Shown here: positions 1 through 64,000 of the stretch, piece after piece
Position numbering within the stretch: the first letter of the stretch is position 1
Layout: every line of letters starts with the position of its first letter
From: an uncultured SAR86 cluster bacterium
GTDB taxonomy: Bacteria > Pseudomonadota > Gammaproteobacteria > Magnimaribacterales > D2472
Assembly (NCBI GenBank): GCA_902601475.1
Contig: CACKNK010000001.1
Span: 208,584 to 272,583, forward strand
Length of the DNA stretch: 64,000 nucleotides
Reading direction: 5' to 3'
The notes under the pieces: generated by a model
Seen by the model: the letters and a program-made list of their open reading frames with translations, nothing else
What the model was told of the DNA's origin: nothing
Database searches by the model: none
Program-made: the position numbers and the translations under genes

Positions 1-658
1 CATCAGGGCTTATTTTCAAAAAAACAGGGTTTAAAAAATTTAGTTTTTCTCGTTCAATTTGAATTTTACTAAGAAGCTCTCTTATGTTTTCTTTGGAGTG
101 CAAATCTCTGAGACCAGGAGTGTTGGGTGAAGATATATTAATTGTAATGTAATCTGCATAGTCTGCTACTCCCCTGAAGCAACATAAATAATCTTTTATG
201 CGTTCTTTTTCATCAGAGTTTTTATTTGCACCTATGTTTACTCCTAATACACCATCATATTTTGACTTCTTTAAATTCTTAATCAGGTGATCTAAGCCCT
301 TATTATTAAAGCCTAGCCTATTAATCACGGATCTCTCTTTAGTGAATCTAAAAACTCTTGGTTTTGCATTGCCTGATTGTGGCTTTGGAGTAACAGTTCC
401 AACTTCTAAAAATCCAAATCCCAAATCACCTAAAGCCTCTATATAATCTCCATTTTTATCGAGGCCAGCTGCTGTTCCAAGCCTATTTTTAAAAATTAAA
501 TTTTTAAATTTGAATGGCTCTCTTAATGCAAATTTAGCTGTGATCCCAAAAAAAGAATATAAATTTAATTTATGAGCAATTTTCAGAAGGATAAGACTTA
601 TAGAGTGTGAGGTCTCAGGTTGCAACAACCTTGTTAGCTTTAATACTAAATCTATCAA
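1..658 (-). CDS. pyrD: Dihydroorotate dehydrogenase, quinone type (runs off the window edge)
   Basis: Absent from the ORF track. Manual translation gives NRLGTAAGLDKNG, GFGFLEVGTVTPKPQSGN, INRLGFNN, NISSPNTPGLR and LKISPD. The TTG start (656-658) overlaps the galU stop. Confidence 0.95.
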   Translation of the reverse strand, partial: MIDLVLKLTRLLQPETSHSISLILLKIAHKLNLYSFFGITAKFALREPFKFKNLIFKNRLGTAAGLDKNGDYIEALGDLGFGFLEVGTVTPKPQSGNAKPRVFRFTKERSVINRLGFNNKGLDHLIKNLKKSKYDGVLGVNIGANKNSDEKERIKDYLCCFRGVADYADYITINISSPNTPGLRDLHSKENIRELLSKIQIEREKLNFLNPVFLKISPD

Positions 659-1497
659 ATTATTATCTTTTGTTTCCTTGCAAAATGAATATTTGCCTGG
701 ATAAAACCCTCTCTTGAACCACAGTCAAACTTTTCTGCCTTGTATTTTAATCCAAAAATTTCTTCCTCTTTAAGAAGCATTGAAATAGCATCAGTCAGTT
801 GAATTTCATTACCAAAGCCTGGTTTTATTCTTTTTAAAGATTCAAGAATACTACCTTTAAGTAAATATCTGCCTGTAACAGCAAAGTTACTTGGGGGATT
901 TGATTGGGGCTTTTCAACTATTTCTTTAATCATAGTTAAATTTTCTGAGATGATCTCACCATCGATCACACCATATTTTTTTGTCTCTTCGTCAGTTACT
1001 TCATTAATTGCAATAATACTTCTTTGATGAGACTCAAATGCATTTAAAAGTTGAGATGTGATCCCAGGTGTCCCATCAAACAAATCATCTGCTAACAATA
1101 TTGCAAAATACTCATCAGGATTTATTAGATGCGAAGCCTGCAAAACTGCATCTCCAAGACCTTTTTGATCTCTTTGCCTGATAAAGGAAAATTTTACTCC
1201 TTTATACTCTTTAAGGTTGATACGATCTAGATACTCCTTTTTATCTGAGCTCAGTAGTTGTGTTTCAAGCTCCTGATTTCTTTTAAAGTGATCCTCGATT
1301 GGTCTTTTTGTATGACTTGTAATGAAAATTATTTCTTCTATTTCTGCTTCTACCGCTTCTCTAACAGCAAACTCAACCAGAGGAGTATCCACAATTGGGA
1401 GCATTTCTTTGGGTATTGCCTTAGATGCAGGAAGAAATCTTGTACCTAGACCTGCAACAGGCAGTACAGCTTTTTTTATGGATTTGGAATTACTCAT
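655..1497 (-). CDS. galU: UTP-glucose-1-phosphate uridylyltransferase
   Basis: Motifs KAVLPVAGLGTRFLPASKAIPKEMLP, GLGDAV, IVEKP, EIQLTDAI and FDCG. Confidence 0.95.
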   Translation of the reverse strand: MSNSKSIKKAVLPVAGLGTRFLPASKAIPKEMLPIVDTPLVEFAVREAVEAEIEEIIFITSHTKRPIEDHFKRNQELETQLLSSDKKEYLDRINLKEYKGVKFSFIRQRDQKGLGDAVLQASHLINPDEYFAILLADDLFDGTPGITSQLLNAFESHQRSIIAINEVTDEETKKYGVIDGEIISENLTMIKEIVEKPQSNPPSNFAVTGRYLLKGSILESLKRIKPGFGNEIQLTDAISMLLKEEEIFGLKYKAEKFDCGSREGFIQANIHFARKQKIII

Positions 1498-2087
1498 TTT
1501 TTAATTAGTGCAAATGATATACCGCAAATTAGCCCAGTCAAATGAGCAGTATTGGCAATCTTACCAAAACCAAAAAGATTCAAAATATCCAAGTAACCTA
1601 ATGCTAACCAAACAACCATAAAAATATATATTGCGGGAGGCATTCCATAGGCATATCTTTTCTGAATGAACTCTCTGATATAGCAAAAACCAAGTAAAGC
1701 ATAAACACAACCAGATAACCCACCAAAAATAATGGCTCCTGAAGCAGCGGATTCTGCGAGATTGCTTAGGATGCCAGAAAAAAGAATAAGAAAAATAAAC
1801 TTTTTGTAGCCCTCTATATCTTCAATTCTGGTACCCAAAATATAAATCCACAATGAATTGAAAGCTAAATGTGCAACTGAGAAATGAAGAAATATGGGAG
1901 ACAATAATCTCCAAAACTCAAAATCTTCTAGGTAGGTTTTTTCAATTGGGATAAAGCTTAGAAAGCCATTAATTATTTCAGGCTTTAAAAATGTTAAATG
2001 AAAGGTAAGTTGATTTTGTCCAAAAAAAGTAGCTAAGCTTATTAAGACAGATAAAAATACTAGGACGTTAGAAAAAGATAGTCTCAA
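1494..2087 (-). CDS. Rhomboid family intramembrane serine protease (GlpG-like)
   Basis: WRLLSPIFLH...HLAFN, catalytic GLSG, ANTAHLTG; hydrophobic protein. Confidence 0.9.
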   Translation of the reverse strand: MRLSFSNVLVFLSVLISLATFFGQNQLTFHLTFLKPEIINGFLSFIPIEKTYLEDFEFWRLLSPIFLHFSVAHLAFNSLWIYILGTRIEDIEGYKKFIFLILFSGILSNLAESAASGAIIFGGLSGCVYALLGFCYIREFIQKRYAYGMPPAIYIFMVVWLALGYLDILNLFGFGKIANTAHLTGLICGISFALIKK

Positions 2088-2950
2088 GATGACTTGTTAT
2101 TTGTAATATCTAAACTCCAGCCCAATTTCTCTCTACATGATTCATAAAAATTATTATTTTTTGGATGAACAATTTTTAGTTTAATTTCGTTTTTGGATAA
2201 TGAAATTTCTTCACCAAAGCTAACACGAATATTTTCTTGACCGTCAACACACACCATCCCATGCTCCAGAGGGCCTTCCATTATTTCAACTGAAATGTTC
2301 TTATCATTTGGTGATACTAGAGCTCTAGATGATAAGCTTTGTGACATCATTGGAATTATATTAAAAACAGATAGTTCAGGATCAATGATGGGGCCTCCAG
2401 CAGATAATGCATAAGCTGAAGAGCCAGTTGGAGTCGCTACTATAAGTCCATCAGAGCGCTGCTCATAAACGACTCTCTCACCAATTTTTAACCTATATCT
2501 CATCAATTGAGCATATGAACCTGAGTGAATAAGAACCTCATTCAAGCCGAAATATGTCTGATTAGAAAATGAGACTCTTACTAAATCTCTTTCTTCTATA
2601 ATATGTTGCCCAGACAAAACATCTTTAATTGTCTCCTCAAATCCGTCAACGTTTATATCAGTTAAGAAGCCAACACTTCCAAAATTAACTCCCAACATAG
2701 GTATTTCAAACTCTAAAAATTTTCGAGCTGAGCTAAGGAAGGTTCCATCTCCACCAAATACAATCAATAGATCTAACGTTTTTGGAAAATCTCTTAATAC
2801 TGCGCCCTCAAAATTCCCATCAAGATTATTTTCTTCCTCGACAAAAACAGTGCAGTCTGACTTTGTCAAGACTGGTATTAATTGCTTAAGACTATTCTTA
2901 TCGTTATCTGAAAGAGAATTCTTAAAAATTAAGCCTATTTTTTTAAACAT
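2084..2950 (-). CDS. nadK: NAD kinase
   Basis: GGDGT, GFL, NE and DGLIVATPTGSSAYALSAGGP motifs. Confidence 0.95.
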   Translation of the reverse strand: MFKKIGLIFKNSLSDNDKNSLKQLIPVLTKSDCTVFVEEENNLDGNFEGAVLRDFPKTLDLLIVFGGDGTFLSSARKFLEFEIPMLGVNFGSVGFLTDINVDGFEETIKDVLSGQHIIEERDLVRVSFSNQTYFGLNEVLIHSGSYAQLMRYRLKIGERVVYEQRSDGLIVATPTGSSAYALSAGGPIIDPELSVFNIIPMMSQSLSSRALVSPNDKNISVEIMEGPLEHGMVCVDGQENIRVSFGEEISLSKNEIKLKIVHPKNNNFYESCREKLGWSLDITNNKSS

Positions 2951-2956
2951 GCGCGT

Positions 2957-2962
2957 ATTATA
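2957..2962 (-). promoter_or_regulatory. -10 hexamer TATAAT 6 nt before the nadK ATG (candidate leaderless promoter)
   Basis: Minus strand reads TATAAT-acgcgc-ATG with no Shine-Dalgarno sequence. Confidence 0.55.
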
Positions 2963-2985
2963 ACTACTCTAGATATTTATTCCTT

Positions 2986-3732
2986 ATGAGTAATCAAATT
3001 CAAGAGTTAGCAAATCTTATTAAAAATTCAAACCGCATCATCATTCTTACTGGTGCAGGAATTAGTACTGACTCTGGATTACCAGATTTTAGAAGTGATA
3101 ATGGTTTCTGGAAATCAAACAAACCAATTTATTTCAATGACTTTATAAAAAGTGAGCGGTCTAGAATTCTTTCATGGAAAAGAAACATTGAATTAAATAA
3201 TTTACTAGAGAAAATTAATCCTAATGAAGGGCATCGATTTGTTTCAAAACTATTAGATCTCAATGAAGATAATTTTCTAATAACTCAAAATATTGATGGT
3301 TTGCATCAAAGAGTATTCAAGAAAAATAAAAATGTTATTGAAATCCATGGAAATGCAACATCTGCAAAATGTCTTGAATGCAAAAAAGAATATTCTTTAA
3401 AAATTTTTCACCAAGCCGTAAGAAATGACAAACCAATTCCAACCTGTTATGAATGCTCAGGCTTAATAAAAGTTGCCACCATTTCATTTGGACAACCGAT
3501 GAATACAGATGACCTTATTAATGCTCAGAATTTAACTGCGGATTGTGATTTATTTTTAGTGCTTGGATCATCGCTAGTTGTCCAGCCTGTTGCTTCACTT
3601 CCAAAGATTGCATTAGAAAATAATGCAAAGCTTGCCATTATTAATAATGACGAGACTCCTTACGATGGGTTAGCCGATATAGTTATTAATGAAAAAATTA
3701 ATGAGGTCATTGCAAAGATCAATCTTGACTAA
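2986..3732 (+). CDS. cobB: Sir2-family NAD-dependent protein deacylase
   Basis: GAGISTDSGLPDFR, TQNIDGLH, EIHG, two CxxC zinc motifs and GSSLVVQP. Confidence 0.9.
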   Translation: MSNQIQELANLIKNSNRIIILTGAGISTDSGLPDFRSDNGFWKSNKPIYFNDFIKSERSRILSWKRNIELNNLLEKINPNEGHRFVSKLLDLNEDNFLITQNIDGLHQRVFKKNKNVIEIHGNATSAKCLECKKEYSLKIFHQAVRNDKPIPTCYECSGLIKVATISFGQPMNTDDLINAQNLTADCDLFLVLGSSLVVQPVASLPKIALENNAKLAIINNDETPYDGLADIVINEKINEVIAKINLD

Positions 3733-4772
3733 TCATGCATTAATGCTGCTCTTCCAATTATTTTTCCATCTTTGAGATCTAAGAGAGTCTGGTAAGCCTC
3801 AGATGCATTTCTCTTCTCAACTGGTATTGGATCAATTTTATTTGCGCGAACTAGCTCCATCAATTCTTTCATATCTCCGGGGCTTCCAACATATGAGCCC
3901 TGAATGGTTCTCTCCATGATTGGGATTAAGGGTAATGGCATTTTTAATTCGCCACCATAAAGACCAACGATAATGTATTTACCGCCCTTAGCTAAAAGAT
4001 TGGTTCCAAAGCCCACTGATAACTCTGAACCAACAAAATCTATTAACGTCATTGCGCCGCCCTCAGTATGTTCAAGGATCTCCACCAACGATTCTTCTTT
4101 AGTAGAGTTAAATGCTTTTGAAGCACCATTACTCAATGCTATCTCAAGTTTTTCATCATCAACATCGATAACAATTGGATTAACATTAAATGCAGATTTC
4201 GCTATTTGTAATCCCATCATTCCAACTCCTCCAACTCCCAAAATGATTGCTTTATTATCGGATGAATAGGGTAAGCCTTTTTTTAAAGCACTATATGCTG
4301 TTAAACCTGAGCATGCATAGCTTCCTGCGAGATGAGGCTCTATGTCCCCAGCTTCATGTAAATATTTCTGGTCAGGGACTAAAATGTGATCTCCAAAACC
4401 ACCTGGCATCTGCACACCTATGTTTTGAGCTAGATTACAAAGATGCTCATCCCCTTTTTTGCATAACTCACATTCTCCACATCCAATCCATGGATACACA
4501 ACAAATTTAGATCCTATTTCAACAGTGGCATCATCTCCACTGGCAACAACTTCTCCAAATACTTCATGCCCAAGGGTATAAGGTCTCTCCAGAGGCAATT
4601 CAAGCTTATTACCACCCCCAAGATTAAATGCGCCCTCATGAATGTGAACATCAGAATGACAAACGCCACAACTAATAGTTTTTACTAAAACTTCTTTGCC
4701 TTGCGGATTCGGAGTTTCAACTTCATTACAAACTAAAGGCTTTCCTGGTTCTTCAACTTGATAGGCTTTCAT
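3729..4772 (-). CDS. Zn-dependent alcohol dehydrogenase
   Basis: CGVCHSD, GHE, CGECELC...C and GVGGVG motifs. Confidence 0.92.
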   Translation of the reverse strand: MKAYQVEEPGKPLVCNEVETPNPQGKEVLVKTISCGVCHSDVHIHEGAFNLGGGNKLELPLERPYTLGHEVFGEVVASGDDATVEIGSKFVVYPWIGCGECELCKKGDEHLCNLAQNIGVQMPGGFGDHILVPDQKYLHEAGDIEPHLAGSYACSGLTAYSALKKGLPYSSDNKAIILGVGGVGMMGLQIAKSAFNVNPIVIDVDDEKLEIALSNGASKAFNSTKEESLVEILEHTEGGAMTLIDFVGSELSVGFGTNLLAKGGKYIIVGLYGGELKMPLPLIPIMERTIQGSYVGSPGDMKELMELVRANKIDPIPVEKRNASEAYQTLLDLKDGKIIGRAALMHD

Positions 4773-4857
4773 AACTATTCCTTATTACAATTAATTTAAT
4801 CTTTTGATTATAATAACTTTTCAATTTATCAAGTAAATAATCTAGGAAATAAACTTT

Positions 4858-6048
4858 ATGAGTAATTTAGAAAATTTTAGAGCTGAAGTTAGTGATTGGT
4901 TAGAAGAAAACTGTCCTCCGTCCATGAGAACTCCAATGGTTGAAGACGAAGTTGTTTGGGGTGGCAGGAACGCAGTCTACAAAAATCCTGAATCAAAAAT
5001 ATGGCTAGATAAAATGGGTGAAAAAGGATGGACTGCTCCAGCATTACCTAAGGAATATGGTGGAGGCGGTCTTAATAGTGATGAAATTAAAATTCTTAAC
5101 TCTGAACTCTTCAAAATTGGAGCAAGACCTGCACTTAATAGTTTTGGTATTTGGATGTTGGCCCCAGTAATAATTGAATACGGTAACGAAGTTCAAAAAA
5201 TGGAACACATACCAAAAATCCTTAAAGGTGAAATTAGATGGTGTCAGGGTTATTCCGAACCAGGATCAGGTTCTGATTTGGCCTCTCTCTCAACAAAAGC
5301 TGAAGATATGGGTGATCATTACCTGGTAAACGGCCAAAAAGTTTGGACATCATATGCTGATCAGGCTGATTGGATATTTGCTCTGGTTAGGACTGGACCA
5401 AAAGAGCCAAAGCATAGTGGTATTAGTTTTTTATTAATTGATATGGCTAACCCTGGAGTGTCTACAAAACCTATAACCTTAATCAGTGGAAAGTCTCCAT
5501 TTTGCGAAACTTTTTTTGATAATGTGAAAGTCCCAAAAGAAAACTTGATTGGAGAGGAAAATCAAGGCTGGACGATTGCAAAGAAGCTCCTTCAACATGA
5601 AAGAAACTTTATATCAAACTTTGGGCTTGCTGCAGGTGGTGGTGATGGATCTAAGACTAAAGGCGTAGTAGGACTCGCAAAAACATATCTTGGCGAAGAA
5701 AATGGAAAAATTGCAGATCTAGATTTTAGATCAAGAGTTACTGAGCATAAGATGAAAGAGCATTCCTTCGGTTTAACTCTTCAAAGAGCTGGCGATGAAG
5801 GTGGAAAAGCTTCAGCTGCATCATCAATATTTAAATACTACGGGACTGAACATAATAAAAATAGATATGAACTCATGATTGAAGCCATGGGTAACAAAGG
5901 TTTTATTTGGGATGGTGATGAAGCTGAATCTAAAGAGAAAGCTATTACAAGGGCATGGTTGAGAACAAAAGCAAACTCAATTGAGGGTGGTACTTCTGAA
6001 GTTCAATTAAATGTAATCGCTAAAAGAGTTTTAGATCTTCCGGCTTAA
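4858..6048 (+). CDS. Acyl-CoA dehydrogenase, putative catalytic subunit of a paired ACAD
   Basis: WCQGYSEPGSGSDLASL, NGQKVWTS, LQHER and SIEGGTSEVQ. Confidence 0.92.
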   Translation: MSNLENFRAEVSDWLEENCPPSMRTPMVEDEVVWGGRNAVYKNPESKIWLDKMGEKGWTAPALPKEYGGGGLNSDEIKILNSELFKIGARPALNSFGIWMLAPVIIEYGNEVQKMEHIPKILKGEIRWCQGYSEPGSGSDLASLSTKAEDMGDHYLVNGQKVWTSYADQADWIFALVRTGPKEPKHSGISFLLIDMANPGVSTKPITLISGKSPFCETFFDNVKVPKENLIGEENQGWTIAKKLLQHERNFISNFGLAAGGGDGSKTKGVVGLAKTYLGEENGKIADLDFRSRVTEHKMKEHSFGLTLQRAGDEGGKASAASSIFKYYGTEHNKNRYELMIEAMGNKGFIWDGDEAESKEKAITRAWLRTKANSIEGGTSEVQLNVIAKRVLDLPA

Positions 6049-6060
6049 CAAAGGATTAAT

Positions 6061-7200
6061 ATGAAACTAGTCTTAAATGAAGAATTACAGTTTTTAAAAG
6101 ATACTGCTTCAAACTTTGCAAAAGATAAAGCTCCGGTGTCTCACTTAAGAAAACTCAGAGATGAAGATCATCCAAATTCTTGGGATGAAGGTCTATGGAA
6201 TGAAATGGTTGAGCTTGGTTGGACAAGCATTCTTATTCCAGAAAAATATGGAGGTTCTGAGTTTGGTCTTGCTGGCATAAGCGTGGTGCTTCAAGAGTTA
6301 GGCAAAACTCTAGTTCCCTCTCCATTATTTGCTACAGGTGTATTAGGCGTTACTTTGATCAATCAAATGGGTTCGGAGCCTCAAAAAGAGAGACTTCTTG
6401 GAAAAATTCTTGAAGGTAAGCTTACGACTGCTCTAGCAATTGATGAGGGATCACATCATGAGCCTGCAAATACAGAGCTTACCGCAAAAAAAAATAATGA
6501 TGGATGGGTCCTCAATGGAGAAAAGGTTTTTGTAATTGATGGTTCAAGTGCTGATCTTTTGATTGTTATAGCTAGAACGTCTGGTAACAAAGGTGATACC
6601 CAAGGATTATCAGCATTCATTGTAGATCCTAGTTCAAAAGGTATAAATAGAAGAAAAGTGCCAACTGCAGATTCAAGAAATTATGCAAATATTTCATTTG
6701 AAGATGTAACAATTTCAGCTGAGGAAATCCTTGGCGAGGTTGATGGTGCTTCTGACCAAATTCAAAAAGTTTTGGATTTTGGAAGAATTGCAATGTCGGC
6801 GGAAATGCTAGGAAATACTGAGGAAGCATTTGCAATAACTTTAAATTATCTTAAGGAAAGAAAGCAGTTTGGTGTTCTAATTGGGTCATTTCAGGCTTTG
6901 CAACATAGAGCAGCAAAAATGTTTTGTGAAATCGAGTTAACAAAATCAGCTGTAATAGCTGCAATGCATGCTGCAGATGAAAACTCTAATGAGCTCGAAA
7001 GGCTATCAAGCCTGGCAAAATTTCAAGCTGGAACAACCTTGCACACAGTAAGCAATGAATCAATACAAATGCATGGTGGTATTGGTGTTACAGATGAGTA
7101 TGACATAGGCTTTTATCTAAAACGTGCAAGAGTGGCAGAACAAATTTTTGGTTCCTCAACTTATCATAAAGCTAGATACGCAGATATAAGCGGCTACTAA
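6061..7200 (+). CDS. Acyl-CoA dehydrogenase, putative partner subunit
   Basis: RKQFGVLIGSFQALQH and QMHGGIG; C-terminal QIFGS; adjacent to the previous ACAD. Confidence 0.9.
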   Translation: MKLVLNEELQFLKDTASNFAKDKAPVSHLRKLRDEDHPNSWDEGLWNEMVELGWTSILIPEKYGGSEFGLAGISVVLQELGKTLVPSPLFATGVLGVTLINQMGSEPQKERLLGKILEGKLTTALAIDEGSHHEPANTELTAKKNNDGWVLNGEKVFVIDGSSADLLIVIARTSGNKGDTQGLSAFIVDPSSKGINRRKVPTADSRNYANISFEDVTISAEEILGEVDGASDQIQKVLDFGRIAMSAEMLGNTEEAFAITLNYLKERKQFGVLIGSFQALQHRAAKMFCEIELTKSAVIAAMHAADENSNELERLSSLAKFQAGTTLHTVSNESIQMHGGIGVTDEYDIGFYLKRARVAEQIFGSSTYHKARYADISGY

Positions 7201-7201
7201 G

Positions 7202-7987
7202 TTGGCTGATATTAACCCTCTTCTCGAGCTGATGGAAAAGCTTCGAGATAAAGATAAGGGTTGTCCATGGGATATAAAACAAGATCACAACTCAATTGCA
7301 CATTGCTCCATAGAAGAAGCCTATGAGTTGGTTGCAGCTATAACTAAAAATGATCAGGAAAATATAAAAGAAGAGCTTGGCGATGTCTTGCTTCAAGTAA
7401 TCTTTCACTCACAGATTGCAAAAGAAAATAAAGCTTTTGATTTTAATGATGTGGTTGAGGTTTTGAGTAAAAAACTAATAACAAGACACCCAAATGTTTT
7501 TGATCCAGATTTTGATCTAAAGATTTCAGCAGATGAGCAATCAAAGCTGTGGGATGAAATTAAAGAGAAAGAAAAAAAGCAAAATACAAACAAGGAAAGT
7601 TTTGAATCGATTTCAAGCTCTCTATCTCCAATTCAAAAATCTAAAGAAATTCAAAAAGAAGCTTCAAAGAAAAATTTTGATTGGAATTCTACTGAAGATG
7701 TATTTGAAAAAGTCCATGAAGAATTAAACGAATTAAAATCTATTCAACATAAAAAAAACCAGGCAAAAGAGGAGCTAGGAGATCTCTTTTTTGTCTTAAT
7801 TAATTTGGCCAAACACCTTCAAGTTGATCCTGATATAGCAATTGAATCAGCTAACCAAAAATTTATGAGAAGGTTTTTAAAACTTGAGGAAATTGCAAAA
7901 AAAAGAAATCAAAATATAGAAAATGCTAATATAGACGACCTTGATAAGCTTTGGGAAGAGGTTAAACAGGGTGAGAAGTCTTTATAA
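7202..7987 (+). CDS. mazG: Nucleoside triphosphate pyrophosphohydrolase
   Basis: LRD..GCPWD, EEAYE, EELGDVLLQVIFH, a second EELGD and KFMRRF; TTG start. Confidence 0.93.
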   Translation: MADINPLLELMEKLRDKDKGCPWDIKQDHNSIAHCSIEEAYELVAAITKNDQENIKEELGDVLLQVIFHSQIAKENKAFDFNDVVEVLSKKLITRHPNVFDPDFDLKISADEQSKLWDEIKEKEKKQNTNKESFESISSSLSPIQKSKEIQKEASKKNFDWNSTEDVFEKVHEELNELKSIQHKKNQAKEELGDLFFVLINLAKHLQVDPDIAIESANQKFMRRFLKLEEIAKKRNQNIENANIDDLDKLWEEVKQGEKSL

Positions 7988-8855
7988 AAATATAATTGGT
8001 GTTCTAACAATAAACACAATTATTATTATTCTTTCGATCGGAGTGATTGTACTTTCGATTGTTTGTTTGCCACGCGTATTCCCCTCAAGAAAAATAAAAA
8101 AATTTATAACTGGAATTGCCAATGGAATTGGTGACATTGTTGTGTGGACAATGAAAATTTCATTAATTCCTCTTCATAGACCAAATTGGATGATTGAATT
8201 TCCTGAAGGGATTTCTAAAAAAAATTGGTATCTGGGCACCAGTAACCACATGTCATGGGCTGACATATTTGTGCTTCTTTTTTCTGCAAATTATAAAGCT
8301 CCGCTTTTGAAATTCTTTATGAAAAAACAGTTGCAATGGATACCGCTTATTTATTTGGTTCACAAGACGATAGATATGCCATTTGTGAATCGACACTCAA
8401 GGGAAGAAATAACTAAAAATCCTAACTTAAAAATAATTGATTTTGAAAATTCAAGAATTGCGGCAAAAAGATTTACAAGACATCCTGCAACAGCTTTCAG
8501 TTTTGCTGAGGGAACAAGATTCTCTGACAGTAAGAAAGTGGCAATGAAATCAGACTATAAAGGTTTACTTAATCCAAAAATTGGAGCGCTTGCAACTGCG
8601 CTTGCAGGCATGCCAATGGTAAGTGAATTGATTGATTTCACCTTGATTTATGAAACGGACAAACGTTCTGCATGGGCATTTGCTTGTGGTGAAATGAAAA
8701 ATGTAAAAATTATAGTTAAAAAATACAAAATACCTACTGAGCTTATAAATCATCATGATAAAAGCTCAAATGATTATAGGGAGCTATTTAAGGTATTCGT
8801 CGATGATATTTGGAAAAAAAAGCAATTGATTATTGATCAAAATTCTAGTTTTTGA
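7971..8855 (+). CDS. PlsC/YihG-like acyltransferase
   Basis: NHMSWAD (HxxxxD), KFFMKKQL and FAEGTRF. The likely start is the in-frame GTG at 7971, preceded by GAGG; the ORF track starts at 7941. Confidence 0.85.
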   Translation: MRSLYKNIIGVLTINTIIIILSIGVIVLSIVCLPRVFPSRKIKKFITGIANGIGDIVVWTMKISLIPLHRPNWMIEFPEGISKKNWYLGTSNHMSWADIFVLLFSANYKAPLLKFFMKKQLQWIPLIYLVHKTIDMPFVNRHSREEITKNPNLKIIDFENSRIAAKRFTRHPATAFSFAEGTRFSDSKKVAMKSDYKGLLNPKIGALATALAGMPMVSELIDFTLIYETDKRSAWAFACGEMKNVKIIVKKYKIPTELINHHDKSSNDYRELFKVFVDDIWKKKQLIIDQNSSF

Positions 8856-9316
8856 CGACTGATCCCAAAATTATTTTCGTCAGCATACAACCAGTAGCCC
8901 GGTTTAAATATCAATCCTGCAAAGGAAATCATCGCTCCTCTTTTTCCAAGACCAAATTTTTCAGTTTTTTTAAACACGCTGCCTTTTGCAATTATTGATA
9001 TTGGAAGATCATTAATCTCTGTTACATCTCTTATGTAACCGTTTAAAACAACTCCCTGCCAATTATTTTTTACTGCCTCAGCAGCAATGTGATCACCAAT
9101 CATGGAAACATGATTAACTCCTGCTGCATCAATAACTAATATCCTACCTCTACCATCTTCTGCCAGAATTGATTTAACGAGGCTGTTATCATCGGTACAG
9201 AAAACAGTTTCTATCTCACCATTAAGAATATTAGATTTGCCATATCGAAGAAATCTTTTATTGGAGACATTTAACATCTGAGGATATAGGTCTGATATAT
9301 CTGGTAGAGTCTTCAA
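8837..9316 (-). CDS. rraA: RraA-family protein (RNase E regulator / HMG-aldolase-like)
   Basis: DDNSLVK...GRGRILVID, GD..A..A..NNWQGVVLNGYIRD and YADE. Confidence 0.88.
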   Translation of the reverse strand: MKTLPDISDLYPQMLNVSNKRFLRYGKSNILNGEIETVFCTDDNSLVKSILAEDGRGRILVIDAAGVNHVSMIGDHIAAEAVKNNWQGVVLNGYIRDVTEINDLPISIIAKGSVFKKTEKFGLGKRGAMISFAGLIFKPGYWLYADENNFGISRQKLEF

Positions 9317-10324
9317 TTAAGGCCTCTTATTAAACACATTTATAAAATTAAAGGGTGCTTCAGCATTAGGATTAAAAAAAGTTGGTGCTACTCTTTCAGC
9401 AATTTTAGAGTACCTTTCATGAATCTGATCCTTGGCAGAATTAATACTTCCGACAATGGCAATTGTTTCCAGCATTTCATCATTAATAAGTTTTGGCATC
9501 TCATCCCACGCTCCTTTCTTTGAGAGCTTGTTAAGTTCAAAATGTATATTCTCCCAACCATGCTCCTCAAGAACAACTTTATAGGCAGGTGTAGAGCCAT
9601 AAAAACCAAGCTGCATCCTCAGTCCATTAATTGCTTGATCAAGCTCATCCTGATCATCTGCAGCAGCTACCATGGCGCCAATTGAAATTTTAAAATTTTT
9701 ATTTTTTGATTTATTAAGCCCTTTATCTACTGCAGGAAGTGTTATGGCTTGAAGAGATTTTACTGAATGAAATGGATGAACCAATAATCCGTCAGCAACT
9801 TCTGCTGCTACACATGTCATTAATGGTCCTACTCCGGCAAGATATATGCTGGGAAGACCATACTCATGTTTTCCAGGATTAAAAAGTGGTGTCATAAGCG
9901 TATGACTATAAAATTCTCCTTTAAAATTTAACTGAGTTCCATTTTCCCAACACTCCCATATAGATTTTATAGCTTGGATCATTTCCCTCATTCTGTTTGC
10001 TGGAGAGGACCATGGCATTGAAAAGCGTTTTTCGATATGGGGTTTGATCTGAGATCCAAGACCCATAATAAATCGTCCTTTTGATAAGAGCTGTAAGTCA
10101 TAACCAATATTTGCTAACAGCATAGGATTCCTAGCAAAGGCAATGGCTATGGATGTAATTAAATTTATCTTTTTAGTATTTGATGCCGCAACTGCAAGCG
10201 GCAAGAATGGTTCATGAGGACCTTCAAATGTACACAGTCCATCAAATCCCGACGCCTCTATCTTTGAAGATAAATCTGCGGCATCACTAGGATCTCTAGT
10301 GATAATTGGCGCATCAATTTTCAT
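9317..10324 (-). CDS. Luciferase-like (LLM) oxidoreductase, probable F420-dependent family
   Basis: EGPHEPFLPL, IAIAFARNP, GRFIMGLGSQIKPHIEKRFSMPW, HTLMTPLF and FYGSTPAY. Confidence 0.85.
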   Translation of the reverse strand: MKIDAPIITRDPSDAADLSSKIEASGFDGLCTFEGPHEPFLPLAVAASNTKKINLITSIAIAFARNPMLLANIGYDLQLLSKGRFIMGLGSQIKPHIEKRFSMPWSSPANRMREMIQAIKSIWECWENGTQLNFKGEFYSHTLMTPLFNPGKHEYGLPSIYLAGVGPLMTCVAAEVADGLLVHPFHSVKSLQAITLPAVDKGLNKSKNKNFKISIGAMVAAADDQDELDQAINGLRMQLGFYGSTPAYKVVLEEHGWENIHFELNKLSKKGAWDEMPKLINDEMLETIAIVGSINSAKDQIHERYSKIAERVAPTFFNPNAEAPFNFINVFNKRP

Positions 10325-10407
10325 GAGATCATTCTAATCAAAATAAGGTTGCAATGATATGTTGGAACTGCGATGCTAATTTAATATATTTTTGGTATGA
10401 ATAAATT

Positions 10408-11019
10408 ATGAAGATTTTTGGATGTAATGATTCAAGACACGTTCGGCCTTTATGGACCGCAGAAGAAATGGGCTTGGATTATGAGTTAGAGATGCTGCCA
10501 TTCCCACCAAGATTTTTTAAAAAGGAATATTTGGATATAAATATTCTTGGCACTGTTCCATATTTAAAAGATGGAAAAGTTGAAATGACTGAGTCAGTGG
10601 CTATGTGTACTTATTTGTGTGAGCAATATGGTCCATCTGATTTAATAGTTTCTCCTGATGAAGATGACTATGCTGATTATCTAAATTGGCTTGCGCATTC
10701 TGATGCCACTTTGACCTTCCCTCTTACTGTTTACTTAAGATATGCCCTTCAAGAAGTTGGTGTAGCTGATGCAGCTGCAGAGGGTTACAAAAGATGGTTT
10801 TTGGCAAGACTAAGGTTGTTAGAAAAAAAATTAGAATCAAGGGAGTACCTTTGTAGCGACCGATTCACTTTAGCTGATATATGTGTCAGCTATGCTATTT
10901 ATTTAGCCACTTCTTTAAATGTTAACGAAGCATTAAAGCCAAATATAGCTCGATGGTCAGAAAAACTATTTAATCGAGATGCGTTTAAACGGGCAACTTC
11001 ACAAAGATTTATTGAATAG
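10408..11019 (+). CDS. Glutathione S-transferase family protein
   Basis: INILGTVP...ESVAM in the N-domain and YL..DRFTLADI in the C-domain. Confidence 0.9.
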   Translation: MKIFGCNDSRHVRPLWTAEEMGLDYELEMLPFPPRFFKKEYLDINILGTVPYLKDGKVEMTESVAMCTYLCEQYGPSDLIVSPDEDDYADYLNWLAHSDATLTFPLTVYLRYALQEVGVADAAAEGYKRWFLARLRLLEKKLESREYLCSDRFTLADICVSYAIYLATSLNVNEALKPNIARWSEKLFNRDAFKRATSQRFIE

Positions 11020-11067
11020 AGTTAACTGTTACTGAGCCAGCCACCATCTAAATAGAAACTAATAAAA

Positions 11068-12207
11068 TTATTCGCCTATAAAATTAGCTAGCCTTTCATA
11101 GGCCTCAATGAAGTCTTCTTTAAATTCTTGGACAACATCGCTGGCAGAAATGCTCTGATTCATTAGCCCTACTCCCTGACCAACCCAGTATGTAGAAAGA
11201 TCTTTAGCTCCTTCATGACCACCCTCTGCTAATTTATTAACCTTTGCTAATGCTGGTTCAGCGACCATAGGCTGTAAGGGCATTGGAAGTGGTTCAGGTG
11301 CACCATCAGCTTCCCAAGCTTGAGTCCATGCTGAAACAAGCTGTCTTGAATGTTTACCAGTTCTACTTCGAGAACGAGTTGTTTGACTCGAGGACGCTTC
11401 GATCATTTTTTGTTTAATTATAGGTGGAACTTCTGACTCAGCTGTTGTTAGCCATACTGATCCACACCATGCACCAGATGCACCCATGCTCATAGCTGCT
11501 GCCATCTGTTTTCCAGTTGCAATTCCGCCTGCTGCTAAGATTGGAACATCACCATAGGGTTGAATAGCTTCATAAACTTCAGGGATCAAGACCATTGTTG
11601 AAACACTGCCGCAATGACCTCCTGCTTCGGTGCCAGAAACTACTAATATATCGACGCCAGCTTTTACTTGGTTAATAGCATGTTGTGCGGTCCCAAGAAG
11701 TGCAGCAACTTTAACATTATTATCTTTACCCATTTTTACCATCCAATCGGGCGGCACACCAAGAGCATTAGCAATTATTTTTATGGGATGACTGAACGCA
11801 ACATCCAAAAGTGCCTTAGCCCCATCCTCCTTAGTGTTCTCAGCCATATATGTTGCAGCAGTATTAATATTTCTTAACTCACTTGCTTCAATATCATGAT
11901 TTTCAAGAACATCAGCCCTGAAATCAGCATATTCCTGTGGGATCATTGATGATAGTTTTTCTGCATCAAACTTTTTGTCCTTATCTGCCATTTTGTTAGG
12001 TATCAGAACATCTACTCCGTATGGCAAGCCATCGATATGATCATCAATCCATTTGAGCTCCTCTTCTAATTGTTCTGGTGTCATACCAACAGCACCTAGT
12101 ACACCACACCCTCCTGCTTTTGATACAGCAACAACCACATCTCTACAATGAGTAAATGCTACCAGAGGAAATTCGATATCTAATAGTTCGCAGATTCTTG
12201 AGTTCAT
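11068..12207 (-). CDS. Nitronate monooxygenase / FabK-like flavoprotein
   Basis: AVSKAGGCGVLG, GTEAGGH, AAGGIATG and GQGVG. Confidence 0.88.
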   Translation of the reverse strand: MNSRICELLDIEFPLVAFTHCRDVVVAVSKAGGCGVLGAVGMTPEQLEEELKWIDDHIDGLPYGVDVLIPNKMADKDKKFDAEKLSSMIPQEYADFRADVLENHDIEASELRNINTAATYMAENTKEDGAKALLDVAFSHPIKIIANALGVPPDWMVKMGKDNNVKVAALLGTAQHAINQVKAGVDILVVSGTEAGGHCGSVSTMVLIPEVYEAIQPYGDVPILAAGGIATGKQMAAAMSMGASGAWCGSVWLTTAESEVPPIIKQKMIEASSSQTTRSRSRTGKHSRQLVSAWTQAWEADGAPEPLPMPLQPMVAEPALAKVNKLAEGGHEGAKDLSTYWVGQGVGLMNQSISASDVVQEFKEDFIEAYERLANFIGE

Positions 12208-12262
12208 AATTAATTATTCCTTTTTTAATTACTAGTTTAACTAATTTTAAACAATTTTTTAT

Positions 12263-12307
12263 TGGTAATATTTTGTTAATTATATTACCATTATTAGATT
12301 ATCTAAT
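12263..12307. promoter_or_regulatory. Two inverted repeats upstream of the atu-like operon (candidate operators)
   Basis: TGGTAATAT-N10-ATATTACCA (12263-12290) and ATTAGAT-T-ATCTAAT (12293-12307), the latter ending right at the ATG. Confidence 0.45.
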
Positions 12308-13960
12308 ATGAAAAATCTTGCACCAAAAATTAAATCCAATCTTGATACTAACTCTGAAGAGTTTTCTCAGAACAAAGAAATGATGCTTGATAAGATAAGT
12401 TTCCTTGATGAACTTCTTGATAAAGCAAAACTGGGAGGTGGTACGCATCATCATGAAAGACTAGCAAAAAGAGGAAAAATGCCTGTTAGAGAAAGAGTCT
12501 TCAATCTTCTAGATCCCGACACACCATTTCTTGAAATTGCACCATTTGCTGCCTATGGGACGGAATTTACTGTTGGGGGTGGTTGCGTATGTGGCATAGG
12601 AGTTGTTGCTGGTACAGAATGCGTAATATTTGCAAATGATCCATCTGTGCTAGCAGGAGCCATGACAGTTTATGTCGGAGAAAAGTGGAATCGTGCAATG
12701 GAAATTGCCAGAGTAAATCGATTGCCGTATATAAATTTTGTTGAATCTGCAGGTGGTGATTTAAGAATGGGTACAGGCAAGAAAGGAGATCAGCCTCCGG
12801 TAGCACCGACAATTGGACATACTCATTTTGCTGCGACTGGAAGATTTTTTTATGACATGACAGAACTCTCAAAAATGAGAATACCGGTCATCTCAGTTGT
12901 TTTTGGATCTTCTACAGCCGGTGGTGCATATCAACCTGGAATGTCTGATTACAATATATTTGTTAAAGATCAAGCTAAAGTTTTTTTAGCAGGACCCCCT
13001 CTTGTAAAAATGGCAACTGGCGAAGAGTCTGATGATGAAACCCTTGGCGGAGCTAAGATGCACTCTGAGGTATCAGGCTTATCTGATTATCTTGCTGAAG
13101 ATGAAATGGATGCCATTCGTTTATGTCGCAACGTTGTTTCACATCTTCATTGGGAAAAACAGGGAATAGAGCCTGCCTTACTTGGAGATGAGCCCACCTT
13201 AGATCCTGAAGAGTTATTGGGATTGGTTGATGAAGATCTTAAAAGTCCATTGGATATTAGAGAGGTGATAGGAAGAATTGTTGATGGATCAAGGTTTGAA
13301 GAGTATAAGACTCTTTATGGAAAAACAATGATATGTGGTTGGTCAATGATGCATGGCTATCCTGTTGGCATTGTTGGCAACAATGGTCCAATTTATCCAG
13401 AGTCTGCTGAGAAAGCAGCTACATTTATTCAGCTCTGCAATAAAAGAAATATGCCAATAATTTTTTTACAAAATGTTACCGGTTTTCTTGTCGGTAAAGA
13501 TTTTGAAAGACAAGCGATCATTAAAAAAGGCTCTCAACTTATAAATGCAGTATCAAATTCAACCGTACCCCATATTACCATTATTGTGGGATCATCTTAT
13601 GGAGCTGGGACATACGCAATGTCAGGTAGGGCCTACGATAATAAGTTCACTTTCCTTTGGCCAACAGCAAAAATTGCTGTGATGGGACCAAAGCAAATTG
13701 CTGGTGTTATGTCGATTGTAAGGAGAGGCCAGGCTGCAAGAAAAGGTGAAAAATTTGATGAAAAAGCTGATGCTGAAATTGTAAAAATGGTTGAAAGTGC
13801 GGCTGAACAAATGTCACTGGGCCTAGTTGCGAGCAGCATGATTACCGATGATGGGATAATTGATCCAAGAGATACAAGAACAATAATTGGTTTTTGCTTG
13901 TCTGTAATTAATAACTCTGAAATTAAAGGTGCAAGTGAATTTGGGGTCTTCAGATTATGA
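12308..13960 (+). CDS. Acyl-CoA carboxylase beta subunit (geranyl-CoA carboxylase AtuC-like)
   Basis: RGKMPVRER, VESAG, STAGGAYQPGMSD, GPPLVKMATGE, SYGAG and DDGIIDPRDTR; lies next to atuA. Confidence 0.88.
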   Translation: MKNLAPKIKSNLDTNSEEFSQNKEMMLDKISFLDELLDKAKLGGGTHHHERLAKRGKMPVRERVFNLLDPDTPFLEIAPFAAYGTEFTVGGGCVCGIGVVAGTECVIFANDPSVLAGAMTVYVGEKWNRAMEIARVNRLPYINFVESAGGDLRMGTGKKGDQPPVAPTIGHTHFAATGRFFYDMTELSKMRIPVISVVFGSSTAGGAYQPGMSDYNIFVKDQAKVFLAGPPLVKMATGEESDDETLGGAKMHSEVSGLSDYLAEDEMDAIRLCRNVVSHLHWEKQGIEPALLGDEPTLDPEELLGLVDEDLKSPLDIREVIGRIVDGSRFEEYKTLYGKTMICGWSMMHGYPVGIVGNNGPIYPESAEKAATFIQLCNKRNMPIIFLQNVTGFLVGKDFERQAIIKKGSQLINAVSNSTVPHITIIVGSSYGAGTYAMSGRAYDNKFTFLWPTAKIAVMGPKQIAGVMSIVRRGQAARKGEKFDEKADAEIVKMVESAAEQMSLGLVASSMITDDGIIDPRDTRTIIGFCLSVINNSEIKGASEFGVFRL

Positions 13961-15876
13961 AAATCAATTCCATACTTATAGCTAACCGCGGTGAAATAGC
14001 TTGCAGAATCATAAGAACAGCTAATGAAATGGGAATTAAAACAATTGCCATTTATGAAGAAGCTGATTCAAATGCAACATTTGTAAGCATGTCCGATGTT
14101 GCAGTAAAACTTAAAAATGGCTATTTGGATGCAGATGAAATTGTAGATGCAGCAAAAAAGATAGGAGCTGATGCAATCCATCCTGGCTATGGGTTTCTAT
14201 CGGAAAACTCAATTTTTGCTAGAAAAGTAATTCGTAACAACATAATTTGGATCGGACCAACACCTCATGTTATCAAGGTGATGGGAGATAAAATCAAAGC
14301 TAAAGAATTGGCGATAAAAGCAAACGTACCAACTCTAGAAAAAGCTGAAAGTATTAAAGATTCAAAACAACTTGGATTCCCATTGCTAATTAAAGCTGCT
14401 GCTGGAGGCGGCGGCAAAGGGATGAGAATTGTTAATAATAAAAATGAGCTTAAAGATGCGGTTGCAGCTGCAAAAAGAGAAGCAAAAGCTGGTTTTGATG
14501 ATGAGAGAGTATTTATTGAGAAATACATTAAAAAATCAAGGCATATTGAGATTCAGATTCTGGGTGATCAACATGGAAATGTTATACATCTAGGTGAAAG
14601 AGAATGCTCAATTCAAAGACGACATCAAAAAATTATTGAAGAGTCCCCTTCACCCAAACTTAATGATGAGTTAAGAGAGCAAATTGGTAATGCGGCAGTC
14701 AAATTGGCAAAAAAAATTAAATATCAATCAGCAGGAACTGTTGAATTTATTCTTGATGAAAATACAAATGAGTTCTGGTTTCTTGAAGTTAACACTAGGT
14801 TGCAAGTTGAACATCCTGTTACTGAGGAAGTTACAGGAGTTGATCTTGTAAGAGCACAGATAAACATTGCAAAAAATGAGTATCTGGAATTAAAACAAAA
14901 GGATGTTGAATTTAATGGGCATGCACTGGAAGTTCGACTTTATGCAGAGAATCCAAATAATGATTTTCTTCCTGAAACTGGAAAAATAGTATGTTATGAA
15001 CCTTACAAAAATAAATCTATTAGGTGGGATTCAGGTGTCCAGAAAGGATATGAGGTCGGTACAAACTTCGATCCAATGCTCTCAAAAGTAATTAGCTGGG
15101 CCCCCAACAGAACAGATGCATGCTTGCAACTCGCAACCGCCCTTGAAAAATCCTGTATTGGAGGAGTGAAAACAAATAAAGATTTTTTAGTTGAATGCAT
15201 CAGACATCCAGAGTTTTTGGCCGGAAATACAACATCTGACTTTATTGAGATTCAAAGTCCTAACAGGAAAAAAGTTCTCAACGATCATGATAAAAATAAC
15301 TTAATGATCGCAGGCGCTTTGTGGATATCACAAACTAATATCAAAAATAAAAATAAACTCCGATTTATTAAGCATTCTTGGACGAATGGTCGACTGCCGC
15401 ATCAGAATATTTCCTTTCAATTTGAAAATGAGATACATCAAATTAAATATAGCTACATAAATAAAGAATCTATTTCGATTCTTGAAAAAAAAGTAGAAAT
15501 TATTTCCTTTGATAATGAAATGCTTGAATGTGTTATTGATGAATTTAGAAGTCAATATCAAATTTATAGGGACGAAGATAGGTTATTCGTTTTTGACTCA
15601 TTTAATGATATCCAACTAAAAGTTTTACCGAGATTCATTGATTCAAATACCTCATCCATAGAAGGTGGCTTATTGGCTCCGATGCCAGGCAAAATTTCAG
15701 AGGTTCTTATAAAAAAAGATCAAAAAGTTAAAGCTGGACAATCATTAATGATTATTGAAGCTATGAAGATGGAGCAAACGATCAAGTCACCAAATGCAGG
15801 CAAAATTTCAAAGATTATGGTTAAAAAAGGTCAGCAGGTTGAAAACGGTGAATCACTATTGGTAATTGATGAATAA
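13957..15876 (+). CDS. Biotin carboxylase/biotin carrier alpha subunit (AtuF-like)
   Basis: ANRGEIA, HPGYGFLSEN, GGGGKGMR, RECSIQRRHQK, NTRLQVEHPVTE and the biotin site EAMKM. Confidence 0.92.
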   Translation: MKINSILIANRGEIACRIIRTANEMGIKTIAIYEEADSNATFVSMSDVAVKLKNGYLDADEIVDAAKKIGADAIHPGYGFLSENSIFARKVIRNNIIWIGPTPHVIKVMGDKIKAKELAIKANVPTLEKAESIKDSKQLGFPLLIKAAAGGGGKGMRIVNNKNELKDAVAAAKREAKAGFDDERVFIEKYIKKSRHIEIQILGDQHGNVIHLGERECSIQRRHQKIIEESPSPKLNDELREQIGNAAVKLAKKIKYQSAGTVEFILDENTNEFWFLEVNTRLQVEHPVTEEVTGVDLVRAQINIAKNEYLELKQKDVEFNGHALEVRLYAENPNNDFLPETGKIVCYEPYKNKSIRWDSGVQKGYEVGTNFDPMLSKVISWAPNRTDACLQLATALEKSCIGGVKTNKDFLVECIRHPEFLAGNTTSDFIEIQSPNRKKVLNDHDKNNLMIAGALWISQTNIKNKNKLRFIKHSWTNGRLPHQNISFQFENEIHQIKYSYINKESISILEKKVEIISFDNEMLECVIDEFRSQYQIYRDEDRLFVFDSFNDIQLKVLPRFIDSNTSSIEGGLLAPMPGKISEVLIKKDQKVKAGQSLMIIEAMKMEQTIKSPNAGKISKIMVKKGQQVENGESLLVIDE

Positions 15877-16471
15877 AGCTCTCTTAAAAGAAGCAGGTAC
15901 TTTAAACCATCGTCATAATGAAGTTATGGATCGGCTTGAAAAGATAATTGATGAGGGTAAGTCATATAAAACAATGGCTGATTTAGCTTCAATGCTTAAG
16001 GTATCCCTCAGAACGCTTTATGAAATTGCGCCGAGTAAGGATGAGCTGATAAATTTAACAATTAATAATGTTTTAACCAAGCATGGCAAAATTGCTATAG
16101 AAAAAATTCAAACACTAGATTCCCCAATAGAAAAATTGCGTGTCTACTTGAATACTGTTAATCAGGCTGTGGGTCCAAGATTTGAAAAATTTACTTTATC
16201 TTTGAGCAAAAAACATTCAACCAATGAAATGATAGATTTTCATGAAAATTACATTACAAATTTTATTAAGAGCCTTTTGGATGATGCTGTTCAAGCTAAT
16301 GAAATTGCTGATATCGATACCGAAGCAACAGCTTTGGCCTTGGGAGGTTTAGGCAGATACTTTCAAAATAAAAAAATTCACTCTAAGCCGTCATTGGCTT
16401 CACCAGAAGATTCATCAAATTTTTTATCTGATTTAATTTTATCCGGTTTAATAGAGAAACAGCATGACTGA
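15869..16471 (+). CDS. TetR/AcrR family transcriptional regulator
   Basis: HTH motif TMADLASMLKVSLRTLY..PSKDEL; ATG at 15869. Confidence 0.85.
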   Translation: MNKALLKEAGTLNHRHNEVMDRLEKIIDEGKSYKTMADLASMLKVSLRTLYEIAPSKDELINLTINNVLTKHGKIAIEKIQTLDSPIEKLRVYLNTVNQAVGPRFEKFTLSLSKKHSTNEMIDFHENYITNFIKSLLDDAVQANEIADIDTEATALALGGLGRYFQNKKIHSKPSLASPEDSSNFLSDLILSGLIEKQHD

Positions 16472-18245
16472 TCTTATTCGAATAGGTAATTGCAGTGGTT
16501 ATTACGGAGATAAGCTATCTGCAGCTAAAGAAATGGTTGAGGGAGGCCCTATAGACGTTCTTACTGGAGATTACTTAGCAGAACTGACAATGACAATTCT
16601 TTTCAATCAAAGAATGCAAAGAGGTGAAGATAAAGGTTACGTAGGGACATTTTTAAAGCAGGTAAAAGAAATTGCGCATACATGTAAATCGAAGAACATT
16701 AAAGTAGTTACTAATGCAGGAGGTTTAAATCCTCAATCAATGGCAAATGAAATTGAAAAGATTCTTGCTGAATTAAAAATTGATCTCAAGGTAGCCTACA
16801 TTACCGGTGATGACTTGATGCCACGAATGGAAAATTTGATTCAATTAAATGAACCTTTTAACAACATTGATAAAGGCACGCCTCTTGAAGAATCTGGCTG
16901 TCATACACTCACAGCAAATGCTTATCTAGGAGCTTGGGGTATCAAGGAGGCTTTGGATCTAGGGGCAGACATAGTTGTTTGTCCAAGAGTAACTGACGCT
17001 GCAGTAGTAATAGGTCCGGCTGCATGGAAATTTGGTTGGGAGCGTAACGATTATGACAAATTAGCAGGTGCATTAGCTGCTGGTCATATTATTGAATGTG
17101 GCTGCCAGGCCACAGGTGGTAATTATGCTTTCTTTAAAGAAGTTCCAAGCTTTGATAACGTTGGCTATCCAATAGCAGAAATTCTGGAGGATGGTAGCTT
17201 TTATATTACTAAGCATCCTGGAACAGGAGGGCTTGTATCAACAGGAACAGTAACAGCACAATTGTTGTATGAAATTTCTGCTCCTGCTTATATAAATCCT
17301 GATGTTGTTGCGCATTTTGATACTTTAAAAATTGAACAAACCGAAAAAGATAAAGTATTTGTTTCGGGTTGTAGAGGAAGCTCACCTCCAGAAAAACATA
17401 AAGTTTGCATTAACCTTGCCGGAGGTTATAGAAATGGTATGGAGCTAGTTTTAACAGGATTGGATATTGAGGAGAAAGCTAAAATATTTACCGATACTTT
17501 ATTTAACTCTGTAGGGGGAAGAGAACAATTTGATGAGGTTTCAATTCATCTTGATAGGAACGATAAAGACGACCCTAACACTAATGAAGAAGCAATGGCT
17601 GCTCTAAGAATAAATGTAAAATCAAAAGATAAAGAACTTGTTGGCAGACTTTTTAGTGCAAAGATTATTGAATTAGCATTATCAAACTATCCCGGCTTTT
17701 TTGCTGGTGGTGGCGTTAAATCTGGTGGCCAAGTACTCATTTATTGGCCAGCATTAGTAGACTCAAAACATATCAATGAAGTGGTCCATTTCAATGGTAA
17801 ATCGAAAGAGCTTAAGCCAACAAGTCAGTTAAATTTTGAAGAAATTTATTATCAAACAGAGCCTATAAAAATACCAGATGCTCCAAAAGGTGAAACAAGC
17901 CATGTCCCTCTGGGGACTTTGTTTGGAGCAAGATCAGGAGATAAGGGTGGTTGTGCAAATTTAGGAGTGTGGGCAAAAGATTTAGATGCGTTTGCATTTT
18001 TGAGTTCATTTCTAACAATTGAAAAGCTTAAAGAATTAATGCCTGATCTAAAAGAATTTAAAATAGAGAGATTCGATCTTCCAAACATCCTTTCTCTTAA
18101 TTTTTATATTCATGATATTTTAGAGGATGGTGTTTCATCTAATTCAAGAAAAGATGCTCAGGCAAAATCCTTAGGTGAATACCTTAGAGCAAAAAAAGCA
18201 AATATCCCCTCCTCTCTTTTGGAGACTTTAAATGAATATGGATAA
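16464..18245 (+). CDS. atuA: Acyclic terpene utilization protein AtuA family
   Basis: RIGNCSGYYGD, DYLAELTM, NAYLGAWGI, GHIIECG..TGGN, QLLYE, ARSGDKGG.ANLG and DAQAKSLGE. Confidence 0.92.
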   Translation: MTDLIRIGNCSGYYGDKLSAAKEMVEGGPIDVLTGDYLAELTMTILFNQRMQRGEDKGYVGTFLKQVKEIAHTCKSKNIKVVTNAGGLNPQSMANEIEKILAELKIDLKVAYITGDDLMPRMENLIQLNEPFNNIDKGTPLEESGCHTLTANAYLGAWGIKEALDLGADIVVCPRVTDAAVVIGPAAWKFGWERNDYDKLAGALAAGHIIECGCQATGGNYAFFKEVPSFDNVGYPIAEILEDGSFYITKHPGTGGLVSTGTVTAQLLYEISAPAYINPDVVAHFDTLKIEQTEKDKVFVSGCRGSSPPEKHKVCINLAGGYRNGMELVLTGLDIEEKAKIFTDTLFNSVGGREQFDEVSIHLDRNDKDDPNTNEEAMAALRINVKSKDKELVGRLFSAKIIELALSNYPGFFAGGGVKSGGQVLIYWPALVDSKHINEVVHFNGKSKELKPTSQLNFEEIYYQTEPIKIPDAPKGETSHVPLGTLFGARSGDKGGCANLGVWAKDLDAFAFLSSFLTIEKLKELMPDLKEFKIERFDLPNILSLNFYIHDILEDGVSSNSRKDAQAKSLGEYLRAKKANIPSSLLETLNEYG

Positions 18246-19047
18246 AAAATCTTTGTCACTGGATGGGTTAAAGTTTGGGGCTTTGATAGTCAATGAAAAT
18301 GATCACATCTTAACTCTCAAATTAAATAGACCAGAAAGAAAAAATGCTATCAATGACATGATGGCGAATGAATTAATTTACTGCCTAACTTATGCAGATC
18401 AGAATCAAAATATAAGAGTTGTTGTAATTGAAGCAGCTGGAGATATTTTTTGTGCTGGTGGTGATCTGAGAAGTATGTCAGGAAAAGAGGAATCAGAACA
18501 ATCAAGTGTTCCTAAGGTTGGTGGAGGCACTGAAGATATTAGCATTCGAATCAGGAAACTCAACAAACCAGTTATTTGTAAAATACAAGGGAGTGTTTTA
18601 GCTGGAGCATTACTAATGGTAACTAATTCAACTCATGCGGTTGCGGTTAAAGAAGCTAAATTTTCAGCACCTGAAATAAAAAGAGGGATCTGGCCATTCA
18701 TGGTCATGGCAGGGTTATTTAGACTAATGCCCAAAAGACAAGGACTAGACTTTATTATGCGAGGCAATGCTATTGATGCTGAAACAGCAAAAGAATATGG
18801 CTTAATTAACAAAGTAGTAAAGGCTAAAGGTCTTGACAGCATTGTTGACGACATTGCTAATGAACTAGCAAGCCTGGCACCCTCTACAATGAGACAAGGT
18901 TTAGCTGCTTACAATGCTCAAGATGATTTAAATTTTGATGAAGCAATTCCTTTTTTAAGAGATGAATTAGCAAAATGTCTAAAAGGTGAGGATGCAAAAG
19001 AAGGCATAACAGCGTTCTTAGAAAAGAGACCTCCTAATTGGAAATAA
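18232..19047 (+). CDS. Enoyl-CoA hydratase/crotonase family (AtuE/LiuC-like)
   Basis: LNRPERKNA, FCAGGDL, PEIKRG and EGITAFLEKRPP.W. Confidence 0.88.
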   Translation: MNMDKKSLSLDGLKFGALIVNENDHILTLKLNRPERKNAINDMMANELIYCLTYADQNQNIRVVVIEAAGDIFCAGGDLRSMSGKEESEQSSVPKVGGGTEDISIRIRKLNKPVICKIQGSVLAGALLMVTNSTHAVAVKEAKFSAPEIKRGIWPFMVMAGLFRLMPKRQGLDFIMRGNAIDAETAKEYGLINKVVKAKGLDSIVDDIANELASLAPSTMRQGLAAYNAQDDLNFDEAIPFLRDELAKCLKGEDAKEGITAFLEKRPPNWK

Positions 19048-19062
19048 TTTTATAAGGAAAAC

Positions 19063-20292
19063 ATGGACTTACACTACAGTAAAGAATATTTAGATTTTGA
19101 AAAAGAAGTAAAGGCTTTTTGTAAAAAATATGATGGCGTCACTTTCACAGATGCAAGCAATAACCCTCTAGCAAGCTCAAGCAGTAAGAAAAAAAAGATA
19201 CAAGTCACTAGGAGTGAGTGGCAAAAAATTCTTATCGAACAAGGTTATTTTGCAAGAGCAGTTCCTAAAGAATATGGGGGATATGGCGGTGAGCCAGACA
19301 TTCTTAAAAGTAGAATAATTGCAGCTGAGTTCTCTAAAGCAAAAACACCTGCTCCAATGGGAGGCCAAGGGATAGATATGTTGGTCCCTACCCTGCTTGA
19401 AATGGGTACGAAGGAACAAAAAGAAAAATACATAAAACCAACACTTCATGGTGAGATGATTTGGTGTCAGGGGTACTCCGAACCAAATGCAGGCAGTGAT
19501 CTCGCAGCATTGCAAACGAAAGGTGAATTAATTGATGGTGAATGGGTAATTAATGGACAAAAGATTTGGACCTCAACTGCTCAATATTCACAAATGATGT
19601 TTTGCTTGGTCAGAACAGAGCCTGAAGCACAAAAACATGCAGGTATTAGCTATTTGTTAATTCCAATGGATTCAGAGGGTATCGAAGTGAGACCATTAGT
19701 AGATATGACAATGAAAGCAGGATTTAATGAGGTGTTTTTTACTGATGTAAAAATTCCTGGAACAAATATTGTTGGCAAACGAGGAGAAGGTTGGGCGGTT
19801 GCAAATGCAACACTTGGTCATGAGCGAGGCTCCTTAGCACCGCCTGATGCAATTATGAACAGGCTGAACATGCTCATCGATTTAATGAAACAAGAAAAGC
19901 TTGATGGCAAACCACTCATTGAGAATCCGATTTATAGGGATAGGCTTATGAAGATCCAAGGCAAAGTTATGGCTTCCCAGTCTCATGCTCTGAGATTATT
20001 GTCAGCCAAATTGAATCCCGGTCAAGATGTCAAAGTTGGCAAAATGATTCAAAAATTAGTTGGTACTGAGTTAAGACACGAACTAGAGGGTTTGGCGATT
20101 GATGTTATGGGTGAGATTGGTGTGTTATATGAGGACAGTCCGCACCTTCGTGATAAAGGATCATGGCAATTCATTTATATGTATTTCCTAGGATTAATTA
20201 TTGGGGGTGGCACCAGTCAAATACAAAAAAATATTATTTCTGAACGAGGACTTGGGCTCCCTAAGGAGCCTAAAGTTCAAGGAGCTCAATAA
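19063..20292 (+). CDS. Acyl-CoA dehydrogenase, putative catalytic subunit of a paired ACAD
   Basis: WCQGYSEPNAGSDLA, LGHER and IGGGTSQIQKNIISER. Confidence 0.92.
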   Translation: MDLHYSKEYLDFEKEVKAFCKKYDGVTFTDASNNPLASSSSKKKKIQVTRSEWQKILIEQGYFARAVPKEYGGYGGEPDILKSRIIAAEFSKAKTPAPMGGQGIDMLVPTLLEMGTKEQKEKYIKPTLHGEMIWCQGYSEPNAGSDLAALQTKGELIDGEWVINGQKIWTSTAQYSQMMFCLVRTEPEAQKHAGISYLLIPMDSEGIEVRPLVDMTMKAGFNEVFFTDVKIPGTNIVGKRGEGWAVANATLGHERGSLAPPDAIMNRLNMLIDLMKQEKLDGKPLIENPIYRDRLMKIQGKVMASQSHALRLLSAKLNPGQDVKVGKMIQKLVGTELRHELEGLAIDVMGEIGVLYEDSPHLRDKGSWQFIYMYFLGLIIGGGTSQIQKNIISERGLGLPKEPKVQGAQ

Positions 20293-20295
20293 AAA

Positions 20296-21381
20296 ATGTA
20301 TTTTGGTTTATCAGAGGATCAAATTTTCTTTCAAGATAATATTAAAAAGTTTCTTGAAGAGAATTCATCAGTAGAAATCCTTAGAAAAATTGCAGCTGAT
20401 AATCGAACATTTGCAAAAGATATCCATGATGGAATTATTAATTTAGGCATTAATAGTCTTTTAGTACCAGAGGAATTTGGAGGACTTGGATTAGACATAT
20501 TGTTTGCTGCAGCAATATCAGAATCATTGGGATATGGAGCAGGAGCAACACCTTTCATAGGATCTTATGTTATGGCACCGATAGCTATTATTGACGGTGG
20601 ATCAGATGAACAGAAGCAAAATTATTTAACCAGAATTGTATCCAATGAAGTTAAATTTGGAGTTGGATTTTCAGCGCTCACTGGAGCACGAGACAACTCA
20701 GAAATCCAAATCAAAGGAAATAAAATTTCAGGCAGATCACTTTTTGTCTTGGATTATGAATACGCAACACATTTTTTAATCTCCGATATAAATGGATGCA
20801 TTGGAATCATTGATGCCCAAGCAAATGGAATAGATTTAGTTGAACTTAAAACAATCGATAGAACTAGAAATGTCTGTGAATTGATATTAAAAAATGTTAA
20901 TTCTGAAATCTTAGAGCAAACAAAAAATTCAATAAATACTGCCGAAAAAGTAATTGATACAGGAAGAATAATGCTTGCAGCTGACTCACTTGGAGCAGCT
21001 CAAAACATGATCAATAAAGCTGTTGATTATGCAAAAGAAAGAAAACAATTTGGTAGAGCTATTGGTTCTTTTCAAGCTGTAAAGCACATGTGTGCAGAGA
21101 TGGTTGCTGAATTAGAGCCTTGCTACGCCTTGGTGTGGCATGCAGCTCATGCACAAAAACACATGCCTAATGAAGCAAGGCTTATGGCATGCCAAGCTAA
21201 ATCTCATTTAAGTGATGTAACTAAAGAAGTGGCAAAAAAGTCAACTGAAGTTCATGGAGGTATGGGTTTTACAGACTTGTTAGGGCTACATTATTGGTTC
21301 AAAAGAATAGGCTTAAATAGGCAATTACTGGGAACACCGGAACGTGTCCGTGAAGAAGCAGCATCTCTGCAACTTAACTAA
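20296..21381 (+). CDS. Acyl-CoA dehydrogenase, putative partner subunit
   Basis: RKQFGRAIGSFQAVKH, HGGMGFT and QLLG. Confidence 0.9.
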   Translation: MYFGLSEDQIFFQDNIKKFLEENSSVEILRKIAADNRTFAKDIHDGIINLGINSLLVPEEFGGLGLDILFAAAISESLGYGAGATPFIGSYVMAPIAIIDGGSDEQKQNYLTRIVSNEVKFGVGFSALTGARDNSEIQIKGNKISGRSLFVLDYEYATHFLISDINGCIGIIDAQANGIDLVELKTIDRTRNVCELILKNVNSEILEQTKNSINTAEKVIDTGRIMLAADSLGAAQNMINKAVDYAKERKQFGRAIGSFQAVKHMCAEMVAELEPCYALVWHAAHAQKHMPNEARLMACQAKSHLSDVTKEVAKKSTEVHGGMGFTDLLGLHYWFKRIGLNRQLLGTPERVREEAASLQLN

Positions 21382-21979
21382 TCTTTAATTGCTCCTCAAG
21401 TAATTGGATCCTGTCATTGCCAAAAAACATAGAGTCCTTAAAAAAATATGTTGGTGACCCAAAGCCGCCTCTATTAATCAACTCCTGAGTATTTTCCTTT
21501 AATGCATTTTTTGTGGTCTCTTGATTTATAAAATTCAAGAAAACATCTGAGTCTAAATTTAAATCCTCACATATTTCAGAAATTACCTTATCATCAGAAA
21601 TGTCTTTTCCATCAGTCCAGTAAGCTTTAAAAATGCAAAGAGCATAATCAGAGATTTGTTTTTGCTCATTAAAAAATAATGCGCCGCGCATAGCTTTTAC
21701 AGAGTTAATAGGAAAAATAGATGGCCAGTTAATTTGTATATTCCTCATTTTAGCCCACATTTTTATATCTTGATTGTAGTAATTGGATTTTAGTAGGTTT
21801 GGCTTGGCTCTGAATTTATATACTTCATCATTTACTGAATTAAAGACCCCACCCACGAGAATTGGTAAAAATTTAATCTCAACGTTGTACTTTAAAGATA
21901 TCTCATTAATTCCAATGAAGCCTAAATATGTCCAAGGACTTGAACAATCGAAGTAGAATTCGATATAGTTACTATTCAT
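21374..21979 (-). CDS. 2-hydroxychromene-2-carboxylate isomerase / kappa-GST (DsbA-like) family
   Basis: FYFDCSSPWTYL, FPINS and RGGFGSPT...FFGNDR. Confidence 0.88.
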   Translation of the reverse strand: MNSNYIEFYFDCSSPWTYLGFIGINEISLKYNVEIKFLPILVGGVFNSVNDEVYKFRAKPNLLKSNYYNQDIKMWAKMRNIQINWPSIFPINSVKAMRGALFFNEQKQISDYALCIFKAYWTDGKDISDDKVISEICEDLNLDSDVFLNFINQETTKNALKENTQELINRGGFGSPTYFFKDSMFFGNDRIQLLEEQLKIS

Positions 21980-21998
21980 CTTTGTAAGTTTATTCCAA

Positions 21999-24056
21999 AT
22001 GATATTTTTTAGAAATTTAAATTTATTTTTGTGTGCTTTTTATGCAGGTTTTGTCCTTGCAGTAGACTTGAATCTAGACATCAAACCAACACTAAAAAAT
22101 CAAAAAATACAAAAAGAAATCATCAAAAAAATAAAGGAAGATCACTTTTTTAAAGTAAAGAATATTGAAGACATCAGCAATATTTATCAGAAAAAACTAA
22201 TTGAAAGTCTGGATCCATCGAAAGTTTATTTTACTAAATTGGAAATTTCCCAATATGGAAATAATCTTAATTATGAGATTTTTGATCTAAATAGTAGCTT
22301 TAAAATATTAAATAAATACTTTAATCGTCTTATAGAGGCTACTTCATACCAAATAGAAATCCTAAGAGATTTTAATTTTGATTTTTCAAAATCTGAATAC
22401 ATGGATATCTATACTGATGATAATGAGTGGAAGTCCTCATTTGCGGAATTGAGAAAAGAATGGTTTCTTCTTGCAAAGAATGATTTGTTGAATGAAATCC
22501 TTGATGAAGATTTGTCCGATGAAACTGATATCAGGCAAACAATTATTGATAGGTATGAGCGAAGAATAAGGAGAATTAAGCAGCGTAATAATGAGGACTA
22601 TTTTTCTATCATTATGAATAATTTCATGAGTCAATTTGATCCTCACTCAGCCTATTTATCGCCAAAATCCGCGGAAGATTTTGATATGCAAATGAGCTTA
22701 AGTCTTGAAGGTATTGGTGCTCTATTAGGAATTGAAGATGATTATGCAAAAGTTGTAAGTTTAGTTCCTGGTGGACCTGCCGCCAAATCAAATCAGCTAT
22801 CTCCTGATGACAGAATAGTTTCTATAAGACAGGCATATGAAGAAAAAAGTACAGATGTAGTTGGTTGGAGAATAGATGAGATTGTAAAACTAATTCGCGG
22901 AGATGCAGGCACTAAAGTAGAACTTGAGATTATGCCCTCAAAATCTCTTGAGTCCTCAGAAAGAAAGTTCGTAACACTTGTTAGAGAAGAAGTTCAACTA
23001 GAGGAACAAGCTGCAAAAAGCAAAATTATTAGCATAGATTCAGAATTAAGAAACTATAGAGTTGGAATAATAGAGTTACCAGCATTTTATATAGACTTTA
23101 ATGCCTGGAGAGATAGAGATCCAAATTTTAGAAGTAGCTCAAGAGATGTTGAAGATATTCTAAATTCATTCAATGAAGATAATGTAGATGCAGTTTTAGT
23201 TGATCTTAGAGGTAACTCAGGAGGCTCTTTATATGAAGCAAATAAATTAACTGGTTTATTTGTTGCGTCTGGAGCAACTGTTCAAGTAAAAGAAAGCTCT
23301 GGAAATATTAGGCCTTGGGGCGACGGAAGAGCTAAACAAATCTGGAAAAAACCTGTAGGAGTTTTGGTTGATAGATACTCAGCCTCAGCTTCAGAAATTT
23401 TTGCAGGGGCAATTCAAGATTATAAAAGAGGTATCGTAATTGGTCATAGAACATTTGGAAAAGGTACAGTGCAAAGCCTTGATGATCTTAGTGCAGGTCA
23501 AATTAAAATTACCGAATCAAAATTTTATAGGGTTAGCGGTTCGAGCACTCAGGCAAAAGGCATTGAGCCAGATATTATACTACCCTCTTCATGGGATATT
23601 GAGGAAACTGGAGAAAGCTCATTAGATGAATCACTTCCATGGGATACAATTAGACCAATTAGGCATAGAATTTATAGTCTAAATGATGCGGCTATTCAGC
23701 AAGCATCTGAAAATCATATTGATAGGCTTACTAACGATCCTAACATGCAATATATTCTTAAAGTTCGTAAAAAGTATGATCAGCGCAAAAATAGAAAGAA
23801 ACTTTCTTTAAATATTGATGAAAGAAAAAAAGATAAACTAGATAGAAGATCGTGGATTCTGAATGCTGAAAATTCTCGACGAAATCTTTTAAATATTGAA
23901 GCATTTAATACTTATGATGATTTGGAGTCATTTAGGGAAGAAATCGATAATGAGGAAATATCTTTGGAAAATGATTTTCTTCTGAATGAGTCAAAAAATA
24001 TAATTATTGATTACTTAAAATTTAGCTCTCCATTAATTGCAGCTAATCAAAATTAA
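21999..24056 (+). CDS. prc: Tail-specific carboxy-terminal protease
   Basis: DPHSAYLSP, PDZ LEGIGA, DLRGNSGG, SASASEIFAGAIQDY and GKGTVQ. Confidence 0.93.
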   Translation: MIFFRNLNLFLCAFYAGFVLAVDLNLDIKPTLKNQKIQKEIIKKIKEDHFFKVKNIEDISNIYQKKLIESLDPSKVYFTKLEISQYGNNLNYEIFDLNSSFKILNKYFNRLIEATSYQIEILRDFNFDFSKSEYMDIYTDDNEWKSSFAELRKEWFLLAKNDLLNEILDEDLSDETDIRQTIIDRYERRIRRIKQRNNEDYFSIIMNNFMSQFDPHSAYLSPKSAEDFDMQMSLSLEGIGALLGIEDDYAKVVSLVPGGPAAKSNQLSPDDRIVSIRQAYEEKSTDVVGWRIDEIVKLIRGDAGTKVELEIMPSKSLESSERKFVTLVREEVQLEEQAAKSKIISIDSELRNYRVGIIELPAFYIDFNAWRDRDPNFRSSSRDVEDILNSFNEDNVDAVLVDLRGNSGGSLYEANKLTGLFVASGATVQVKESSGNIRPWGDGRAKQIWKKPVGVLVDRYSASASEIFAGAIQDYKRGIVIGHRTFGKGTVQSLDDLSAGQIKITESKFYRVSGSSTQAKGIEPDIILPSSWDIEETGESSLDESLPWDTIRPIRHRIYSLNDAAIQQASENHIDRLTNDPNMQYILKVRKKYDQRKNRKKLSLNIDERKKDKLDRRSWILNAENSRRNLLNIEAFNTYDDLESFREEIDNEEISLENDFLLNESKNIIIDYLKFSSPLIAANQN

Positions 24057-24865
24057 TGAAAATAATATCTTTTAATATTAATAGTATTAGGGCTCGACCT
24101 CACCAACTAGAATATATTCGTGACAATCTAGATCCTGATGTTATTGGGCTTCAAGAAACTAAGGTACATGATGATGAATTTCCTCTTGAGTTAGTTAATG
24201 AAATTGGTTATCACTGCGAATTTTGGGGTCAAAAAGGCCATTATGGAGTAGCTTTACTAAGCAAAAAGAAACCATTGGAGATTTCTAAAGGTTTTATAAA
24301 AGATACAGCAGAGGATCAAAAGAGGTTTATTCAAGGTAGATATAAGTTTAAGAATAGTGACATACTAATTTTGAATGGTTACTTCCCTCAAGGTGAAAAT
24401 AGAAACCATGAAACAAAATTTCCTAAAAAAGTGAAGTTTTACAAAGATTTGAAGTCTCACATAAAGAATTTACAAAAATCTTCATCAAATATCATTGTAA
24501 TGGGTGATTTTAATGTGGCTCCGTCTGAAAAGGATATCGGGATAGGTGAAAATAATGCTAAAAGGTGGCTACGTGAAGGAAAATGTGCATTTTTACCCGA
24601 GGAAATTGAGATGTGGAATTCAATTAGAAATCTTGGATTTGTTGATAGTTGGAGACTACAAAATTCTGATGAAGATTCTATCTATTCTTGGTTTGATTAT
24701 AGGTCCAGAATGTTTGCTGATAATCCAAAAAGAGGACTAAGAATAGATCATATTTTGGTTTCTGAAAATTTAACTAATTCAATTAATTCAACTGGGATCA
24801 GTTATGATGCTCGTGCAATGGAAAAACCATCTGATCATTGTCCTATATGGATAGATCTAAAATAA
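24056..24865 (+). CDS. xthA: Exodeoxyribonuclease III
   Basis: SFNINSIRARPHQL, LQETK, YFPQGE, GDFN, WFDYR, RIDH and PSDHCP. Confidence 0.95.
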   Translation: MKIISFNINSIRARPHQLEYIRDNLDPDVIGLQETKVHDDEFPLELVNEIGYHCEFWGQKGHYGVALLSKKKPLEISKGFIKDTAEDQKRFIQGRYKFKNSDILILNGYFPQGENRNHETKFPKKVKFYKDLKSHIKNLQKSSSNIIVMGDFNVAPSEKDIGIGENNAKRWLREGKCAFLPEEIEMWNSIRNLGFVDSWRLQNSDEDSIYSWFDYRSRMFADNPKRGLRIDHILVSENLTNSINSTGISYDARAMEKPSDHCPIWIDLK

Positions 24866-25318
24866 TTAAATGTTTCTTTTAGTTGCAAAAAAATCTTTAA
24901 GTAATTCGCTAGATTCACTCTCCAGATAACCACCAGAGTAGTTAACCCTGTGATTTAAAAAATTTTTTTCAAAGAAATTATCAACTGAAACTACTGCGCC
25001 TGTTTTAGGCTCTTTGGCACTAAAATAAAGATTTTTAATTCTCGCATTTACAATTGCCATACAACACATATGACATGGTTCTAAAGTCACATAAATAGAA
25101 GTATCAGGCAGTCTATAATTTTTTAAGATAGCACAAGCAGATTCAATGGCTTCTATCTCAGCATGTCTAATAGGTGAATTTTTTGAAACGCACTTGTTAC
25201 TACCGACTGATAAGACTTCATCGTCCAATGTAATGATGCATCCAACCGGAACTTCATCACATAAAGCAGCATGGTGCGCCTGCTCAATAGCAGCTAACAT
25301 AAATTTACTTTCATACAT
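24866..25318 (-). CDS. tadA: tRNA adenosine(34) deaminase
   Basis: EVPVG, HAE, NYRL, TLEPCHMC and FF..KR. Confidence 0.92.
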   Translation of the reverse strand: MYESKFMLAAIEQAHHAALCDEVPVGCIITLDDEVLSVGSNKCVSKNSPIRHAEIEAIESACAILKNYRLPDTSIYVTLEPCHMCCMAIVNARIKNLYFSAKEPKTGAVVSVDNFFEKNFLNHRVNYSGGYLESESSELLKDFFATKRNI

Positions 25319-25341
25319 TAAATAACTATTTTAAGTGAACA

Positions 25342-25428
25342 TGGTGCCCAGAGCCGGACTTGAACCGGCACGAAGTTGCCTTCGAGGGATTTTAAATCCC
25401 TTGTGTCTACCAATTCCACCACCTGGGC
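25342..25428 (-). tRNA. tRNA-Leu (anticodon TAA)
   Basis: GCCCAGGTGGTGGAATTGGTAGACAC-AGGGA TTTAAAA TCCCT-long variable arm-GGTTCAAGTCC...GGGCACCA, 87 nt with encoded CCA. A TATAAT lies at 25437-25442. Confidence 0.97.
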
Positions 25429-25473
25429 ATGGCTAGATTATAATCGAATTAAAATTTAGGATATATTTATTTT

Positions 25474-26652
25474 CTATTTTAGTATCTTTCTTTTTATAGC
25501 AGGAAAAATGACTAATATTCCTCCTAAAAGATAGCCTGGGAATTTACATAGATCTAATAAAAAGCCAATTAATCCAACTCTCATCCACCAAAAAGGAAAA
25601 ATATTATTAATTGCAAATCCTTTTCTTATTGGAAAGACTATCCCCCTGTAAATAATGCTTACTAGACATAAAGTAAGTACGTATATCTTAGTAATATGAG
25701 GAATGTAAAGAAATGATGACATATCCCAATCAGCAATTCGATCGTTCCAAAAAAATACAAAGTAGCTTATAAAAAATAAAAATATCAGCAGAAAAAATCT
25801 TCCAAGGATCTTTCTAAATATTCGACTAAAAAGCTTTAAAAAGTGTGCAATGATGAAAACTAAGCAAAGTATATAGAAATAGTTTTTGGTTATATCGTTT
25901 ATATAATATGGACTTGAATCCCAACCAACTATTGCATTCCATCGGGGAATTATGAGGGATAATAGCAACAAAAACGTTCCCAGAACAAATGCTTTACCAG
26001 ATGATTGAATATCAACAAGTGCTGAATGCATCTGATAAATGAATTGCCTTTTAGCTTCAATTAAAAATTTTTTTGAAATGCTGTTGTATGTTATCTGAGA
26101 TGTCCTGAATGTAGTGTGGTTATCTGGGAATAAATTTTTAAATCTGTCCCTCCACTCAAAATCTTCACCTGCTCTTACTCCCTCTAAGAAAAATCCGCAT
26201 CTAATGAAATATTCTTTATGCATAACTGATCCAGGCAAGGTTTCAACTGGCTTCTTACCAAATATCGATGCTTGTAATATTTCTTGGAACCCTGTTTCAG
26301 CTCTATAGGTTGTATAACCAAAAATACATTTCACATTTTGATCGAGAGTTGATTTTGCATTACTTAACCAATCATTTTTTGGAATGGTTTTTGAATCTAA
26401 GAATGCAATGAGCTCACTTTTAGCTTGAAGCACTCCATGATTACGTGCCTCTCCAGGATAATAGTCACCCTTAATATAATTTATATTAATTCTTGTAGAA
26501 AAATCGGTACATAAACTCTTAATCCTATTATTGCTTGATGAATCAATAATTATTAATTCATGTATTAACATTCGTTGCTTTACAAGAGCTTTAAGTATCA
26601 AACTAAATGAGTCTAAATACCCCTTTGCAGGAATTATCACTGAAAATTTCAT
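25474..26652 (-). CDS. GT2 glycosyltransferase with a C-terminal multi-TM region
   Basis: FSVIIP, IIIDSS, ARNHG, IAFLDS and GED; hydrophobic C-terminus. Confidence 0.85.
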   Translation of the reverse strand: MKFSVIIPAKGYLDSFSLILKALVKQRMLIHELIIIDSSSNNRIKSLCTDFSTRININYIKGDYYPGEARNHGVLQAKSELIAFLDSKTIPKNDWLSNAKSTLDQNVKCIFGYTTYRAETGFQEILQASIFGKKPVETLPGSVMHKEYFIRCGFFLEGVRAGEDFEWRDRFKNLFPDNHTTFRTSQITYNSISKKFLIEAKRQFIYQMHSALVDIQSSGKAFVLGTFLLLLSLIIPRWNAIVGWDSSPYYINDITKNYFYILCLVFIIAHFLKLFSRIFRKILGRFFLLIFLFFISYFVFFWNDRIADWDMSSFLYIPHITKIYVLTLCLVSIIYRGIVFPIRKGFAINNIFPFWWMRVGLIGFLLDLCKFPGYLLGGILVIFPAIKRKILK

Positions 26653-27506
26653 TGTCCTTTAAAAATATGCCTTAATGGCTCAATAATAAATTTATATAAA
26701 AGAATCTGATAGCTGAGCTTGAGAAGAAATCCTGATGATCTGAAGATAGTTTTTAAATTTATATCAACCCCATCCAGATTGCTAATAAATATTCTTCTTT
26801 TATCAGAAAGATTTGATGAAAAATTCTTGTCCGATGAGTTTTGGCCATCAATTAACCTTACTGTTAAAACACTATTCACATGATAGTGCTGAAGTGCCTT
26901 TGTTTTAAGAAATCTTAAGTACCAATCCCAATCCTGGCCTCTTTTGAATCGCTCACTAAAGTAACCAATGTCATAAAAACTTTCTCTTTTGACACAGCTT
27001 GCAGATGGTAAAAAATGAATTTTTAAAAATAATAGATTCTGAAAAGAAACATCATCATTGGTAAATTTCACTTCATACTCAGCTCCAGAAACATTATTTT
27101 TTTGTATAAAATTGTGTGTAAAAAAGTCATATTCAGGAAATGTACTAATAATATTAAACATTTTGATTAACTTTGAAGGCATGAAAATATCATCACTATC
27201 AAGGAAGAGCAGCCATTTTCCTGATGAAGCATCAATAGCATAATTTCTTGATCTACCTGAACTACCTTGGTTTTCTGATTTTGGTATTTCTACTACTTGG
27301 GTATTTATATTTTTGTGTAAAGTATTCTCAATATTTTTTTCGATAATTAGTTTTGTTTTCTCAAAAGGTAATTTTGAATAAGCATCTACTGCAAAAATTA
27401 TTTCATAGTCATGAAAAGTTTGAGATTTAATTGAATTTAATAGCTTTGATAAAAGTTCTTCTCTATCCTTAAATGGAATGACTATTGAAAAAAATGGTCC
27501 CTGCAT
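26649..27506 (-). CDS. GT2 glycosyltransferase
   Basis: FSIVIP..DR, SQTFHDYEII, SRN, FLDSDD and QDWDW. Confidence 0.9.
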   Translation of the reverse strand: MQGPFFSIVIPFKDREELLSKLLNSIKSQTFHDYEIIFAVDAYSKLPFEKTKLIIEKNIENTLHKNINTQVVEIPKSENQGSSGRSRNYAIDASSGKWLLFLDSDDIFMPSKLIKMFNIISTFPEYDFFTHNFIQKNNVSGAEYEVKFTNDDVSFQNLLFLKIHFLPSASCVKRESFYDIGYFSERFKRGQDWDWYLRFLKTKALQHYHVNSVLTVRLIDGQNSSDKNFSSNLSDKRRIFISNLDGVDINLKTIFRSSGFLLKLSYQILLYKFIIEPLRHIFKGQ

Positions 27507-27533
27507 TAAATCTATAATATCAATTAAGCAGCT

Positions 27534-28655
27534 TTATGGAATGTCTTGTAAAGATGATTCAAGACTATTGCTTATTACTTCAGCAACAAACATGTTTCCT
27601 TTCCCATTTAGGTGAACAGAATCATAGAAGTAATCTTTGTTCTTTGGAACTTTACTTTCAAGATCAATAATTGGGACTTCGTAATTTATGGCTACCTCTT
27701 TTATAATCTTATTAAACTCTTTGTACAATTCTACAAAAATAAAATAGTCAATATTTGGTGATTTCGAATTATATAAACTTATGATTTCATCATCAGATCT
27801 GCTAAATCTGTTTGGCTGAGTTAAAAGAATTGGTTGAGTATTCCACGATTTTGAAATTTGTATTAACGATATTATTGCGGATCTGAATTCACTCTTTATA
27901 GTTTCTGCTTGGTAAGCATCAAGCTTTCTCCCTTCCCTATAAAGTGCAAATTCATCAATCTTTACTTGATTATTTCTTCTTATTTTATTGATAAAACTCC
28001 TAGTATTTGGAAGAAAAGAGTTTAGTAAGCTTTTGGCAAGATCTATGAACATGTCTTTTTGAGTCTTAGTTATTATGATCTCTCTTGTTCTTGGAGCCTC
28101 CCAATAAGAGTATGTTTTTGAGAGCAATGAAAGATCATTTATCCCATGCATAAAAATTACTAAATCAGGTTTGAGTTTTATGCCTTTGGCTTGAAAGGAT
28201 AAAAGTGAATGCAGTGCATGATTACCAGAAACACCAGCATTGTAAACATTAATATTTCTACCAGTTTTTTCTTTAAGAATTGCTGAAACCAAATTTGGGA
28301 ATCTTTTTTCTTTAGAAATGCAAAGATTTTCTGTAGTACTTCCACCAAAGAAAATTATCTCAACTTCGTTATCTTTAACTGCTTCATTCTGAATTAATCC
28401 ATTCTTATCTAAAAGCAAAAAATTATTTCTTTTATCAGCTTCACTCAAATCTTTGCAGACATCCTCTGGAGGATATATTTCAGAAAAGGGGCTATGTTCT
28501 CTTAGATGTATATATCTTTCGTTTCCATAAATGCTTGGTTTTTCACCAGTCAAGATACCTAAGACAGAATCGAATGCTTTAATGCTAATTAAAAAAATGA
28601 ATAAGAGAATAAATAGAAATATAAAGTTAAAAAATTTGGTCTTAATCGAGCTCAT
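27534..28655 (-). CDS. Membrane-anchored SGNH/GDSL hydrolase
   Basis: N-terminal TM segment; FGGSTT, NAGVSG, GIND and DSVH blocks. Confidence 0.85.
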   Translation of the reverse strand: MSSIKTKFFNFIFLFILLFIFLISIKAFDSVLGILTGEKPSIYGNERYIHLREHSPFSEIYPPEDVCKDLSEADKRNNFLLLDKNGLIQNEAVKDNEVEIIFFGGSTTENLCISKEKRFPNLVSAILKEKTGRNINVYNAGVSGNHALHSLLSFQAKGIKLKPDLVIFMHGINDLSLLSKTYSYWEAPRTREIIITKTQKDMFIDLAKSLLNSFLPNTRSFINKIRRNNQVKIDEFALYREGRKLDAYQAETIKSEFRSAIISLIQISKSWNTQPILLTQPNRFSRSDDEIISLYNSKSPNIDYFIFVELYKEFNKIIKEVAINYEVPIIDLESKVPKNKDYFYDSVHLNGKGNMFVAEVISNSLESSLQDIP

Positions 28656-30474
28656 ATTTATTTTTATAGTTAGTTAGATTTTCTTTACTTTGTTGATCTT
28701 TGAAACAAATAAAGTTGTTAATTATTAATACATCTAAATTTGTACCCATGAAACATTTGTATGCATCTTCAGCATTTTGAACAATAGGTTCACCTCTGAC
28801 ATTAAAGGAAGTATTTATTAGAATTGGGCATCCAGTTTTTAACTTAAACGATTTTAAGATGGTATGAAATCTAGGATTTATCTTTTCTCTAACAGTTTGT
28901 ACTCTTGCACTATAATCAATGTGTGTAACTGCTGGAACTTCAGATCTTATTTGATTAACAATTTCATTAATATCTGAATTTATGTCCTCGCTGACTAAAA
29001 TCTGCTTATCTTTATTTAGTTTTGAAACTTTAAGCATGTATGGGCTTGGAGATTTAATTTCAAACCATTCAGAAGCATCATCTTCTAAAACAGCAGGAGC
29101 AAATGGCCTAAAAGATTCCCTAAACTTAACCTTAAGATTTAGATCTTTTTGCATAGTTGACTTTCTAGGATCGGCAATAATACTCCTGTTTCCTAAAGCT
29201 CTTGGGCCATACTCCATTCTTCCATTCATATGACCAATAGCCATTCCAGCAGTTAAATTCTCAGTGATGATTTCGATTAATTCAGCTTCTTCGTGCTTTG
29301 TAAATGTGGCATTCATTTTTTTAAGTTGAGATTCAACTTCTAAATCTGAATATTCTGGCCCCAAATAAGAACCCTCCATGTCGTCCTCAAGATTAATTTT
29401 TCTCTCAGATCCAAGAGCAAGATAGTTAAAAGCTAGAGCTGCTCCTAATGCGCCTCCTGCATCTCCAGCTGCAGGCTGGATCCAGATATTATCAAATATT
29501 TTTTCTTCTTCAAGCTTCCCATTTGCAACACAATTCAGTGCTACACCTCCGGCCAAACACAAATTATTCATATTTGTACTTTGACGAATATATCTAGCCA
29601 AGTTTAAAACAATTTCTTCTGTAACATTCTGAATGGAGGCAGCAATATCCATTTCTCTTGAGGTAAGATCTTGCTCAGGTTTTCTTGGCGGGCCTTCAAA
29701 TAAATCATTAATAGCTGATGATGTCATTGTCAGGCCTTGACAATAATTAAAATATTTCATGTTGAGATGAAAAGAGCCATCATCATAAATTTTTATAATT
29801 TTCTGTCTGATAATATCAGCAAACCTTGGCTTACCATAAGGAGCAAGACCCATTAGCTTGTATTCTCCGGAATTGACTTTAAACCCGCAAAAATATGTAA
29901 ATGCAGAATAGAGTAAGCCTAAGGAGTGTGGAAATTTAATTTCTTGTTTTAATGTAATTTGACTTTCTATGCCAACTGAAACTGAGGTAGTTGTCCATTC
30001 TCCAACTCCATCCATTGTAAGTATTGCTGATGAGTTAAATGGGGAAGGGTAAAATGCGCTTGCGGCATGACTTAAGTGGTGATCAGAGAAAAAAACTTTC
30101 TTTTCAGGGTTATCAACTCCACAATCTCTTAAATGCTTTATAAGCTGTGATTTTTGAAAAAGCTTCTCTTTTATCCAAAGCGGCATTGCACTTAAAAAAC
30201 TTCTAAAACCAACTGGAGCGTAGGCTAAATAGGTTTCTAATAATCTTTCAAACTTTAAAAATGGCTTTTCATAAAATACAAAATGATCAACGTCCTTACC
30301 TTGAGATTTTAAAAAATTTAGGCAGTAAATTAATGCATTTTCTGGAAAGTTACGATCATGCTTAATCCTTGTGAATCGCTCTTCCTGTATTGCAAGAATA
30401 ATTTTGTTATTCTCAACTAAAGCAACAGCACTATCATGATAAAACGCTGAAATACCCAGAATGACCTTTGACAT
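28642..30474 (-). CDS. O-carbamoyltransferase (NodU/CmcH/SxtI family)
   Basis: ILGISAFYHDS, EERFTRIKHD, HHLSHAASAF, GEYKLMGLAPYG, AGGVALNC, GPRALGNRS, RESFRPFAP and NTSFNVRGEP. The real start is probably the ATG at 30474; the ORF-track extension to 30576 overlaps the next gene. Confidence 0.93.
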   Translation of the reverse strand: MSKVILGISAFYHDSAVALVENNKIILAIQEERFTRIKHDRNFPENALIYCLNFLKSQGKDVDHFVFYEKPFLKFERLLETYLAYAPVGFRSFLSAMPLWIKEKLFQKSQLIKHLRDCGVDNPEKKVFFSDHHLSHAASAFYPSPFNSSAILTMDGVGEWTTTSVSVGIESQITLKQEIKFPHSLGLLYSAFTYFCGFKVNSGEYKLMGLAPYGKPRFADIIRQKIIKIYDDGSFHLNMKYFNYCQGLTMTSSAINDLFEGPPRKPEQDLTSREMDIAASIQNVTEEIVLNLARYIRQSTNMNNLCLAGGVALNCVANGKLEEEKIFDNIWIQPAAGDAGGALGAALAFNYLALGSERKINLEDDMEGSYLGPEYSDLEVESQLKKMNATFTKHEEAELIEIITENLTAGMAIGHMNGRMEYGPRALGNRSIIADPRKSTMQKDLNLKVKFRESFRPFAPAVLEDDASEWFEIKSPSPYMLKVSKLNKDKQILVSEDINSDINEIVNQIRSEVPAVTHIDYSARVQTVREKINPRFHTILKSFKLKTGCPILINTSFNVRGEPIVQNAEDAYKCFMGTNLDVLIINNFICFKDQQSKENLTNYKNKYELD

Positions 30475-30476
30475 CG

Positions 30477-30626
30477 TTAAAAAATTGTATAGATAAAAGG
30501 AGCAAGTACTGATGTCTGTGCGAAGATTAGAAGAGCTCCCAATGCTAGCAAAATTAAAACTATAGGACCTAGCCATAACTTTCCTCTGGATTTAAGAAAG
30601 GTATATAACTCCTTTAAAAGCTCCAT
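30477..30626 (-). CDS. Small membrane protein, SxtK/DUF5989-like (49 aa)
   Basis: Below the ORF-track cutoff. Manual translation: MELLKELYTFLKSRGKLWLGPIVLILLALGALLIFAQTSVLAPFIYTIF. The C-terminal APFIYT.F motif and its position between sxtJ-like and carbamoyltransferase genes support the call. Confidence 0.85.
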   Translation of the reverse strand: MELLKELYTFLKSRGKLWLGPIVLILLALGALLIFAQTSVLAPFIYTIF

Positions 30627-30629
30627 TTT

Positions 30630-31007
30630 TTAAAATTGGTTCTTGAAATAATTTAGATCTTTTTTTAAATTTTGCATATTTATCCAAGCCGAGTTGTATG
30701 ACTTCCTAATCTCAAGCTCATCTCTCCCAAATACTCTTAACAATATACCTATTGGTGAAAAAATTAAAAAAAATATAATCCCCATTACTATAGGATTAAT
30801 AACTTTCCCTAATAACAATCCCAAGCTCATCCAAATAATTTTTGGATAATAAAGAATCCTCTCAAAGAAAAAACTAACCGGCAATAGAATAACGGAGATA
30901 ATAAAAAAAAATGTTGTTAATTTTGGAGACCCTGCATAAGCAAAAAATATTGATACAACTAAAAATATTCCAGCAAAAGATAATCCGAACTTTTTATTTG
31001 TGATCAT
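30630..31007 (-). CDS. SxtJ-family membrane protein
   Basis: KKFG, WMSLG..LG.VINPI.MG.IFF..FSPIG, GRD.L and C-terminal NQF. Confidence 0.85.
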   Translation of the reverse strand: MITNKKFGLSFAGIFLVVSIFFAYAGSPKLTTFFFIISVILLPVSFFFERILYYPKIIWMSLGLLLGKVINPIVMGIIFFLIFSPIGILLRVFGRDELEIRKSYNSAWINMQNLKKDLNYFKNQF

Positions 31008-31030
31008 TTTAAATGTTCTCTGTTAAAAAA

Positions 31031-31729
31031 TTAAAAACCAAAATTATATTTTAACTCTTTTAAAGCGAATTCAGGACCTGGTATGTTAGGACTAAATGAA
31101 TAACCATGCCTAGAGTACATTCCATAGATAATATCTGGGTTTCTATCAAATAAATATTTTGGTGTTAGCTTCTCTATCATCTTAGAGTTTTGTAGGGCTT
31201 GTTTATAAGTAAATACATTCATATCTTCATCAATAAGTTTTAAGTTAGTAATAGAGTCTAACCCCATCCATCCCTTTGAGGTCAGGACCTCTGAGGCTGC
31301 ATGAGAACTTTGATTTAATGGGATAAAGTTCATTAAAGATATGCCCTTTGACTCAATTATAAAAACGTGACGTGTTTTGAAACCCAAGCTATTTAGTAGC
31401 TTTTCATTGAATCTAGATCTTTCAAAACAACATCCATAACCCCTTTTATAAAAATCCAATGGTTCTATTGAATTTCCTTTTGGTACACAGCAGTCATAAG
31501 TAGGACAAACATCTAAATAGTCAACGCTTAGAACAGCATTCTGAACTGAATCAATGCATCGTATTTCATCATCAAAATTGTTTAATTTATTGCAACTTAA
31601 ATAATTTTCTACCTTCGAAAATGCTGTAAAGTCATCATGAGTGAGATTTGGACTTACTTTGTTAATATAAAGGTATCCAAGGAAAGAAATCATTGAAGCA
31701 ATGGAAAAAAGAAAAAGTTTAAATTTCAT
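31031..31729 (-). CDS. Transglutaminase-like (Cys-His-Asp) protein with an N-terminal anchor
   Basis: GYGCCFERS...LGFKTRHV...SHAASEV...GWMGLD fits the papain-like triad pattern. Confidence 0.7.
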   Translation of the reverse strand: MKFKLFLFSIASMISFLGYLYINKVSPNLTHDDFTAFSKVENYLSCNKLNNFDDEIRCIDSVQNAVLSVDYLDVCPTYDCCVPKGNSIEPLDFYKRGYGCCFERSRFNEKLLNSLGFKTRHVFIIESKGISLMNFIPLNQSSHAASEVLTSKGWMGLDSITNLKLIDEDMNVFTYKQALQNSKMIEKLTPKYLFDRNPDIIYGMYSRHGYSFSPNIPGPEFALKELKYNFGF

Positions 31730-31791
31730 TTATTTGAATTATATACTTTTTTTACAATACTAAAGAAAAGCTATTTAATGTTATCGCGCCA

Positions 31792-32673
31792 TTAGAAGAC
31801 ATCAATAATACCAAACGAAATATCAATATTTTTACATTCAGGAAAATTTAAGAACTTAAATATAAATGGATTATTCGATGATTTTCTCCAAAATTTGAAT
31901 AGTTCGTTGTAACGATTAGTTTCACATGAGCTGAATTGAAAATAAGCAACATCTAAGTTTTTTAATTGTAAAATGATGCCGCGCATATCTTCCAATGAGT
32001 CAATTTTCATACCACCGACATAGAAAAAATTGAAACTAATTCCTAAATATTTTTTATGCAAGATTCTACCCCATAAATAAGACTTGTTTATTTCAAACTC
32101 ACATACCCCGCTTCTATGAGTTTTTTTTAGAGAATAAACTTCTTTTTCGTTGACAGTAATCAGCCCATCTTTGGGATGAATCAAGCCTTTAAAGTCATTC
32201 AAAAATAAGTCTGTTAAAAATCCCATGTTTGGTAGCTGAACATAATTACAACTTTTTTCAACAAATCCCAGCTTGTGAATAAAAATTGGCCTCGAGTTAT
32301 CATTTGGTAATCCAAAGATCATTCCTGCATCTCTTCCTTTTAAAATATCCTCTGCTTTTTTTTGAATATTGACAAAAACTCCTTTTCTCTGATGATTGGG
32401 ATGTGTAGCTGACCAACAGCTCTGATAACAATATTTTTCATCTCCATTGTATGTGAATTTATTCCCTATAAAACCATTACATCCAATGAATTCGTCCTCT
32501 TCATGCGCAACTAAAAAAATTGAATTATTTATATTGTTGGTCAAAGAAATATTTCTGTGAATGTGGAATTCATCTAGTAATTTGGAGTCGCCATATGATT
32601 CCTTAATTAAGTTCCTAACTTTAAGGTCTATTGCATGATCTCTCATATCAACTAATGAAATTTTATAATCCAT
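31792..32673 (-). CDS. GNAT family N-acetyltransferase
   Basis: SATHPNHQRKGVF acetyl-CoA motif and FGLPNDNS.PIF..KLGF. Confidence 0.8.
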   Translation of the reverse strand: MDYKISLVDMRDHAIDLKVRNLIKESYGDSKLLDEFHIHRNISLTNNINNSIFLVAHEEDEFIGCNGFIGNKFTYNGDEKYCYQSCWSATHPNHQRKGVFVNIQKKAEDILKGRDAGMIFGLPNDNSRPIFIHKLGFVEKSCNYVQLPNMGFLTDLFLNDFKGLIHPKDGLITVNEKEVYSLKKTHRSGVCEFEINKSYLWGRILHKKYLGISFNFFYVGGMKIDSLEDMRGIILQLKNLDVAYFQFSSCETNRYNELFKFWRKSSNNPFIFKFLNFPECKNIDISFGIIDVF

Positions 32674-32675
32674 TT

Positions 32676-33584
32676 TTAACTTAATAATTTAAAGAAACCA
32701 TTAATAAATTTATTAAAAAAATAATCATTGCCCTTTCCATCAATAGCAATAAATTTATGATTTTGAAATTCACAAATGGAAATATGATGCCTACCCAAAT
32801 TACCAAATGATTCAATGTTGCTACAAGATATTTTTTTAACTATGACTTTTTCCTGGAAATTATATTTATCCAAATTAATAATTTTTTTTAGCATAATTTC
32901 CTTTCCATAAGTACCTGAGCAGTCTTGTGTGAATCTGTAATGAGTTCCATCTATTTCTATTGGATTGCCTGCATTCCTAATTTTTTTTGATTTTATCTGA
33001 TTATCCATTGGATGGATTGACCATGGCCCGCCGTCTAAATTATTAGTAAATAACAATCTAAGCCTATCTCTGAATGTTCCTAGCAAGTAAAATACAGAAT
33101 TAGATTTTATTAATATTGGATCCTCAATTGGTTCGTCGCAAATAGTCGAGAACCATGATAATTGGTTTGGAAAATCATTAAACCTATATATTTCGGTTTT
33201 ACCGCTTTCAATTTGTTCTGGAATCATAAAAAAATCATCTTTTTCTTGGAAAATAAATGGAAAAGACAAATGAGAGCTTTTACGTAAAGTTACTCCATGA
33301 TCTGTCCATGACAACCCATCATCAGTTGACCAGCAATTTATAAATCCAGGCCGGTTTATCATTTGTACTTCCGCAAATAAATACAATATTTGTTGTCTTC
33401 TAACCAAGAAAGGATCTGCAATTGTATGAATATGACTCTTAGATGTTCTTATTTTTGGACGCCCAAATATTTTAGATAAATTTTTTGGCTCATTATTAAT
33501 AATATTAAAACGAGAATTCTCTTTAAAAATAGCTGTAGACCAAATAATAGACATTGTCACAATTATTACATATCTATCTAACAA
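32676..33584 (-). CDS. Beta-propeller protein resembling the GINT1 N-terminal / GH43-like fold
   Basis: ADPFL, HLSFPFIF, FMIPE, W..HP, RNAG, QDCSGTYG and HH; start codon uncertain. Confidence 0.65.
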   Translation of the reverse strand: MLDRYVIIVTMSIIWSTAIFKENSRFNIINNEPKNLSKIFGRPKIRTSKSHIHTIADPFLVRRQQILYLFAEVQMINRPGFINCWSTDDGLSWTDHGVTLRKSSHLSFPFIFQEKDDFFMIPEQIESGKTEIYRFNDFPNQLSWFSTICDEPIEDPILIKSNSVFYLLGTFRDRLRLLFTNNLDGGPWSIHPMDNQIKSKKIRNAGNPIEIDGTHYRFTQDCSGTYGKEIMLKKIINLDKYNFQEKVIVKKISCSNIESFGNLGRHHISICEFQNHKFIAIDGKGNDYFFNKFINGFFKLLS

Positions 33585-33666
33585 CTAAATTAAAATTTGA
33601 AATTACTATGAAGTAAGACAAAATCTATTTTTTAATTTTTAAATAATTCCTTTAAAAACTAGGTGT

Positions 33667-35673
33667 TTATTCTAAAAGTTCTTTGGCGATTAACTTAGCT
33701 CCTTCTATAGATACATGATCATCATCGTAGTACAAGAGTATTTGATTCTTTTGTGTAATGCATCTTCCAATAGATTCTTGCAAGTTACAAAATAGTATAT
33801 GAGGCTCATATTTTAAAATATTATTTTTATATACTAATTTATTAAGCGCATTAAGAGTTGACTTATTTCTTTCCTTAAACACTTCAAATGAAGTTGATGC
33901 ATGAAGAGCATCAATTTTTTTTTCTGGATTATAAATGTATTTAAGTAATAGTCTTTTAAGTGGGTCCCAACCAACTTCAGGTATTGGATATATTATTGTT
34001 ATATTTATACCTGCTTGTTGAAGTATATTGATTGTCTCATCTAATTCTTTGGTTATGCCTTCTATAGTTCCATAATCATTTGTATATGTATTCTGATAAA
34101 TTACGCCTTTACCTGGCTCAATGCCGCCCTCCATATTATCAAATCTACTTCCTTGATATGTTAGAGGCCATCTTGCGGCTAAATACAAATTCTTTGGTAG
34201 TTTTTTGTTTTCAATAAGATTAATTATTAATTTTCGCATTTTTAAGCAACGCTCTTGATTTTTATCTTTTGGTATGTAGGCACCATCACCAAGGGTTGGA
34301 AAGCATGCAGTTGAAGCCAAATTAAGACCAGAAATTTTTAGTTCCTTTGAAACCAAGCTCAAACCTGGAACTAAGGCCCTCGCATGACTGTCTCCAAAAA
34401 TTGCAAATATAGGCTCATTCTCAGGATCGCCAAACTTACAATTTTTTAATATCAATTCAATATCAAGATTATCATTTTTAGCATCATTACATTGAGAGGT
34501 ACTCAAAACTGAATCTGCTTTAAGTTTCTCCAATTCTATAAATTCTTTAGAAAATCTTGTATTAAATCCATCTGCTTGATTAATCATAGAGCCTATCAAA
34601 CAAAAGAATAATATCCCTGCAAGTGAGAAACTAAATACAGTCTTGCGAGATATTGTTTGTTTATCTCTAAATGGTTTTTCAACCCATCGCCAGCTTATGT
34701 AAGCCATTATCAAAGATGACAAACATAATAATAACAATACTATTTCTGATATTTCACCCAACAATCTATGTCTTGCAAATGCAAGAATCGGCTGATGCCA
34801 TAAGTATGCACTATAAGATATCAACCCAATCCCAACTATTATGCGTGCACTTAGTATTTTGTGTATTAAGGTTTGGGGTACCGCTGTGAGAATTAGCAAA
34901 GCAGTACCAATGGTTGGTACTAAGGCATATAGACTTGGAAATGGTGTGTTCTTGTCATAAATTGCGATTGAATAAACAATCATTGCAAAACCTAATAAAC
35001 TTAAGGTCTGATTGATTAATGGTGATTTGATGTATTGATTTTTTTGGAGATAGAAAGCTAAAAAAACGCCGATTAATAGCTCCCAGCCTCTAGTAGGCAA
35101 AAGGTAGAAGTTTGCGCTTGGCCTAGAAAAGGCAAACCATTGGGCAAGAGATAAACTCAAGAGAAAAATTAAAGCTAATAACAGTAATAAATACTTTTTT
35201 GGAAGATTCCAAAAAATCATTAAAAACAGTGGAAACAAAATATAATACTGCTCCTCTACTGCAAGACTCCAAGTATGCAGTAAAGGTTTTAATTCAGAAG
35301 CAGTAGCAAAATAACCGCTTTCAATCCAAAAAAGTATATTTGAAGAAAAAGTAGCTACTGCTATGAGGCTTTGACCAAAATCTTTTAAGTCTCCTGGGGT
35401 CAACCAAAACCATGCAAATGGTATTGAAACCAACATGACAAAAAATAACGCTGGAAGAATTCTTCGAGCACGGCGTTCATAAAAATTGATTAGACTGAAA
35501 TTATCACGCCCCATTTCAGAAATAATGATGGATGTAATGAGATAGCCGCTGATTACAAAAAAAACATCAACGCCTACAAAACCACCTCCAAAAAGTTCAA
35601 ATCCAGCATGAAATAAAATAACTGGCAAAACTGCAAGCGCTCGAAGACCATCTATTTCTGCCCTATATTTCAT
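33667..35673 (-). CDS. OafA-like O-acyltransferase (AT3 + SGNH), copy 1
   Basis: YRAEIDGLRALAV, GVDVFFVISGYLI, RRARRILP, HTWSLAVEEQYY; SGNH motifs GDSHA and DDDH. Confidence 0.92.
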   Translation of the reverse strand: MKYRAEIDGLRALAVLPVILFHAGFELFGGGFVGVDVFFVISGYLITSIIISEMGRDNFSLINFYERRARRILPALFFVMLVSIPFAWFWLTPGDLKDFGQSLIAVATFSSNILFWIESGYFATASELKPLLHTWSLAVEEQYYILFPLFLMIFWNLPKKYLLLLLALIFLLSLSLAQWFAFSRPSANFYLLPTRGWELLIGVFLAFYLQKNQYIKSPLINQTLSLLGFAMIVYSIAIYDKNTPFPSLYALVPTIGTALLILTAVPQTLIHKILSARIIVGIGLISYSAYLWHQPILAFARHRLLGEISEIVLLLLCLSSLIMAYISWRWVEKPFRDKQTISRKTVFSFSLAGILFFCLIGSMINQADGFNTRFSKEFIELEKLKADSVLSTSQCNDAKNDNLDIELILKNCKFGDPENEPIFAIFGDSHARALVPGLSLVSKELKISGLNLASTACFPTLGDGAYIPKDKNQERCLKMRKLIINLIENKKLPKNLYLAARWPLTYQGSRFDNMEGGIEPGKGVIYQNTYTNDYGTIEGITKELDETINILQQAGINITIIYPIPEVGWDPLKRLLLKYIYNPEKKIDALHASTSFEVFKERNKSTLNALNKLVYKNNILKYEPHILFCNLQESIGRCITQKNQILLYYDDDHVSIEGAKLIAKELLE

Positions 35674-35680
35674 GAGTAAA
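34600..35680 (+). repeat. Direct repeat copy A (1,081 bp)
   Basis: Matches 36646-37726 at offset 2046 with no mismatch noticed by eye. Confidence 0.93.
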
Positions 35681-35763
35681 GGATTTTAACTCAACTAGGT
35701 AAAAGAAAGGCCGAATAAAAATATATAAGCTCATTAAAAAATATGAATAAATATTAATTAAAC

Positions 35764-37719
35764 TCAGTAATTGAAAATTTGATCTATAGTTTCATAGAGT
35801 TTATTTGCCCCGATAATTGAGAGGTGATCATCATCGAAATAATAACTCTCATGTAAGTTGCCCATTGAGCAAACCTCTTTATTACAAAACTTATCTTTTA
35901 AATCATAATAATTAAAATCAGACAGCCTCTCTTTAAAGACAGATTCGTAATTCTTTTCCATGTCATGAAATTTTTTTCTTGGAACTGACAGGAGGTTGAG
36001 AAGTTCATTGTCTTGTAAGATTTTTAAGTATGAAGATCGGGGTGGGTATATCTGATGAGGTGGTTGAGAAAATAAGTGAACGGGAATATTGTTGTTAATA
36101 TAAAAATTAAGAGTTTTATTAAATCCTTCTTCAAAAGCAGATATGCTATTTTTTTTATTAAAAGGGCCATATTTAGAGCTTGATATAAACTTCATATGAG
36201 ATCTCTTATATTCATATTCAGTATAGAAACTCCATCTAGCAGATAAAATGATTCCTTTAACGGACTCTCTTACAGCAAAATCTGCAACTCTTTTATTCAG
36301 TTCGTAACAATTATTCTTTTCTTGAAGCTCTTTTTTACTTGATGGATAGATTCCTAAGAATGGAGGGCACGCAGAAGTTCCTGTAAAAAAAACACTTATG
36401 TTTTGAGATTTTGCCACTGAATCAATGACATATCTAAGCGATGAAGCATGCGAATCTCCAAATACTATGTAATCTAATTCATTTTTACTGACTCCCAAAT
36501 AGCAACCCCATTCTTCATTGATATGGTTGTAAGGAACTTGAAAACAATTTTCGTCCTTGGGCATATCAAATGAATTAATTAATTTTTCAGTAAATCCTAT
36601 CCTATCGGGAAAACCCTTATTAATATGCAAGGATGCTCCAAATATACAAAAGAATAATATCCCTGCAAGTGAGAAACTAAATACAGTCTTGCGAGATATT
36701 GTTTGTTTATCTCTAAATGGTTTTTCAACCCATCGCCAGCTTATGTAAGCCATTATCAAAGATGACAAACATAATAATAACAATACTATTTCTGATATTT
36801 CACCCAACAATCTATGTCTTGCAAATGCAAGAATCGGCTGATGCCATAAGTATGCACTATAAGATATCAACCCAATCCCAACTATTATGCGTGCACTTAG
36901 TATTTTGTGTATTAAGGTTTGGGGTACCGCTGTGAGAATTAGCAAAGCAGTACCAATGGTTGGTACTAAGGCATATAGACTTGGAAATGGTGTGTTCTTG
37001 TCATAAATTGCGATTGAATAAACAATCATTGCAAAACCTAATAAACTTAAGGTCTGATTGATTAATGGTGATTTGATGTATTGATTTTTTTGGAGATAGA
37101 AAGCTAAAAAAACGCCGATTAATAGCTCCCAGCCTCTAGTAGGCAAAAGGTAGAAGTTTGCGCTTGGCCTAGAAAAGGCAAACCATTGGGCAAGAGATAA
37201 ACTCAAGAGAAAAATTAAAGCTAATAACAGTAATAAATACTTTTTTGGAAGATTCCAAAAAATCATTAAAAACAGTGGAAACAAAATATAATACTGCTCC
37301 TCTACTGCAAGACTCCAAGTATGCAGTAAAGGTTTTAATTCAGAAGCAGTAGCAAAATAACCGCTTTCAATCCAAAAAAGTATATTTGAAGAAAAAGTAG
37401 CTACTGCTATGAGGCTTTGACCAAAATCTTTTAAGTCTCCTGGGGTCAACCAAAACCATGCAAATGGTATTGAAACCAACATGACAAAAAATAACGCTGG
37501 AAGAATTCTTCGAGCACGGCGTTCATAAAAATTGATTAGACTGAAATTATCACGCCCCATTTCAGAAATAATGATGGATGTAATGAGATAGCCGCTGATT
37601 ACAAAAAAAACATCAACGCCTACAAAACCACCTCCAAAAAGTTCAAATCCAGCATGAAATAAAATAACTGGCAAAACTGCAAGCGCTCGAAGACCATCTA
37701 TTTCTGCCCTATATTTCAT
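35764..37719 (-). CDS. OafA-like O-acyltransferase (AT3 + SGNH), copy 2
   Basis: N-terminus identical to copy 1 up to ...AGILFFC, followed by a different SGNH domain with GDSHA and DDDH. Confidence 0.92.
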   Translation of the reverse strand: MKYRAEIDGLRALAVLPVILFHAGFELFGGGFVGVDVFFVISGYLITSIIISEMGRDNFSLINFYERRARRILPALFFVMLVSIPFAWFWLTPGDLKDFGQSLIAVATFSSNILFWIESGYFATASELKPLLHTWSLAVEEQYYILFPLFLMIFWNLPKKYLLLLLALIFLLSLSLAQWFAFSRPSANFYLLPTRGWELLIGVFLAFYLQKNQYIKSPLINQTLSLLGFAMIVYSIAIYDKNTPFPSLYALVPTIGTALLILTAVPQTLIHKILSARIIVGIGLISYSAYLWHQPILAFARHRLLGEISEIVLLLLCLSSLIMAYISWRWVEKPFRDKQTISRKTVFSFSLAGILFFCIFGASLHINKGFPDRIGFTEKLINSFDMPKDENCFQVPYNHINEEWGCYLGVSKNELDYIVFGDSHASSLRYVIDSVAKSQNISVFFTGTSACPPFLGIYPSSKKELQEKNNCYELNKRVADFAVRESVKGIILSARWSFYTEYEYKRSHMKFISSSKYGPFNKKNSISAFEEGFNKTLNFYINNNIPVHLFSQPPHQIYPPRSSYLKILQDNELLNLLSVPRKKFHDMEKNYESVFKERLSDFNYYDLKDKFCNKEVCSMGNLHESYYFDDDHLSIIGANKLYETIDQIFNY

Positions 37720-37726
37720 GAGTAAA
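36646..37726 (+). repeat. Direct repeat copy B (1,081 bp)
   Basis: Matches 34600-35680. Confidence 0.93.
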
Positions 37727-37741
37727 AAACATAAATATTTG

Positions 37742-37763
37742 TTAATAGATAACTATCTATTAA
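37742..37763. promoter_or_regulatory. Perfect inverted repeat upstream of acyltransferase copy 2
   Basis: TTAATAGATA-AC-TATCTATTAA. Confidence 0.45.
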
Positions 37764-37872
37764 TCATTAAAAGGTCATTATATATTTTTGACTAAATATA
37801 TTTCTAAAAATATATTATTAAAGTGTAAAGTGATTGAAAATATCTAAACTTACAAAATGTTTTAAGAGAATC

Positions 37873-38895
37873 TCAAAGCTTCTTGCAAATTACATGTATT
37901 TGAGAACAATTATGATTTTTATCAATGATCTCTTGTAGCTGATCAGCATATTCAGAAAATTCATTTTCAAACCTTTGAATAAAATAATCAGAGCTTCCTG
38001 TTTTTTGCAAGCTAATCTGGATAGAGCGTTTTAAGTCTTGAATGTCAGTTCCAAATCTCCACTCCGCAATGGGCTTAACTCCAAGCTTTTTATTGAGGAT
38101 TTCAAGTGATTTTTCAGTAAATAGATGAGTATGTCCTCCACTTAAATGTCTGGGGAGAACATTCTCAAAAACAGATTCAATTGGAACAGATAAGCCATAT
38201 ATAGGAACGGAATAATATAAATATTTAAATGAAGATAAGTTAATAGCTTCAAGAAATTCATCCAAATTAGATATATGTTCCATAACTGCCATTAAAGATA
38301 AAACCTCAACATCTAATGATTTTATATGACTTGGAACGCGTTCAATATCTATTGATTCAAGGGGCCTTATGTCAAAATTTTTTTCGATAATACCGTTACC
38401 TGCATTGATTAGGGTTTTATTAACGTCTCCCCCTTTTGCATCAATGCCTCTGCTTAGAAAAGAATTGACAAGAAATCCTAGACCGCAACCAAAATCATAA
38501 ACTGATGAAATTTTTTTTGATAATTGATCAATCAGAAAATCAGCTTTGGGTAGATAAATATGATTAATACGATCATTGTAATTATCTTCTAAATAAAGCT
38601 TTGAATAATCAGATCCATCTTCATTTGAATATATTTCCTTAGCAAAATTAAGGGTGTCATCATGAATGCCATTCAAATGATCGCACTTGCGACAAAACTT
38701 ATATGAAACTAAATGCTTTGTAAAATCTATAGTTTCAGGCAGTTTGGATCCACATAATTTACATTTGTCTCTAGGAGGCTGTTTGAGGTAAACCCTATTC
38801 CTATCAAGTTCTGCTTTTAGCAAAGATTCATTGCGGTTGTAAAAACTTGATTTAATGTTCCTATAAAAATTTGATGATTTAGAGTATTTTTTCAT
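37873..38895 (-). CDS. Class I SAM-dependent methyltransferase with N-terminal Cys motifs
   Basis: CKLC and CRKC; VYDFGCGLG, VMEH and H..LFT. Confidence 0.82.
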   Translation of the reverse strand: MKKYSKSSNFYRNIKSSFYNRNESLLKAELDRNRVYLKQPPRDKCKLCGSKLPETIDFTKHLVSYKFCRKCDHLNGIHDDTLNFAKEIYSNEDGSDYSKLYLEDNYNDRINHIYLPKADFLIDQLSKKISSVYDFGCGLGFLVNSFLSRGIDAKGGDVNKTLINAGNGIIEKNFDIRPLESIDIERVPSHIKSLDVEVLSLMAVMEHISNLDEFLEAINLSSFKYLYYSVPIYGLSVPIESVFENVLPRHLSGGHTHLFTEKSLEILNKKLGVKPIAEWRFGTDIQDLKRSIQISLQKTGSSDYFIQRFENEFSEYADQLQEIIDKNHNCSQIHVICKKL

Positions 38896-38924
38896 TCTTA
38901 AGATCTTGTAGTAAAAATTAGTTT

Positions 38925-39716
38925 TTAATTTTTTTCACGATTTGTCCAAAATATTTTCTTTAAAACGCGAAAAGGTACCTTTAAAAATTCAGGAAAATAT
39001 TTGAATTTTATAAATGCCTTTACCCTTGATTCAAGATAATAAAAATAGCCGTTCTTTTGCGAATATTTTTCAAAATTTCTTTGATACCTTAGCTTAAGAG
39101 TGGAGGCATCTAATCCATCTTCATGAATACCAAATAATCTTAGCCAGTTAGCAATTCTTGCATTATGAGATGAACCAAACATTACATCTTCAGAGAAACA
39201 AAAATTGTTTAAGCCAGATTGACGTAAACGCTTTCTTATCATTCTTTCTTTATATTCATGGCCCTGAAACTCTCTGATATCAAAAGTAACTAAAAGAGAA
39301 TATATATTACTGAGTAGATTGGATTTAAGGAGACTATCTATTATATAAATTTCACTTCCTTCACAATTTGTTTTCATTACAACGAAATCATTAATACCAA
39401 TGTTTTCATTTAGCCATTGAGAGGCATCTCTTAATTCAATTTTTTCATATTGATCTGAGCAATTATCATTATTTGCTTCCTCAAAAATTGATCCAGACAA
39501 AGTTCCAGGCATATATAATGGAACCCTATCATTAGAATTACTTAAGCCAAATGGACATATTTCAACTCGACTATCTTGAGAAAATTTTTTATTAAGGATG
39601 TTTAATGCGTGGTTAGAAGGTTCAAAACAATAAACCTTATCAAATTTATATTTTGGCTTTAAAACTTCATCAAGAGTTTCTCCAAAATGAGAGCCAACAT
39701 CAAGAAATATGCGCAT
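38925..39716 (-). CDS. FkbM-family methyltransferase
   Basis: FLDVGSHFG, CFEP, PFGLSN and MKTNCEGSE. Confidence 0.85.
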   Translation of the reverse strand: MRIFLDVGSHFGETLDEVLKPKYKFDKVYCFEPSNHALNILNKKFSQDSRVEICPFGLSNSNDRVPLYMPGTLSGSIFEEANNDNCSDQYEKIELRDASQWLNENIGINDFVVMKTNCEGSEIYIIDSLLKSNLLSNIYSLLVTFDIREFQGHEYKERMIRKRLRQSGLNNFCFSEDVMFGSSHNARIANWLRLFGIHEDGLDASTLKLRYQRNFEKYSQKNGYFYYLESRVKAFIKFKYFPEFLKVPFRVLKKIFWTNREKN

Positions 39717-39823
39717 AGAAAATGGTCTTAAATAAATACATAATTATATCATTAGTAATTTTTAAAATTTGAGTTAAAAACATATCCTTAACTACTTTTT
39801 GAATAATATCTTAAAATTATAAT

Positions 39824-40795
39824 ATGTCAGTTTTAATTCTTGGGTATGGGAATAGATCTAAGAGCAATATTATTCCAGCCTTAAAAGCCCTAAACAAAAA
39901 AATCTATATCTATGGAAGAAATCCGCTAAAAACACTTGAGTTATGCAAACAGACTAATTGTATGCAAGTTAAAAGTCTTGATAGTTTACCTCAAAGCGTA
40001 GACATGATTTGTATCACAATCCCGTCAGATGTTTGTTTGGGCTATATAAATCAAATTAATAGCGATATTTGTTCAAAAAGTATTTTATATGTTGATACGC
40101 CTTTTTTTGGAAGTTTTAAAAACTTGAAACTTTTAAAACTTCAAAATAAATTTAGAAAAACCCTAGTAACTGAGGATTGGATAAGTAAGCCTTCTTTTGA
40201 AATAGTGAAAAGTCTTGCTTTGAAAAATAACCTTGGAGAATTAAAAGAGATCATTTTTAATAACTCTGGCTATTTTTATCATTCGCTCGCAATATCTCGA
40301 AGACTTTTTAAAAGAAAAATAAGCTTTGCATATTACAAAAATGGCAATTATTACTTTAATTTTGGATTAAAGAAAATGAGTATCATTAATCCAAAAAAAT
40401 ATGAAGATTGCTCAACAATCTATAAATTCAAACGCGGCATAATTGCTGATAGGGCAAATCATGAAGTGAAAATTGGCAAATGTGATCACGTCCTAACTCG
40501 ATCTCTAAGTGGTAAATCTTTGTCTTATGAATATTCATCAGACCTAACAAAAAATAAAAAGATCTTTAGTTTTCCACACTCATTAATTGAAAAAGATACT
40601 AACTATGAGAATATCGAAAAGTTTTTATCTCTTCAAAAGAAATTTACAGAAAATGAAATAGAATACTCTTTTGAGGAAGGTGCTTACGATAGTTTAATTT
40701 TTAATATCATTAATAAAACAAATTTTTTTATAGATATCTCTCTTAGAAATAATTCTCTCATTTATTTTATTTTAAAACTCTATGGCAAACTTTAA
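39824..40795 (+). CDS. Putative NAD(P)-dependent oxidoreductase (divergent Gfo/Idh/MocA-like)
   Basis: N-terminal Rossmann ILGYGNRS...IPAL, YGRN and VDTP in place of EKP. Confidence 0.5.
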   Translation: MSVLILGYGNRSKSNIIPALKALNKKIYIYGRNPLKTLELCKQTNCMQVKSLDSLPQSVDMICITIPSDVCLGYINQINSDICSKSILYVDTPFFGSFKNLKLLKLQNKFRKTLVTEDWISKPSFEIVKSLALKNNLGELKEIIFNNSGYFYHSLAISRRLFKRKISFAYYKNGNYYFNFGLKKMSIINPKKYEDCSTIYKFKRGIIADRANHEVKIGKCDHVLTRSLSGKSLSYEYSSDLTKNKKIFSFPHSLIEKDTNYENIEKFLSLQKKFTENEIEYSFEEGAYDSLIFNIINKTNFFIDISLRNNSLIYFILKLYGKL

Positions 40796-42251
40796 TACAT
40801 TCAAAAGCAAGCTAGACTTTGAAGAATTTTTTACTAAAAATAAATCAGAAAGCTTTATAGCGATCATTGGGTCTGGATTTGCATCCTTGTCATTAGTTAA
40901 AAATCTAAACACAAAGAAGATAATTGTCTTTGAAAAAGGTGAAAGGTTTAATGATCAATCCCTTCGTGGGCTAAAAATAGAAAATCTTGGTAATTATCAA
41001 CTAAAAGAAAATTCAATAGAAGAGTCTATTGGCGGATCATCAAACACATGGAGTGGAAGATTATCTGAGATGAATAAAGGAGAATTTTGTAGCACTAATA
41101 ATATTTGCATAAATATTTTTAATGAACTTATTAAAACTTTTTACAAAAAATCATGGAGATTTTTTGGATTTAAAAATTTTAAACAGATTGAAAGAGGCAA
41201 AAATGGTTATACAGAAAGAATTTTGCCGAAGCAATACAGCCCAATGAGAATAATTGAGTCCTTGAAAAGACTTAATATTAAATTAATTTATAAAGCCAAT
41301 GTCATAAATGTTGGTGAAGATTATTATGGAACGTTTATGAATGTAGTTTTTAATGATTTATTTGAAAAAAAAATATACTTTAAAAAAGTTGTTCTTGCCA
41401 ATGGAGGCATTAATTCATCGTTATTGCTAAAAAAATCATATCAAGATGGTTGCTTGAAGCCCAATAAATCTGAGCTCATTTCAAGTCATTATATGAATCA
41501 TCCAAAAATTATTTTTGAGAGGTTTTTTTCTAATCTTCCAAAAGAATCACCATTCTTTCTAAAAAAAAAATATGACTTAAACTTTTATGGTTATAGCCTA
41601 TCAAAAAGTATTAAAGAGGAAAGTTTTTTAAAAAATACTTATTTCACATTTCATCCAATTGCAATTGGTCAAAATACAATTGAATATGAGTGTGCAGATG
41701 AAATCATTCGCAACAAAAAGAAATGTTTTAAAATAATATTAGACTACATTAAAGAAAATAATTTTAACTTTTTTTCTATTTTAAAAATTTTTTATTTTTT
41801 GGGATGTAAGTTAAGAATTTTTAATATTCGAATTAAAAATTATGACTTAGAATATTTTTGTGAAATGCTCCCAAATAAAAGAAATAAAATATATGCTCAC
41901 CAAAACTCTATCAAGAGTGAAATAAATCTCTCAGAGGATGATTTCATAACTCTTGAGATCCTTCATCAAAAACTTGTTTCTGAATTTCCTTTAAATGTAA
42001 GAAGTAAATATAAAGATATAAATTTTAGAGATAAAAAATTTATTGATTCAAGTCATCATTTAGGCGGCATACCTTTGAGGGATGAACAAAAAAAGACTGT
42101 TATAAACGCTGACTTAAAAATTGTTGACTCAAAAAATATTTATGTTTGCAGTTCATCAGTATTTCAGAGTTCAGGCAGCTCAAATCCAACTCTTACGATT
42201 GTTGCTCTAGGTATAAGGCTAGCTGAACATCTGAATAATCTAAAAAAATAA
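40782..42251 (+). CDS. GMC-family FAD oxidoreductase
   Basis: IIGSG, IGGSSNTWSG, VVLANGG, YMNHP, SHHLGG and SGSSNPTLTIVAL. Confidence 0.85.
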   Translation: MANFNTFKSKLDFEEFFTKNKSESFIAIIGSGFASLSLVKNLNTKKIIVFEKGERFNDQSLRGLKIENLGNYQLKENSIEESIGGSSNTWSGRLSEMNKGEFCSTNNICINIFNELIKTFYKKSWRFFGFKNFKQIERGKNGYTERILPKQYSPMRIIESLKRLNIKLIYKANVINVGEDYYGTFMNVVFNDLFEKKIYFKKVVLANGGINSSLLLKKSYQDGCLKPNKSELISSHYMNHPKIIFERFFSNLPKESPFFLKKKYDLNFYGYSLSKSIKEESFLKNTYFTFHPIAIGQNTIEYECADEIIRNKKKCFKIILDYIKENNFNFFSILKIFYFLGCKLRIFNIRIKNYDLEYFCEMLPNKRNKIYAHQNSIKSEINLSEDDFITLEILHQKLVSEFPLNVRSKYKDINFRDKKFIDSSHHLGGIPLRDEQKKTVINADLKIVDSKNIYVCSSSVFQSSGSSNPTLTIVALGIRLAEHLNNLKK

Positions 42252-42268
42252 TTTTACCTATTATCTTC

Positions 42269-43849
42269 CTACTCCCACTCAATAGTGGCAGGTGGCTTAC
42301 CTGAAATATCATAAACCACCCTGCTTACTCCCTCTAACTCATTTACGATTCTATTAGATACCTTGCCCAAAAAGTCATATGGGAGCTTTGACCATTCAGC
42401 AGTCATAAAATCAATTGTTTTAACAGCTCTTAAAGCTATGACATCTGCGTAACGCCTTTCATCTCCAACAACACCTACAGATTTCACAGGAAGGTATACA
42501 CAAAATGCTTGGCTGACCTCATCATAAAAGCCTTCTTTTTTTAGCTCCTCAATAAATATTGCATCAGCTTCTTGAAGTATGTAAATGTTTTCTTGATTTA
42601 TCTCACCCAATATTCTGACTCCAAGCCCTGGACCAGGAAATGGATGTCTTTTAAGTATTTCATCTGGTAAGTTCAATAAAGCACCCATTTTTCTAACCTC
42701 ATCTTTAAATAAATCTCTTATTGGCTCTACAAGGTTCATTTTCATTTCATCTGGTAAACCGCCAACATTATGATGAGATTTTATAATTCTTGCTTCTTTT
42801 GATTCAGACTCAGATGACTCAATAACATCTGGATAAATTGTTCCCTGAGCTAAAAAATTAATTTCACTAGAAGAATGCAAATTAACTGATTCATTATCAA
42901 ATACATCTATAAATGTTCTGCCAATAACTTTTCTTTTTTGTTCTGGATCAGTTATCCCTTTTAAATGCCTATAAAATGTTTTCTTTGCATCGACAACTTC
43001 AAGATTTAGATCAATCTTATTTTTAAAAAGGTCTATCACCTCCTTAACTTCATTTTTTCTTAAGAGGCCATTATCTACAAACATACAGATTAAATTTTTG
43101 CCAATCGCCCTATCGAGCAGCATAGCAGTCACAGATGAATCAACTCCACCAGATAGACCTAATAGAACTTTTTTATCTCCAACTTGGGCTTTAATTTCCT
43201 GTATTCTTTGTTCAATTAAATCGTCTAATTTCCATGTCTTTTGTGATTTACATATTTCTACTGTGAAGTTTTCTATAATTTTTTGACCCTTATTCGTATG
43301 CGTTACCTCTGGATGAAATTGAAGTGCATAATAAGGCTTGTCTTTATGCTCCATAGCCGCAATAGGCGCAGATTCAGTTGAAGCGCTTAAGATAAAACCG
43401 TCAGGTAAGATTGAAACATGATCTCCGTGACTCATCCAAACATCAAGATTATCAGCATCTAGATCATTGAAGATTTTTGATGAATGCTCAATCTTTAATT
43501 CTGCGTAACCAAACTCCTTCTTAGAGGAAGTTCGAACACTTCCTCCATTTTGCTCAGCAAGAGTTTGCATCCCATAGCAAATACCAAGAATCGGAATATC
43601 TAAGTTAAAAATAATTTCTGGAATCCTAGGAGTATTTTCTTGGGTAACAGATTCTGGTCCTCCAGAAAGAATAACGCCTTTAGGTCTTAATGAGGATATT
43701 TTCTCTGGAGCAATATCCCATGGATATATTTCTGAATATACTCCTAACTCTCGTACTCTCCGAGCGATTAATTGAGTATATTGAGATCCAAAATCAAGAA
43801 CCAAAATAGTATCAAGATCTTCCTTGGATAGAGAACCCTTAATGCTCAT
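42269..43849 (-). CDS. guaA: GMP synthase (glutamine-hydrolysing)
   Basis: [36 protein letters not shown] and KPPATIEWE. Confidence 0.98.
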
Positions 43850-44412
43850 TTAATGAGTGGTGATATTTGATCAATTAGTTTTGAGACCTCAGGCTTATTA
43901 TCATTAATTTCCTGCATTGACAGTCCTTCAAGTTCATGTGGGAATACTAACCATTTATCAGTTTCATGTAGGTAGTAATCTGGTTTTCTTTTAGTTTTAT
44001 TTTTTGTTGGCTTGAAATACGGTGTAGCAACTCTTATTTCAGGTGTGTTTTTTTTACAAGCGAATTTAAGGTCAGAAATAATCTTTTCAATAGAGATGCC
44101 AGTGTCGTGGACATCATCAACTATAAGGAGTGAGTCTTCAGACTCCACTTGCTTAATGATGTAGTTAAGTCCATAGACTTGAACTTCGCTATCTCTTTGA
44201 TTTATAGCCTTATAGTGGGAAGTTCTAATGGCAATGTGATCTGAGGGTACGCCAAGTACACTAAAAAGTTCTTGAACGGCTATTCCAATAGGAGCACCGC
44301 CCCTCCAAACACCAATAATATAATTCGGCCTGTAACCGTCCTCAAAAACTTTCAAAGCAAGGTCGAACGAGTCCTGAATAAGATCTTCGGCTCTAATGAA
44401 ATGCTTTTCCAT
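43846..44412 (-). CDS. Type I phosphoribosyltransferase, probable purine salvage (Gpt-like)
   Basis: WRGG, PRPP loop [10 protein letters not shown] and C-terminal PDYY...WLVFPHE; ATGA overlap with guaA. Confidence 0.82.
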
Positions 44413-44417
44413 GGGTA

Positions 44418-44423
44418 ATTATA
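44418..44423 (-). promoter_or_regulatory. -10 hexamer TATAAT 5 nt before the PRTase ATG
   Basis: TATAAT-taccc-ATG with no Shine-Dalgarno sequence. Confidence 0.5.
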
Positions 44424-44465
44424 TATTGATAACCATGAAATTTAAGAGCAGAGCTGAATAACTTT

Positions 44466-46766
44466 TTAGTAATTCATGCTCAATCTAAGCATATATTGTC
44501 TTGGTGGAATTAATTCTAAACCTGTAGCTGCAACTCCAAACACGTCTGTCATACTGGAATTAACTCCATCTTCATCAGTTGCATTCAGGATCATAAAATC
44601 TAATCCCCATTTATCACCAACAAAATCAAGGCTCGCAGTTAAGTTCAAAATATCATAAGCATCAATAGCATCAACTATCGGATTGTTATTCACCCGTTGC
44701 TGGAATTCGCCTCTTTCAACATATTGAAGTATTCCAGTAAACATTGTTCCAGAAGATAATACAGTCTCATATGTCATTGTTATGTCAGCTGTAAATTCAG
44801 GAGTTTTAGCTAATTCATTACCTTTAATATTTTTTCTTAGGCCATATCTCAAATCTTCTTCACCAAAGAAATACTGGTATGCATCAACATTATCTAGTGC
44901 TTCATAATCAGAGGATACCTCTGAATCAAGAAATGCTAGATTCATGTCTAAAGTTAGCGAATCAGAAATTAAGCCAGTAAATTCAATCTCTAAACCTGAC
45001 ATTTCTGATTCTGGAATGTTGGCAACTCCACCACGGTATGGATCAGGATCTGTCGCTTGGAATTGAAGATTTTCATAATCATATGAAAAGATTGCAATAT
45101 TTGCTCTTGCCCTACCATCATATAAATCTGTTTTAAGACCAAATTCCATAGACTCTACTGTTTCAGCAGCAAAATTTGGGAAAACCATTGGGGGCGCATT
45201 ATCATCAGCAAAGCCATATGTAAGATTTGTTCCTCCTGGTTTAAAGCCAGCCGAGAAAGCAAGATATGCCAAAGTATCATCATCAAGATCAAATTCAGCA
45301 GCAATTTTTCCAGTTGTCTTATCAGAACTTCCACTTAAGTTGTCACATACAGTTGTGAAGAAATTTTTAACACAACTTTCGACCTCATCATCAGAATAAC
45401 GAAGCCCACTAAGAATACGAAATTCGTCAGAAACGCTGTAGGTGGTTTCTCCATAAACTGAGAATGACTCTCTTTTTGGAAAAGCATCACTTACAAAATC
45501 AAATTCAAAGAAAAACCAGGGATCCGGACCACCAACTGTAAAACAGTAATCATTTCTTGCAAAAGGCTCACCACAAACATATTGTAATTCTCCGTCTAAA
45601 TCATTATCTCTATATCCTCGAATATGATTTTCAATCTCATGATCCATGTAGAAAGCACCAATAGTCCAATCAAGCTTCCCACCCACTGCTGGCTCATTAG
45701 AAACTAAATTAATTTCAAAAGTTGTTGTGTCAACTAAAGAGGTTTCAGGGCGAAACTCAGCTCTCTGATAAGTTGCTCCGTCTCCTAGTCCAGGAATTGC
45801 TAAAACGGGATCACCGAAATTGTGACGATCATTATCTCTGGTTACTGAAATATCATCCTCTTGCATGCTCGCCATAATTTTTAAATTTGCATAACCAAGA
45901 TCAGATTCATAAATTGCAGCAAAGATCTTTGAAGTTAGCTCATGATTTGAGATAGAGTCTTGAGATAAGTCCCTTGGGTCTGGTGATGGATCATCAATAC
46001 CTTTCATCGCAGAACCATTTCTATCAACTTCAAAAAACTGACCAAAAAATCTTAATGAAGAACTATTTCCAAATTCTGTAAGGAAATCCGCACGAAGGCT
46101 CAAGTTACTATCATCATCTAGATCTTGTCCAGTTACTAAATTTTCACTAAAACCATCTCTTTCTGAAGTAGAAATTGAAAATCTGGCAGCAGTTGAACTA
46201 CCTAATACGATATTATTAGATGAGCGAAATCTTGTTAGGCCATAATTTCCAAAAGTAATATCAGATTTCCCTAAATATCCTTCCATAGATGGTTTTTTAC
46301 TGATTACATTTATCACACCCCCAGTAGAATTCTGTCCGAAAAGTGTTCCTTGAGGGCCTCTTAAAACCTCAATTCTTTCTACATCAATAAAATCAGTTTG
46401 TAATGAAAAGGGAGAAGCTATAAAAATACCATCCATATGGAAAGCAACTGAAGGAGCTGCTATCGCATTTTGATTGGTTTCATTTCCAACACCTCTTATA
46501 GAAATTACCGTCTTATAGCCTTCATTCTTTGCAACAGTTACTCCTGGAACAATTGCACTTAGATCTACAAAAGAGGTAATGTTTTTATTTTCTATATCCT
46601 CATCACTTATTGCCGTCACCGCTTGTGATATATCTTGCAAGCTTTCACTTCTCTTTTCGGCAGTTACAAATACTTCTTCTATAAAGCTATCTTGTGCACT
46701 AAGACCAATACAACCAAATAGAAGTGCGAAAAACTTAATACTTTTAAGATGACTTGTTGATTTCAT
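44466..46766 (-). CDS. TonB-dependent receptor
   Basis: Signal peptide, TonB box EEVFVTAEKR, plug IRG...ERIEVLRGPQGTLFG..STGGVIN and C-terminal PRQY...Y. Confidence 0.95.
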   Translation of the reverse strand: MKSTSHLKSIKFFALLFGCIGLSAQDSFIEEVFVTAEKRSESLQDISQAVTAISDEDIENKNITSFVDLSAIVPGVTVAKNEGYKTVISIRGVGNETNQNAIAAPSVAFHMDGIFIASPFSLQTDFIDVERIEVLRGPQGTLFGQNSTGGVINVISKKPSMEGYLGKSDITFGNYGLTRFRSSNNIVLGSSTAARFSISTSERDGFSENLVTGQDLDDDSNLSLRADFLTEFGNSSSLRFFGQFFEVDRNGSAMKGIDDPSPDPRDLSQDSISNHELTSKIFAAIYESDLGYANLKIMASMQEDDISVTRDNDRHNFGDPVLAIPGLGDGATYQRAEFRPETSLVDTTTFEINLVSNEPAVGGKLDWTIGAFYMDHEIENHIRGYRDNDLDGELQYVCGEPFARNDYCFTVGGPDPWFFFEFDFVSDAFPKRESFSVYGETTYSVSDEFRILSGLRYSDDEVESCVKNFFTTVCDNLSGSSDKTTGKIAAEFDLDDDTLAYLAFSAGFKPGGTNLTYGFADDNAPPMVFPNFAAETVESMEFGLKTDLYDGRARANIAIFSYDYENLQFQATDPDPYRGGVANIPESEMSGLEIEFTGLISDSLTLDMNLAFLDSEVSSDYEALDNVDAYQYFFGEEDLRYGLRKNIKGNELAKTPEFTADITMTYETVLSSGTMFTGILQYVERGEFQQRVNNNPIVDAIDAYDILNLTASLDFVGDKWGLDFMILNATDEDGVNSSMTDVFGVAATGLELIPPRQYMLRLSMNY

Positions 46767-46892
46767 AATTTTTTAATCCCTTATTAAAGAAAATGCTCTT
46801 ATATAATATTTATGCAATATTAATGCCATTTTTTGTTAGATAATTTTTAAAATCTGGAACCTTGAAAAGTATGAGAGATTTACTTTTGGTTG

Positions 46893-46906
46893 TTAAATGC
46901 ATTTAA
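46893..46906. promoter_or_regulatory. 14-bp palindrome in the receptor/permease divergent intergenic region
   Basis: TTAAATGCATTTAA. Confidence 0.35.
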
Positions 46907-46968
46907 AAGCTATAACAAAAATATAGTATAAGTTGTAAACTTAATTTTTAAATACCTTTAGAGAAAAA

Positions 46969-48258
46969 ATGCTCGAAAAAATCTTCAAATTAAAAAATTT
47001 TAATACTGATTTTAAAAGTGAGGTTCTTGCAGGCATCACTACTTTCATAACTATGGCATACATTATCTTCGTAAATCCACAAATGATGGCTGCAAGCGGC
47101 ATGGATATTGGTGCTAGTTTCGTTGGAACATGTATTGCTGCTTCTATTGCGTGTATCGCAATGGGAGTATATGCAAATTGGCCTGTTGGTTTAGCGCCCG
47201 GCATGGGTTTAAATGCATTTTTTACCTACACAGTAGTCGGTGAGATGGGTTACTCATGGGAAGTGGCTTTAGGTGCAGTATTTCTAGCTGGAATTCTGTT
47301 TTTTATAATGAGTGTAACGCCTCTCAGGCAATGGATGCTAGAGAGTATTCCTTTCAATTTACGAATTGCAATGGGTGCTGGTGTTGGTTTATTCATTGGA
47401 ATTATTGGTCTTAAAAGTGGTGGAATAATTACTTCAAATGAAGCTACCCTCCTCAGCATGGGTGACCTTACAAACCCGGAGACAATTTTAGCAATGTTTA
47501 GTTTTTTAGTAATTGCTGTGCTTTCGATCCGTAAAATACCTGGTGCCATTGTCATAGGAATATTTTTAGTTACTTCCATAGCTTTGGCTTTAAATCTTAT
47601 TAAATTTAATGGGATCGTTTCATCGCCCCCCTCCTTAATGCCAGTTTTGTTAAAACTTGATATTTCTCAAGCCTTTGATTTAGCCATGATCAGCATCATT
47701 ATGTCCTTTCTCTTTGTTAACTTATTCGATACAGCTGGAACCCTTGTCGGAGTAGCTAATCAGGCTAAACTCATAAACGCTAATGGTGATATTGATAATT
47801 TAGATAGAGCACTGAAAGCTGATAGTAGTTCAAGTGCTGTTGGTTCTTTATTTGGATGCTCTCCTGTGACTAGTTACGTTGAAAGCTCTGCTGGAATAGA
47901 GGCTGGCGGAAGAACTGGTTTAACTGCAGTCACAGTTGGAATGTTGTTTCTTTTGGCAATATTTTTTGCTCCACTAGCTTCGATGATTCCTACTTATGCA
48001 ACATCTGGTGCATTGATTTACGTAGCGATCTTGATGCTGAGCAGCATGGAAAAACTGAATTGGTCTGATTTAAGCGACCTGCTACCGGCTCTAGTAATAG
48101 TTGTGATGATGCCATTAACCTTTTCGATCGCTAATGGAATAGCACTTGGATTTTTATCTTATGTGATAATAAAAATTTTTTCAGGACAACTTAAAGCTAT
48201 TTCCTCAGGAGCATGGTTTCTTACAATAATCTTTTTGTCAAAATTTATTTTTTTATAA
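46969..48258 (+). CDS. NCS2/AzgA-like purine nucleobase permease
   Basis: EVLAGITTFITMAYIIFVNP, APGMGLNAFF, FDTAGTL, YVESSAGIEAGGRTGLT and PLTFSIANG. Confidence 0.93.
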   Translation: MLEKIFKLKNFNTDFKSEVLAGITTFITMAYIIFVNPQMMAASGMDIGASFVGTCIAASIACIAMGVYANWPVGLAPGMGLNAFFTYTVVGEMGYSWEVALGAVFLAGILFFIMSVTPLRQWMLESIPFNLRIAMGAGVGLFIGIIGLKSGGIITSNEATLLSMGDLTNPETILAMFSFLVIAVLSIRKIPGAIVIGIFLVTSIALALNLIKFNGIVSSPPSLMPVLLKLDISQAFDLAMISIIMSFLFVNLFDTAGTLVGVANQAKLINANGDIDNLDRALKADSSSSAVGSLFGCSPVTSYVESSAGIEAGGRTGLTAVTVGMLFLLAIFFAPLASMIPTYATSGALIYVAILMLSSMEKLNWSDLSDLLPALVIVVMMPLTFSIANGIALGFLSYVIIKIFSGQLKAISSGAWFLTIIFLSKFIFL

Positions 48259-48259
48259 G

Positions 48260-49723
48260 CTAGCTTCTTTGGTAATTTGGAGCTTCTTTGGTGATCATGA
48301 CATCATGAACATGACTTTCCATCATCCCGGCATTAGTTACCTCAATGAATTCGGTTTCAGTTTGCATCGATTCTATGGTTTTGCATCCAACATATCCCAT
48401 ACTTTGACGCAGCCCTCCTTCAAACTGATCTAAAACTTTAACTACAACTCCTTTATAAGGGACCCTGCCTTCTACTCCCTCAGGAACAAGCTTTTCTGCC
48501 TCGATTTCATCTTGAGAATATCTATTTGCGTCATTTCTTTCAGACATTGCACCCAAAGAACCCATGCCTCTATACGTTTTAAAACTTCTGCCTTGATAAA
48601 GCTCTATTTCACCTGGAGCCTCTTCTGTACCTGCCAACATACTGCCAAGCATTACGGAAGATGCACCAGCAGCAATTGCTTTTGCTAAATCGCCTGAAAA
48701 TCTTATGCCGCCATCAGCAATTAATGGTGTGGATGAGTTTTTCATAGCATCTCTTATTGATAATATTGCTGTAATTTGTGGGACACCCATTCCTGCAATG
48801 ATTCTCGTAGTGCATATGGAACCAGGACCCATACCTATTTTAATTGCATCTGCTCCAGCCTCATCCAAAGCTACTGCACCTTCAGGAGTTGCAACATTTC
48901 CAGCAATCACTTGAACATCTTTAAAGTTATTTTTTAACAGTTTGATAGTTTCAATAACATTTTTTGAGTGACCATGAGCTGAATCGACAACAAATACATC
49001 TACACCCATTTCATTAAGGGCTTCTGCCCTTTCCAACGTATCAGTTCCTGTTCCTAAAGCAGCGGCAACCAGTAACTGTCCAGAGGTATCTTTTGTTGCC
49101 AATGGGAACTCAGCAGACTTATCTATGTCCTTCATCGTAACCAGTCCAGAAAGACTGCCAGCTTTATCAAGCACTAATACCTTTTCAATACGGTTCTGGT
49201 ACATTAATTTTTTTACTTCATCTTGATCAGTTCCCTCATTAACAGTAATTAATCTCTCAAGTGGAGTCATGATAGAACTTACAGATTCATTTAAATTATC
49301 TGCATACCTAAAATCTCTAGAAGTAACGATGCCTTTTAAAACTCCATCATCAACAACTGGCATACCTGAGATATTAAGTTCGCTTGTAAGTTTAACTAAG
49401 TCTTCGATGGATTGAGTTGACTGAATTGTTATCGGATCTTTAACAATTCCACTCTCATATTTCTTGACTGTTCGGACATGGGTTGCCTGATCTTCAATGG
49501 TGTTGTTTTTATGTATAACACCGATACCTCCACTTTCAGCCATAGCAATTGCCATTCTTGATTCAGTTACTGTATCCATTGCAGCTGAAATTATCGGCAG
49601 GTTTAGAGATATTTCTCTAGTTAGTTTTGTTCTTAAAGAAGCTTCTTTTGGAGTAAAGTCAGAGTATCTTGGCAAGAGCAAGACATCATCATACGTAAGG
49701 GCTTTGAATTTGATCTTTTCCAT
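48260..49723 (-). CDS. guaB: IMP dehydrogenase
   Basis: LTYDDVLL, SAAMDTVTE, a CBS pair, GPGSICTTR, YRGMGS and VPEGVEG. Confidence 0.98.
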   Translation of the reverse strand: MEKIKFKALTYDDVLLLPRYSDFTPKEASLRTKLTREISLNLPIISAAMDTVTESRMAIAMAESGGIGVIHKNNTIEDQATHVRTVKKYESGIVKDPITIQSTQSIEDLVKLTSELNISGMPVVDDGVLKGIVTSRDFRYADNLNESVSSIMTPLERLITVNEGTDQDEVKKLMYQNRIEKVLVLDKAGSLSGLVTMKDIDKSAEFPLATKDTSGQLLVAAALGTGTDTLERAEALNEMGVDVFVVDSAHGHSKNVIETIKLLKNNFKDVQVIAGNVATPEGAVALDEAGADAIKIGMGPGSICTTRIIAGMGVPQITAILSIRDAMKNSSTPLIADGGIRFSGDLAKAIAAGASSVMLGSMLAGTEEAPGEIELYQGRSFKTYRGMGSLGAMSERNDANRYSQDEIEAEKLVPEGVEGRVPYKGVVVKVLDQFEGGLRQSMGYVGCKTIESMQTETEFIEVTNAGMMESHVHDVMITKEAPNYQRS

Positions 49724-49728
49724 ATGGA

Positions 49729-49734
49729 ATTATA
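49729..49734 (-). promoter_or_regulatory. -10 hexamer TATAAT 5 nt before the guaB ATG
   Basis: TATAAT-tccat-ATG with no Shine-Dalgarno sequence. Confidence 0.5.
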
Positions 49735-49774
49735 CTTTTAGGAAAAAGAAAAAACAAAAAATAACTCTATGAAG

Positions 49775-50110
49775 TTAGTTGATCAGTGTTTCAGTTTTGG
49801 CTGCACAAATAAAGTCATTCATGTGTAAGCCTTTAATCTTATGTGACCACCATTGAACTCTTACCGAACCCCACTCTAATAAAATTGATGGATGGTGATC
49901 TTCGTCTTCCGCTAATTTCGCAATGTCTATGGCAAACTTGACCGAGTCTTCATAATTATCAAATGAATAGGTCTTAGAGAGTATATTTATATCTTCATAA
50001 ATAATTTCCCAGCCATCAAGATCCTTTAGAAGTTCAGTAAATCTTTTTTCATCTACCAATGGAGCATCGATGGTGCATGCTTCACACTTTTGTTTTGTTA
50101 GATCCGTCAA
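49775..50110 (-). CDS. phhB: Pterin-4-alpha-carbinolamine dehydratase
   Basis: CEAC, AEDEDHHP and WWSHKIKGLHMNDFICAAK. Confidence 0.92.
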   Translation of the reverse strand: MTDLTKQKCEACTIDAPLVDEKRFTELLKDLDGWEIIYEDINILSKTYSFDNYEDSVKFAIDIAKLAEDEDHHPSILLEWGSVRVQWWSHKIKGLHMNDFICAAKTETLIN

Positions 50111-51496
50111 TTAGATACCACCTTTGGTAAGCTTTTTTGGATCTAGTATTGAATTTAATCTTTTAATTGATATCCCTGTCTCTTCATGAGCTACATCAAT
50201 TATGGGTCTACTATCTTTATAAGCTTTTTTAGCAATCAACGCAGCCTTTTCATAACCAATTTCTCTATTTAGAGCAGTAACTAATATAGGATTTTTAGAT
50301 AATTGTTTTTCGATATTTTTTTTATTGACCTTAAAAATTTTGATTCCTTTTGAAGCCAATAAAGTACATGAGTTAGCTGCAAGAGTAATACTTTTAAGCA
50401 AGTTATATGCGATGACAGGCAACATAACATTCAATTGAAAGTTTCCAGCTTGATTAGCATAAGAAACAGTCAAATCATTTCCTAATATATCAGCCGAAGC
50501 CATCATAACCGATTCACTTACGACAGGATTAACCTTTCCAGGCATGATGCTGCTTCCTGGCTGAAGAGCCTGAAGTTCAATTTCACCTAAACCAGTCAGT
50601 GGACCACTATTCATCCATCTCAAGTCATTTGAAATTTTTAAAAGCACTAGTGCCAAGTTCTTTACTGCGCTAGACATATTTGTAGCAGCATCTTGACTGC
50701 TAAGAGATTTAAAATAATTTCTTGATGACTTAAATTTTATCTTTGTTAGTTTTGAAACCTCAGTAGCAAAAATATTTCCAAAATTCTTAGGTGCATTAAT
50801 TCCAGTTCCTATTGCTGTGCCCCCTTGAGGCAATGATTTTAAACCATCAGCCGCTAGCTTAATTTGCTTGTATTGATCACCTAACTGAGCAGCCCAACCT
50901 GATAGTTCTTGCGCCATATCAATGGGCATAGCATCCATAAGATGAGTTCTACCAGTTTTAACTACACCCTTAACTTTGAGTTCCTTAGATTTTATTTGAT
51001 TTATAAGGCTTTTTAGAGATGGCAATAAAAGCTTTTCAACATCAAGCAAAGCAGAAATATGAATTGCTGTTGGAATAACATCATTACTGCTCTGACTCAT
51101 ATTTACATCATCATTCGGATGAATCGATGTTTTACCTTTTTTTGATGCAATTGTTGCCATGACCTCATTTGCATTCATATTTGTGCTGGTTCCTGAACCT
51201 GTCTGAAAAATATCTAATGGAAATTGATCGTCATACTTGCCATCAATAATCTCTTTAGCTGCATACTTTATAAGTTTTGATTTAGTTGATGGTAGTAATT
51301 TTAATGCCGCATTAGAGCTAGCTGCAGCATGCTTAATTATTCCAAGTGCCTCTATGAAAGATCTTCCAAAAGGAAATGCAAACTTAATTCCGCTGATTTG
51401 GAAATTATCCAATGCTCTTTGTGTTTGAGCACCCCAAAGAGCGGTTGATGGCACTTTAACTTCGCCAAGAGAGTCTTTTTCTATTCTATATTTCAT
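50111..51496 (-). CDS. fumC: Class II fumarate hydratase
   Basis: WGAQTQR, QTGSGTSTNMNANEV, GRTHLMDA and GSSIMPGKVNP. Confidence 0.96.
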   Translation of the reverse strand: MKYRIEKDSLGEVKVPSTALWGAQTQRALDNFQISGIKFAFPFGRSFIEALGIIKHAAASSNAALKLLPSTKSKLIKYAAKEIIDGKYDDQFPLDIFQTGSGTSTNMNANEVMATIASKKGKTSIHPNDDVNMSQSSNDVIPTAIHISALLDVEKLLLPSLKSLINQIKSKELKVKGVVKTGRTHLMDAMPIDMAQELSGWAAQLGDQYKQIKLAADGLKSLPQGGTAIGTGINAPKNFGNIFATEVSKLTKIKFKSSRNYFKSLSSQDAATNMSSAVKNLALVLLKISNDLRWMNSGPLTGLGEIELQALQPGSSIMPGKVNPVVSESVMMASADILGNDLTVSYANQAGNFQLNVMLPVIAYNLLKSITLAANSCTLLASKGIKIFKVNKKNIEKQLSKNPILVTALNREIGYEKAALIAKKAYKDSRPIIDVAHEETGISIKRLNSILDPKKLTKGGI

Positions 51497-51543
51497 ATCC
51501 GCCTCGATTTGGTTAAACTATTTTACACTCTGGAGGAAGAATT

Positions 51544-52353
51544 ATGGCAAAAGTTTCACCTTTAAGGATTGATACTGAGTTAGGAAAATTACCCTTAAAA
51601 GATAAGGGACTTGAAATGATTGAATTCGAATCTCCTGCTGAGTTAAGAAGAAACCAGCTTGAAAAACTAGTTGCTGGGTTTAGATTGTTCTCGTATTTTG
51701 GCTATGATGAAGGGGTTGCTGGGCATATTACTTTTAGAGATCCTGAATTTAGTGATCATTTTTGGGTTAATCCTCTGGGAGTTCACTTCAGTCAAATTAA
51801 AATCTCTGATCTATTACTTGTAAATCATGATGGTGAGGTTGTTCAAGGAAATAGGCCTGTCAATGTAGCAGCCTTTGCAATACATTCAAGACTTCATAAA
51901 GCCAGACCAGATGTTAATGCAGCAGCTCATTCACACTCAATGTATGGAAGAACATTCTCATCTCTTGGTAAGTTGCTTGATCCAATTACTCAAGATTCGT
52001 GTGCTTTTTACGAGAGGCAAGCAATGTACGATCATTTTTCAGGTGTGGTAGAAGAAACTGAGGAAGGTGACAGAATTGCAAATTCCCTTGGAGATAAACA
52101 AGTAATTATTTTAAAGAACCATGGAATTTTGACTACCGGTAGCTCTGTCGATATTGCTCTTTGGTACTTTTTATCTATGGAAAAATGCTGTCAATCTCAA
52201 CTGATGGCAGAAGCAGCGGGAGAGCCAACTTTGATTCCTCATGACGTAGCAATTAAAACCCGAGGTTTTATTGCTAACGATGTTGCTTTGTGGGCAAGCT
52301 TTCAACCGCTGTTTGACATGATTGTAAGTAAGCAGCCTGATCTTTTAGATTAA
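51544..52353 (+). CDS. Class II aldolase/adducin family protein
   Basis: EGVAGHITFRDP, FWVNP, AFAIHS, HSHS and LKNHG. Confidence 0.9.
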   Translation: MAKVSPLRIDTELGKLPLKDKGLEMIEFESPAELRRNQLEKLVAGFRLFSYFGYDEGVAGHITFRDPEFSDHFWVNPLGVHFSQIKISDLLLVNHDGEVVQGNRPVNVAAFAIHSRLHKARPDVNAAAHSHSMYGRTFSSLGKLLDPITQDSCAFYERQAMYDHFSGVVEETEEGDRIANSLGDKQVIILKNHGILTTGSSVDIALWYFLSMEKCCQSQLMAEAAGEPTLIPHDVAIKTRGFIANDVALWASFQPLFDMIVSKQPDLLD

Positions 52354-53774
52354 TTTCCAATAATTGCTTTGGTTTCAAGACACTCAACTAGACCCAATCT
52401 ACCGTGCTCTCTTCCATTGCCAGAAGTTTTGAACCCTCCAAAAGGTGCTGCCGGTCCAGCATTTGACCCGCCGTTGATAGAAATCTGTCCAGCTCTAATT
52501 TTTGTTGCAACTTCTTTTGCATGATCAAAATTCTCTGATTGAACATAACCCGCTAATCCATAAGGAGTATCGTTTGCTATAGAAACTGCTTCATCTTCAG
52601 ATTCATAGGCAAGCATACATAAAACAGGGCCAAATATTTCCTCTTTAGCAATTGTCATATCATTAGTAACATTTGAGAAAATTGTTGGTTTTATAAAAAA
52701 CCCACTGTTGAATCCGTCAGGTAAGTCATTTCCTCCGCAAACAAGTGTTGCTCCTTCTTCTACACCAATATCAATGAGTCTTTTAACTTTTTCGTATTGA
52801 GTTCTGTTTGAGATTGGGCCTATCCTGACACCATCATCAGTTGGTTTGCCAACTACAATAGAATCAGCTACATTTTTTGCAATTTCTACGGCCTCATCAT
52901 ACTGAGAAGAATGTACCAGCATTCTTGTGGGAGCATTACAGGATTGTCCAGTATTTAAAAAACAATGATTTGCACCTGCAGCAACTGCTTTTTCAAGATT
53001 CGCATCCTCAAGAATTATATTTGCTGATTTTCCACCTAACTCTTGAGCCACCCTTTTAACAGTTGGGGCAGAAGCCTGAGCTACTGCTACTCCAGCTCTA
53101 GTTGAACCTGTAAAATGCATCATATCTACGTCAGGATGCTCTGATAAGGCTGCTCCAACTACTGGACCATAACCATGAACTAAATTGTAAACACCTTTGG
53201 GTAAATTAGATTTATCTAAAATTTCAGTGAGCATAACGGCACAAAAAGGTGTTATTTCACTCGGCTTAAGTACCATTGTGCAGCCAGCAGCAAGCGCTGA
53301 TGCAATCTTGGTACACATTTGATTCATAGGCCAATTCCATGGCGTAATCATTCCAACAACACCGATTGGTTCTTTTCTTACTAAGTAGTGATTTTCCTGA
53401 GACTCAAATTCAAAATCCTTTAACACTCCTAAAGTATCTTTAAAATGACCGAGCCCGGATGCTACTTGGGCCACTTGTGAAAGCCACAACGGTGCACCCA
53501 TCTCCTCTGAGATACACGCTGCTAAATCTTCTGAAGAAGCTTCGTAGTTTTTTATTATTTCTTCAAGTAATGCCACTCTCTCATCTTTAGACGAAAAGGC
53601 AAAAGATTGAAATGCATTCTTTGCAGAAGCAACTGCTGCATCAATATCTTCTCGAGTGCCTGCAGATATAGTTCCTATAATTTCTTCTGAGGATGGATTT
53701 TCAATTTCAATTAATTCATTAGAAGATGATTTAACCCATTCACCATTTATATAAAATCTGTGTTCTTCTTTCAT
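52350..53774 (-). CDS. NAD-dependent aldehyde dehydrogenase
   Basis: ITPWNWP, KPSE, FTGST, ELGGKS, GQSC and EEIFGPV. Confidence 0.95.
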   Translation of the reverse strand: MKEEHRFYINGEWVKSSSNELIEIENPSSEEIIGTISAGTREDIDAAVASAKNAFQSFAFSSKDERVALLEEIIKNYEASSEDLAACISEEMGAPLWLSQVAQVASGLGHFKDTLGVLKDFEFESQENHYLVRKEPIGVVGMITPWNWPMNQMCTKIASALAAGCTMVLKPSEITPFCAVMLTEILDKSNLPKGVYNLVHGYGPVVGAALSEHPDVDMMHFTGSTRAGVAVAQASAPTVKRVAQELGGKSANIILEDANLEKAVAAGANHCFLNTGQSCNAPTRMLVHSSQYDEAVEIAKNVADSIVVGKPTDDGVRIGPISNRTQYEKVKRLIDIGVEEGATLVCGGNDLPDGFNSGFFIKPTIFSNVTNDMTIAKEEIFGPVLCMLAYESEDEAVSIANDTPYGLAGYVQSENFDHAKEVATKIRAGQISINGGSNAGPAAPFGGFKTSGNGREHGRLGLVECLETKAIIGN

Positions 53775-53865
53775 ATGACTTTTCCCAATTTAAGATTAGT
53801 GATTATACATAAAGCGCTTTAATTATTAATATAGTTTATTTAGAAAATAAATAATTAATATATTG

Positions 53866-55269
53866 CTATTTATTATTTTTAAACACTTCGATAGCTCTTA
53901 ATCTTGATGTTTTAAGTTCCACTATTGGGCTTGAATAATCAATATCGAATAATTTTTCTGTTGGTGGCAAATGTATTTCCTTGGCACTTAAAGATTCTAG
54001 TTGGGGTAAATGTTGTTTTATGAATTTGCCTTCAGGATCAAAATTTTGTGACTGTGTTACAGGATTAAATATTCTGAAATATGGCGCAGCATCCGTTCCT
54101 GTTGATGCGCTCCATTGCCAGCCACCGTTATTAGATGCAAAATCTCCGTCAATTAAATTATTCATAAAATAGGCTTCACCCAGGCGCCAATCATGCAATA
54201 AGTTCTTTGTAAAAAACATTGCTACTACCATCCTTAATCTGTTATGCATCCACCCCTCATTAATAAGTTGATGCATAGCTGCATCTATGAGGGGAAAACC
54301 TGTTTTACCAAGTTTCCATGCCTCAAACTCGTTCTGTTCAAATCTCCATGGAATTTTTTTGGTCGCTAGGTTGAATGGCTGATTCATGCTGACTCTTGGG
54401 AAAGAATGCATTATATTTTTATAGAATTCTCTCCAAATTAATTCATCTATCCATTTAGTTATGCCTTTGTTGCCGCTAGAAAGTTCAAAATCATTTAACT
54501 TTAGAGCTTCTAACAGGCATCGTCTTGATGAAATAGCTCCAATAGCTAAATACGGAGATAGTCTGCTTGTACCATCTATTATTGGATGATTTCTATCCTT
54601 AGAGTAATTTGATACCTTTTCCTCCAAGAAAGATAGTAATCGTTGAGTAGCTACCATCTCTCCAGCTGGCCAAAGGTCCATGTTCACTTGATGAGATTTT
54701 GTAAAGGTAATTTCACCAAATGGTAAATCGGTTTGAATTGTTTTTTTTGTAAGTTTATTTTCTATATCAAAATGATCCATTGAAAAAGATTCAATCCATT
54801 TTTTCTTAAATGGAGTGAATACAGAAAATGGTTTGCCTTGACCTGTGAGTATGGTTCCTGGTTCAAAAACAACCTGATCGTCAAAATTTTGGAATTCAAT
54901 TTTGTGTTCATTTAAGGCCTTAATTACATTTTTATCTCGAATATTTTCATCAACACCAAACTCATTATTCCAGTAACACTTATTTATATTATTTTCTTTG
55001 CATAACTTAATAATAAACTCTGGTATGACCTCAAAGGTGTCTAATTCTAGCGAGCATAATTGAATATTCAATTTGTCTAGATTTTTAGAAAGATCAGCTA
55101 TGTTTTGTAATATGAAGTCTAGCTTTACATTTGCATTGTTATGATCTGACCACTCTTTTTTTGCATGCAAATAAATACATATAATGGAGTCACATTCGCT
55201 ATCAGCAAGCGAAAGTGCAGGATTATCATCGATCCTGATATCAGACCTTAGCCAAACCAACCCGTTCAT
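53866..55269 (-). CDS. phrB: Deoxyribodipyrimidine photolyase
   Basis: WLRSDIRIDDNPAL, TSRLSPYL, WREFY, GWMHNRLRM, DGDFASNNGGWQW and RIFNP. Confidence 0.93.
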   Translation of the reverse strand: MNGLVWLRSDIRIDDNPALSLADSECDSIICIYLHAKKEWSDHNNANVKLDFILQNIADLSKNLDKLNIQLCSLELDTFEVIPEFIIKLCKENNINKCYWNNEFGVDENIRDKNVIKALNEHKIEFQNFDDQVVFEPGTILTGQGKPFSVFTPFKKKWIESFSMDHFDIENKLTKKTIQTDLPFGEITFTKSHQVNMDLWPAGEMVATQRLLSFLEEKVSNYSKDRNHPIIDGTSRLSPYLAIGAISSRRCLLEALKLNDFELSSGNKGITKWIDELIWREFYKNIMHSFPRVSMNQPFNLATKKIPWRFEQNEFEAWKLGKTGFPLIDAAMHQLINEGWMHNRLRMVVAMFFTKNLLHDWRLGEAYFMNNLIDGDFASNNGGWQWSASTGTDAAPYFRIFNPVTQSQNFDPEGKFIKQHLPQLESLSAKEIHLPPTEKLFDIDYSSPIVELKTSRLRAIEVFKNNK

Positions 55270-55305
55270 TTAATAAGTTTTCGTAAACAAATAAGGTAAT
55301 AAGAC

Positions 55306-56043
55306 TTAGAAATTTCCATTTGTAAATTCTGCATCAACTCGATAATCATCTTGAAAATTAGTAATTCTTGCTACCCCTCCAGCCTCTTGAACAATTACTG
55401 ATCCTGCGGCAATGTCCCAAAAAAAGATTCCATCTTCATGATACATATCTGCACTACCAGTAGCCACTAAAATATTTGCTATAGTGGCTGATCCGATCAT
55501 CCTTACTTTCTTCCAGTCTTGGAATTGAGAAATAATGTCCCGAAAATCATCTTCCGTATAAGATTCTCTTGCAGGTATGCCTGTAACTAAGGTACCTTTA
55601 TTTTTTTTGGTAACGCTTGAAGTTTTGATGATTTCTTCATTGCAAAAAGCACCTCCTCCTTTTCTTGCAAAATAAAGTTTATGATTTAAAAAATCATTAA
55701 TAACGCCTATTACAGGTACATTGTTTTGGATTAGAGCTACCGATACAGCACAAATTGGAATATTTCTGAAAAAATTTGATGTTCCATCCAGAGGGTCAAT
55801 CAACCAAAAATCGCCCTCCAACTTTTGAGATGCGCCAAACTCCTCGCCCATTATTGGAATATTTGAATGGCTTGATAAAAAATTAGTAATAATTTTTTCT
55901 GCTTCCTGATCAACTTTAAGTTTTATATCTCTGCCTTCATCCATAACAACGTCAAGTTCTTTCGAGTAATTTTCAGACAGAAAATTTCCTGCTAGCTTTG
56001 CAGATTCAATAGCAAATTCAAGGTTTCTTTTAAGTTCAACCAT
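55306..56043 (-). CDS. Inositol monophosphatase family protein
   Basis: GEE, WLIDPLDGTSNF and WDIAAG..IVQEAGG. Confidence 0.92.
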   Translation of the reverse strand: MVELKRNLEFAIESAKLAGNFLSENYSKELDVVMDEGRDIKLKVDQEAEKIITNFLSSHSNIPIMGEEFGASQKLEGDFWLIDPLDGTSNFFRNIPICAVSVALIQNNVPVIGVINDFLNHKLYFARKGGGAFCNEEIIKTSSVTKKNKGTLVTGIPARESYTEDDFRDIISQFQDWKKVRMIGSATIANILVATGSADMYHEDGIFFWDIAAGSVIVQEAGGVARITNFQDDYRVDAEFTNGNF

Positions 56044-56099
56044 TACTATTTCTTATTGGTTTAAATAAGCTATGAAAACAAAATAAGGGCACTTCATTC

Positions 56100-57209
56100 T
56101 TATCCCTTATAAGTAACTCTATAAATTAAATTTGAGTAATCATCTGAAATTAATAATGATCCATCTGACATCTCGAAAGGTGCAGCAGGCCTACCAATGA
56201 CATGCTCACCAGATAAGAAGCCAGTCATAAAATCTGTATGTTTATTAACTAGTCCATTATCATCAAACTCAACTCTTATGACTTTGTAACCAACCTTCTT
56301 AGAGCTGTTCCAAGAACCATGAAGTGTTATAAAAGCATTATTTACATATGATGCCGGAAAATGATTACCCGAGTAAAACGTAATTCCTGTTGGTGCAACA
56401 TGTGGGCCTAATTCTAAAATAGGTTTATTGATTTCATATCCATGGTCGCTTTCCCCGAATTCAGGATCAACAACGTCGTTTGAATGCAGATATGGAAAAC
56501 CAAAAAAATCTCCATCATCTAAAAGAACATTTAGTTCACATGAAGGCAAGTTATCACCCAGCCAATCTCTTCCATTATCTGTGAAATATAATCTATTATT
56601 TTGAGGGTTGAAATCAAAGCCAACTGAGTTCCTTACTCCTCTGGCAACTATAGACCAATTAGAGTCTCTAAAACGCATAATTGTTGCGTATCTTGGGTCA
56701 TCTTTTAAACAGACATTACATGGTGCACCAACATTTACAAGAAAACTTCCATCTTGATCAAACTTAATCCATTTTCTTCCGTGCCATGTATCTGAGGGCA
56801 GATCATCGGTAACAAGAATTTTTTCGAGATCTTTTATGCTGTTGCCACGATCTAGCTTCTCTTCAATATTTTCAATCTTCCAAACTTTATCTATCTCTGC
56901 AATGAAAAGTGATCCGTTGTAAAAAGCAACTCCTGAAGAATCGCCCATGTCGCTTGCAACCACCATAGAAAAATCTGCTTTGCCATTATCATCATGATCC
57001 TTCAGCGCATAAACATCTCCCTGCTTTGACCCAACAAAAATATACCCAGTTTCGCCCTCAGTTATTTGTCTCGGTGCGCTGGTAGTATTTGAAAAAATAG
57101 ATACTTCGAAGCCATTTTCAATTGATATATTTTCTAGAATTTTATCAACGCTGGAGATTGCATTGATGGCAAGAAAGGATAATATGACAAAGATAAATTT
57201 GTTTTTCAT
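56100..57209 (-). CDS. Glucose/sorbosone dehydrogenase family (secreted beta-propeller)
   Basis: Signal peptide, GAPCNVC, ARGVRNSVGFDF, DNGRDWLGD, HGSWN and GRP. Confidence 0.88.
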   Translation of the reverse strand: MKNKFIFVILSFLAINAISSVDKILENISIENGFEVSIFSNTTSAPRQITEGETGYIFVGSKQGDVYALKDHDDNGKADFSMVVASDMGDSSGVAFYNGSLFIAEIDKVWKIENIEEKLDRGNSIKDLEKILVTDDLPSDTWHGRKWIKFDQDGSFLVNVGAPCNVCLKDDPRYATIMRFRDSNWSIVARGVRNSVGFDFNPQNNRLYFTDNGRDWLGDNLPSCELNVLLDDGDFFGFPYLHSNDVVDPEFGESDHGYEINKPILELGPHVAPTGITFYSGNHFPASYVNNAFITLHGSWNSSKKVGYKVIRVEFDDNGLVNKHTDFMTGFLSGEHVIGRPAAPFEMSDGSLLISDDYSNLIYRVTYKG

Positions 57210-57232
57210 AATATTATTTTTAGTTATATAGA

Positions 57233-58621
57233 ATGGATGTAAGTATAGCAGTCGTTGTTTTTCTTTTAACTATTTTTGGATCAATAAGTTTTAATGGAAT
57301 GCTTCGAAATATTGCTAGAGAAAAAAACTGGCTTATAGATATTCCAAATAAAAGCAGAAAGTTTCATCATCGCCCTACTCCCTTAACCGGAGGCATTGCC
57401 ATTCAGCTTTCAATGATACTTGGCTTTTTAAGCCTATTATTCTTAGCTGATGTCAAACTTGAAAAAGAGGTATTTGATTTATTTTCAAATAATGCAGAAA
57501 CCGTTGATCGAACTGTCTATAAAAAAAGTTTGCGGCTTGAAGAATCTGATCAACAAACTGTCTTCGATTTATTAGTTTTTGAAAATGAAAATGATGTTTC
57601 GTCAGACTATGAAGTAAGGCTTGATGGTATAGATAACTCAATTCAGATTAAAAAAATTGATGAGGCTACATTTAGGGTTACAAACGGAAACGAAGTGTCG
57701 AATTATGTTATTAGAAATGGTGAGGTGATTCTTTTGGATGAAGAGAATAATATTGATAATTCATCTAACAGTTTTGTATTTGATACAAGTAATTCATTTG
57801 AAGTAAATAACTTTATTCTTTTTTTTATTTTATTTGGTTTGGCACTACAAATTTTTACTTTGCTTGATGATGCCAGAGGAATACCTGCTAAATACAGAAT
57901 CTTATTTCATGTAGTGATAAATTTTTTTTTCATCATGGTAACTGGTGTCTACGTAGATGAAATTGGAATTACCATAAATAATGAAGTTATTAAGTTAGGA
58001 GCTTGGGGAATACCTTTCACAATATTTTGTGTAACAGGAATCATCAATGCCTTTAACATGATTGATGGGCTTAATGGTTTATGTACAGCAATGATATCTA
58101 CTGCACTAGTTGGATTTATTATCCTGACAGGATTGGATGTAATTAATTATGCATTTATTATCACCCTAGGAGCATTATTTGGTTTTTTAATGTATAACCT
58201 AGGTGCTCTTGGAGTAAAAAGAAGAGTTTTTCTTGGGGATAACGGTTCATCTTTTCTTGGTTTTTTTATAGCATGGTCATGCATTTACTTATCATCCTCT
58301 GAGAACAATTTCTTTAATCCTGCAAATGCATTATGGTTGGTTTTTATCCCCTTGTGTGACTGTATTTATGTAATATTTGATCGGTTAAGTAGGAAACAAA
58401 AAATCTTTAGTGCGGAGAGAAATCACCTCCATCATCTTTTAATTGAAAAGGGTCTTTCTGCGTCAATGGTTCTCACATTAATGACATTCCTTTCGATATC
58501 TATGATGGCATTGGGTTTGTATGCTGAGTACTTCCTCAATTCGAATTTATCCCTCTATCTTTTTATATTTCTTGGATTAAGCTACTTCTTGTTAAATCGG
58601 TTACTGTTAAAAAATGATTAA
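57233..58621 (+). CDS. wecA: WecA/MraY-family polyprenyl-phosphate GlcNAc-1-phosphate transferase with a large loop insertion
   Basis: D.P..RKFHHRPTPLTGG, LDD, NAFNMIDGLNG, FLGDNGS and R.HLHH. Confidence 0.85.
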   Translation: MDVSIAVVVFLLTIFGSISFNGMLRNIAREKNWLIDIPNKSRKFHHRPTPLTGGIAIQLSMILGFLSLLFLADVKLEKEVFDLFSNNAETVDRTVYKKSLRLEESDQQTVFDLLVFENENDVSSDYEVRLDGIDNSIQIKKIDEATFRVTNGNEVSNYVIRNGEVILLDEENNIDNSSNSFVFDTSNSFEVNNFILFFILFGLALQIFTLLDDARGIPAKYRILFHVVINFFFIMVTGVYVDEIGITINNEVIKLGAWGIPFTIFCVTGIINAFNMIDGLNGLCTAMISTALVGFIILTGLDVINYAFIITLGALFGFLMYNLGALGVKRRVFLGDNGSSFLGFFIAWSCIYLSSSENNFFNPANALWLVFIPLCDCIYVIFDRLSRKQKIFSAERNHLHHLLIEKGLSASMVLTLMTFLSISMMALGLYAEYFLNSNLSLYLFIFLGLSYFLLNRLLLKND

Positions 58622-59039
58622 TTTATTTAAAAAGAAAATTGAGATTAATGATGATAAAAACGATAAAAAAAACGTTGAAGAAGCATATATTATTTTAATG
58701 CTTGAAATCGCCAGACTTGATGGAAAAATTGATGATTCTGAGTTTAATAAGATTAAAGAGAATTATAAACAAATTTACGGTGATAATAACTTCCTTGAAA
58801 ATTTTAATAGGCTGTCCTCCGAAGCTAAAAATGAAAGCTCTCTGTATCCCTTTATAGAGGTTATTAATACAAGCTCAGATAAAAATAATAAGATTCAGGC
58901 TTTAAAAGCAATTTGGGAAGTTGTATTAGCAGATGGCATTATTGATCCTTATGAGGAGAGTTTATTCATGCAAATCGGTGACCTTCTCAAAATTAAAAGA
59001 AGTGATTTGGTTAAGATAAAAAATCTAAGGCTTGGATAG
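58614..59039 (+). CDS. TerB-like domain protein
   Basis: LMLEIARLDG.IDDSE and WEVVLADGIIDPYEE. Confidence 0.8.
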   Translation: MINLFKKKIEINDDKNDKKNVEEAYIILMLEIARLDGKIDDSEFNKIKENYKQIYGDNNFLENFNRLSSEAKNESSLYPFIEVINTSSDKNNKIQALKAIWEVVLADGIIDPYEESLFMQIGDLLKIKRSDLVKIKNLRLG

Positions 59040-61190
59040 ATAAATGGGTGAAGACCATGCTCTTTCTGCAGTCATAGAAAGGCAATCATCGTTTAGATTC
59101 GTTTTATAACTCCCTTTACAAATATTTACTTCTCCTCCTTCCTCAATAGCTATGTTCTCTCCATTAATGGCGAGAGTGCTTTCCTGAATAGCTCTTACAT
59201 AATATGTACTATCTCTTGAGTATTCAGGATCTTCAAATTCAACCACACATCCTGAATTTGATTTAGGGCAGTCAATAACCTTCCATTTATCTTGAATTAG
59301 AGGTTCTATGGGCTCACCTTGATATTCCTGTGGCGTAATTTTGATTATCTCAATTCTATCAATCAAATATCTCTCTGAACTTGGGTTATAACATTCTCCA
59401 GAGCACAAATAATCCAATCTTTCTTCTGAAAGTGAATCAATCGAATAATCAGGACAGCCTGGAATTTGTTTGAAGCTGCCTGCAGCTTTGACTCTAAATG
59501 TAGGATTTGAAATCATGGTAACTGTACTTCCCATCGAAGCCTCGCCATTTGGGCCGTTCAATAAATCAAACCAGAGCAAGATTCTTGGGCCAGAAGTACC
59601 GTATACATTCTTATCCTTCAATGCTTGCCAAATATCGTCACGAGATCTTGATTTTGAATGCACGGCTACAAGTCCACCAGGATAAGCAAAGCTTGAATTC
59701 CTTTCACTGTCTGTCTGAGACTCTCCAGGAAGAGTGCTGGGTAATTCAGGAAAATTAGGGTCTTCTGCGGGATACTTATAATCAAAAAGGGAAGATTTTA
59801 CACCTGCAGCAAATGTCATTTTCCGACGCTCGTATTGTTTATAACCTGTTCCAGGTCTTGCGGTGTGATCATCAGTGGAGGCTATGAATCCAAAATTATA
59901 TCTCTGATCAGCCTCAGAGAAATTAGTTAAGGCTAGTGCATATTGTGCAGATTGCTTTGGCCTATAATTAAAAGCAGGCTTGAAGCAATCTGTGCACTGA
60001 TTGCAGTTTAACCACTCTTCGGGTTCAGCTTCTGGGAATACCATATTAGAGTGAGGTCCTGCCTCAAGTGTATATTGTTTGGCTAGCTCAACTCTTGCAG
60101 AGCACTCAGCTTCAGATAAACCCTCACATCTTGCCTTCATCATCACTCCTGCTTGCCAACAACAAGGTAAAAAGTCACTGGTTGGTTCTGGACAGAACAT
60201 TGATCCATCATCATTCAATCCAGCGCCAAAAAAACTTTTAAACTCTTCACTGTTTCCATGCCCTGACATAACCTCAAGAAGAATTTGTTTTTTGGGATCA
60301 TGGCCCTCTTGATTCAATCTATTATCCCAGGATGTATTATAAGGAACATGAAGGCCCCAAGATGTTCCATGAGGTATTACGATTGAATCATGACCCCATT
60401 CATCAAGTTTACTAAAAAGATCTCTAGGTGTTTCAGCGTATTCATAACAATCAAGAGGAAGTTCATGAACGCTTGATTGGTTATCACAAAAGGGTATCTC
60501 AGCGACTCTATCGAGCAACCACTCTAAATCAGAGTATCTTTTAAAGTTTAATGGATCGATCCATCTTGCATTGATTGCTTGCCTTGTCATATTAAACACC
60601 CCAAGTCCGGACTCTGGAGTTCTTGATCCTATTGGTCGAGCAGGCAAGGAATCTAAATCTTTAAAAATAACATTTCTGTGGCCCCAATGGTTCTCAGGAG
60701 TATTGCCGATTTGTGTCCATTCCCAGCCTGGAAAAACAGTCAAATCAGCTGTAACTGAATGAGTGGAATTTATGTTGCATTGCTGAACAATTTCTTTTTG
60801 ATCTCGCCAATGCTCTGGCGTTAAGCTTTCTGCATGATCGTTGAAACTAAAAAAATCTAAGTTTGCACAATATCTAGCAAAGTCACATGCCATTGAACTA
60901 TCATGAATTCCTTGCAACCCCATCATTGGCAATTCCAATGTAAAAGCATCAATGGAATACGTGGTATGAACATGCAGGTCGCCAAAAAGAATTTGGGTAT
61001 CATCAATGACTTCTTGTGAAGATCGAAATAAATCCTCTTTAGTCTTATAAAACTTTAAATCAGATTGATAAATCTCATTCTCATCACGAGGATTGCCCTC
61101 TACAAAGCCTGGAGGTACATCTGAACCGCATCCAATCAACCCAAAGAGAAATAGAAAAAGAAAACTCTTAGAATACTGAAACTTGGCCAT
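59025..61190 (-). CDS. DUF3604-like PHP-fold metallohydrolase, probable lipoprotein
   Basis: Lipobox LIGC; FGDLHVHT.YS.DA, NDHAE, GWEWT, HRNV, STDDH, YGTSGPRI, YYVRAIQ and ERAWSSPI. Confidence 0.8.
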   Translation of the reverse strand: MAKFQYSKSFLFLFLFGLIGCGSDVPPGFVEGNPRDENEIYQSDLKFYKTKEDLFRSSQEVIDDTQILFGDLHVHTTYSIDAFTLELPMMGLQGIHDSSMACDFARYCANLDFFSFNDHAESLTPEHWRDQKEIVQQCNINSTHSVTADLTVFPGWEWTQIGNTPENHWGHRNVIFKDLDSLPARPIGSRTPESGLGVFNMTRQAINARWIDPLNFKRYSDLEWLLDRVAEIPFCDNQSSVHELPLDCYEYAETPRDLFSKLDEWGHDSIVIPHGTSWGLHVPYNTSWDNRLNQEGHDPKKQILLEVMSGHGNSEEFKSFFGAGLNDDGSMFCPEPTSDFLPCCWQAGVMMKARCEGLSEAECSARVELAKQYTLEAGPHSNMVFPEAEPEEWLNCNQCTDCFKPAFNYRPKQSAQYALALTNFSEADQRYNFGFIASTDDHTARPGTGYKQYERRKMTFAAGVKSSLFDYKYPAEDPNFPELPSTLPGESQTDSERNSSFAYPGGLVAVHSKSRSRDDIWQALKDKNVYGTSGPRILLWFDLLNGPNGEASMGSTVTMISNPTFRVKAAGSFKQIPGCPDYSIDSLSEERLDYLCSGECYNPSSERYLIDRIEIIKITPQEYQGEPIEPLIQDKWKVIDCPKSNSGCVVEFEDPEYSRDSTYYVRAIQESTLAINGENIAIEEGGEVNICKGSYKTNLNDDCLSMTAERAWSSPIYLSKP

Positions 61191-62994
61191 ATTTACTGAT
61201 TAAGTCATCTTCAATCTTTCTCAGCTCAAATTCAAGATCAAACCTATTACATGATCCATTATTCCAATTATTAAGAAGTGACAAATTAGGATCTCCTATA
61301 TTAATGACTGTCTCTCTCACCAGAAGACATTTCTCTAAGTCAGTGGCAACATTTGTATTTGCAAAACTTAAGATGTCATCCATGTTTTTTTTATCAGATA
61401 TTGAACGTAATTCATTTAAATTATCAAGGACCAAAAAAACTTGTTTAGAAGATGTATATTTTTCCCACTGAACTTTAGTATTTTCAATAATAGGTTGGCC
61501 TTTTTTTGCAAAGTTAGACCATGCACTTAAAAAAGTTTGTTCCATCTGATCTCTTTCGTCAGTCTTTGGATAAACATAACTAGAGACTGGTCCAAACTTA
61601 TATTCTGTTGTGAGAAAAGCAATTTCAAGACCATGTGCAGCACCTATCATGTTAGGAAAGTCTGCAAAAAAACTTTTCTTTTGATCATCCCAGTCAAATC
61701 TATAGGCATAAGTATTTTTATAGCCTGCTTTTTCAAGTTGAAGAAGCGGCTCGTCAACTCCTCTGAGTTTCCAAGCCTCAGATCTGACACTCAGCCATAA
61801 CCTATATAGCTCGGGATTTTTTAATTCAATTTTTGAGATTGGTATGAGTCTTGTGAATGGATAGGTTCTTTCAGAAAAATAATTATTTACGCCAAGCCAC
61901 AAAGATAATTCATCTTTGTTGGAACCAAAAATTACAGGGACATTTTTTGCATATTTTTTATTTCCAAGAGCAGATAGTATTCCTTCAATTGGAATTACAA
62001 TTCCATCTCTATTAACCAATGGAATGTAGTCGAATGTTTCTTTCTCTAGTTCAAGATATATTGAAAGAAAATCCTCTGCTTTAAGGTTTTTTAAAAACCT
62101 TCGTTGAGATTGCAAATCAAGTTCATTAAAGTTTTTGATAACACTGTCAGTTATCCTCGAAACAGAAGCATTGCTAAATACATTTAATGAGCCAAAATCG
62201 TTAATTACTGAATTGTTGCTTGAGATCCCAAGAGATTGTTCAGCTGTATAAGAAGTTGTATATCCTGATTGAGAAATAGCTTTATGAAAAAGTCCATTGG
62301 AAAGTGGCGTTGCCAACATTGTCATTACATTATGCCCGCCTGCTGATTCCCCAAAAATTGTTACATTATTTTTATCGCCATCGAAGTTATGTATATTTTT
62401 TTGAACCCACTTAAGTGCCATAATGATATCCAAAGTTCCAAAATTTGAAGATTTATCAATCCCATCCTGAAGAGATTGAATTGCTGGATGACGAAACCAT
62501 CCTAAAGGACCAAGTCTATAATTTATTACTACAACAACAATTTCCTTGGAGGAAGATAATTTTGAAAAATTATAATAATCTTTTGTTCCAGTTGTATTGC
62601 CACCACCGTGGATCCAAAACATAACAGGTAATTTATCGTTACTATTTTTTTCTGGCTTATAAATGTCAAGATACAAACAGTCCTCTGATCCAACTACTCC
62701 CTCTCCCTCTAGACCTGCATACCTAGATGGCTCCTGTATACAGCCACTTCCTTTACCAGATAAAACCGCATTTGAAGATAGAATTTCTTTTGGAGCTTTC
62801 CATCTTAAATCACCAATAGGTGGTTTTGCATAGGGTATATTTTTCCAAACATAGACACCATCACTTTTAATGGCATTACTTAACCCTGACGAAGTTAAAA
62901 CGCTGACATTAGCATTAATGAATAATGGTATCAGAAATAATATACTCAGATAAAATAATCTATTGTATGAGTAAAAATATTTGCTTAAAATCAT
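61168..62994 (-). CDS. Type B carboxylesterase/lipase, probably secreted
   Basis: IPYAKPPIGDLRW, SEDCLYL, WIHGGG, GESAG nucleophile and AAHGLE. Confidence 0.92.
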   Translation of the reverse strand: MILSKYFYSYNRLFYLSILFLIPLFINANVSVLTSSGLSNAIKSDGVYVWKNIPYAKPPIGDLRWKAPKEILSSNAVLSGKGSGCIQEPSRYAGLEGEGVVGSEDCLYLDIYKPEKNSNDKLPVMFWIHGGGNTTGTKDYYNFSKLSSSKEIVVVVINYRLGPLGWFRHPAIQSLQDGIDKSSNFGTLDIIMALKWVQKNIHNFDGDKNNVTIFGESAGGHNVMTMLATPLSNGLFHKAISQSGYTTSYTAEQSLGISSNNSVINDFGSLNVFSNASVSRITDSVIKNFNELDLQSQRRFLKNLKAEDFLSIYLELEKETFDYIPLVNRDGIVIPIEGILSALGNKKYAKNVPVIFGSNKDELSLWLGVNNYFSERTYPFTRLIPISKIELKNPELYRLWLSVRSEAWKLRGVDEPLLQLEKAGYKNTYAYRFDWDDQKKSFFADFPNMIGAAHGLEIAFLTTEYKFGPVSSYVYPKTDERDQMEQTFLSAWSNFAKKGQPIIENTKVQWEKYTSSKQVFLVLDNLNELRSISDKKNMDDILSFANTNVATDLEKCLLVRETVINIGDPNLSLLNNWNNGSCNRFDLEFELRKIEDDLISKYGQVSVF

Positions 62995-63019
62995 GTTATA
63001 AAATTTAAATATTATATTT

Positions 63020-63083
63020 TTACGTAATTAATAATATTAATATTACGTAATTATTAATTGTTTAATGGAATCCAACCATTAAA
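63020..63083. promoter_or_regulatory. Palindrome cluster in a divergent promoter region
   Basis: TTACGTAATTA twice (63020 and 63043) and TTTAATGG-N7-CCATTAAA (63061-63083). Confidence 0.5.
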
Positions 63084-63106
63084 ATTATGTACGAGGTATA
63101 AATAAT

Positions 63107-64000
63107 ATGTCATACAAATTTTCAACACAAACTGAAAGAACTAATCAATCGCTGCATGATGAGCTTATTGCAAAAGCTGAGGCAATGATACCTGTTTTAA
63201 GAGAAAGATCTAATTCTGCAAACAGTGACAGGAGGATTCCTAAAGAAACAATTCAAGATTTTAAAGAAGCTGGCTTTTTTAAAATACTTCAATCAAAAAA
63301 ATATGGTGGATATGAGTTAGATCCACATACTTTTTCAGAGGTTCAGATTAGAGTTGCGCAAGGATGTATGTCTACCGCCTGGGTTCTGGGCGTTGTTGGA
63401 ATCCATCCATTCCAATTGGCTCTTTATGATGATAGAGCACAAAAGGAAGTTTACGGAGATGATCCTGATACCCTAGTCTCTTCCTCTTATGCTCCATTAG
63501 GTCAAGTTGAATTAGTTGATGGTGGTTTCAAACTTTCTGGTCATTGGCAGTGGTCTAGTGGTTCAGAACATTGCGAATGGGCATTACTAGGTGCGCTTGT
63601 TTTTCCTCCTGAGGGTGGTGCACCTGAATACAGAACATTTTTGTTGCCTAGAGAAGATTATGAAATTAATGACACCTGGCATTCAATGGGACTCAAAGCT
63701 ACTGGAAGTCAGGATGTCATAGTGAAAGATGTTTTTGTTCCAGAACACAGAACCCATAAACAATCTGACGGATTCAATCTCACCAATCCTGGATATGAAG
63801 TTAATAAAAATGATCTATTTAAAATTCCATGGGGCCAATTATTCGTGCGAGCAGTATCCACTCCTGCAATAGGTGCAACCAAAAGAATGCTTGAGTTATT
63901 TATTGAAGGTGCAAACAATAAGGCATCAAGTGATCCTGCAAAACTTGCAGGTGATACTCACACCCAAACCCTTGTTGCCGATGCACATGCTGAATTAGAT
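63107..64000 (+). CDS. HsaA-like flavin-dependent monooxygenase, ACAD fold (runs off the window edge)
   Basis: Absent from the ORF track. Manual translation gives MSYKF...RRIPKETI..FKEAGFFKILQ..YGG, CMSTAWV, AQKEVYGDDPDTLVSSSYAP, WQWSSG.EHC and GLKATGS..V.VKDVFVP. GAGG lies upstream. Confidence 0.85.
   Translation, partial: MSYKFSTQTERTNQSLHDELIAKAEAMIPVLRERSNSANSDRRIPKETIQDFKEAGFFKILQSKKYGGYELDPHTFSEVQIRVAQGCMSTAWVLGVVGIHPFQLALYDDRAQKEVYGDDPDTLVSSSYAPLGQVELVDGGFKLSGHWQWSSGSEHCEWALLGALVFPPEGGAPEYRTFLLPREDYEINDTWHSMGLKATGSQDVIVKDVFVPEHRTHKQSDGFNLTNPGYEVNKNDLFKIPWGQLFVRAVSTPAIGATKRMLELFIEGANNKASSDPAKLAGDTHTQTLVADAHAELD

Follow-up and report, generated by a model that had tools for sequence, protein, structure and literature searches.

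Two-domain, ATP-dependent carbamoyl-adenylate enzymes are represented by TobZ, GdmN, NovN, VtdB, NodU and P. aeruginosa WapO, which act, to our knowledge, without the proteins designated J, K and S below; WapO is a putative carbamoyltransferase of the LPS-core heptose. In teichoic acid D-alanylation (DltX-DltB-DltD) and peptidoglycan O-acetylation (PatA-PatB), an FxYxxF motif lies outside the membrane on a single-pass microprotein or tail; DltX and bacterial MBOATs use this motif for shuttling acyl groups, and its function is described for DltX and PatA (PMC12148441). The saxitoxin clusters bear sxtI, sxtJ, sxtK and sxtL, and the parts of the saxitoxin papers available to us leave the function of J and K unknown (PMC2679770, PMC3037375, PMC2684587, 10.64898/2026.06.11.731795). 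One of them proposes that SxtI acts with J and K as the transferase and SxtL as a decarbamoylase, and gives sxtK a length of 165 nt, compatible with the K peptide considered here (PMC2679770).

The locus studied in this work bears the same four gene types as the saxitoxin clusters, with J matching the SxtJ Pfam family; its enzyme I is of the TobZ kind, and, as in Dlt and PatAB, the FxYxxF motif is accompanied by a membrane-anchored SGNH partner, S, with the Ser and His intact. We propose that I, J, K and S together likely constitute a relay carbamoylating molecules outside the cytoplasm, in which I would load the carbamoyl group on the tyrosine of K and S would hand it to a periplasmic acceptor (a probability of roughly 0.6). 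The module is read in this way because the tyrosine motif of K is the one used elsewhere for passing acyl groups across the membrane. A literature search found no published description of such a relay.

The gene run and its island

The window, i.e., the whole analysed stretch of 64,000 nucleotides from an uncultured SAR86 cluster bacterium, contains the features collected in Table 1. Both the coordinates and the Pfam matches bear out the tight run given in the preliminary description, namely J, a 49-aa K, I and an anchored S followed by two GT2 genes: on the minus strand, J and K are separated by 3 nt and K and I by 2 nt, I and S overlap by 14 nt, S and the first GT2 gene are 27 nt apart, and the two GT2 genes overlap by 4 nt. 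The longest ORF of I begins at 30576 inside K, and the ATG at 30474 provides the homologue-like start MSKVILGIS. The promoter scan gave 41 sites versus 41.7 expected; in the RNA library, one 176-nt contig was identical to S, the remaining matches being short and derived from other organisms.

Table 1. Positions of the module and of its surroundings in the window
Feature	Position	Strand	Details
J, SxtJ-family membrane protein	30630-31007	-	125 aa; PF19588 SxtJ, E 9e-9
K, DUF5989 single-pass microprotein; proposed carbamoyl carrier	30477-30626	-	49 aa; PF19451, E 6e-21
C-terminal FIYTIF of K, an FxYxxF shuttle motif	30480-30497	-	Tyr46 codon 30489-30491
I, TobZ/NodU-type O-carbamoyltransferase	28642-30474	-	610 aa; PF02543+PF16861
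S, N-terminally anchored SGNH protein; proposed final transferase	27534-28655	-	373 aa; PF13472/PF00657
GT2 glycosyltransferase in the same orientation; may synthesise the acceptor	26649-27506	-	Pfam
GT2 glycosyltransferase, co-oriented	25474-26652	-	Pfam; a weakly similar homologue lies in this island in genome G402
Variable surface-glycan modification island	25474..42251		context; between tadA and guaA; lower GC
Two AT3-SGNH acyltransferases	33667-35673, 35764-37719		in the island

Unlike in the saxitoxin clusters, no toxin pathway was recognised around the module, as had been stated before: the Pfam scan of the 54 ORFs of the window showed no saxitoxin core genes besides sxtIJKL, and the amidinotransferase PF02274, the sole further sxt-type family sought genome-wide, had no match in this genome (81% complete). 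The same genome and window gave no match to MBOAT (PF03062), which was present in just 6/120 K loci (5/80 from many phyla, 1/40 from this class). Since no MBOAT was detected, the module is not a member of the MBOAT-SGNH shuttle systems, though it likely works alike. The donor would also differ, being carbamoyl-AMP from a soluble Kae1/YrdC enzyme rather than a thioester. Moreover, Pfam shows no relationship between J and DltB, and the search of PDB with the K profile returned no DltX or MBOAT chain, but just PsbJ at E 0.6; the motif and the layout alone are common to K and DltX.

The label "glycan island" proved fair for the lower-GC stretch running from tadA to guaA, which, besides the AT3-SGNH acyltransferases, bears two methyltransferases, GNAT, GINT1_N-like and GMC oxidoreductase genes and two GT2s, and in which the Pfam-based annotation recognised no flippase or polymerase. 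Among four genomes of the same genus, the tadA-guaA interval varies from 9.5 to 35 kb and differs in content. The acceptor in this genome is probably a surface glycan. A general glycan acceptor, as suggested earlier, is unsupported, and a universal one is rejected, because glycosyltransferases are no commoner near K loci (49/120) than near K-less control carbamoyltransferases (27/40); two of the four K loci of close relatives had none among the ORFs scanned.

Linkage of the module and the tyrosine of K

K, which we take to belong to the same family as the cyanobacterial SxtK, was accompanied by I and by J, each in 72/80 loci from many phyla and in 36/40 loci of this class (together 108/120 each), while J and K were found in 0/40 control loci of K-less carbamoyltransferases. 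Furthermore, K is present in 50 of the 52 genomes that carry an I of the high-scoring subtype. The module is present in 56/401 genomes of this class and widespread in non-cyanobacterial genomes, the genome counts including kin, which are not independent; K was absent from the plasmid and phage collections searched. In the proposed relay, the conserved generator is I, J and K, and S, which is variable and often multiplied, probably sets the acceptor.

A lack of SGNH linkage in other genomes had been named beforehand as an outcome that would speak against the relay, but the linkage held: with an independent profile (E<=1e-18), S was found in 37/55 genomes of the class with K versus 4/344 without it. 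The local profile detected S in 42/80 (many phyla) and 16/40 (class) K loci versus 0/40 controls, and Pfam PF13472, which was not trained here, in 8/40 K loci versus 0/38 controls. An adjacent SGNH gene was present in all four K loci of close relatives. Directly adjoining the module, S was found in just 29/80 and 16/40 loci, which counts against the relay.

The preliminary description had placed the carrier at the C-terminal Tyr/Thr of K. The tyrosine stood, being present in 128/129 homologues (the sole exception looks frameshifted) within an FxYxxF terminus found in 124/129; the threonine did not, since it is present in 122/129 and replaced by Ala, Ser or Val in intact peptides. The FxYxxF ending is borne by just 9 of 18,519 other ORFs of the same loci, and these comprise four MBOAT-sized membrane proteins (three matching the MBOAT profile), three second-type TM peptides, one MBOAT fragment and one K copy.

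Fused tails, topology and competing readings

I consists of Kae1-like and YrdC-like domains without a TM segment, matches PDB carbamoyltransferases at E 7e-89 to 2e-60, carries GPRALGNRS, and retains both the full two-domain TobZ fold and the intact metal, ATP and carbamoyl-phosphate motifs; its score against the NodU NCBIfam equivalog, 161.7 bits, is below the cut-off of 1000. Thirty-one residues are common to K-linked and tail-bearing I and rare in K-less I, a pattern that shared ancestry alone could explain. S retains Ser106, Asn173, His348 and the block II Gly144; in aligned S proteins, the catalytic Ser is present in 66/66, the His in 65/66 and the hydrolase-type Gly in 43/66, and this Gly, which PatB-type transferases replace by Ser/Asn (PMC12148441), also counts against the relay.

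Natural fusions join these partners in several ways. Among 151 proteins, we found I-J-K (2), I-TM-S (4) and I-J-TM-S (2), as well as soluble I-S (3) and S-I (at least 13). A Yxx[FY] terminus resembling that of K ends 13 of the 151, 11 of which have neither K nor TM, versus 6/1414 ORFs of their own genomes and none of the 40 control or 115 ordinary I proteins. Among the soluble S-I fusions, the tail is borne by five full-length intact enzymes and is absent from 6/6 with decayed catalytic motifs. Two intact S-I fusions (P0034, P0040) lack it, and the six dead fusions represent one lineage (five tested as one clade), so the tail may have been lost just once. On the quick tree, the fused tails require four changes, of which at least two are forced. 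The AF2 model of an S-I-tail fusion has a pTM of 0.91, with a tail pLDDT of 55-62. The protein search with the tail region returned the query alone, and the metagenome scan with the fusion SGNH domain gave no match. The sole soluble-fusion neighbourhood available (L193, 16 kb) contains three other TM-anchored SGNH genes and no J or K.

These data bear on the reading in which I carbamoylates a cytoplasm-facing acceptor directly, e.g., a lipid-linked sugar, J and K anchor or activate it, the K motif is a docking peptide and S is a periplasmic decarbamoylase or editor. Such direct transfer is proposed for WapO and known for TobZ and NodU, makes membrane crossing unnecessary, and agrees with the TobZ fold and motifs kept in I, with the block II Gly of S and with the roles proposed for SxtI, J, K and SxtL in saxitoxin synthesis; the loss of sxtL with the truncated sxtI in L. 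wollei fits it, and the relay equally. However, it leaves unexplained the invariant tyrosine in the predicted periplasmic tail of K, the tails on soluble I that are missing from dead ones, and the repeated fusion of a synthase with its eraser; S does not accompany the K-less carbamoyltransferases found in glycan loci (0/40, 0/38). Direct transfer appears unlikely to us.

According to the charge profile, K is predicted to be N-in/C-out, with positive charges ahead of the TM segment as in nearly all S; 63/65 S proteins of K loci have an N-terminal TM. Still, a genuine relay might operate on the cytoplasmic face, with the K tail re-entrant or K and S inverted and the acceptor modified before export. 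The hydrophobicity of the K tail, far above that of a simple linker, is in line with this, and the soluble S-I-tail fusions, together with the single K-less locus L254, show that a wholly cytoplasmic relay is possible. In L254, S and a J-like gene accompany an I whose terminus is LYTLY; this S has two TM segments and would therefore sit on the same side as the I tail. (The second match of that search, L255, was due to chance.) Yet the charges argue against it, and in the I-TM-S fusions a single TM puts the membrane between I and S. We regard a cytoplasmic-face relay as improbable.

Crocagin CgnD also speaks against the relay. Of the solved structures it is the nearest to the S subfamily, and the S profile matched it best in the PDB (E 1.6e-25, over the full length). 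CgnD clusters with the carbamoyltransferase CgnI, which acts on an Ile-Tyr-Trp core, and is described, in the part of the report available to us, as a leader-peptide hydrolase of very slow turnover whose binding to the proposed substrate was undetected (PMC10070186). CgnJ and CgnK, listed there as methyltransferase-like and nuclease-inhibitor-like, are ruled out as homologues of SxtJ and SxtK (PMC10070186). By analogy, the end substrate could be RiPP-like, namely K itself or a fragment cleaved from it, carbamoylated by I and released as a short peptide by S acting as a CgnD-like peptidase. We find this very hard to sustain, given the poor activity of CgnD itself, the near-invariance of K across phyla in the homologue alignment, without precursor-like variation, and the fusion of the tail to enzymes of 600-1100 aa.

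The proposed relay and its significance

Taken together, the motif, linkage, fusions and tails provide strong genomic support for the carbamoyl relay suggested in the preliminary description, the general glycan acceptor being left unsupported. Enzymes of the I type synthesise carbamoyl-AMP from carbamoyl phosphate and ATP, and the genome encodes a carbamoyl-phosphate synthase; cytoplasmic I would thus make carbamoyl-AMP in the first step. J likely anchors I at the membrane, as the I-J fusions suggest. The predicted topology, which counts against the relay, places the K tyrosine outside and I inside; loading therefore calls for a path across the membrane. In the weakest step of the scheme, J probably lets the hydrophobic K tail reach I. 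In the AF2 model and charge profile, J has a pair of TM helices plus an amphipathic one, and its third hydrophobic segment is predicted to have both ends cytoplasmic; P85 is invariant, and R5, P49, W59 and F125 are at least 90% conserved. No channel is evident in this model, and its fold search gave generic helical hairpins alone (best Z 8.6 over 46 residues). By comparison with the DltX/PatA motif and the tails fused to soluble I, an aryl carbamate, a base-labile group, would then form on Tyr46 of K, whereupon Ser106 of S may accept the carbamoyl and pass it to a periplasmic hydroxyl.

The chances seem evenly balanced that the FxYxxF shuttle is, more broadly, a general group-transfer module beyond MBOATs that was adopted by a soluble ATP-driven carbamoyltransferase, as a fused tail in the cytoplasm and as free K with SxtJ for trans-membrane delivery. 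The soluble one-chain fusions (the L193/P0030 family, with P0030 at L193:6355-9648) make the relay chemistry accessible without membranes.

The relay assigns a candidate function to two unknown families, SxtJ and DUF5989, which occur in many other phyla besides this class, and can account for how a cytoplasmic group that depends on ATP might get to molecules beyond the cytoplasm with neither an MBOAT nor an AT3 protein. The relay is also one explanation for the joint travelling of sxtI, J, K and L and for the poor hydrolase activity of CgnD. If the broader reading of the shuttle is true, bacteria would have a third architecture for envelope acylation in addition to MBOAT-SGNH and AT3-SGNH, and the first to use carbamoyl-tyrosine as an intermediate; SxtL- and CgnD-type SGNH proteins would be recast as transferases, not hydrolases.

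The J-K-I-S gene run and its genomic island

The preliminary description had placed four genes in a row, followed by two family 2 glycosyltransferases, and both the family assignments and the coordinates clearly confirmed this arrangement on the minus strand. The genes encode an SxtJ-family membrane protein (J), a 49-aa DUF5989 membrane peptide (K), an O-carbamoyltransferase (I) and a membrane-anchored SGNH protein (S), separated by 3 nt (J/K) and 2 nt (K/I) and overlapping by 14 nt (I/S). The module is a real feature.

Features in the window
Feature	Position	Strand	Family or content
J	30630-31007	-	PF19588
K	30477-30626	-	DUF5989
I	28642-30474	-	PF02543+PF16861
S	27534-28655	-	PF13472
Two GT2 genes	past S in the J-K-I-S run	-	glycosyltransferase family 2
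tadA-guaA interval	24866-42269		hypervariable glycan-decoration island
AT3-SGNH tandem pair	33667-37719		acyltransferases, same island as the carbamoyl module
Carboxylase cluster with AtuA	12308-21381		acyclic terpene utilisation (atu/liu-like), ordinary metabolism

The island bearing the module has a lower GC content, is flanked by tadA and guaA, and also contains two acyltransferases of the AT3-SGNH type and methyltransferases. In four genomes of the same genus, the tadA-guaA interval varies from 9.5 to 35 kb, with differing, mostly glycan-related contents. Among the interval's versions (loci L250-L253 and L247), phosphonate genes (PEP mutase) were found in genome G401, nonulosonic-acid and capsule genes in G402, and FkbM and GT2 in G408. 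The host genome (1.35 Mb) encodes carbamoyl-phosphate synthase; neither an MBOAT nor a PF02274 amidinotransferase was matched in its 81% complete sequence. K was present in 4 of 40 relatives, and all four also carry J and I, with an SGNH gene adjacent that is a weak match (E 6e-4) at L247.

Linkage of the four families

To describe the linkage we used the best 80 of at least 120 confirmed K loci from a GTDB scan (set A), 40 loci from 38 K-positive genomes of the class (set B), and 40 control loci with a carbamoyltransferase of the lower-scoring subtype (set C), sets B and C both being chosen for long contigs. I and J were each present in 72/80 loci of set A and 36/40 of set B, while J and K were found at none of the 40 controls. 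The carbamoyltransferase scores were bimodal, and 50 of the 52 genomes with the high-scoring subtype bore K.

SGNH genes were detected by a local profile in 42/80, 16/40 and 0/40 loci of sets A, B and C, a count biased by the training of this profile on sets A and B themselves. Pfam PF13472, for which the count was made from coordinates and covered all but two of the control loci, lay near 8/40 K loci vs. 0/38 controls. An independent S profile, with 24 of the 28 set A SGNH proteins that adjoin the module as its sole input, separated genomes with K from those without it: 53/55 vs. 76/344 at E<=1e-12, 46/55 vs. 14/344 at E<=1e-16, 37/55 vs. 4/344 at E<=1e-18 and 22/55 vs. 2/344 at E<=1e-25, with thresholds picked after the list had been seen, scoring limited to five candidates per genome, genome G039 excluded and kin genomes not independent. 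S adjoins the module at well under half of the loci, which speaks against the relay proposed below. The termini of two partners are also conserved, J ending in Phe in 108/120 cases, often as xQF (window 30630-30640), and K-linked I in xLD (28642-28655); these may be docking signals.

The C-terminal tyrosine of K and of fused enzymes

At its N terminus K has an amphipathic helix; a basic RKK patch, a single TM helix and a tail of 14 residues with FIYTIF at its end follow. According to the accessible text of PMC12148441, FxYxxF is the motif of acyl shuttles: in DltX and PatA its Tyr receives the acyl group, which the serine of an SGNH protein then takes over. Of the 129 K homologues, taken from the 120 main loci and some extras, 124 end in this motif and 128 keep the Tyr; only 9 of 18,519 other ORFs of the loci end so, and four of these are MBOAT-sized membrane proteins, an internal positive control for the count. 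The tail is predicted to be periplasmic from the positive-inside rule and from the fusions of I, J and K.

A second, non-DUF5989 TM microprotein of 50 aa, ending in EPFIYQVF, was seen at locus L056 (5297-5449, plus strand) and also at L003 and L058. Two SGNH genes lie on one side of it and, on the other, the gene of an 840-aa polytopic membrane protein (5465-7987, plus strand) whose middle domain resembles spermidine synthase (Atlas score 0.99; about half of its group match PF01564); K and a convergent J-I pair adjoin. The peptide may belong to a further tyrosine-shuttle system or act as a second carrier.

Locus L193 encodes a 1097-aa protein without TM segments, in which SGNH and carbamoyltransferase domains precede a helical domain ending in SIYVMF (AF2 model with pTM 0.91, the tail at low confidence). 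Together with its best 150 50%-cluster representatives (151 in total), it forms a set that contains further S-I fusions, about 10 I-J, four I-TM-S, three soluble I-S, two I-J-K and two I-J-TM-S. Yxx[FY] ends occur in 13/151 of these proteins, the background being 6/1414 among own-genome ORFs, 0/40 among control enzymes and 0/115 among ordinary K-type enzymes. The I-TM-S fusions (P0103, P0112, P0123, P0135) branch close to K-less carbamoyltransferases in trees.

In the S-I group, the tail is present in five enzymes that are both full-length and intact, and absent from two further intact ones; it is missing in all six with decayed catalytic motifs, which probably represent a single lineage. These six (P0038, P0041, P0042, P0075, P0096, P0162) retain the SGNH Ser and His, and it is possible that they are pseudo-enzyme partners using a carrier in trans. 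In a second group (P0066, P0196-P0199), I itself ends in a short xYTLY tail. A quick tree places tailed enzymes in at least two groups. At the sole real metagenome locus found for the xYTLY type, L254, tailed I occurs together with S and a J-like gene (E 2e-8), and K is absent. Its S has a soluble N-terminal part followed by two TM segments, so that the SGNH domain would be back in the cytoplasm, on the side of the tail.

A proposed carbamoyl relay

Gene order, families, motif, linkage, fusions and the conserved Tyr, Ser and His were seen directly. I matches TobZ, GdmN, NovN and VtdB and, as expected from its family, forms carbamoyl-AMP and transfers carbamoyl to a hydroxyl, here putatively that of the motif Tyr. 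Aryl carbamates are activated donors towards serine hydrolases, and S would hand the group on outside. Fusions of J to I, and the persistence of J where K is missing, make J a likely anchor for I, and J may also let the K tail dip toward I. Its third hydrophobic segment has basic residues on both sides and an invariant Pro. The membrane crossing is the weakest step. Judging from the sequences, we give a probability of about 0.6 to a relay in which I loads the K Tyr with carbamoyl and S passes it to a periplasmic acceptor.

Counted against the relay is the reading of S as a hydrolase, or decarbamoylase, rather than a transferase: S retains the hydrolase-type block II Gly, SxtL has been proposed as a decarbamoylase in the accessible saxitoxin literature, and CgnD, the nearest relative of S with a solved structure (E 1.6e-25), has been described as a hydrolase, although the accessible text reports very slow hydrolysis, undetectable substrate binding and a carbamoyltransferase, CgnI, in the same cluster (PMC10070186).

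The proposed relay would work like Dlt/PatAB, but the module is not a member of that class because the MBOAT is missing. The gene set is the same as sxtIJKL, here outside any toxin cluster; in the accessible literature, sxtJ and sxtK appear with a carbamoyltransferase in the saxitoxin papers. Our search of non-subscription papers found no account of DUF5989 or of a carbamoyl acyl shuttle, and none tying SGNH and carbamoyltransferase to polysaccharide carbamoylation.

A glycan-specific role is disfavoured by the neighbourhoods, with glycosyltransferase/ligase genes near 40/80 (set A) and 9/40 (set B) K loci vs. 27/40 controls. The AT3-SGNH pair lies in the same island as the module, so a single polymer may be served by two tyrosine-based relays. 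In the host genome, the carbamoyl group would most likely go to a surface glycan that the neighbouring AT3-SGNH proteins decorate as well; in other genomes, the acceptor may be something else.

Follow-up and report, generated by a model that had tools for sequence, protein, structure and literature searches.

In an uncultured SAR86 cluster bacterium, three genes, for an AzgA-like permease (NCS2), a TonB-dependent receptor (TBDR) and a type I purine phosphoribosyltransferase (PRT), lie together between guaB and guaA, and we consider it on balance likely that they are the core of a nitrogen-limitation-induced, high-affinity module for the salvage of purine bases. The five genes occupy part of the window (the whole stretch of 64,000 nucleotides analysed), where the open reading frames and strands are those given in a preliminary description of the same DNA, and profile scores confirm their families (Table 1). 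That description had read them as a complete route from the outer membrane to GMP for dissolved purines or nucleosides; the gene context supports the purine route, although in SAR86 free bases are likelier ligands of the receptor than nucleosides.

Table 1. Genes and conserved elements of the locus, with positions in the window
Feature	Position	Strand	Evidence
guaA, glutamine-hydrolysing GMP synthase	42269..43849	-	NF000848, 801.8 bits (cut-off 400)
PRT, type I purine phosphoribosyltransferase, 188 aa	43846..44412	-	PF00156 (Pribosyltran), 39.9 bits (cut-off 26.3)
TBDR, TonB-dependent receptor, 766 aa	44466..46766	-	Plug (PF07715), 69.4 bits, residues 43-151; TonB_dep_Rec_b-barrel (PF00593), 114.6 bits
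Sigma-54 (-24/-12) promoter motif TGGCATTAATATTGCA	46813..46828	-	Conserved columns of the intergenic alignment
Second conserved intergenic block TTAAGTTTACAACTTATACTAT	46923..46952	-	Intergenic alignment, genera g1 and g9
NCS2, AzgA-like purine base permease, 429 aa	46969..48258	+	PF00860 (Xan_ur_permease), 165 bits
guaB, IMP dehydrogenase	48260..49723	-	TIGR01302, 602.5 bits (cut-off 481.5)

Arrangement and conservation of the trio

The divergent gap between TBDR and NCS2 measures 202 bp (46767-46968), as previously described, and the ATGA in which PRT ends and guaA begins can likewise be read in the sequence (...ATT AAA TGA / ATG AGC...), while NCS2 and guaB are convergent. In this genus the trio sits between guaB and guaA, and the TBDR-PRT-guaA string ends with guaA. 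We infer co-transcription of TBDR and PRT, perhaps with guaA: marine metatranscriptome contigs from runs of three studies extend over all four genes and span the TBDR/PRT junction, and those of three runs span the PRT/guaA junction, with the limit that one transcript cannot be proved from such contigs and that DNA can occur in RNA libraries.

The conserved unit is the trio of NCS2, TBDR and PRT, not guaB and guaA. Across 41 genomes of the SAR86 order, the TBDR orthologue, PRT and NCS2 have an identical pattern of presence, being found in 26 and absent from the other 15, and PRT and NCS2 are single-copy in the carriers. PRT is directly downstream of TBDR in all 25 related loci, with NCS2 upstream of TBDR in divergent orientation in 24 and split in two in the remaining one; since the arrangement is conserved in 25 of 25 related loci it is not due to chance, with the reservation that related genomes are not independent samples. 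The separation of guaB from guaA, formerly presented as the theme of the locus, does exist here, but it is a local arrangement (10 of 26 genomes; 9 of the 25 related loci) and not the core of the system, and guaA/guaB are missing from the fetched flanks in 11 of the 25 loci, the trio keeping together with or without them.

Outside SAR86, the same trio appears in records labelled SAR92, Porticoccaceae or HTCC2207, and in single-cell genomes (SAGs) of the alphaproteobacterial OCS116 and PS1. The suggestion that receptor homologues might sit beside purine genes in other genomes was borne out for the orthologues (at least 46% identity), which have purine neighbours in 25 of 25 loci of related genomes and, within the species collection, in 21 of 22 further loci that could be judged; the receptor likewise has purine neighbours in 25 of the closest 28 PRT loci. 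The linkage spans four different purine neighbourhoods and two proteobacterial classes, the other neighbours of TBDR orthologues including guanine deaminase, urate oxidase, 8-oxoguanine deaminase, xanthine-type permeases and urease. A Porticoccaceae locus (L059) carries guanine deaminase (630.7 bits), a PuuD-type urate oxidase, 8-oxoguanine deaminase (633.4 bits), a BMP-family binding protein and two PRT paralogues, and locus L045 carries ureC/E/F/G, pbuX-like and AzgA-like permeases and 8-oxoguanine deaminase (638.4 bits). Homologous receptors in unrelated contexts, which the preliminary description held to speak against a purine ligand, are limited among the orthologues to L060 (47% identity), where no purine gene occurs within 6 kb and the neighbours are a CsiR-like GntR regulator, a 2-hydroxymuconic-semialdehyde dehydrogenase and a VIT-VWA protein; further away, they comprise all 14 homologues at 33-36% identity, none with purine neighbours by tblastn.

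The receptor, the permease and the phosphoribosyltransferase

[quoted passage not shown] It has a signal peptide, a TonB box near the mature N-terminus and a C-terminal aromatic residue (MKSTSHLKSIKFFALLFGCIGLSAQ / DSFIEEVFVTAEKR ... LSMNY), the segment IEEVFVTA being the TonB box by its consensus, and its AlphaFold model (pTM 0.82) predicts 22 long barrel strands after residue 165. TonB_C proteins occur in five of five genomes, and the uptake of a ligand by the TBDR is predicted to be energised by TonB. In a fold search with the model the best 50 matches were all TonB-dependent transporters (TBDTs; TM 0.6-0.73), the solved ones sharing 13-19% identity with the TBDR, and the model shows the generic TBDT fold alone, with no clue in it to the ligand. 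The siderophore, cobalamin and haem models of NCBIfam gave 25 listed matches, all below the curated cut-offs, headed by TIGR01783 at 117.3 bits (cut-off 223.5). The source annotation, 'iron complex outermembrane receptor protein', is a generic label. It is from gene context that we propose for the TBDR the role of an outer-membrane purine importer.

The permease had been called AzgA-like, which its closest solved relatives support, these being the adenine/guanine permease AZG1 (E 3e-70) and AZG2 (6.7e-51); as judged from sequence, NCS2 falls in the AzgA-like subfamily of purine permeases, nearest to the AzgA/AZG-type adenine-guanine-hypoxanthine permeases, and presumably transports purine bases.

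For the PRT, the earlier claim that it makes IMP, XMP or GMP agrees with its nearest relatives, which are purine enzymes, with the correction that the PRT falls short of the bacterial HGPRT model. The best solved relatives are 1vdm (E 1.3e-13), 4z1o (4.5e-10) and 4trb (7.6e-10). A segment of 14 residues corresponds in the alignment to the PRPP loops of 1vdm, 4z1o and 6d9q, the loop VDDVxDTG is common to PRT, 1vdm and 4z1o, and the C-terminal motif DKW(L/I)(V/I)FP is found in PRT (DKWLVFP), 1vdm and 4z1o, but not in 4trb. Its features are those expected of a type I purine PRT with a PRPP loop and type I fold, nearer in sequence to the archaeal-type purine PRTs than to bacterial HGPRT. With the archaeal-type 6-oxopurine enzymes (P. 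horikoshii 1vdm; S. solfataricus GpT-2, 4z1o) it shares the C-terminal motif PDYY..DKWxxFP, and it differs from them in being bacterial and in a C-terminal extension of ~28 residues; the S. solfataricus paralogue GpT-1 (4trb), presumably the adenine PRT of that organism, scores almost as well as GpT-2. In alignment the PRT carries the purine-loop motif of 6-oxopurine enzymes, as this is given in the available part of PMC7326950, and its specificity is probably for 6-oxopurines (hypoxanthine, guanine or xanthine). Two family models were rejected, the bacterial Hpt equivalog TIGR01203 (31.5 bits, cut-off 150) and the Gpt/Xpt model NF006613 (26.8 bits, cut-off 138); the PRT thus stands outside both equivalogs, although it would function as an HGXPRT does. 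The source annotation reads hypoxanthine phosphoribosyltransferase. A canonical apt is present elsewhere in the genome, where no second hpt/gpt-like PF00156 protein was found.

The sigma-54 promoter and probable nitrogen control

Control by sigma-54 and NtrC formed no part of the earlier reading and is new in this follow-up. The motif TGGCAT-N5-TTGCA stands 45 nt upstream of the TBDR ATG; the genome (1.35 Mb) has 14 strict sigma-54 matches, and of these it alone precedes a TBDR. It is found in strict form upstream of TBDR in 18 of the 25 orthologous loci and with one mismatch in another, and is missing in six (L028, L029, L030, L032, L033 and L035). The other well-placed sites in genome G000 precede glnII-ntrB-ntrC and TorF porin-glnK-amt. 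A single strong PF00158 protein is present in each of five genomes, in G000 it is NtrC (TIGR01818, 632.3 bits; cut-off 558.6), and rpoN in G000 is full-length (274.9 bits; cut-off 277.35). These genomes have no sigma-54 activator other than NtrC, so the operon is probably responsive to nitrogen limitation, and we infer that it depends on NtrC; unlike glnII, whose upstream region carries TGCACTAAAATAGTGCA-type sites, no clear NtrC palindrome was recognised upstream of TBDR. The second conserved block overlaps a sigma-70-like TTTAAA-16-TATACT, which is weak evidence because such matches are fewer than in shuffles, and the block may be a constitutive promoter, an operator or an NtrC site. An Rfam scan found no riboswitch.

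Proposed mechanism, ligands and known systems

The module could work through a series of steps: (i) under nitrogen limitation, NtrC~P would activate the sigma-54 promoter and thereby the expression of TBDR-PRT(-guaA); (ii) the TBDR would bind purine bases in free form, guanine, xanthine or hypoxanthine being the likeliest and oxidised ones possible, although seawater holds them at very low concentrations; (iii) the energy of TonB-ExbBD would move the bases through the TBDR into the periplasm, from which NCS2 would carry them across the inner membrane; (iv) and finally, PRT would join base and PRPP to give GMP, XMP or IMP, with GuaA and GuaB taking XMP and IMP to GMP. The de novo pur genes, whose completeness had been raised as a check, are represented by purF over cut-off in 40 of 41 genomes; because de novo synthesis is kept, the gain would lie in saving nitrogen and energy and not in the rescue of an auxotrophy.

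Neither guanine deaminase over cut-off nor the xanthine-dehydrogenase domain MoCoBD_1 was found in any of five genomes, nor was Tsx (0 of 5); purine nucleoside phosphorylase was not found, PNP_UDP_1 giving only a 177-aa MTA-nucleosidase-like protein in two of the five, and a nucleoside hydrolase (IU_nuc_hydro) occurred in one (genome G000 is 81% complete). Porin_1 and Porin_4 were over cut-off in none of the five, with the caution that these two Pfam models gave hits in just 1 and 3 of the 14 control genomes. The failure to find purine catabolism, Tsx, classical porins and, in four of the five genomes, nucleoside-cleaving enzymes favours the salvage of free 6-oxopurine bases, and the lack of classical porins would account for so small a solute having a receptor of its own.

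The ligands of TBDTs are usually larger than about 600 Da, and purine bases (~135-170 Da) are far below the classical sizes, which could suggest that the TBDR imports nucleosides, nucleotides or short oligonucleotides and that bases are released in the periplasm before uptake by NCS2. We hold this to be unlikely: the sole conserved inner-membrane partner is a base permease, nuclease, nucleotidase or nucleosidase genes are in the module of none of the 25 loci, and the near lack of nucleoside-cleaving enzymes points the same way, against which can be set the BMP/PnrA-like binding protein and ABC permease adjoining the Porticoccaceae orthologue, a 5'-nucleotidase-like gene in G000 and G031, and a distant homologue (L063) whose neighbours include ribokinase and an RbsR/PurR-like repressor. 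Among published TonB-linked nucleic-acid systems a single one was found, the DNA-utilisation locus ddbABCDEF of Bacteroides, and it also favours larger ligands, as uptake of DNA fragments is proposed for its SusC-like transporter DdbC/DdbD; as far as the available part of that paper describes it (PMC12478041), however, it is of SusC/D type and includes a lipoprotein lid as well as nucleases both outside the cell and in the periplasm, whereas lid and nuclease are missing from the SAR86 module, in which the TBDR is paired with a base permease and a PRT.

It seems to us improbable that what the TBDR mainly takes up, as nitrogen sources, are products of purine oxidation or degradation and nitrogen heterocycles related to them (8-oxoguanine, urate, allantoin), the SAR86 trio being a reduced catabolic remnant. 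Two independent contexts have an 8-oxoguanine deaminase next to the orthologue, urate oxidase and urease being close by, and sigma-54/NtrC control fits nitrogen scavenging, but the trio-bearing SAR86 genomes have neither guanine deaminase nor xanthine dehydrogenase (each 0 of 5), so that oxidised purines would not be usable there, and the trio is strictly kept with PRT, which requires a salvageable base. An unrelated substrate (metal chelate, vitamin), with the purine neighbourhood owed to shared regulation or inherited gene order, is likewise improbable: the iron label is generic, the best solved sequence relative, the yersiniabactin receptor FyuA, is alike at plug level (residues 30-168) with 16% identity overall in the fold comparison, and, against L060 and the fact that close relatives can inherit synteny without function, the linkage has persisted through transfer between classes and through rearrangement into four different purine contexts, TBDR presence equals that of PRT and NCS2 exactly across the 41 genomes, and a single one of the 14 strict sigma-54 matches precedes a TBDR.

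Returning to the salvage of free bases, the TBDR resembles the classical TBDTs (FyuA, FhuA, FoxA, BtuB, PqqU) in its signal peptide, TonB box, plug and 22-strand barrel, and differs from them in its low identity to any solved member, in reaching no NCBIfam equivalog, in a context of purine salvage in place of iron, cobalamin or PQQ, and in a sigma-54 promoter motif in place of Fur or riboswitch control. In E. coli, purines are salvaged through AzgA-like GhxP/GhxQ and AdeP/AdeQ with Hpt/Gpt, and through Tsx or porins at the outer membrane. The likeness lies in an AzgA-like permease followed by a PRT yielding IMP, XMP or GMP, which feeds GuaB/GuaA; in contrast to diffusion through the outer membrane and to Hpt/Gpt, the SAR86 module would have an energised receptor, an archaeal-like PRT, clustered genes and predicted sigma-54 control.

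Dissolved purines are assimilated by SAR11, a marine heterotroph that is both abundant and streamlined, in some lineages without catabolism, and purine-usage genes are reported absent from 57 SAR86 genomes, according to the available part of Braakman et al. (Sci Adv 2025, PMC11698098), a part in which the method is BLASTp with homologues from the authors' operons (E < 1e-25) and TonB is unmentioned; compared with the SAR11 operons described there, the SAR86 module has other gene families and an added outer-membrane receptor.

The preliminary description knew of no well-characterised TonB-dependent receptor for purines, and our literature search likewise found no paper describing one. If the proposal is true, this TBDR would be the first of its type assigned to nucleobases, in a module that probably lets a small marine SAR86 bacterium capture scarce dissolved purines.

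The receptor locus and its conserved unit

The five reading frames which the preliminary description had arranged as a TonB-dependent purine scavenging system were found again at the same positions, with families that are clear from their profile scores (see the table); the divergent gap between the TonB-dependent receptor (TBDR) and the NCS2 permease does measure 202 bp, and the ATGA overlap of the phosphoribosyltransferase (PRT) stop with the guaA start can be read in the sequence. The genome that carries them, G000, amounts to 1.35 Mb in 22 contigs, is 81% complete and is low in G+C.

Features of the receptor locus (window coordinates) and the other units of G000 with a well-placed sigma-54 site (contig coordinates)
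Feature	Position	Strand	Remarks
guaB	48260-49723	-	TIGR01302, 602.5 bits
NCS2 permease, 429 aa	46969-48258	+	PF00860, 165 bits
Second conserved intergenic block	46923-46952		overlaps a weak sigma-70-like match
Sigma-54 element	46813-46828	-	45 nt before TBDR ATG
TBDR, TonB-dependent receptor, 766 aa	44466-46766	-	Plug 69.4 bits, barrel 114.6 bits
PRT, phosphoribosyltransferase, 188 aa	43846-44412	-	PF00156, 39.9 bits
guaA	42269-43849	-	NF000848, 801.8 bits
glnII-ntrB-ntrC	C2:221000-225100		sigma-54 site in front; loci L080/L081, with next row
TorF-family putative porin-glnK-amt (marine subtype) operon	C4:40500-44300		sigma-54 site in front; loci L080/L081, with previous row
91-aa secreted protein	C3:115214		sigma-54 site in front
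Short terminator-ended transcript after tRNA	C14 ~3933-4040	+	sigma-54 site in front; locus L085

Among 41 genomes, namely G000 and 40 relatives from its order, full-length TBDR orthologues are present in 26 (49-100% identity; E <= 5e-204), the next-best matches being paralogues (E >= 7e-43). PRT and NCS2, in one copy each per carrier, have exactly this distribution: the same 26 genomes carry them and the other 15 do not. When 25 of the orthologue loci were fetched with about 8 kb on both sides, PRT was immediately 3′ of the TBDR in every one, and NCS2 was divergent and upstream in 24. The gua genes are disposed in several ways: (i) in the window's order, guaB / NCS2 <> TBDR-PRT-guaA, in 9 loci; (ii) as TBDR-PRT-guaB-guaA in two; (iii) with guaA or guaBA 1.3-4.5 kb away in three; (iv) and finally, in 11, with both missing from the flanking sequence retrieved, two of these 11 being short contigs. 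Since guaA and guaB vary in this manner, the conserved unit is the trio of permease, receptor and PRT, and the system that splits guaB from guaA, although the split does exist in the window, is one local arrangement to which the gua genes are a variable addition.

The locus shows other local peculiarities. In genome G018 (C25:4036-5082, also L100), the 25th locus, NCS2 adjoins the TBDR as two pieces (residues 2-137 and 250-429) and may be disrupted or misassembled. In G007 (C1:1008700-1012900, L078), a canonical apt (173.6 bits) directly adjoins NCS2, followed by an FkbM methyltransferase and a 526-aa ORF which is guaA by tblastn, so that this salvage cluster also takes in an adenine PRT. Past guaA, window positions 37873-42251 hold two methyltransferase-like proteins (one of FkbM type), a 323-aa protein without family and a GMC-oxidoreductase-like protein, at a G+C of 0.25-0.29; these four genes have counterparts in none of the 25 related loci, even where the TBDR is 99% identical, and form a strain-specific variable island. 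Over the full set of loci, divergence is quicker in the TBDR (47-60%) than in PRT and NCS2 (about 70%). In G006 (L019) the flanking genes, together with the plug (residues 31-150) and C-terminus of the receptor, are close to those of the window (91-97% and 97-100% identical, respectively), while the barrel (residues 151-720) is only 40-87% identical, a mosaic that suggests recombinational replacement of surface-exposed parts.

The receptor sequence opens with a signal peptide, carries the TonB-box-like IEEVFVTA and ends in a tyrosine. Its AlphaFold model (23 aligned sequences; pTM 0.82) comprises a plug and 22 barrel strands, and the Foldseek matches to it are all TonB-dependent transporters, at 13-19% identity; this predicted structure supports the fold alone and gives no hint of the ligand. 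None of the NCBIfam models for specific receptors reaches its own cut-off, and FyuA, the best solved relative by sequence, matches only in the plug.

Promoter, activator and transcripts

The divergent gaps of 15 loci, aligned with MAFFT, share a nearly invariant block, TGGCAT-N5-TTGCAT, which is a sigma-54 -24/-12 element; shared k-mers in the intergenic regions had given only AT-rich low-complexity words, and it was the alignment that exposed the block. The strict form, TGGCAY-N5-TTGCW, occurs 14 times in G000, counting both strands; of the 25 related loci, 18 have it upstream of the TBDR, one more has CGGCAT and six have no such motif (L028, L029, L030, L032, L033 and L035). A looser form, TGGCAC-N5-NTGCW, precedes the urease-linked and Porticoccaceae orthologues described below, and TGGCATAGTTTTTGCT stands before the OCS116 orthologue.

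The other well-placed sites in G000 precede four units. Two strict matches, before an SSS transporter and a 304-aa protein, fall within longer ORFs and are probably due to chance. At L085, outside the window and just past a tRNA gene, the promoter TGGCATTAATATTGCA is identical to that of the TBDR; a GC-rich hairpin with a T-run follows about 90 nt later, without an ORF, which makes this a candidate NtrC-dependent small RNA. The TBDR operon, glnII-ntrB-ntrC, the TorF porin-glnK-amt operon, the 91-aa protein and the small RNA candidate appear to constitute a very small Ntr regulon.

In each of five genomes (G000 and the near-complete G007, G009, G026 and G031) there is one strong sigma-54 activator domain (234-246 bits), the other matches reaching at most 29 bits in AAA+ proteins of 747-856 aa; the activator of G000 is NtrC (632.3 bits, cut-off 558.6). 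With this one activator, the predicted sigma-54 promoter would place the operon under NtrC, to be induced when nitrogen is limiting. A full-length rpoN is present in G000, G007, G009 and G031. In G026, 97% complete, the rpoN match is only a 91-aa fragment (C1:833391-833573), and its TBDR locus, L035, is one of those without the motif; sigma-54 control may have been lost in this family. No NtrC palindrome was recognised upstream of the TBDR, glnII having them, and the five sigma-54 upstream regions showed no common NtrC box.

A sigma-70 scan was set aside as uninformative, as it gave fewer matches (14) than shuffled sequences (28.3); on the plus strand before NCS2 there is no sigma-70-like site, and the GG..GC pair present at that place is wrongly spaced. 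A riboswitch or known RNA in the gap was ruled out by an Rfam scan of 42000-50300 (E up to 1), which gave nothing in the 202 bp and two chance-level matches elsewhere.

Parts of the stretch are present in 16 runs recorded as RNA, four of which, from three studies, were compared with the window. Their contigs cover guaA, PRT, TBDR and NCS2 at 90-99% likeness; the PRT/guaA junction is bridged in three runs (43587-43899, 43783-44175 and 43550-44074), the TBDR/PRT junction by one contig (44272-44674), and one more stops at 46782, on the downstream side of the predicted start. This coverage is consistent with an operon, bearing in mind that RNA libraries may hold DNA and that contigs prove no single transcript.

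Enzyme, metabolic setting and proposed substrate

The PRT remains below cut-off with the bacterial Hpt model (31.5 bits against 150) and with the Gpt model (26.8 against 138). Its closest solved relative is the Pyrococcus horikoshii purine PRT 1vdm (1.3e-13), followed by GpT-2 (4.5e-10) and GpT-1 (7.6e-10) of Sulfolobus solfataricus, bacterial Hpt giving merely 4e-4. The C-terminal motif PDYY..DKW(L/I)(V/I)FP is common to the PRT, 1vdm and GpT-2, and in its place GpT-1, the adenine enzyme as far as a reference title indicates, has VSWAWFMY. A passage of PMC7326950 counts the HGXPRT of S. solfataricus, along with the enzyme of P. horikoshii, among the 6-oxopurine PRTs, and both JGI and NCBI sources name close homologues hypoxanthine phosphoribosyltransferase. 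The other PF00156 proteins of the five genomes are prs-like, purF, apt-sized (apt in the three of three checked) and, in some, pyrE-sized; this leaves the PRT, on family matches, as the sole candidate 6-oxopurine PRT. Among solved proteins, NCS2 comes nearest to AZG1, an adenine/guanine permease (3e-70).

With regard to the metabolic setting, purF, the only pur gene checked, is above cut-off in 40 of the 41 genomes, which rules out auxotrophy as the reason for the module. Neither guanine deaminase nor the xanthine-dehydrogenase Mo-binding domain was found above cut-off in any of the five genomes, and these cells would assimilate purines without catabolizing them. PNP_UDP_1 matches only a 177-aa MTA-nucleosidase-like protein (two of five genomes), nucleoside hydrolase occurs in one of five and Tsx in none, which favors free bases over nucleosides as the probable substrate and weakens the proposal that nucleosides, alongside purines, are captured. 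A 5′-nucleotidase domain is present in two of the five, G000 among them. TonB is present in all five; Porin_1 and Porin_4 are above cut-off in none, a mere hint, as their controls were positive in few genomes.

The reading that best accommodates these data, and which we regard as reasonably probable, is a module for the uptake and salvage of free purine bases induced by nitrogen limitation. Under such limitation NtrC would switch on an energized outer-membrane receptor for free bases, which the AzgA-like permease and the HGXPRT-like enzyme would then pass into IMP, XMP or GMP, with guaA riding on the same string in the window's genus. Against it, such a ligand is unusually small for the TBDR family; larger purine compounds, imported whole and releasing their base in the periplasm, would avoid this difficulty, but set beside the few nucleoside-cleaving genes this is an unlikely course.

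Distribution beyond SAR86 and significance

A species-representative collection yielded 38 TBDR loci, some repeating genomes of the 41-genome search. The sources of its orthologue loci include SCGC AAA168-P09, called SAR86 in one table row of PMC4611503, AAA076-P13, called a SAR86 genus in a passage of PMC9771814, and TMED104; G013 shares the family of G000. At least 47% identity was found in 24 loci. PRT lies downstream in 16 of these, and in one the contig ends within the TBDR, with NCS2 upstream. In L045 and L048, permease genes of NCS2 type lie about 1.5 kb downstream of the TBDR; in L045, the only one of the pair annotated, they are pbuX-like and AzgA-like, 8-oxoguanine deaminase (638.4 bits, cut-off 532) comes next and ureC/E/F/G are upstream. 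L059 and L061 (Porticoccaceae) have two PRT paralogues each, and L059, the annotated one, also carries two deaminases, for guanine (630.7 bits) and for 8-oxoguanine (633.4 bits), together with a urate oxidase of PuuD type and a BMP-family binding protein accompanied by an ABC permease. Neighbors such as these would suit a receptor importing mainly oxidized purines or ureides for nitrogen, which is improbable beside the absence of guanine deaminase and xanthine-dehydrogenase domain matches above cut-off in the five SAR86 genomes.

Two of the 24 contigs are too short to be judged. The check proposed earlier, whether receptor homologues sit beside purine genes, gives a positive answer in 21 of the 22 judgeable loci, but not in L060 (47% identity), where there are no purine genes within 6 kb and the neighbors are a CsiR-like regulator, 2-hydroxymuconic-semialdehyde dehydrogenase, GST and a VIT-VWA protein. 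This exception counts against free-base uptake and would suit an unrelated ligand, an explanation which, beside the other 21 loci, also has little likelihood. For none of the 14 homologues at 33-36% identity, from Woeseiaceae and others, was there a match to PRT, NCS2 or gua, and MFS transporters adjoin the four that are annotated. In L063 (Woeseiaceae; 2595-11784) a 35% identical homologue shares its surroundings with a ribokinase (306.4 bits, cut-off 299.65), a LacI repressor resembling RbsR/PurR, a deaminase-like amidohydrolase and two MFS transporters; it may be a ribose or nucleoside locus.

From the side of the enzyme, among the best 80 of 530 relatives, 28 loci have a PRT identity of at least 66%, and in 25 of them a TBDR orthologue is immediately 5′ of PRT, the remaining three being one unjudgeable locus and two Porticoccaceae without TBDR; in the 52 more distant loci none has it upstream. 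Among these 25 are records that bear the labels SAR92, HTCC2207 and Cellvibrionales (TBDR 42-72%, mostly 46-47%) and two alphaproteobacterial single-cell genomes, PS1 clade and OCS116 AG-430-B22 (TBDR 58%, NCS2 68%, PRT 69%). The presence of the trio in the latter two indicates that it was transferred as a whole between classes.

Returning to free-base uptake, the chances seem about even that this receptor clade is the first free-nucleobase TonB-dependent transporter, within a mobile cassette formed with an AzgA-like permease and an archaeal-type HGXPRT, controlled by NtrC/sigma-54 and spread through SAR86, SAR92 and OCS116/PS1, which belong to the most abundant heterotrophs of oligotrophic seas. 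We would rate it as a known transporter family with a putative new substrate class, in a conserved mobile three-gene cassette under predicted Ntr control. The literature searched, whose coverage stops short of subscription papers and bioRxiv supplements, contains no receptor of the TonB-dependent kind that takes purines or nucleobases; what comes closest, in passages of PMC12478041, is the SusC-like DdbC of a Bacteroides DNA-utilization locus. A passage of PMC13096325 places tonB-dependent receptors among the abundant transcript functions of SAR86A and AG-430-B22. The passages of Braakman et al. (PMC11698098) on SAR86 state that purine-usage genes are absent from it; the search described there used BLASTp with homologues from the authors' operons, and that description does not mention TonB. 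The trio, if its receptor is purine-specific and nitrogen-regulated, would revise the partition of purine and pyrimidine cross-feeding that those passages propose for the ocean surface (PMC11698098). It also offers a concrete target, with one receptor, one permease and one enzyme, and with culturable relatives in SAR92/Porticoccaceae.

In SAR86 and other marine oligotrophs, the genes for TonB-dependent receptors are some of the most highly expressed, and to our knowledge no substrate has been assigned to most of them. A receptor specific for purines and regulated by nitrogen would give the TonB family one more substrate class. If this is true, SAR86 would consume dissolved purines, driven by nitrogen, against the published view, and energized uptake at the outer membrane would reach solutes as small as about 150 Da, in cells without general porins. 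Streamlined cells that lack the classical porins would be spending energy on very small solutes.
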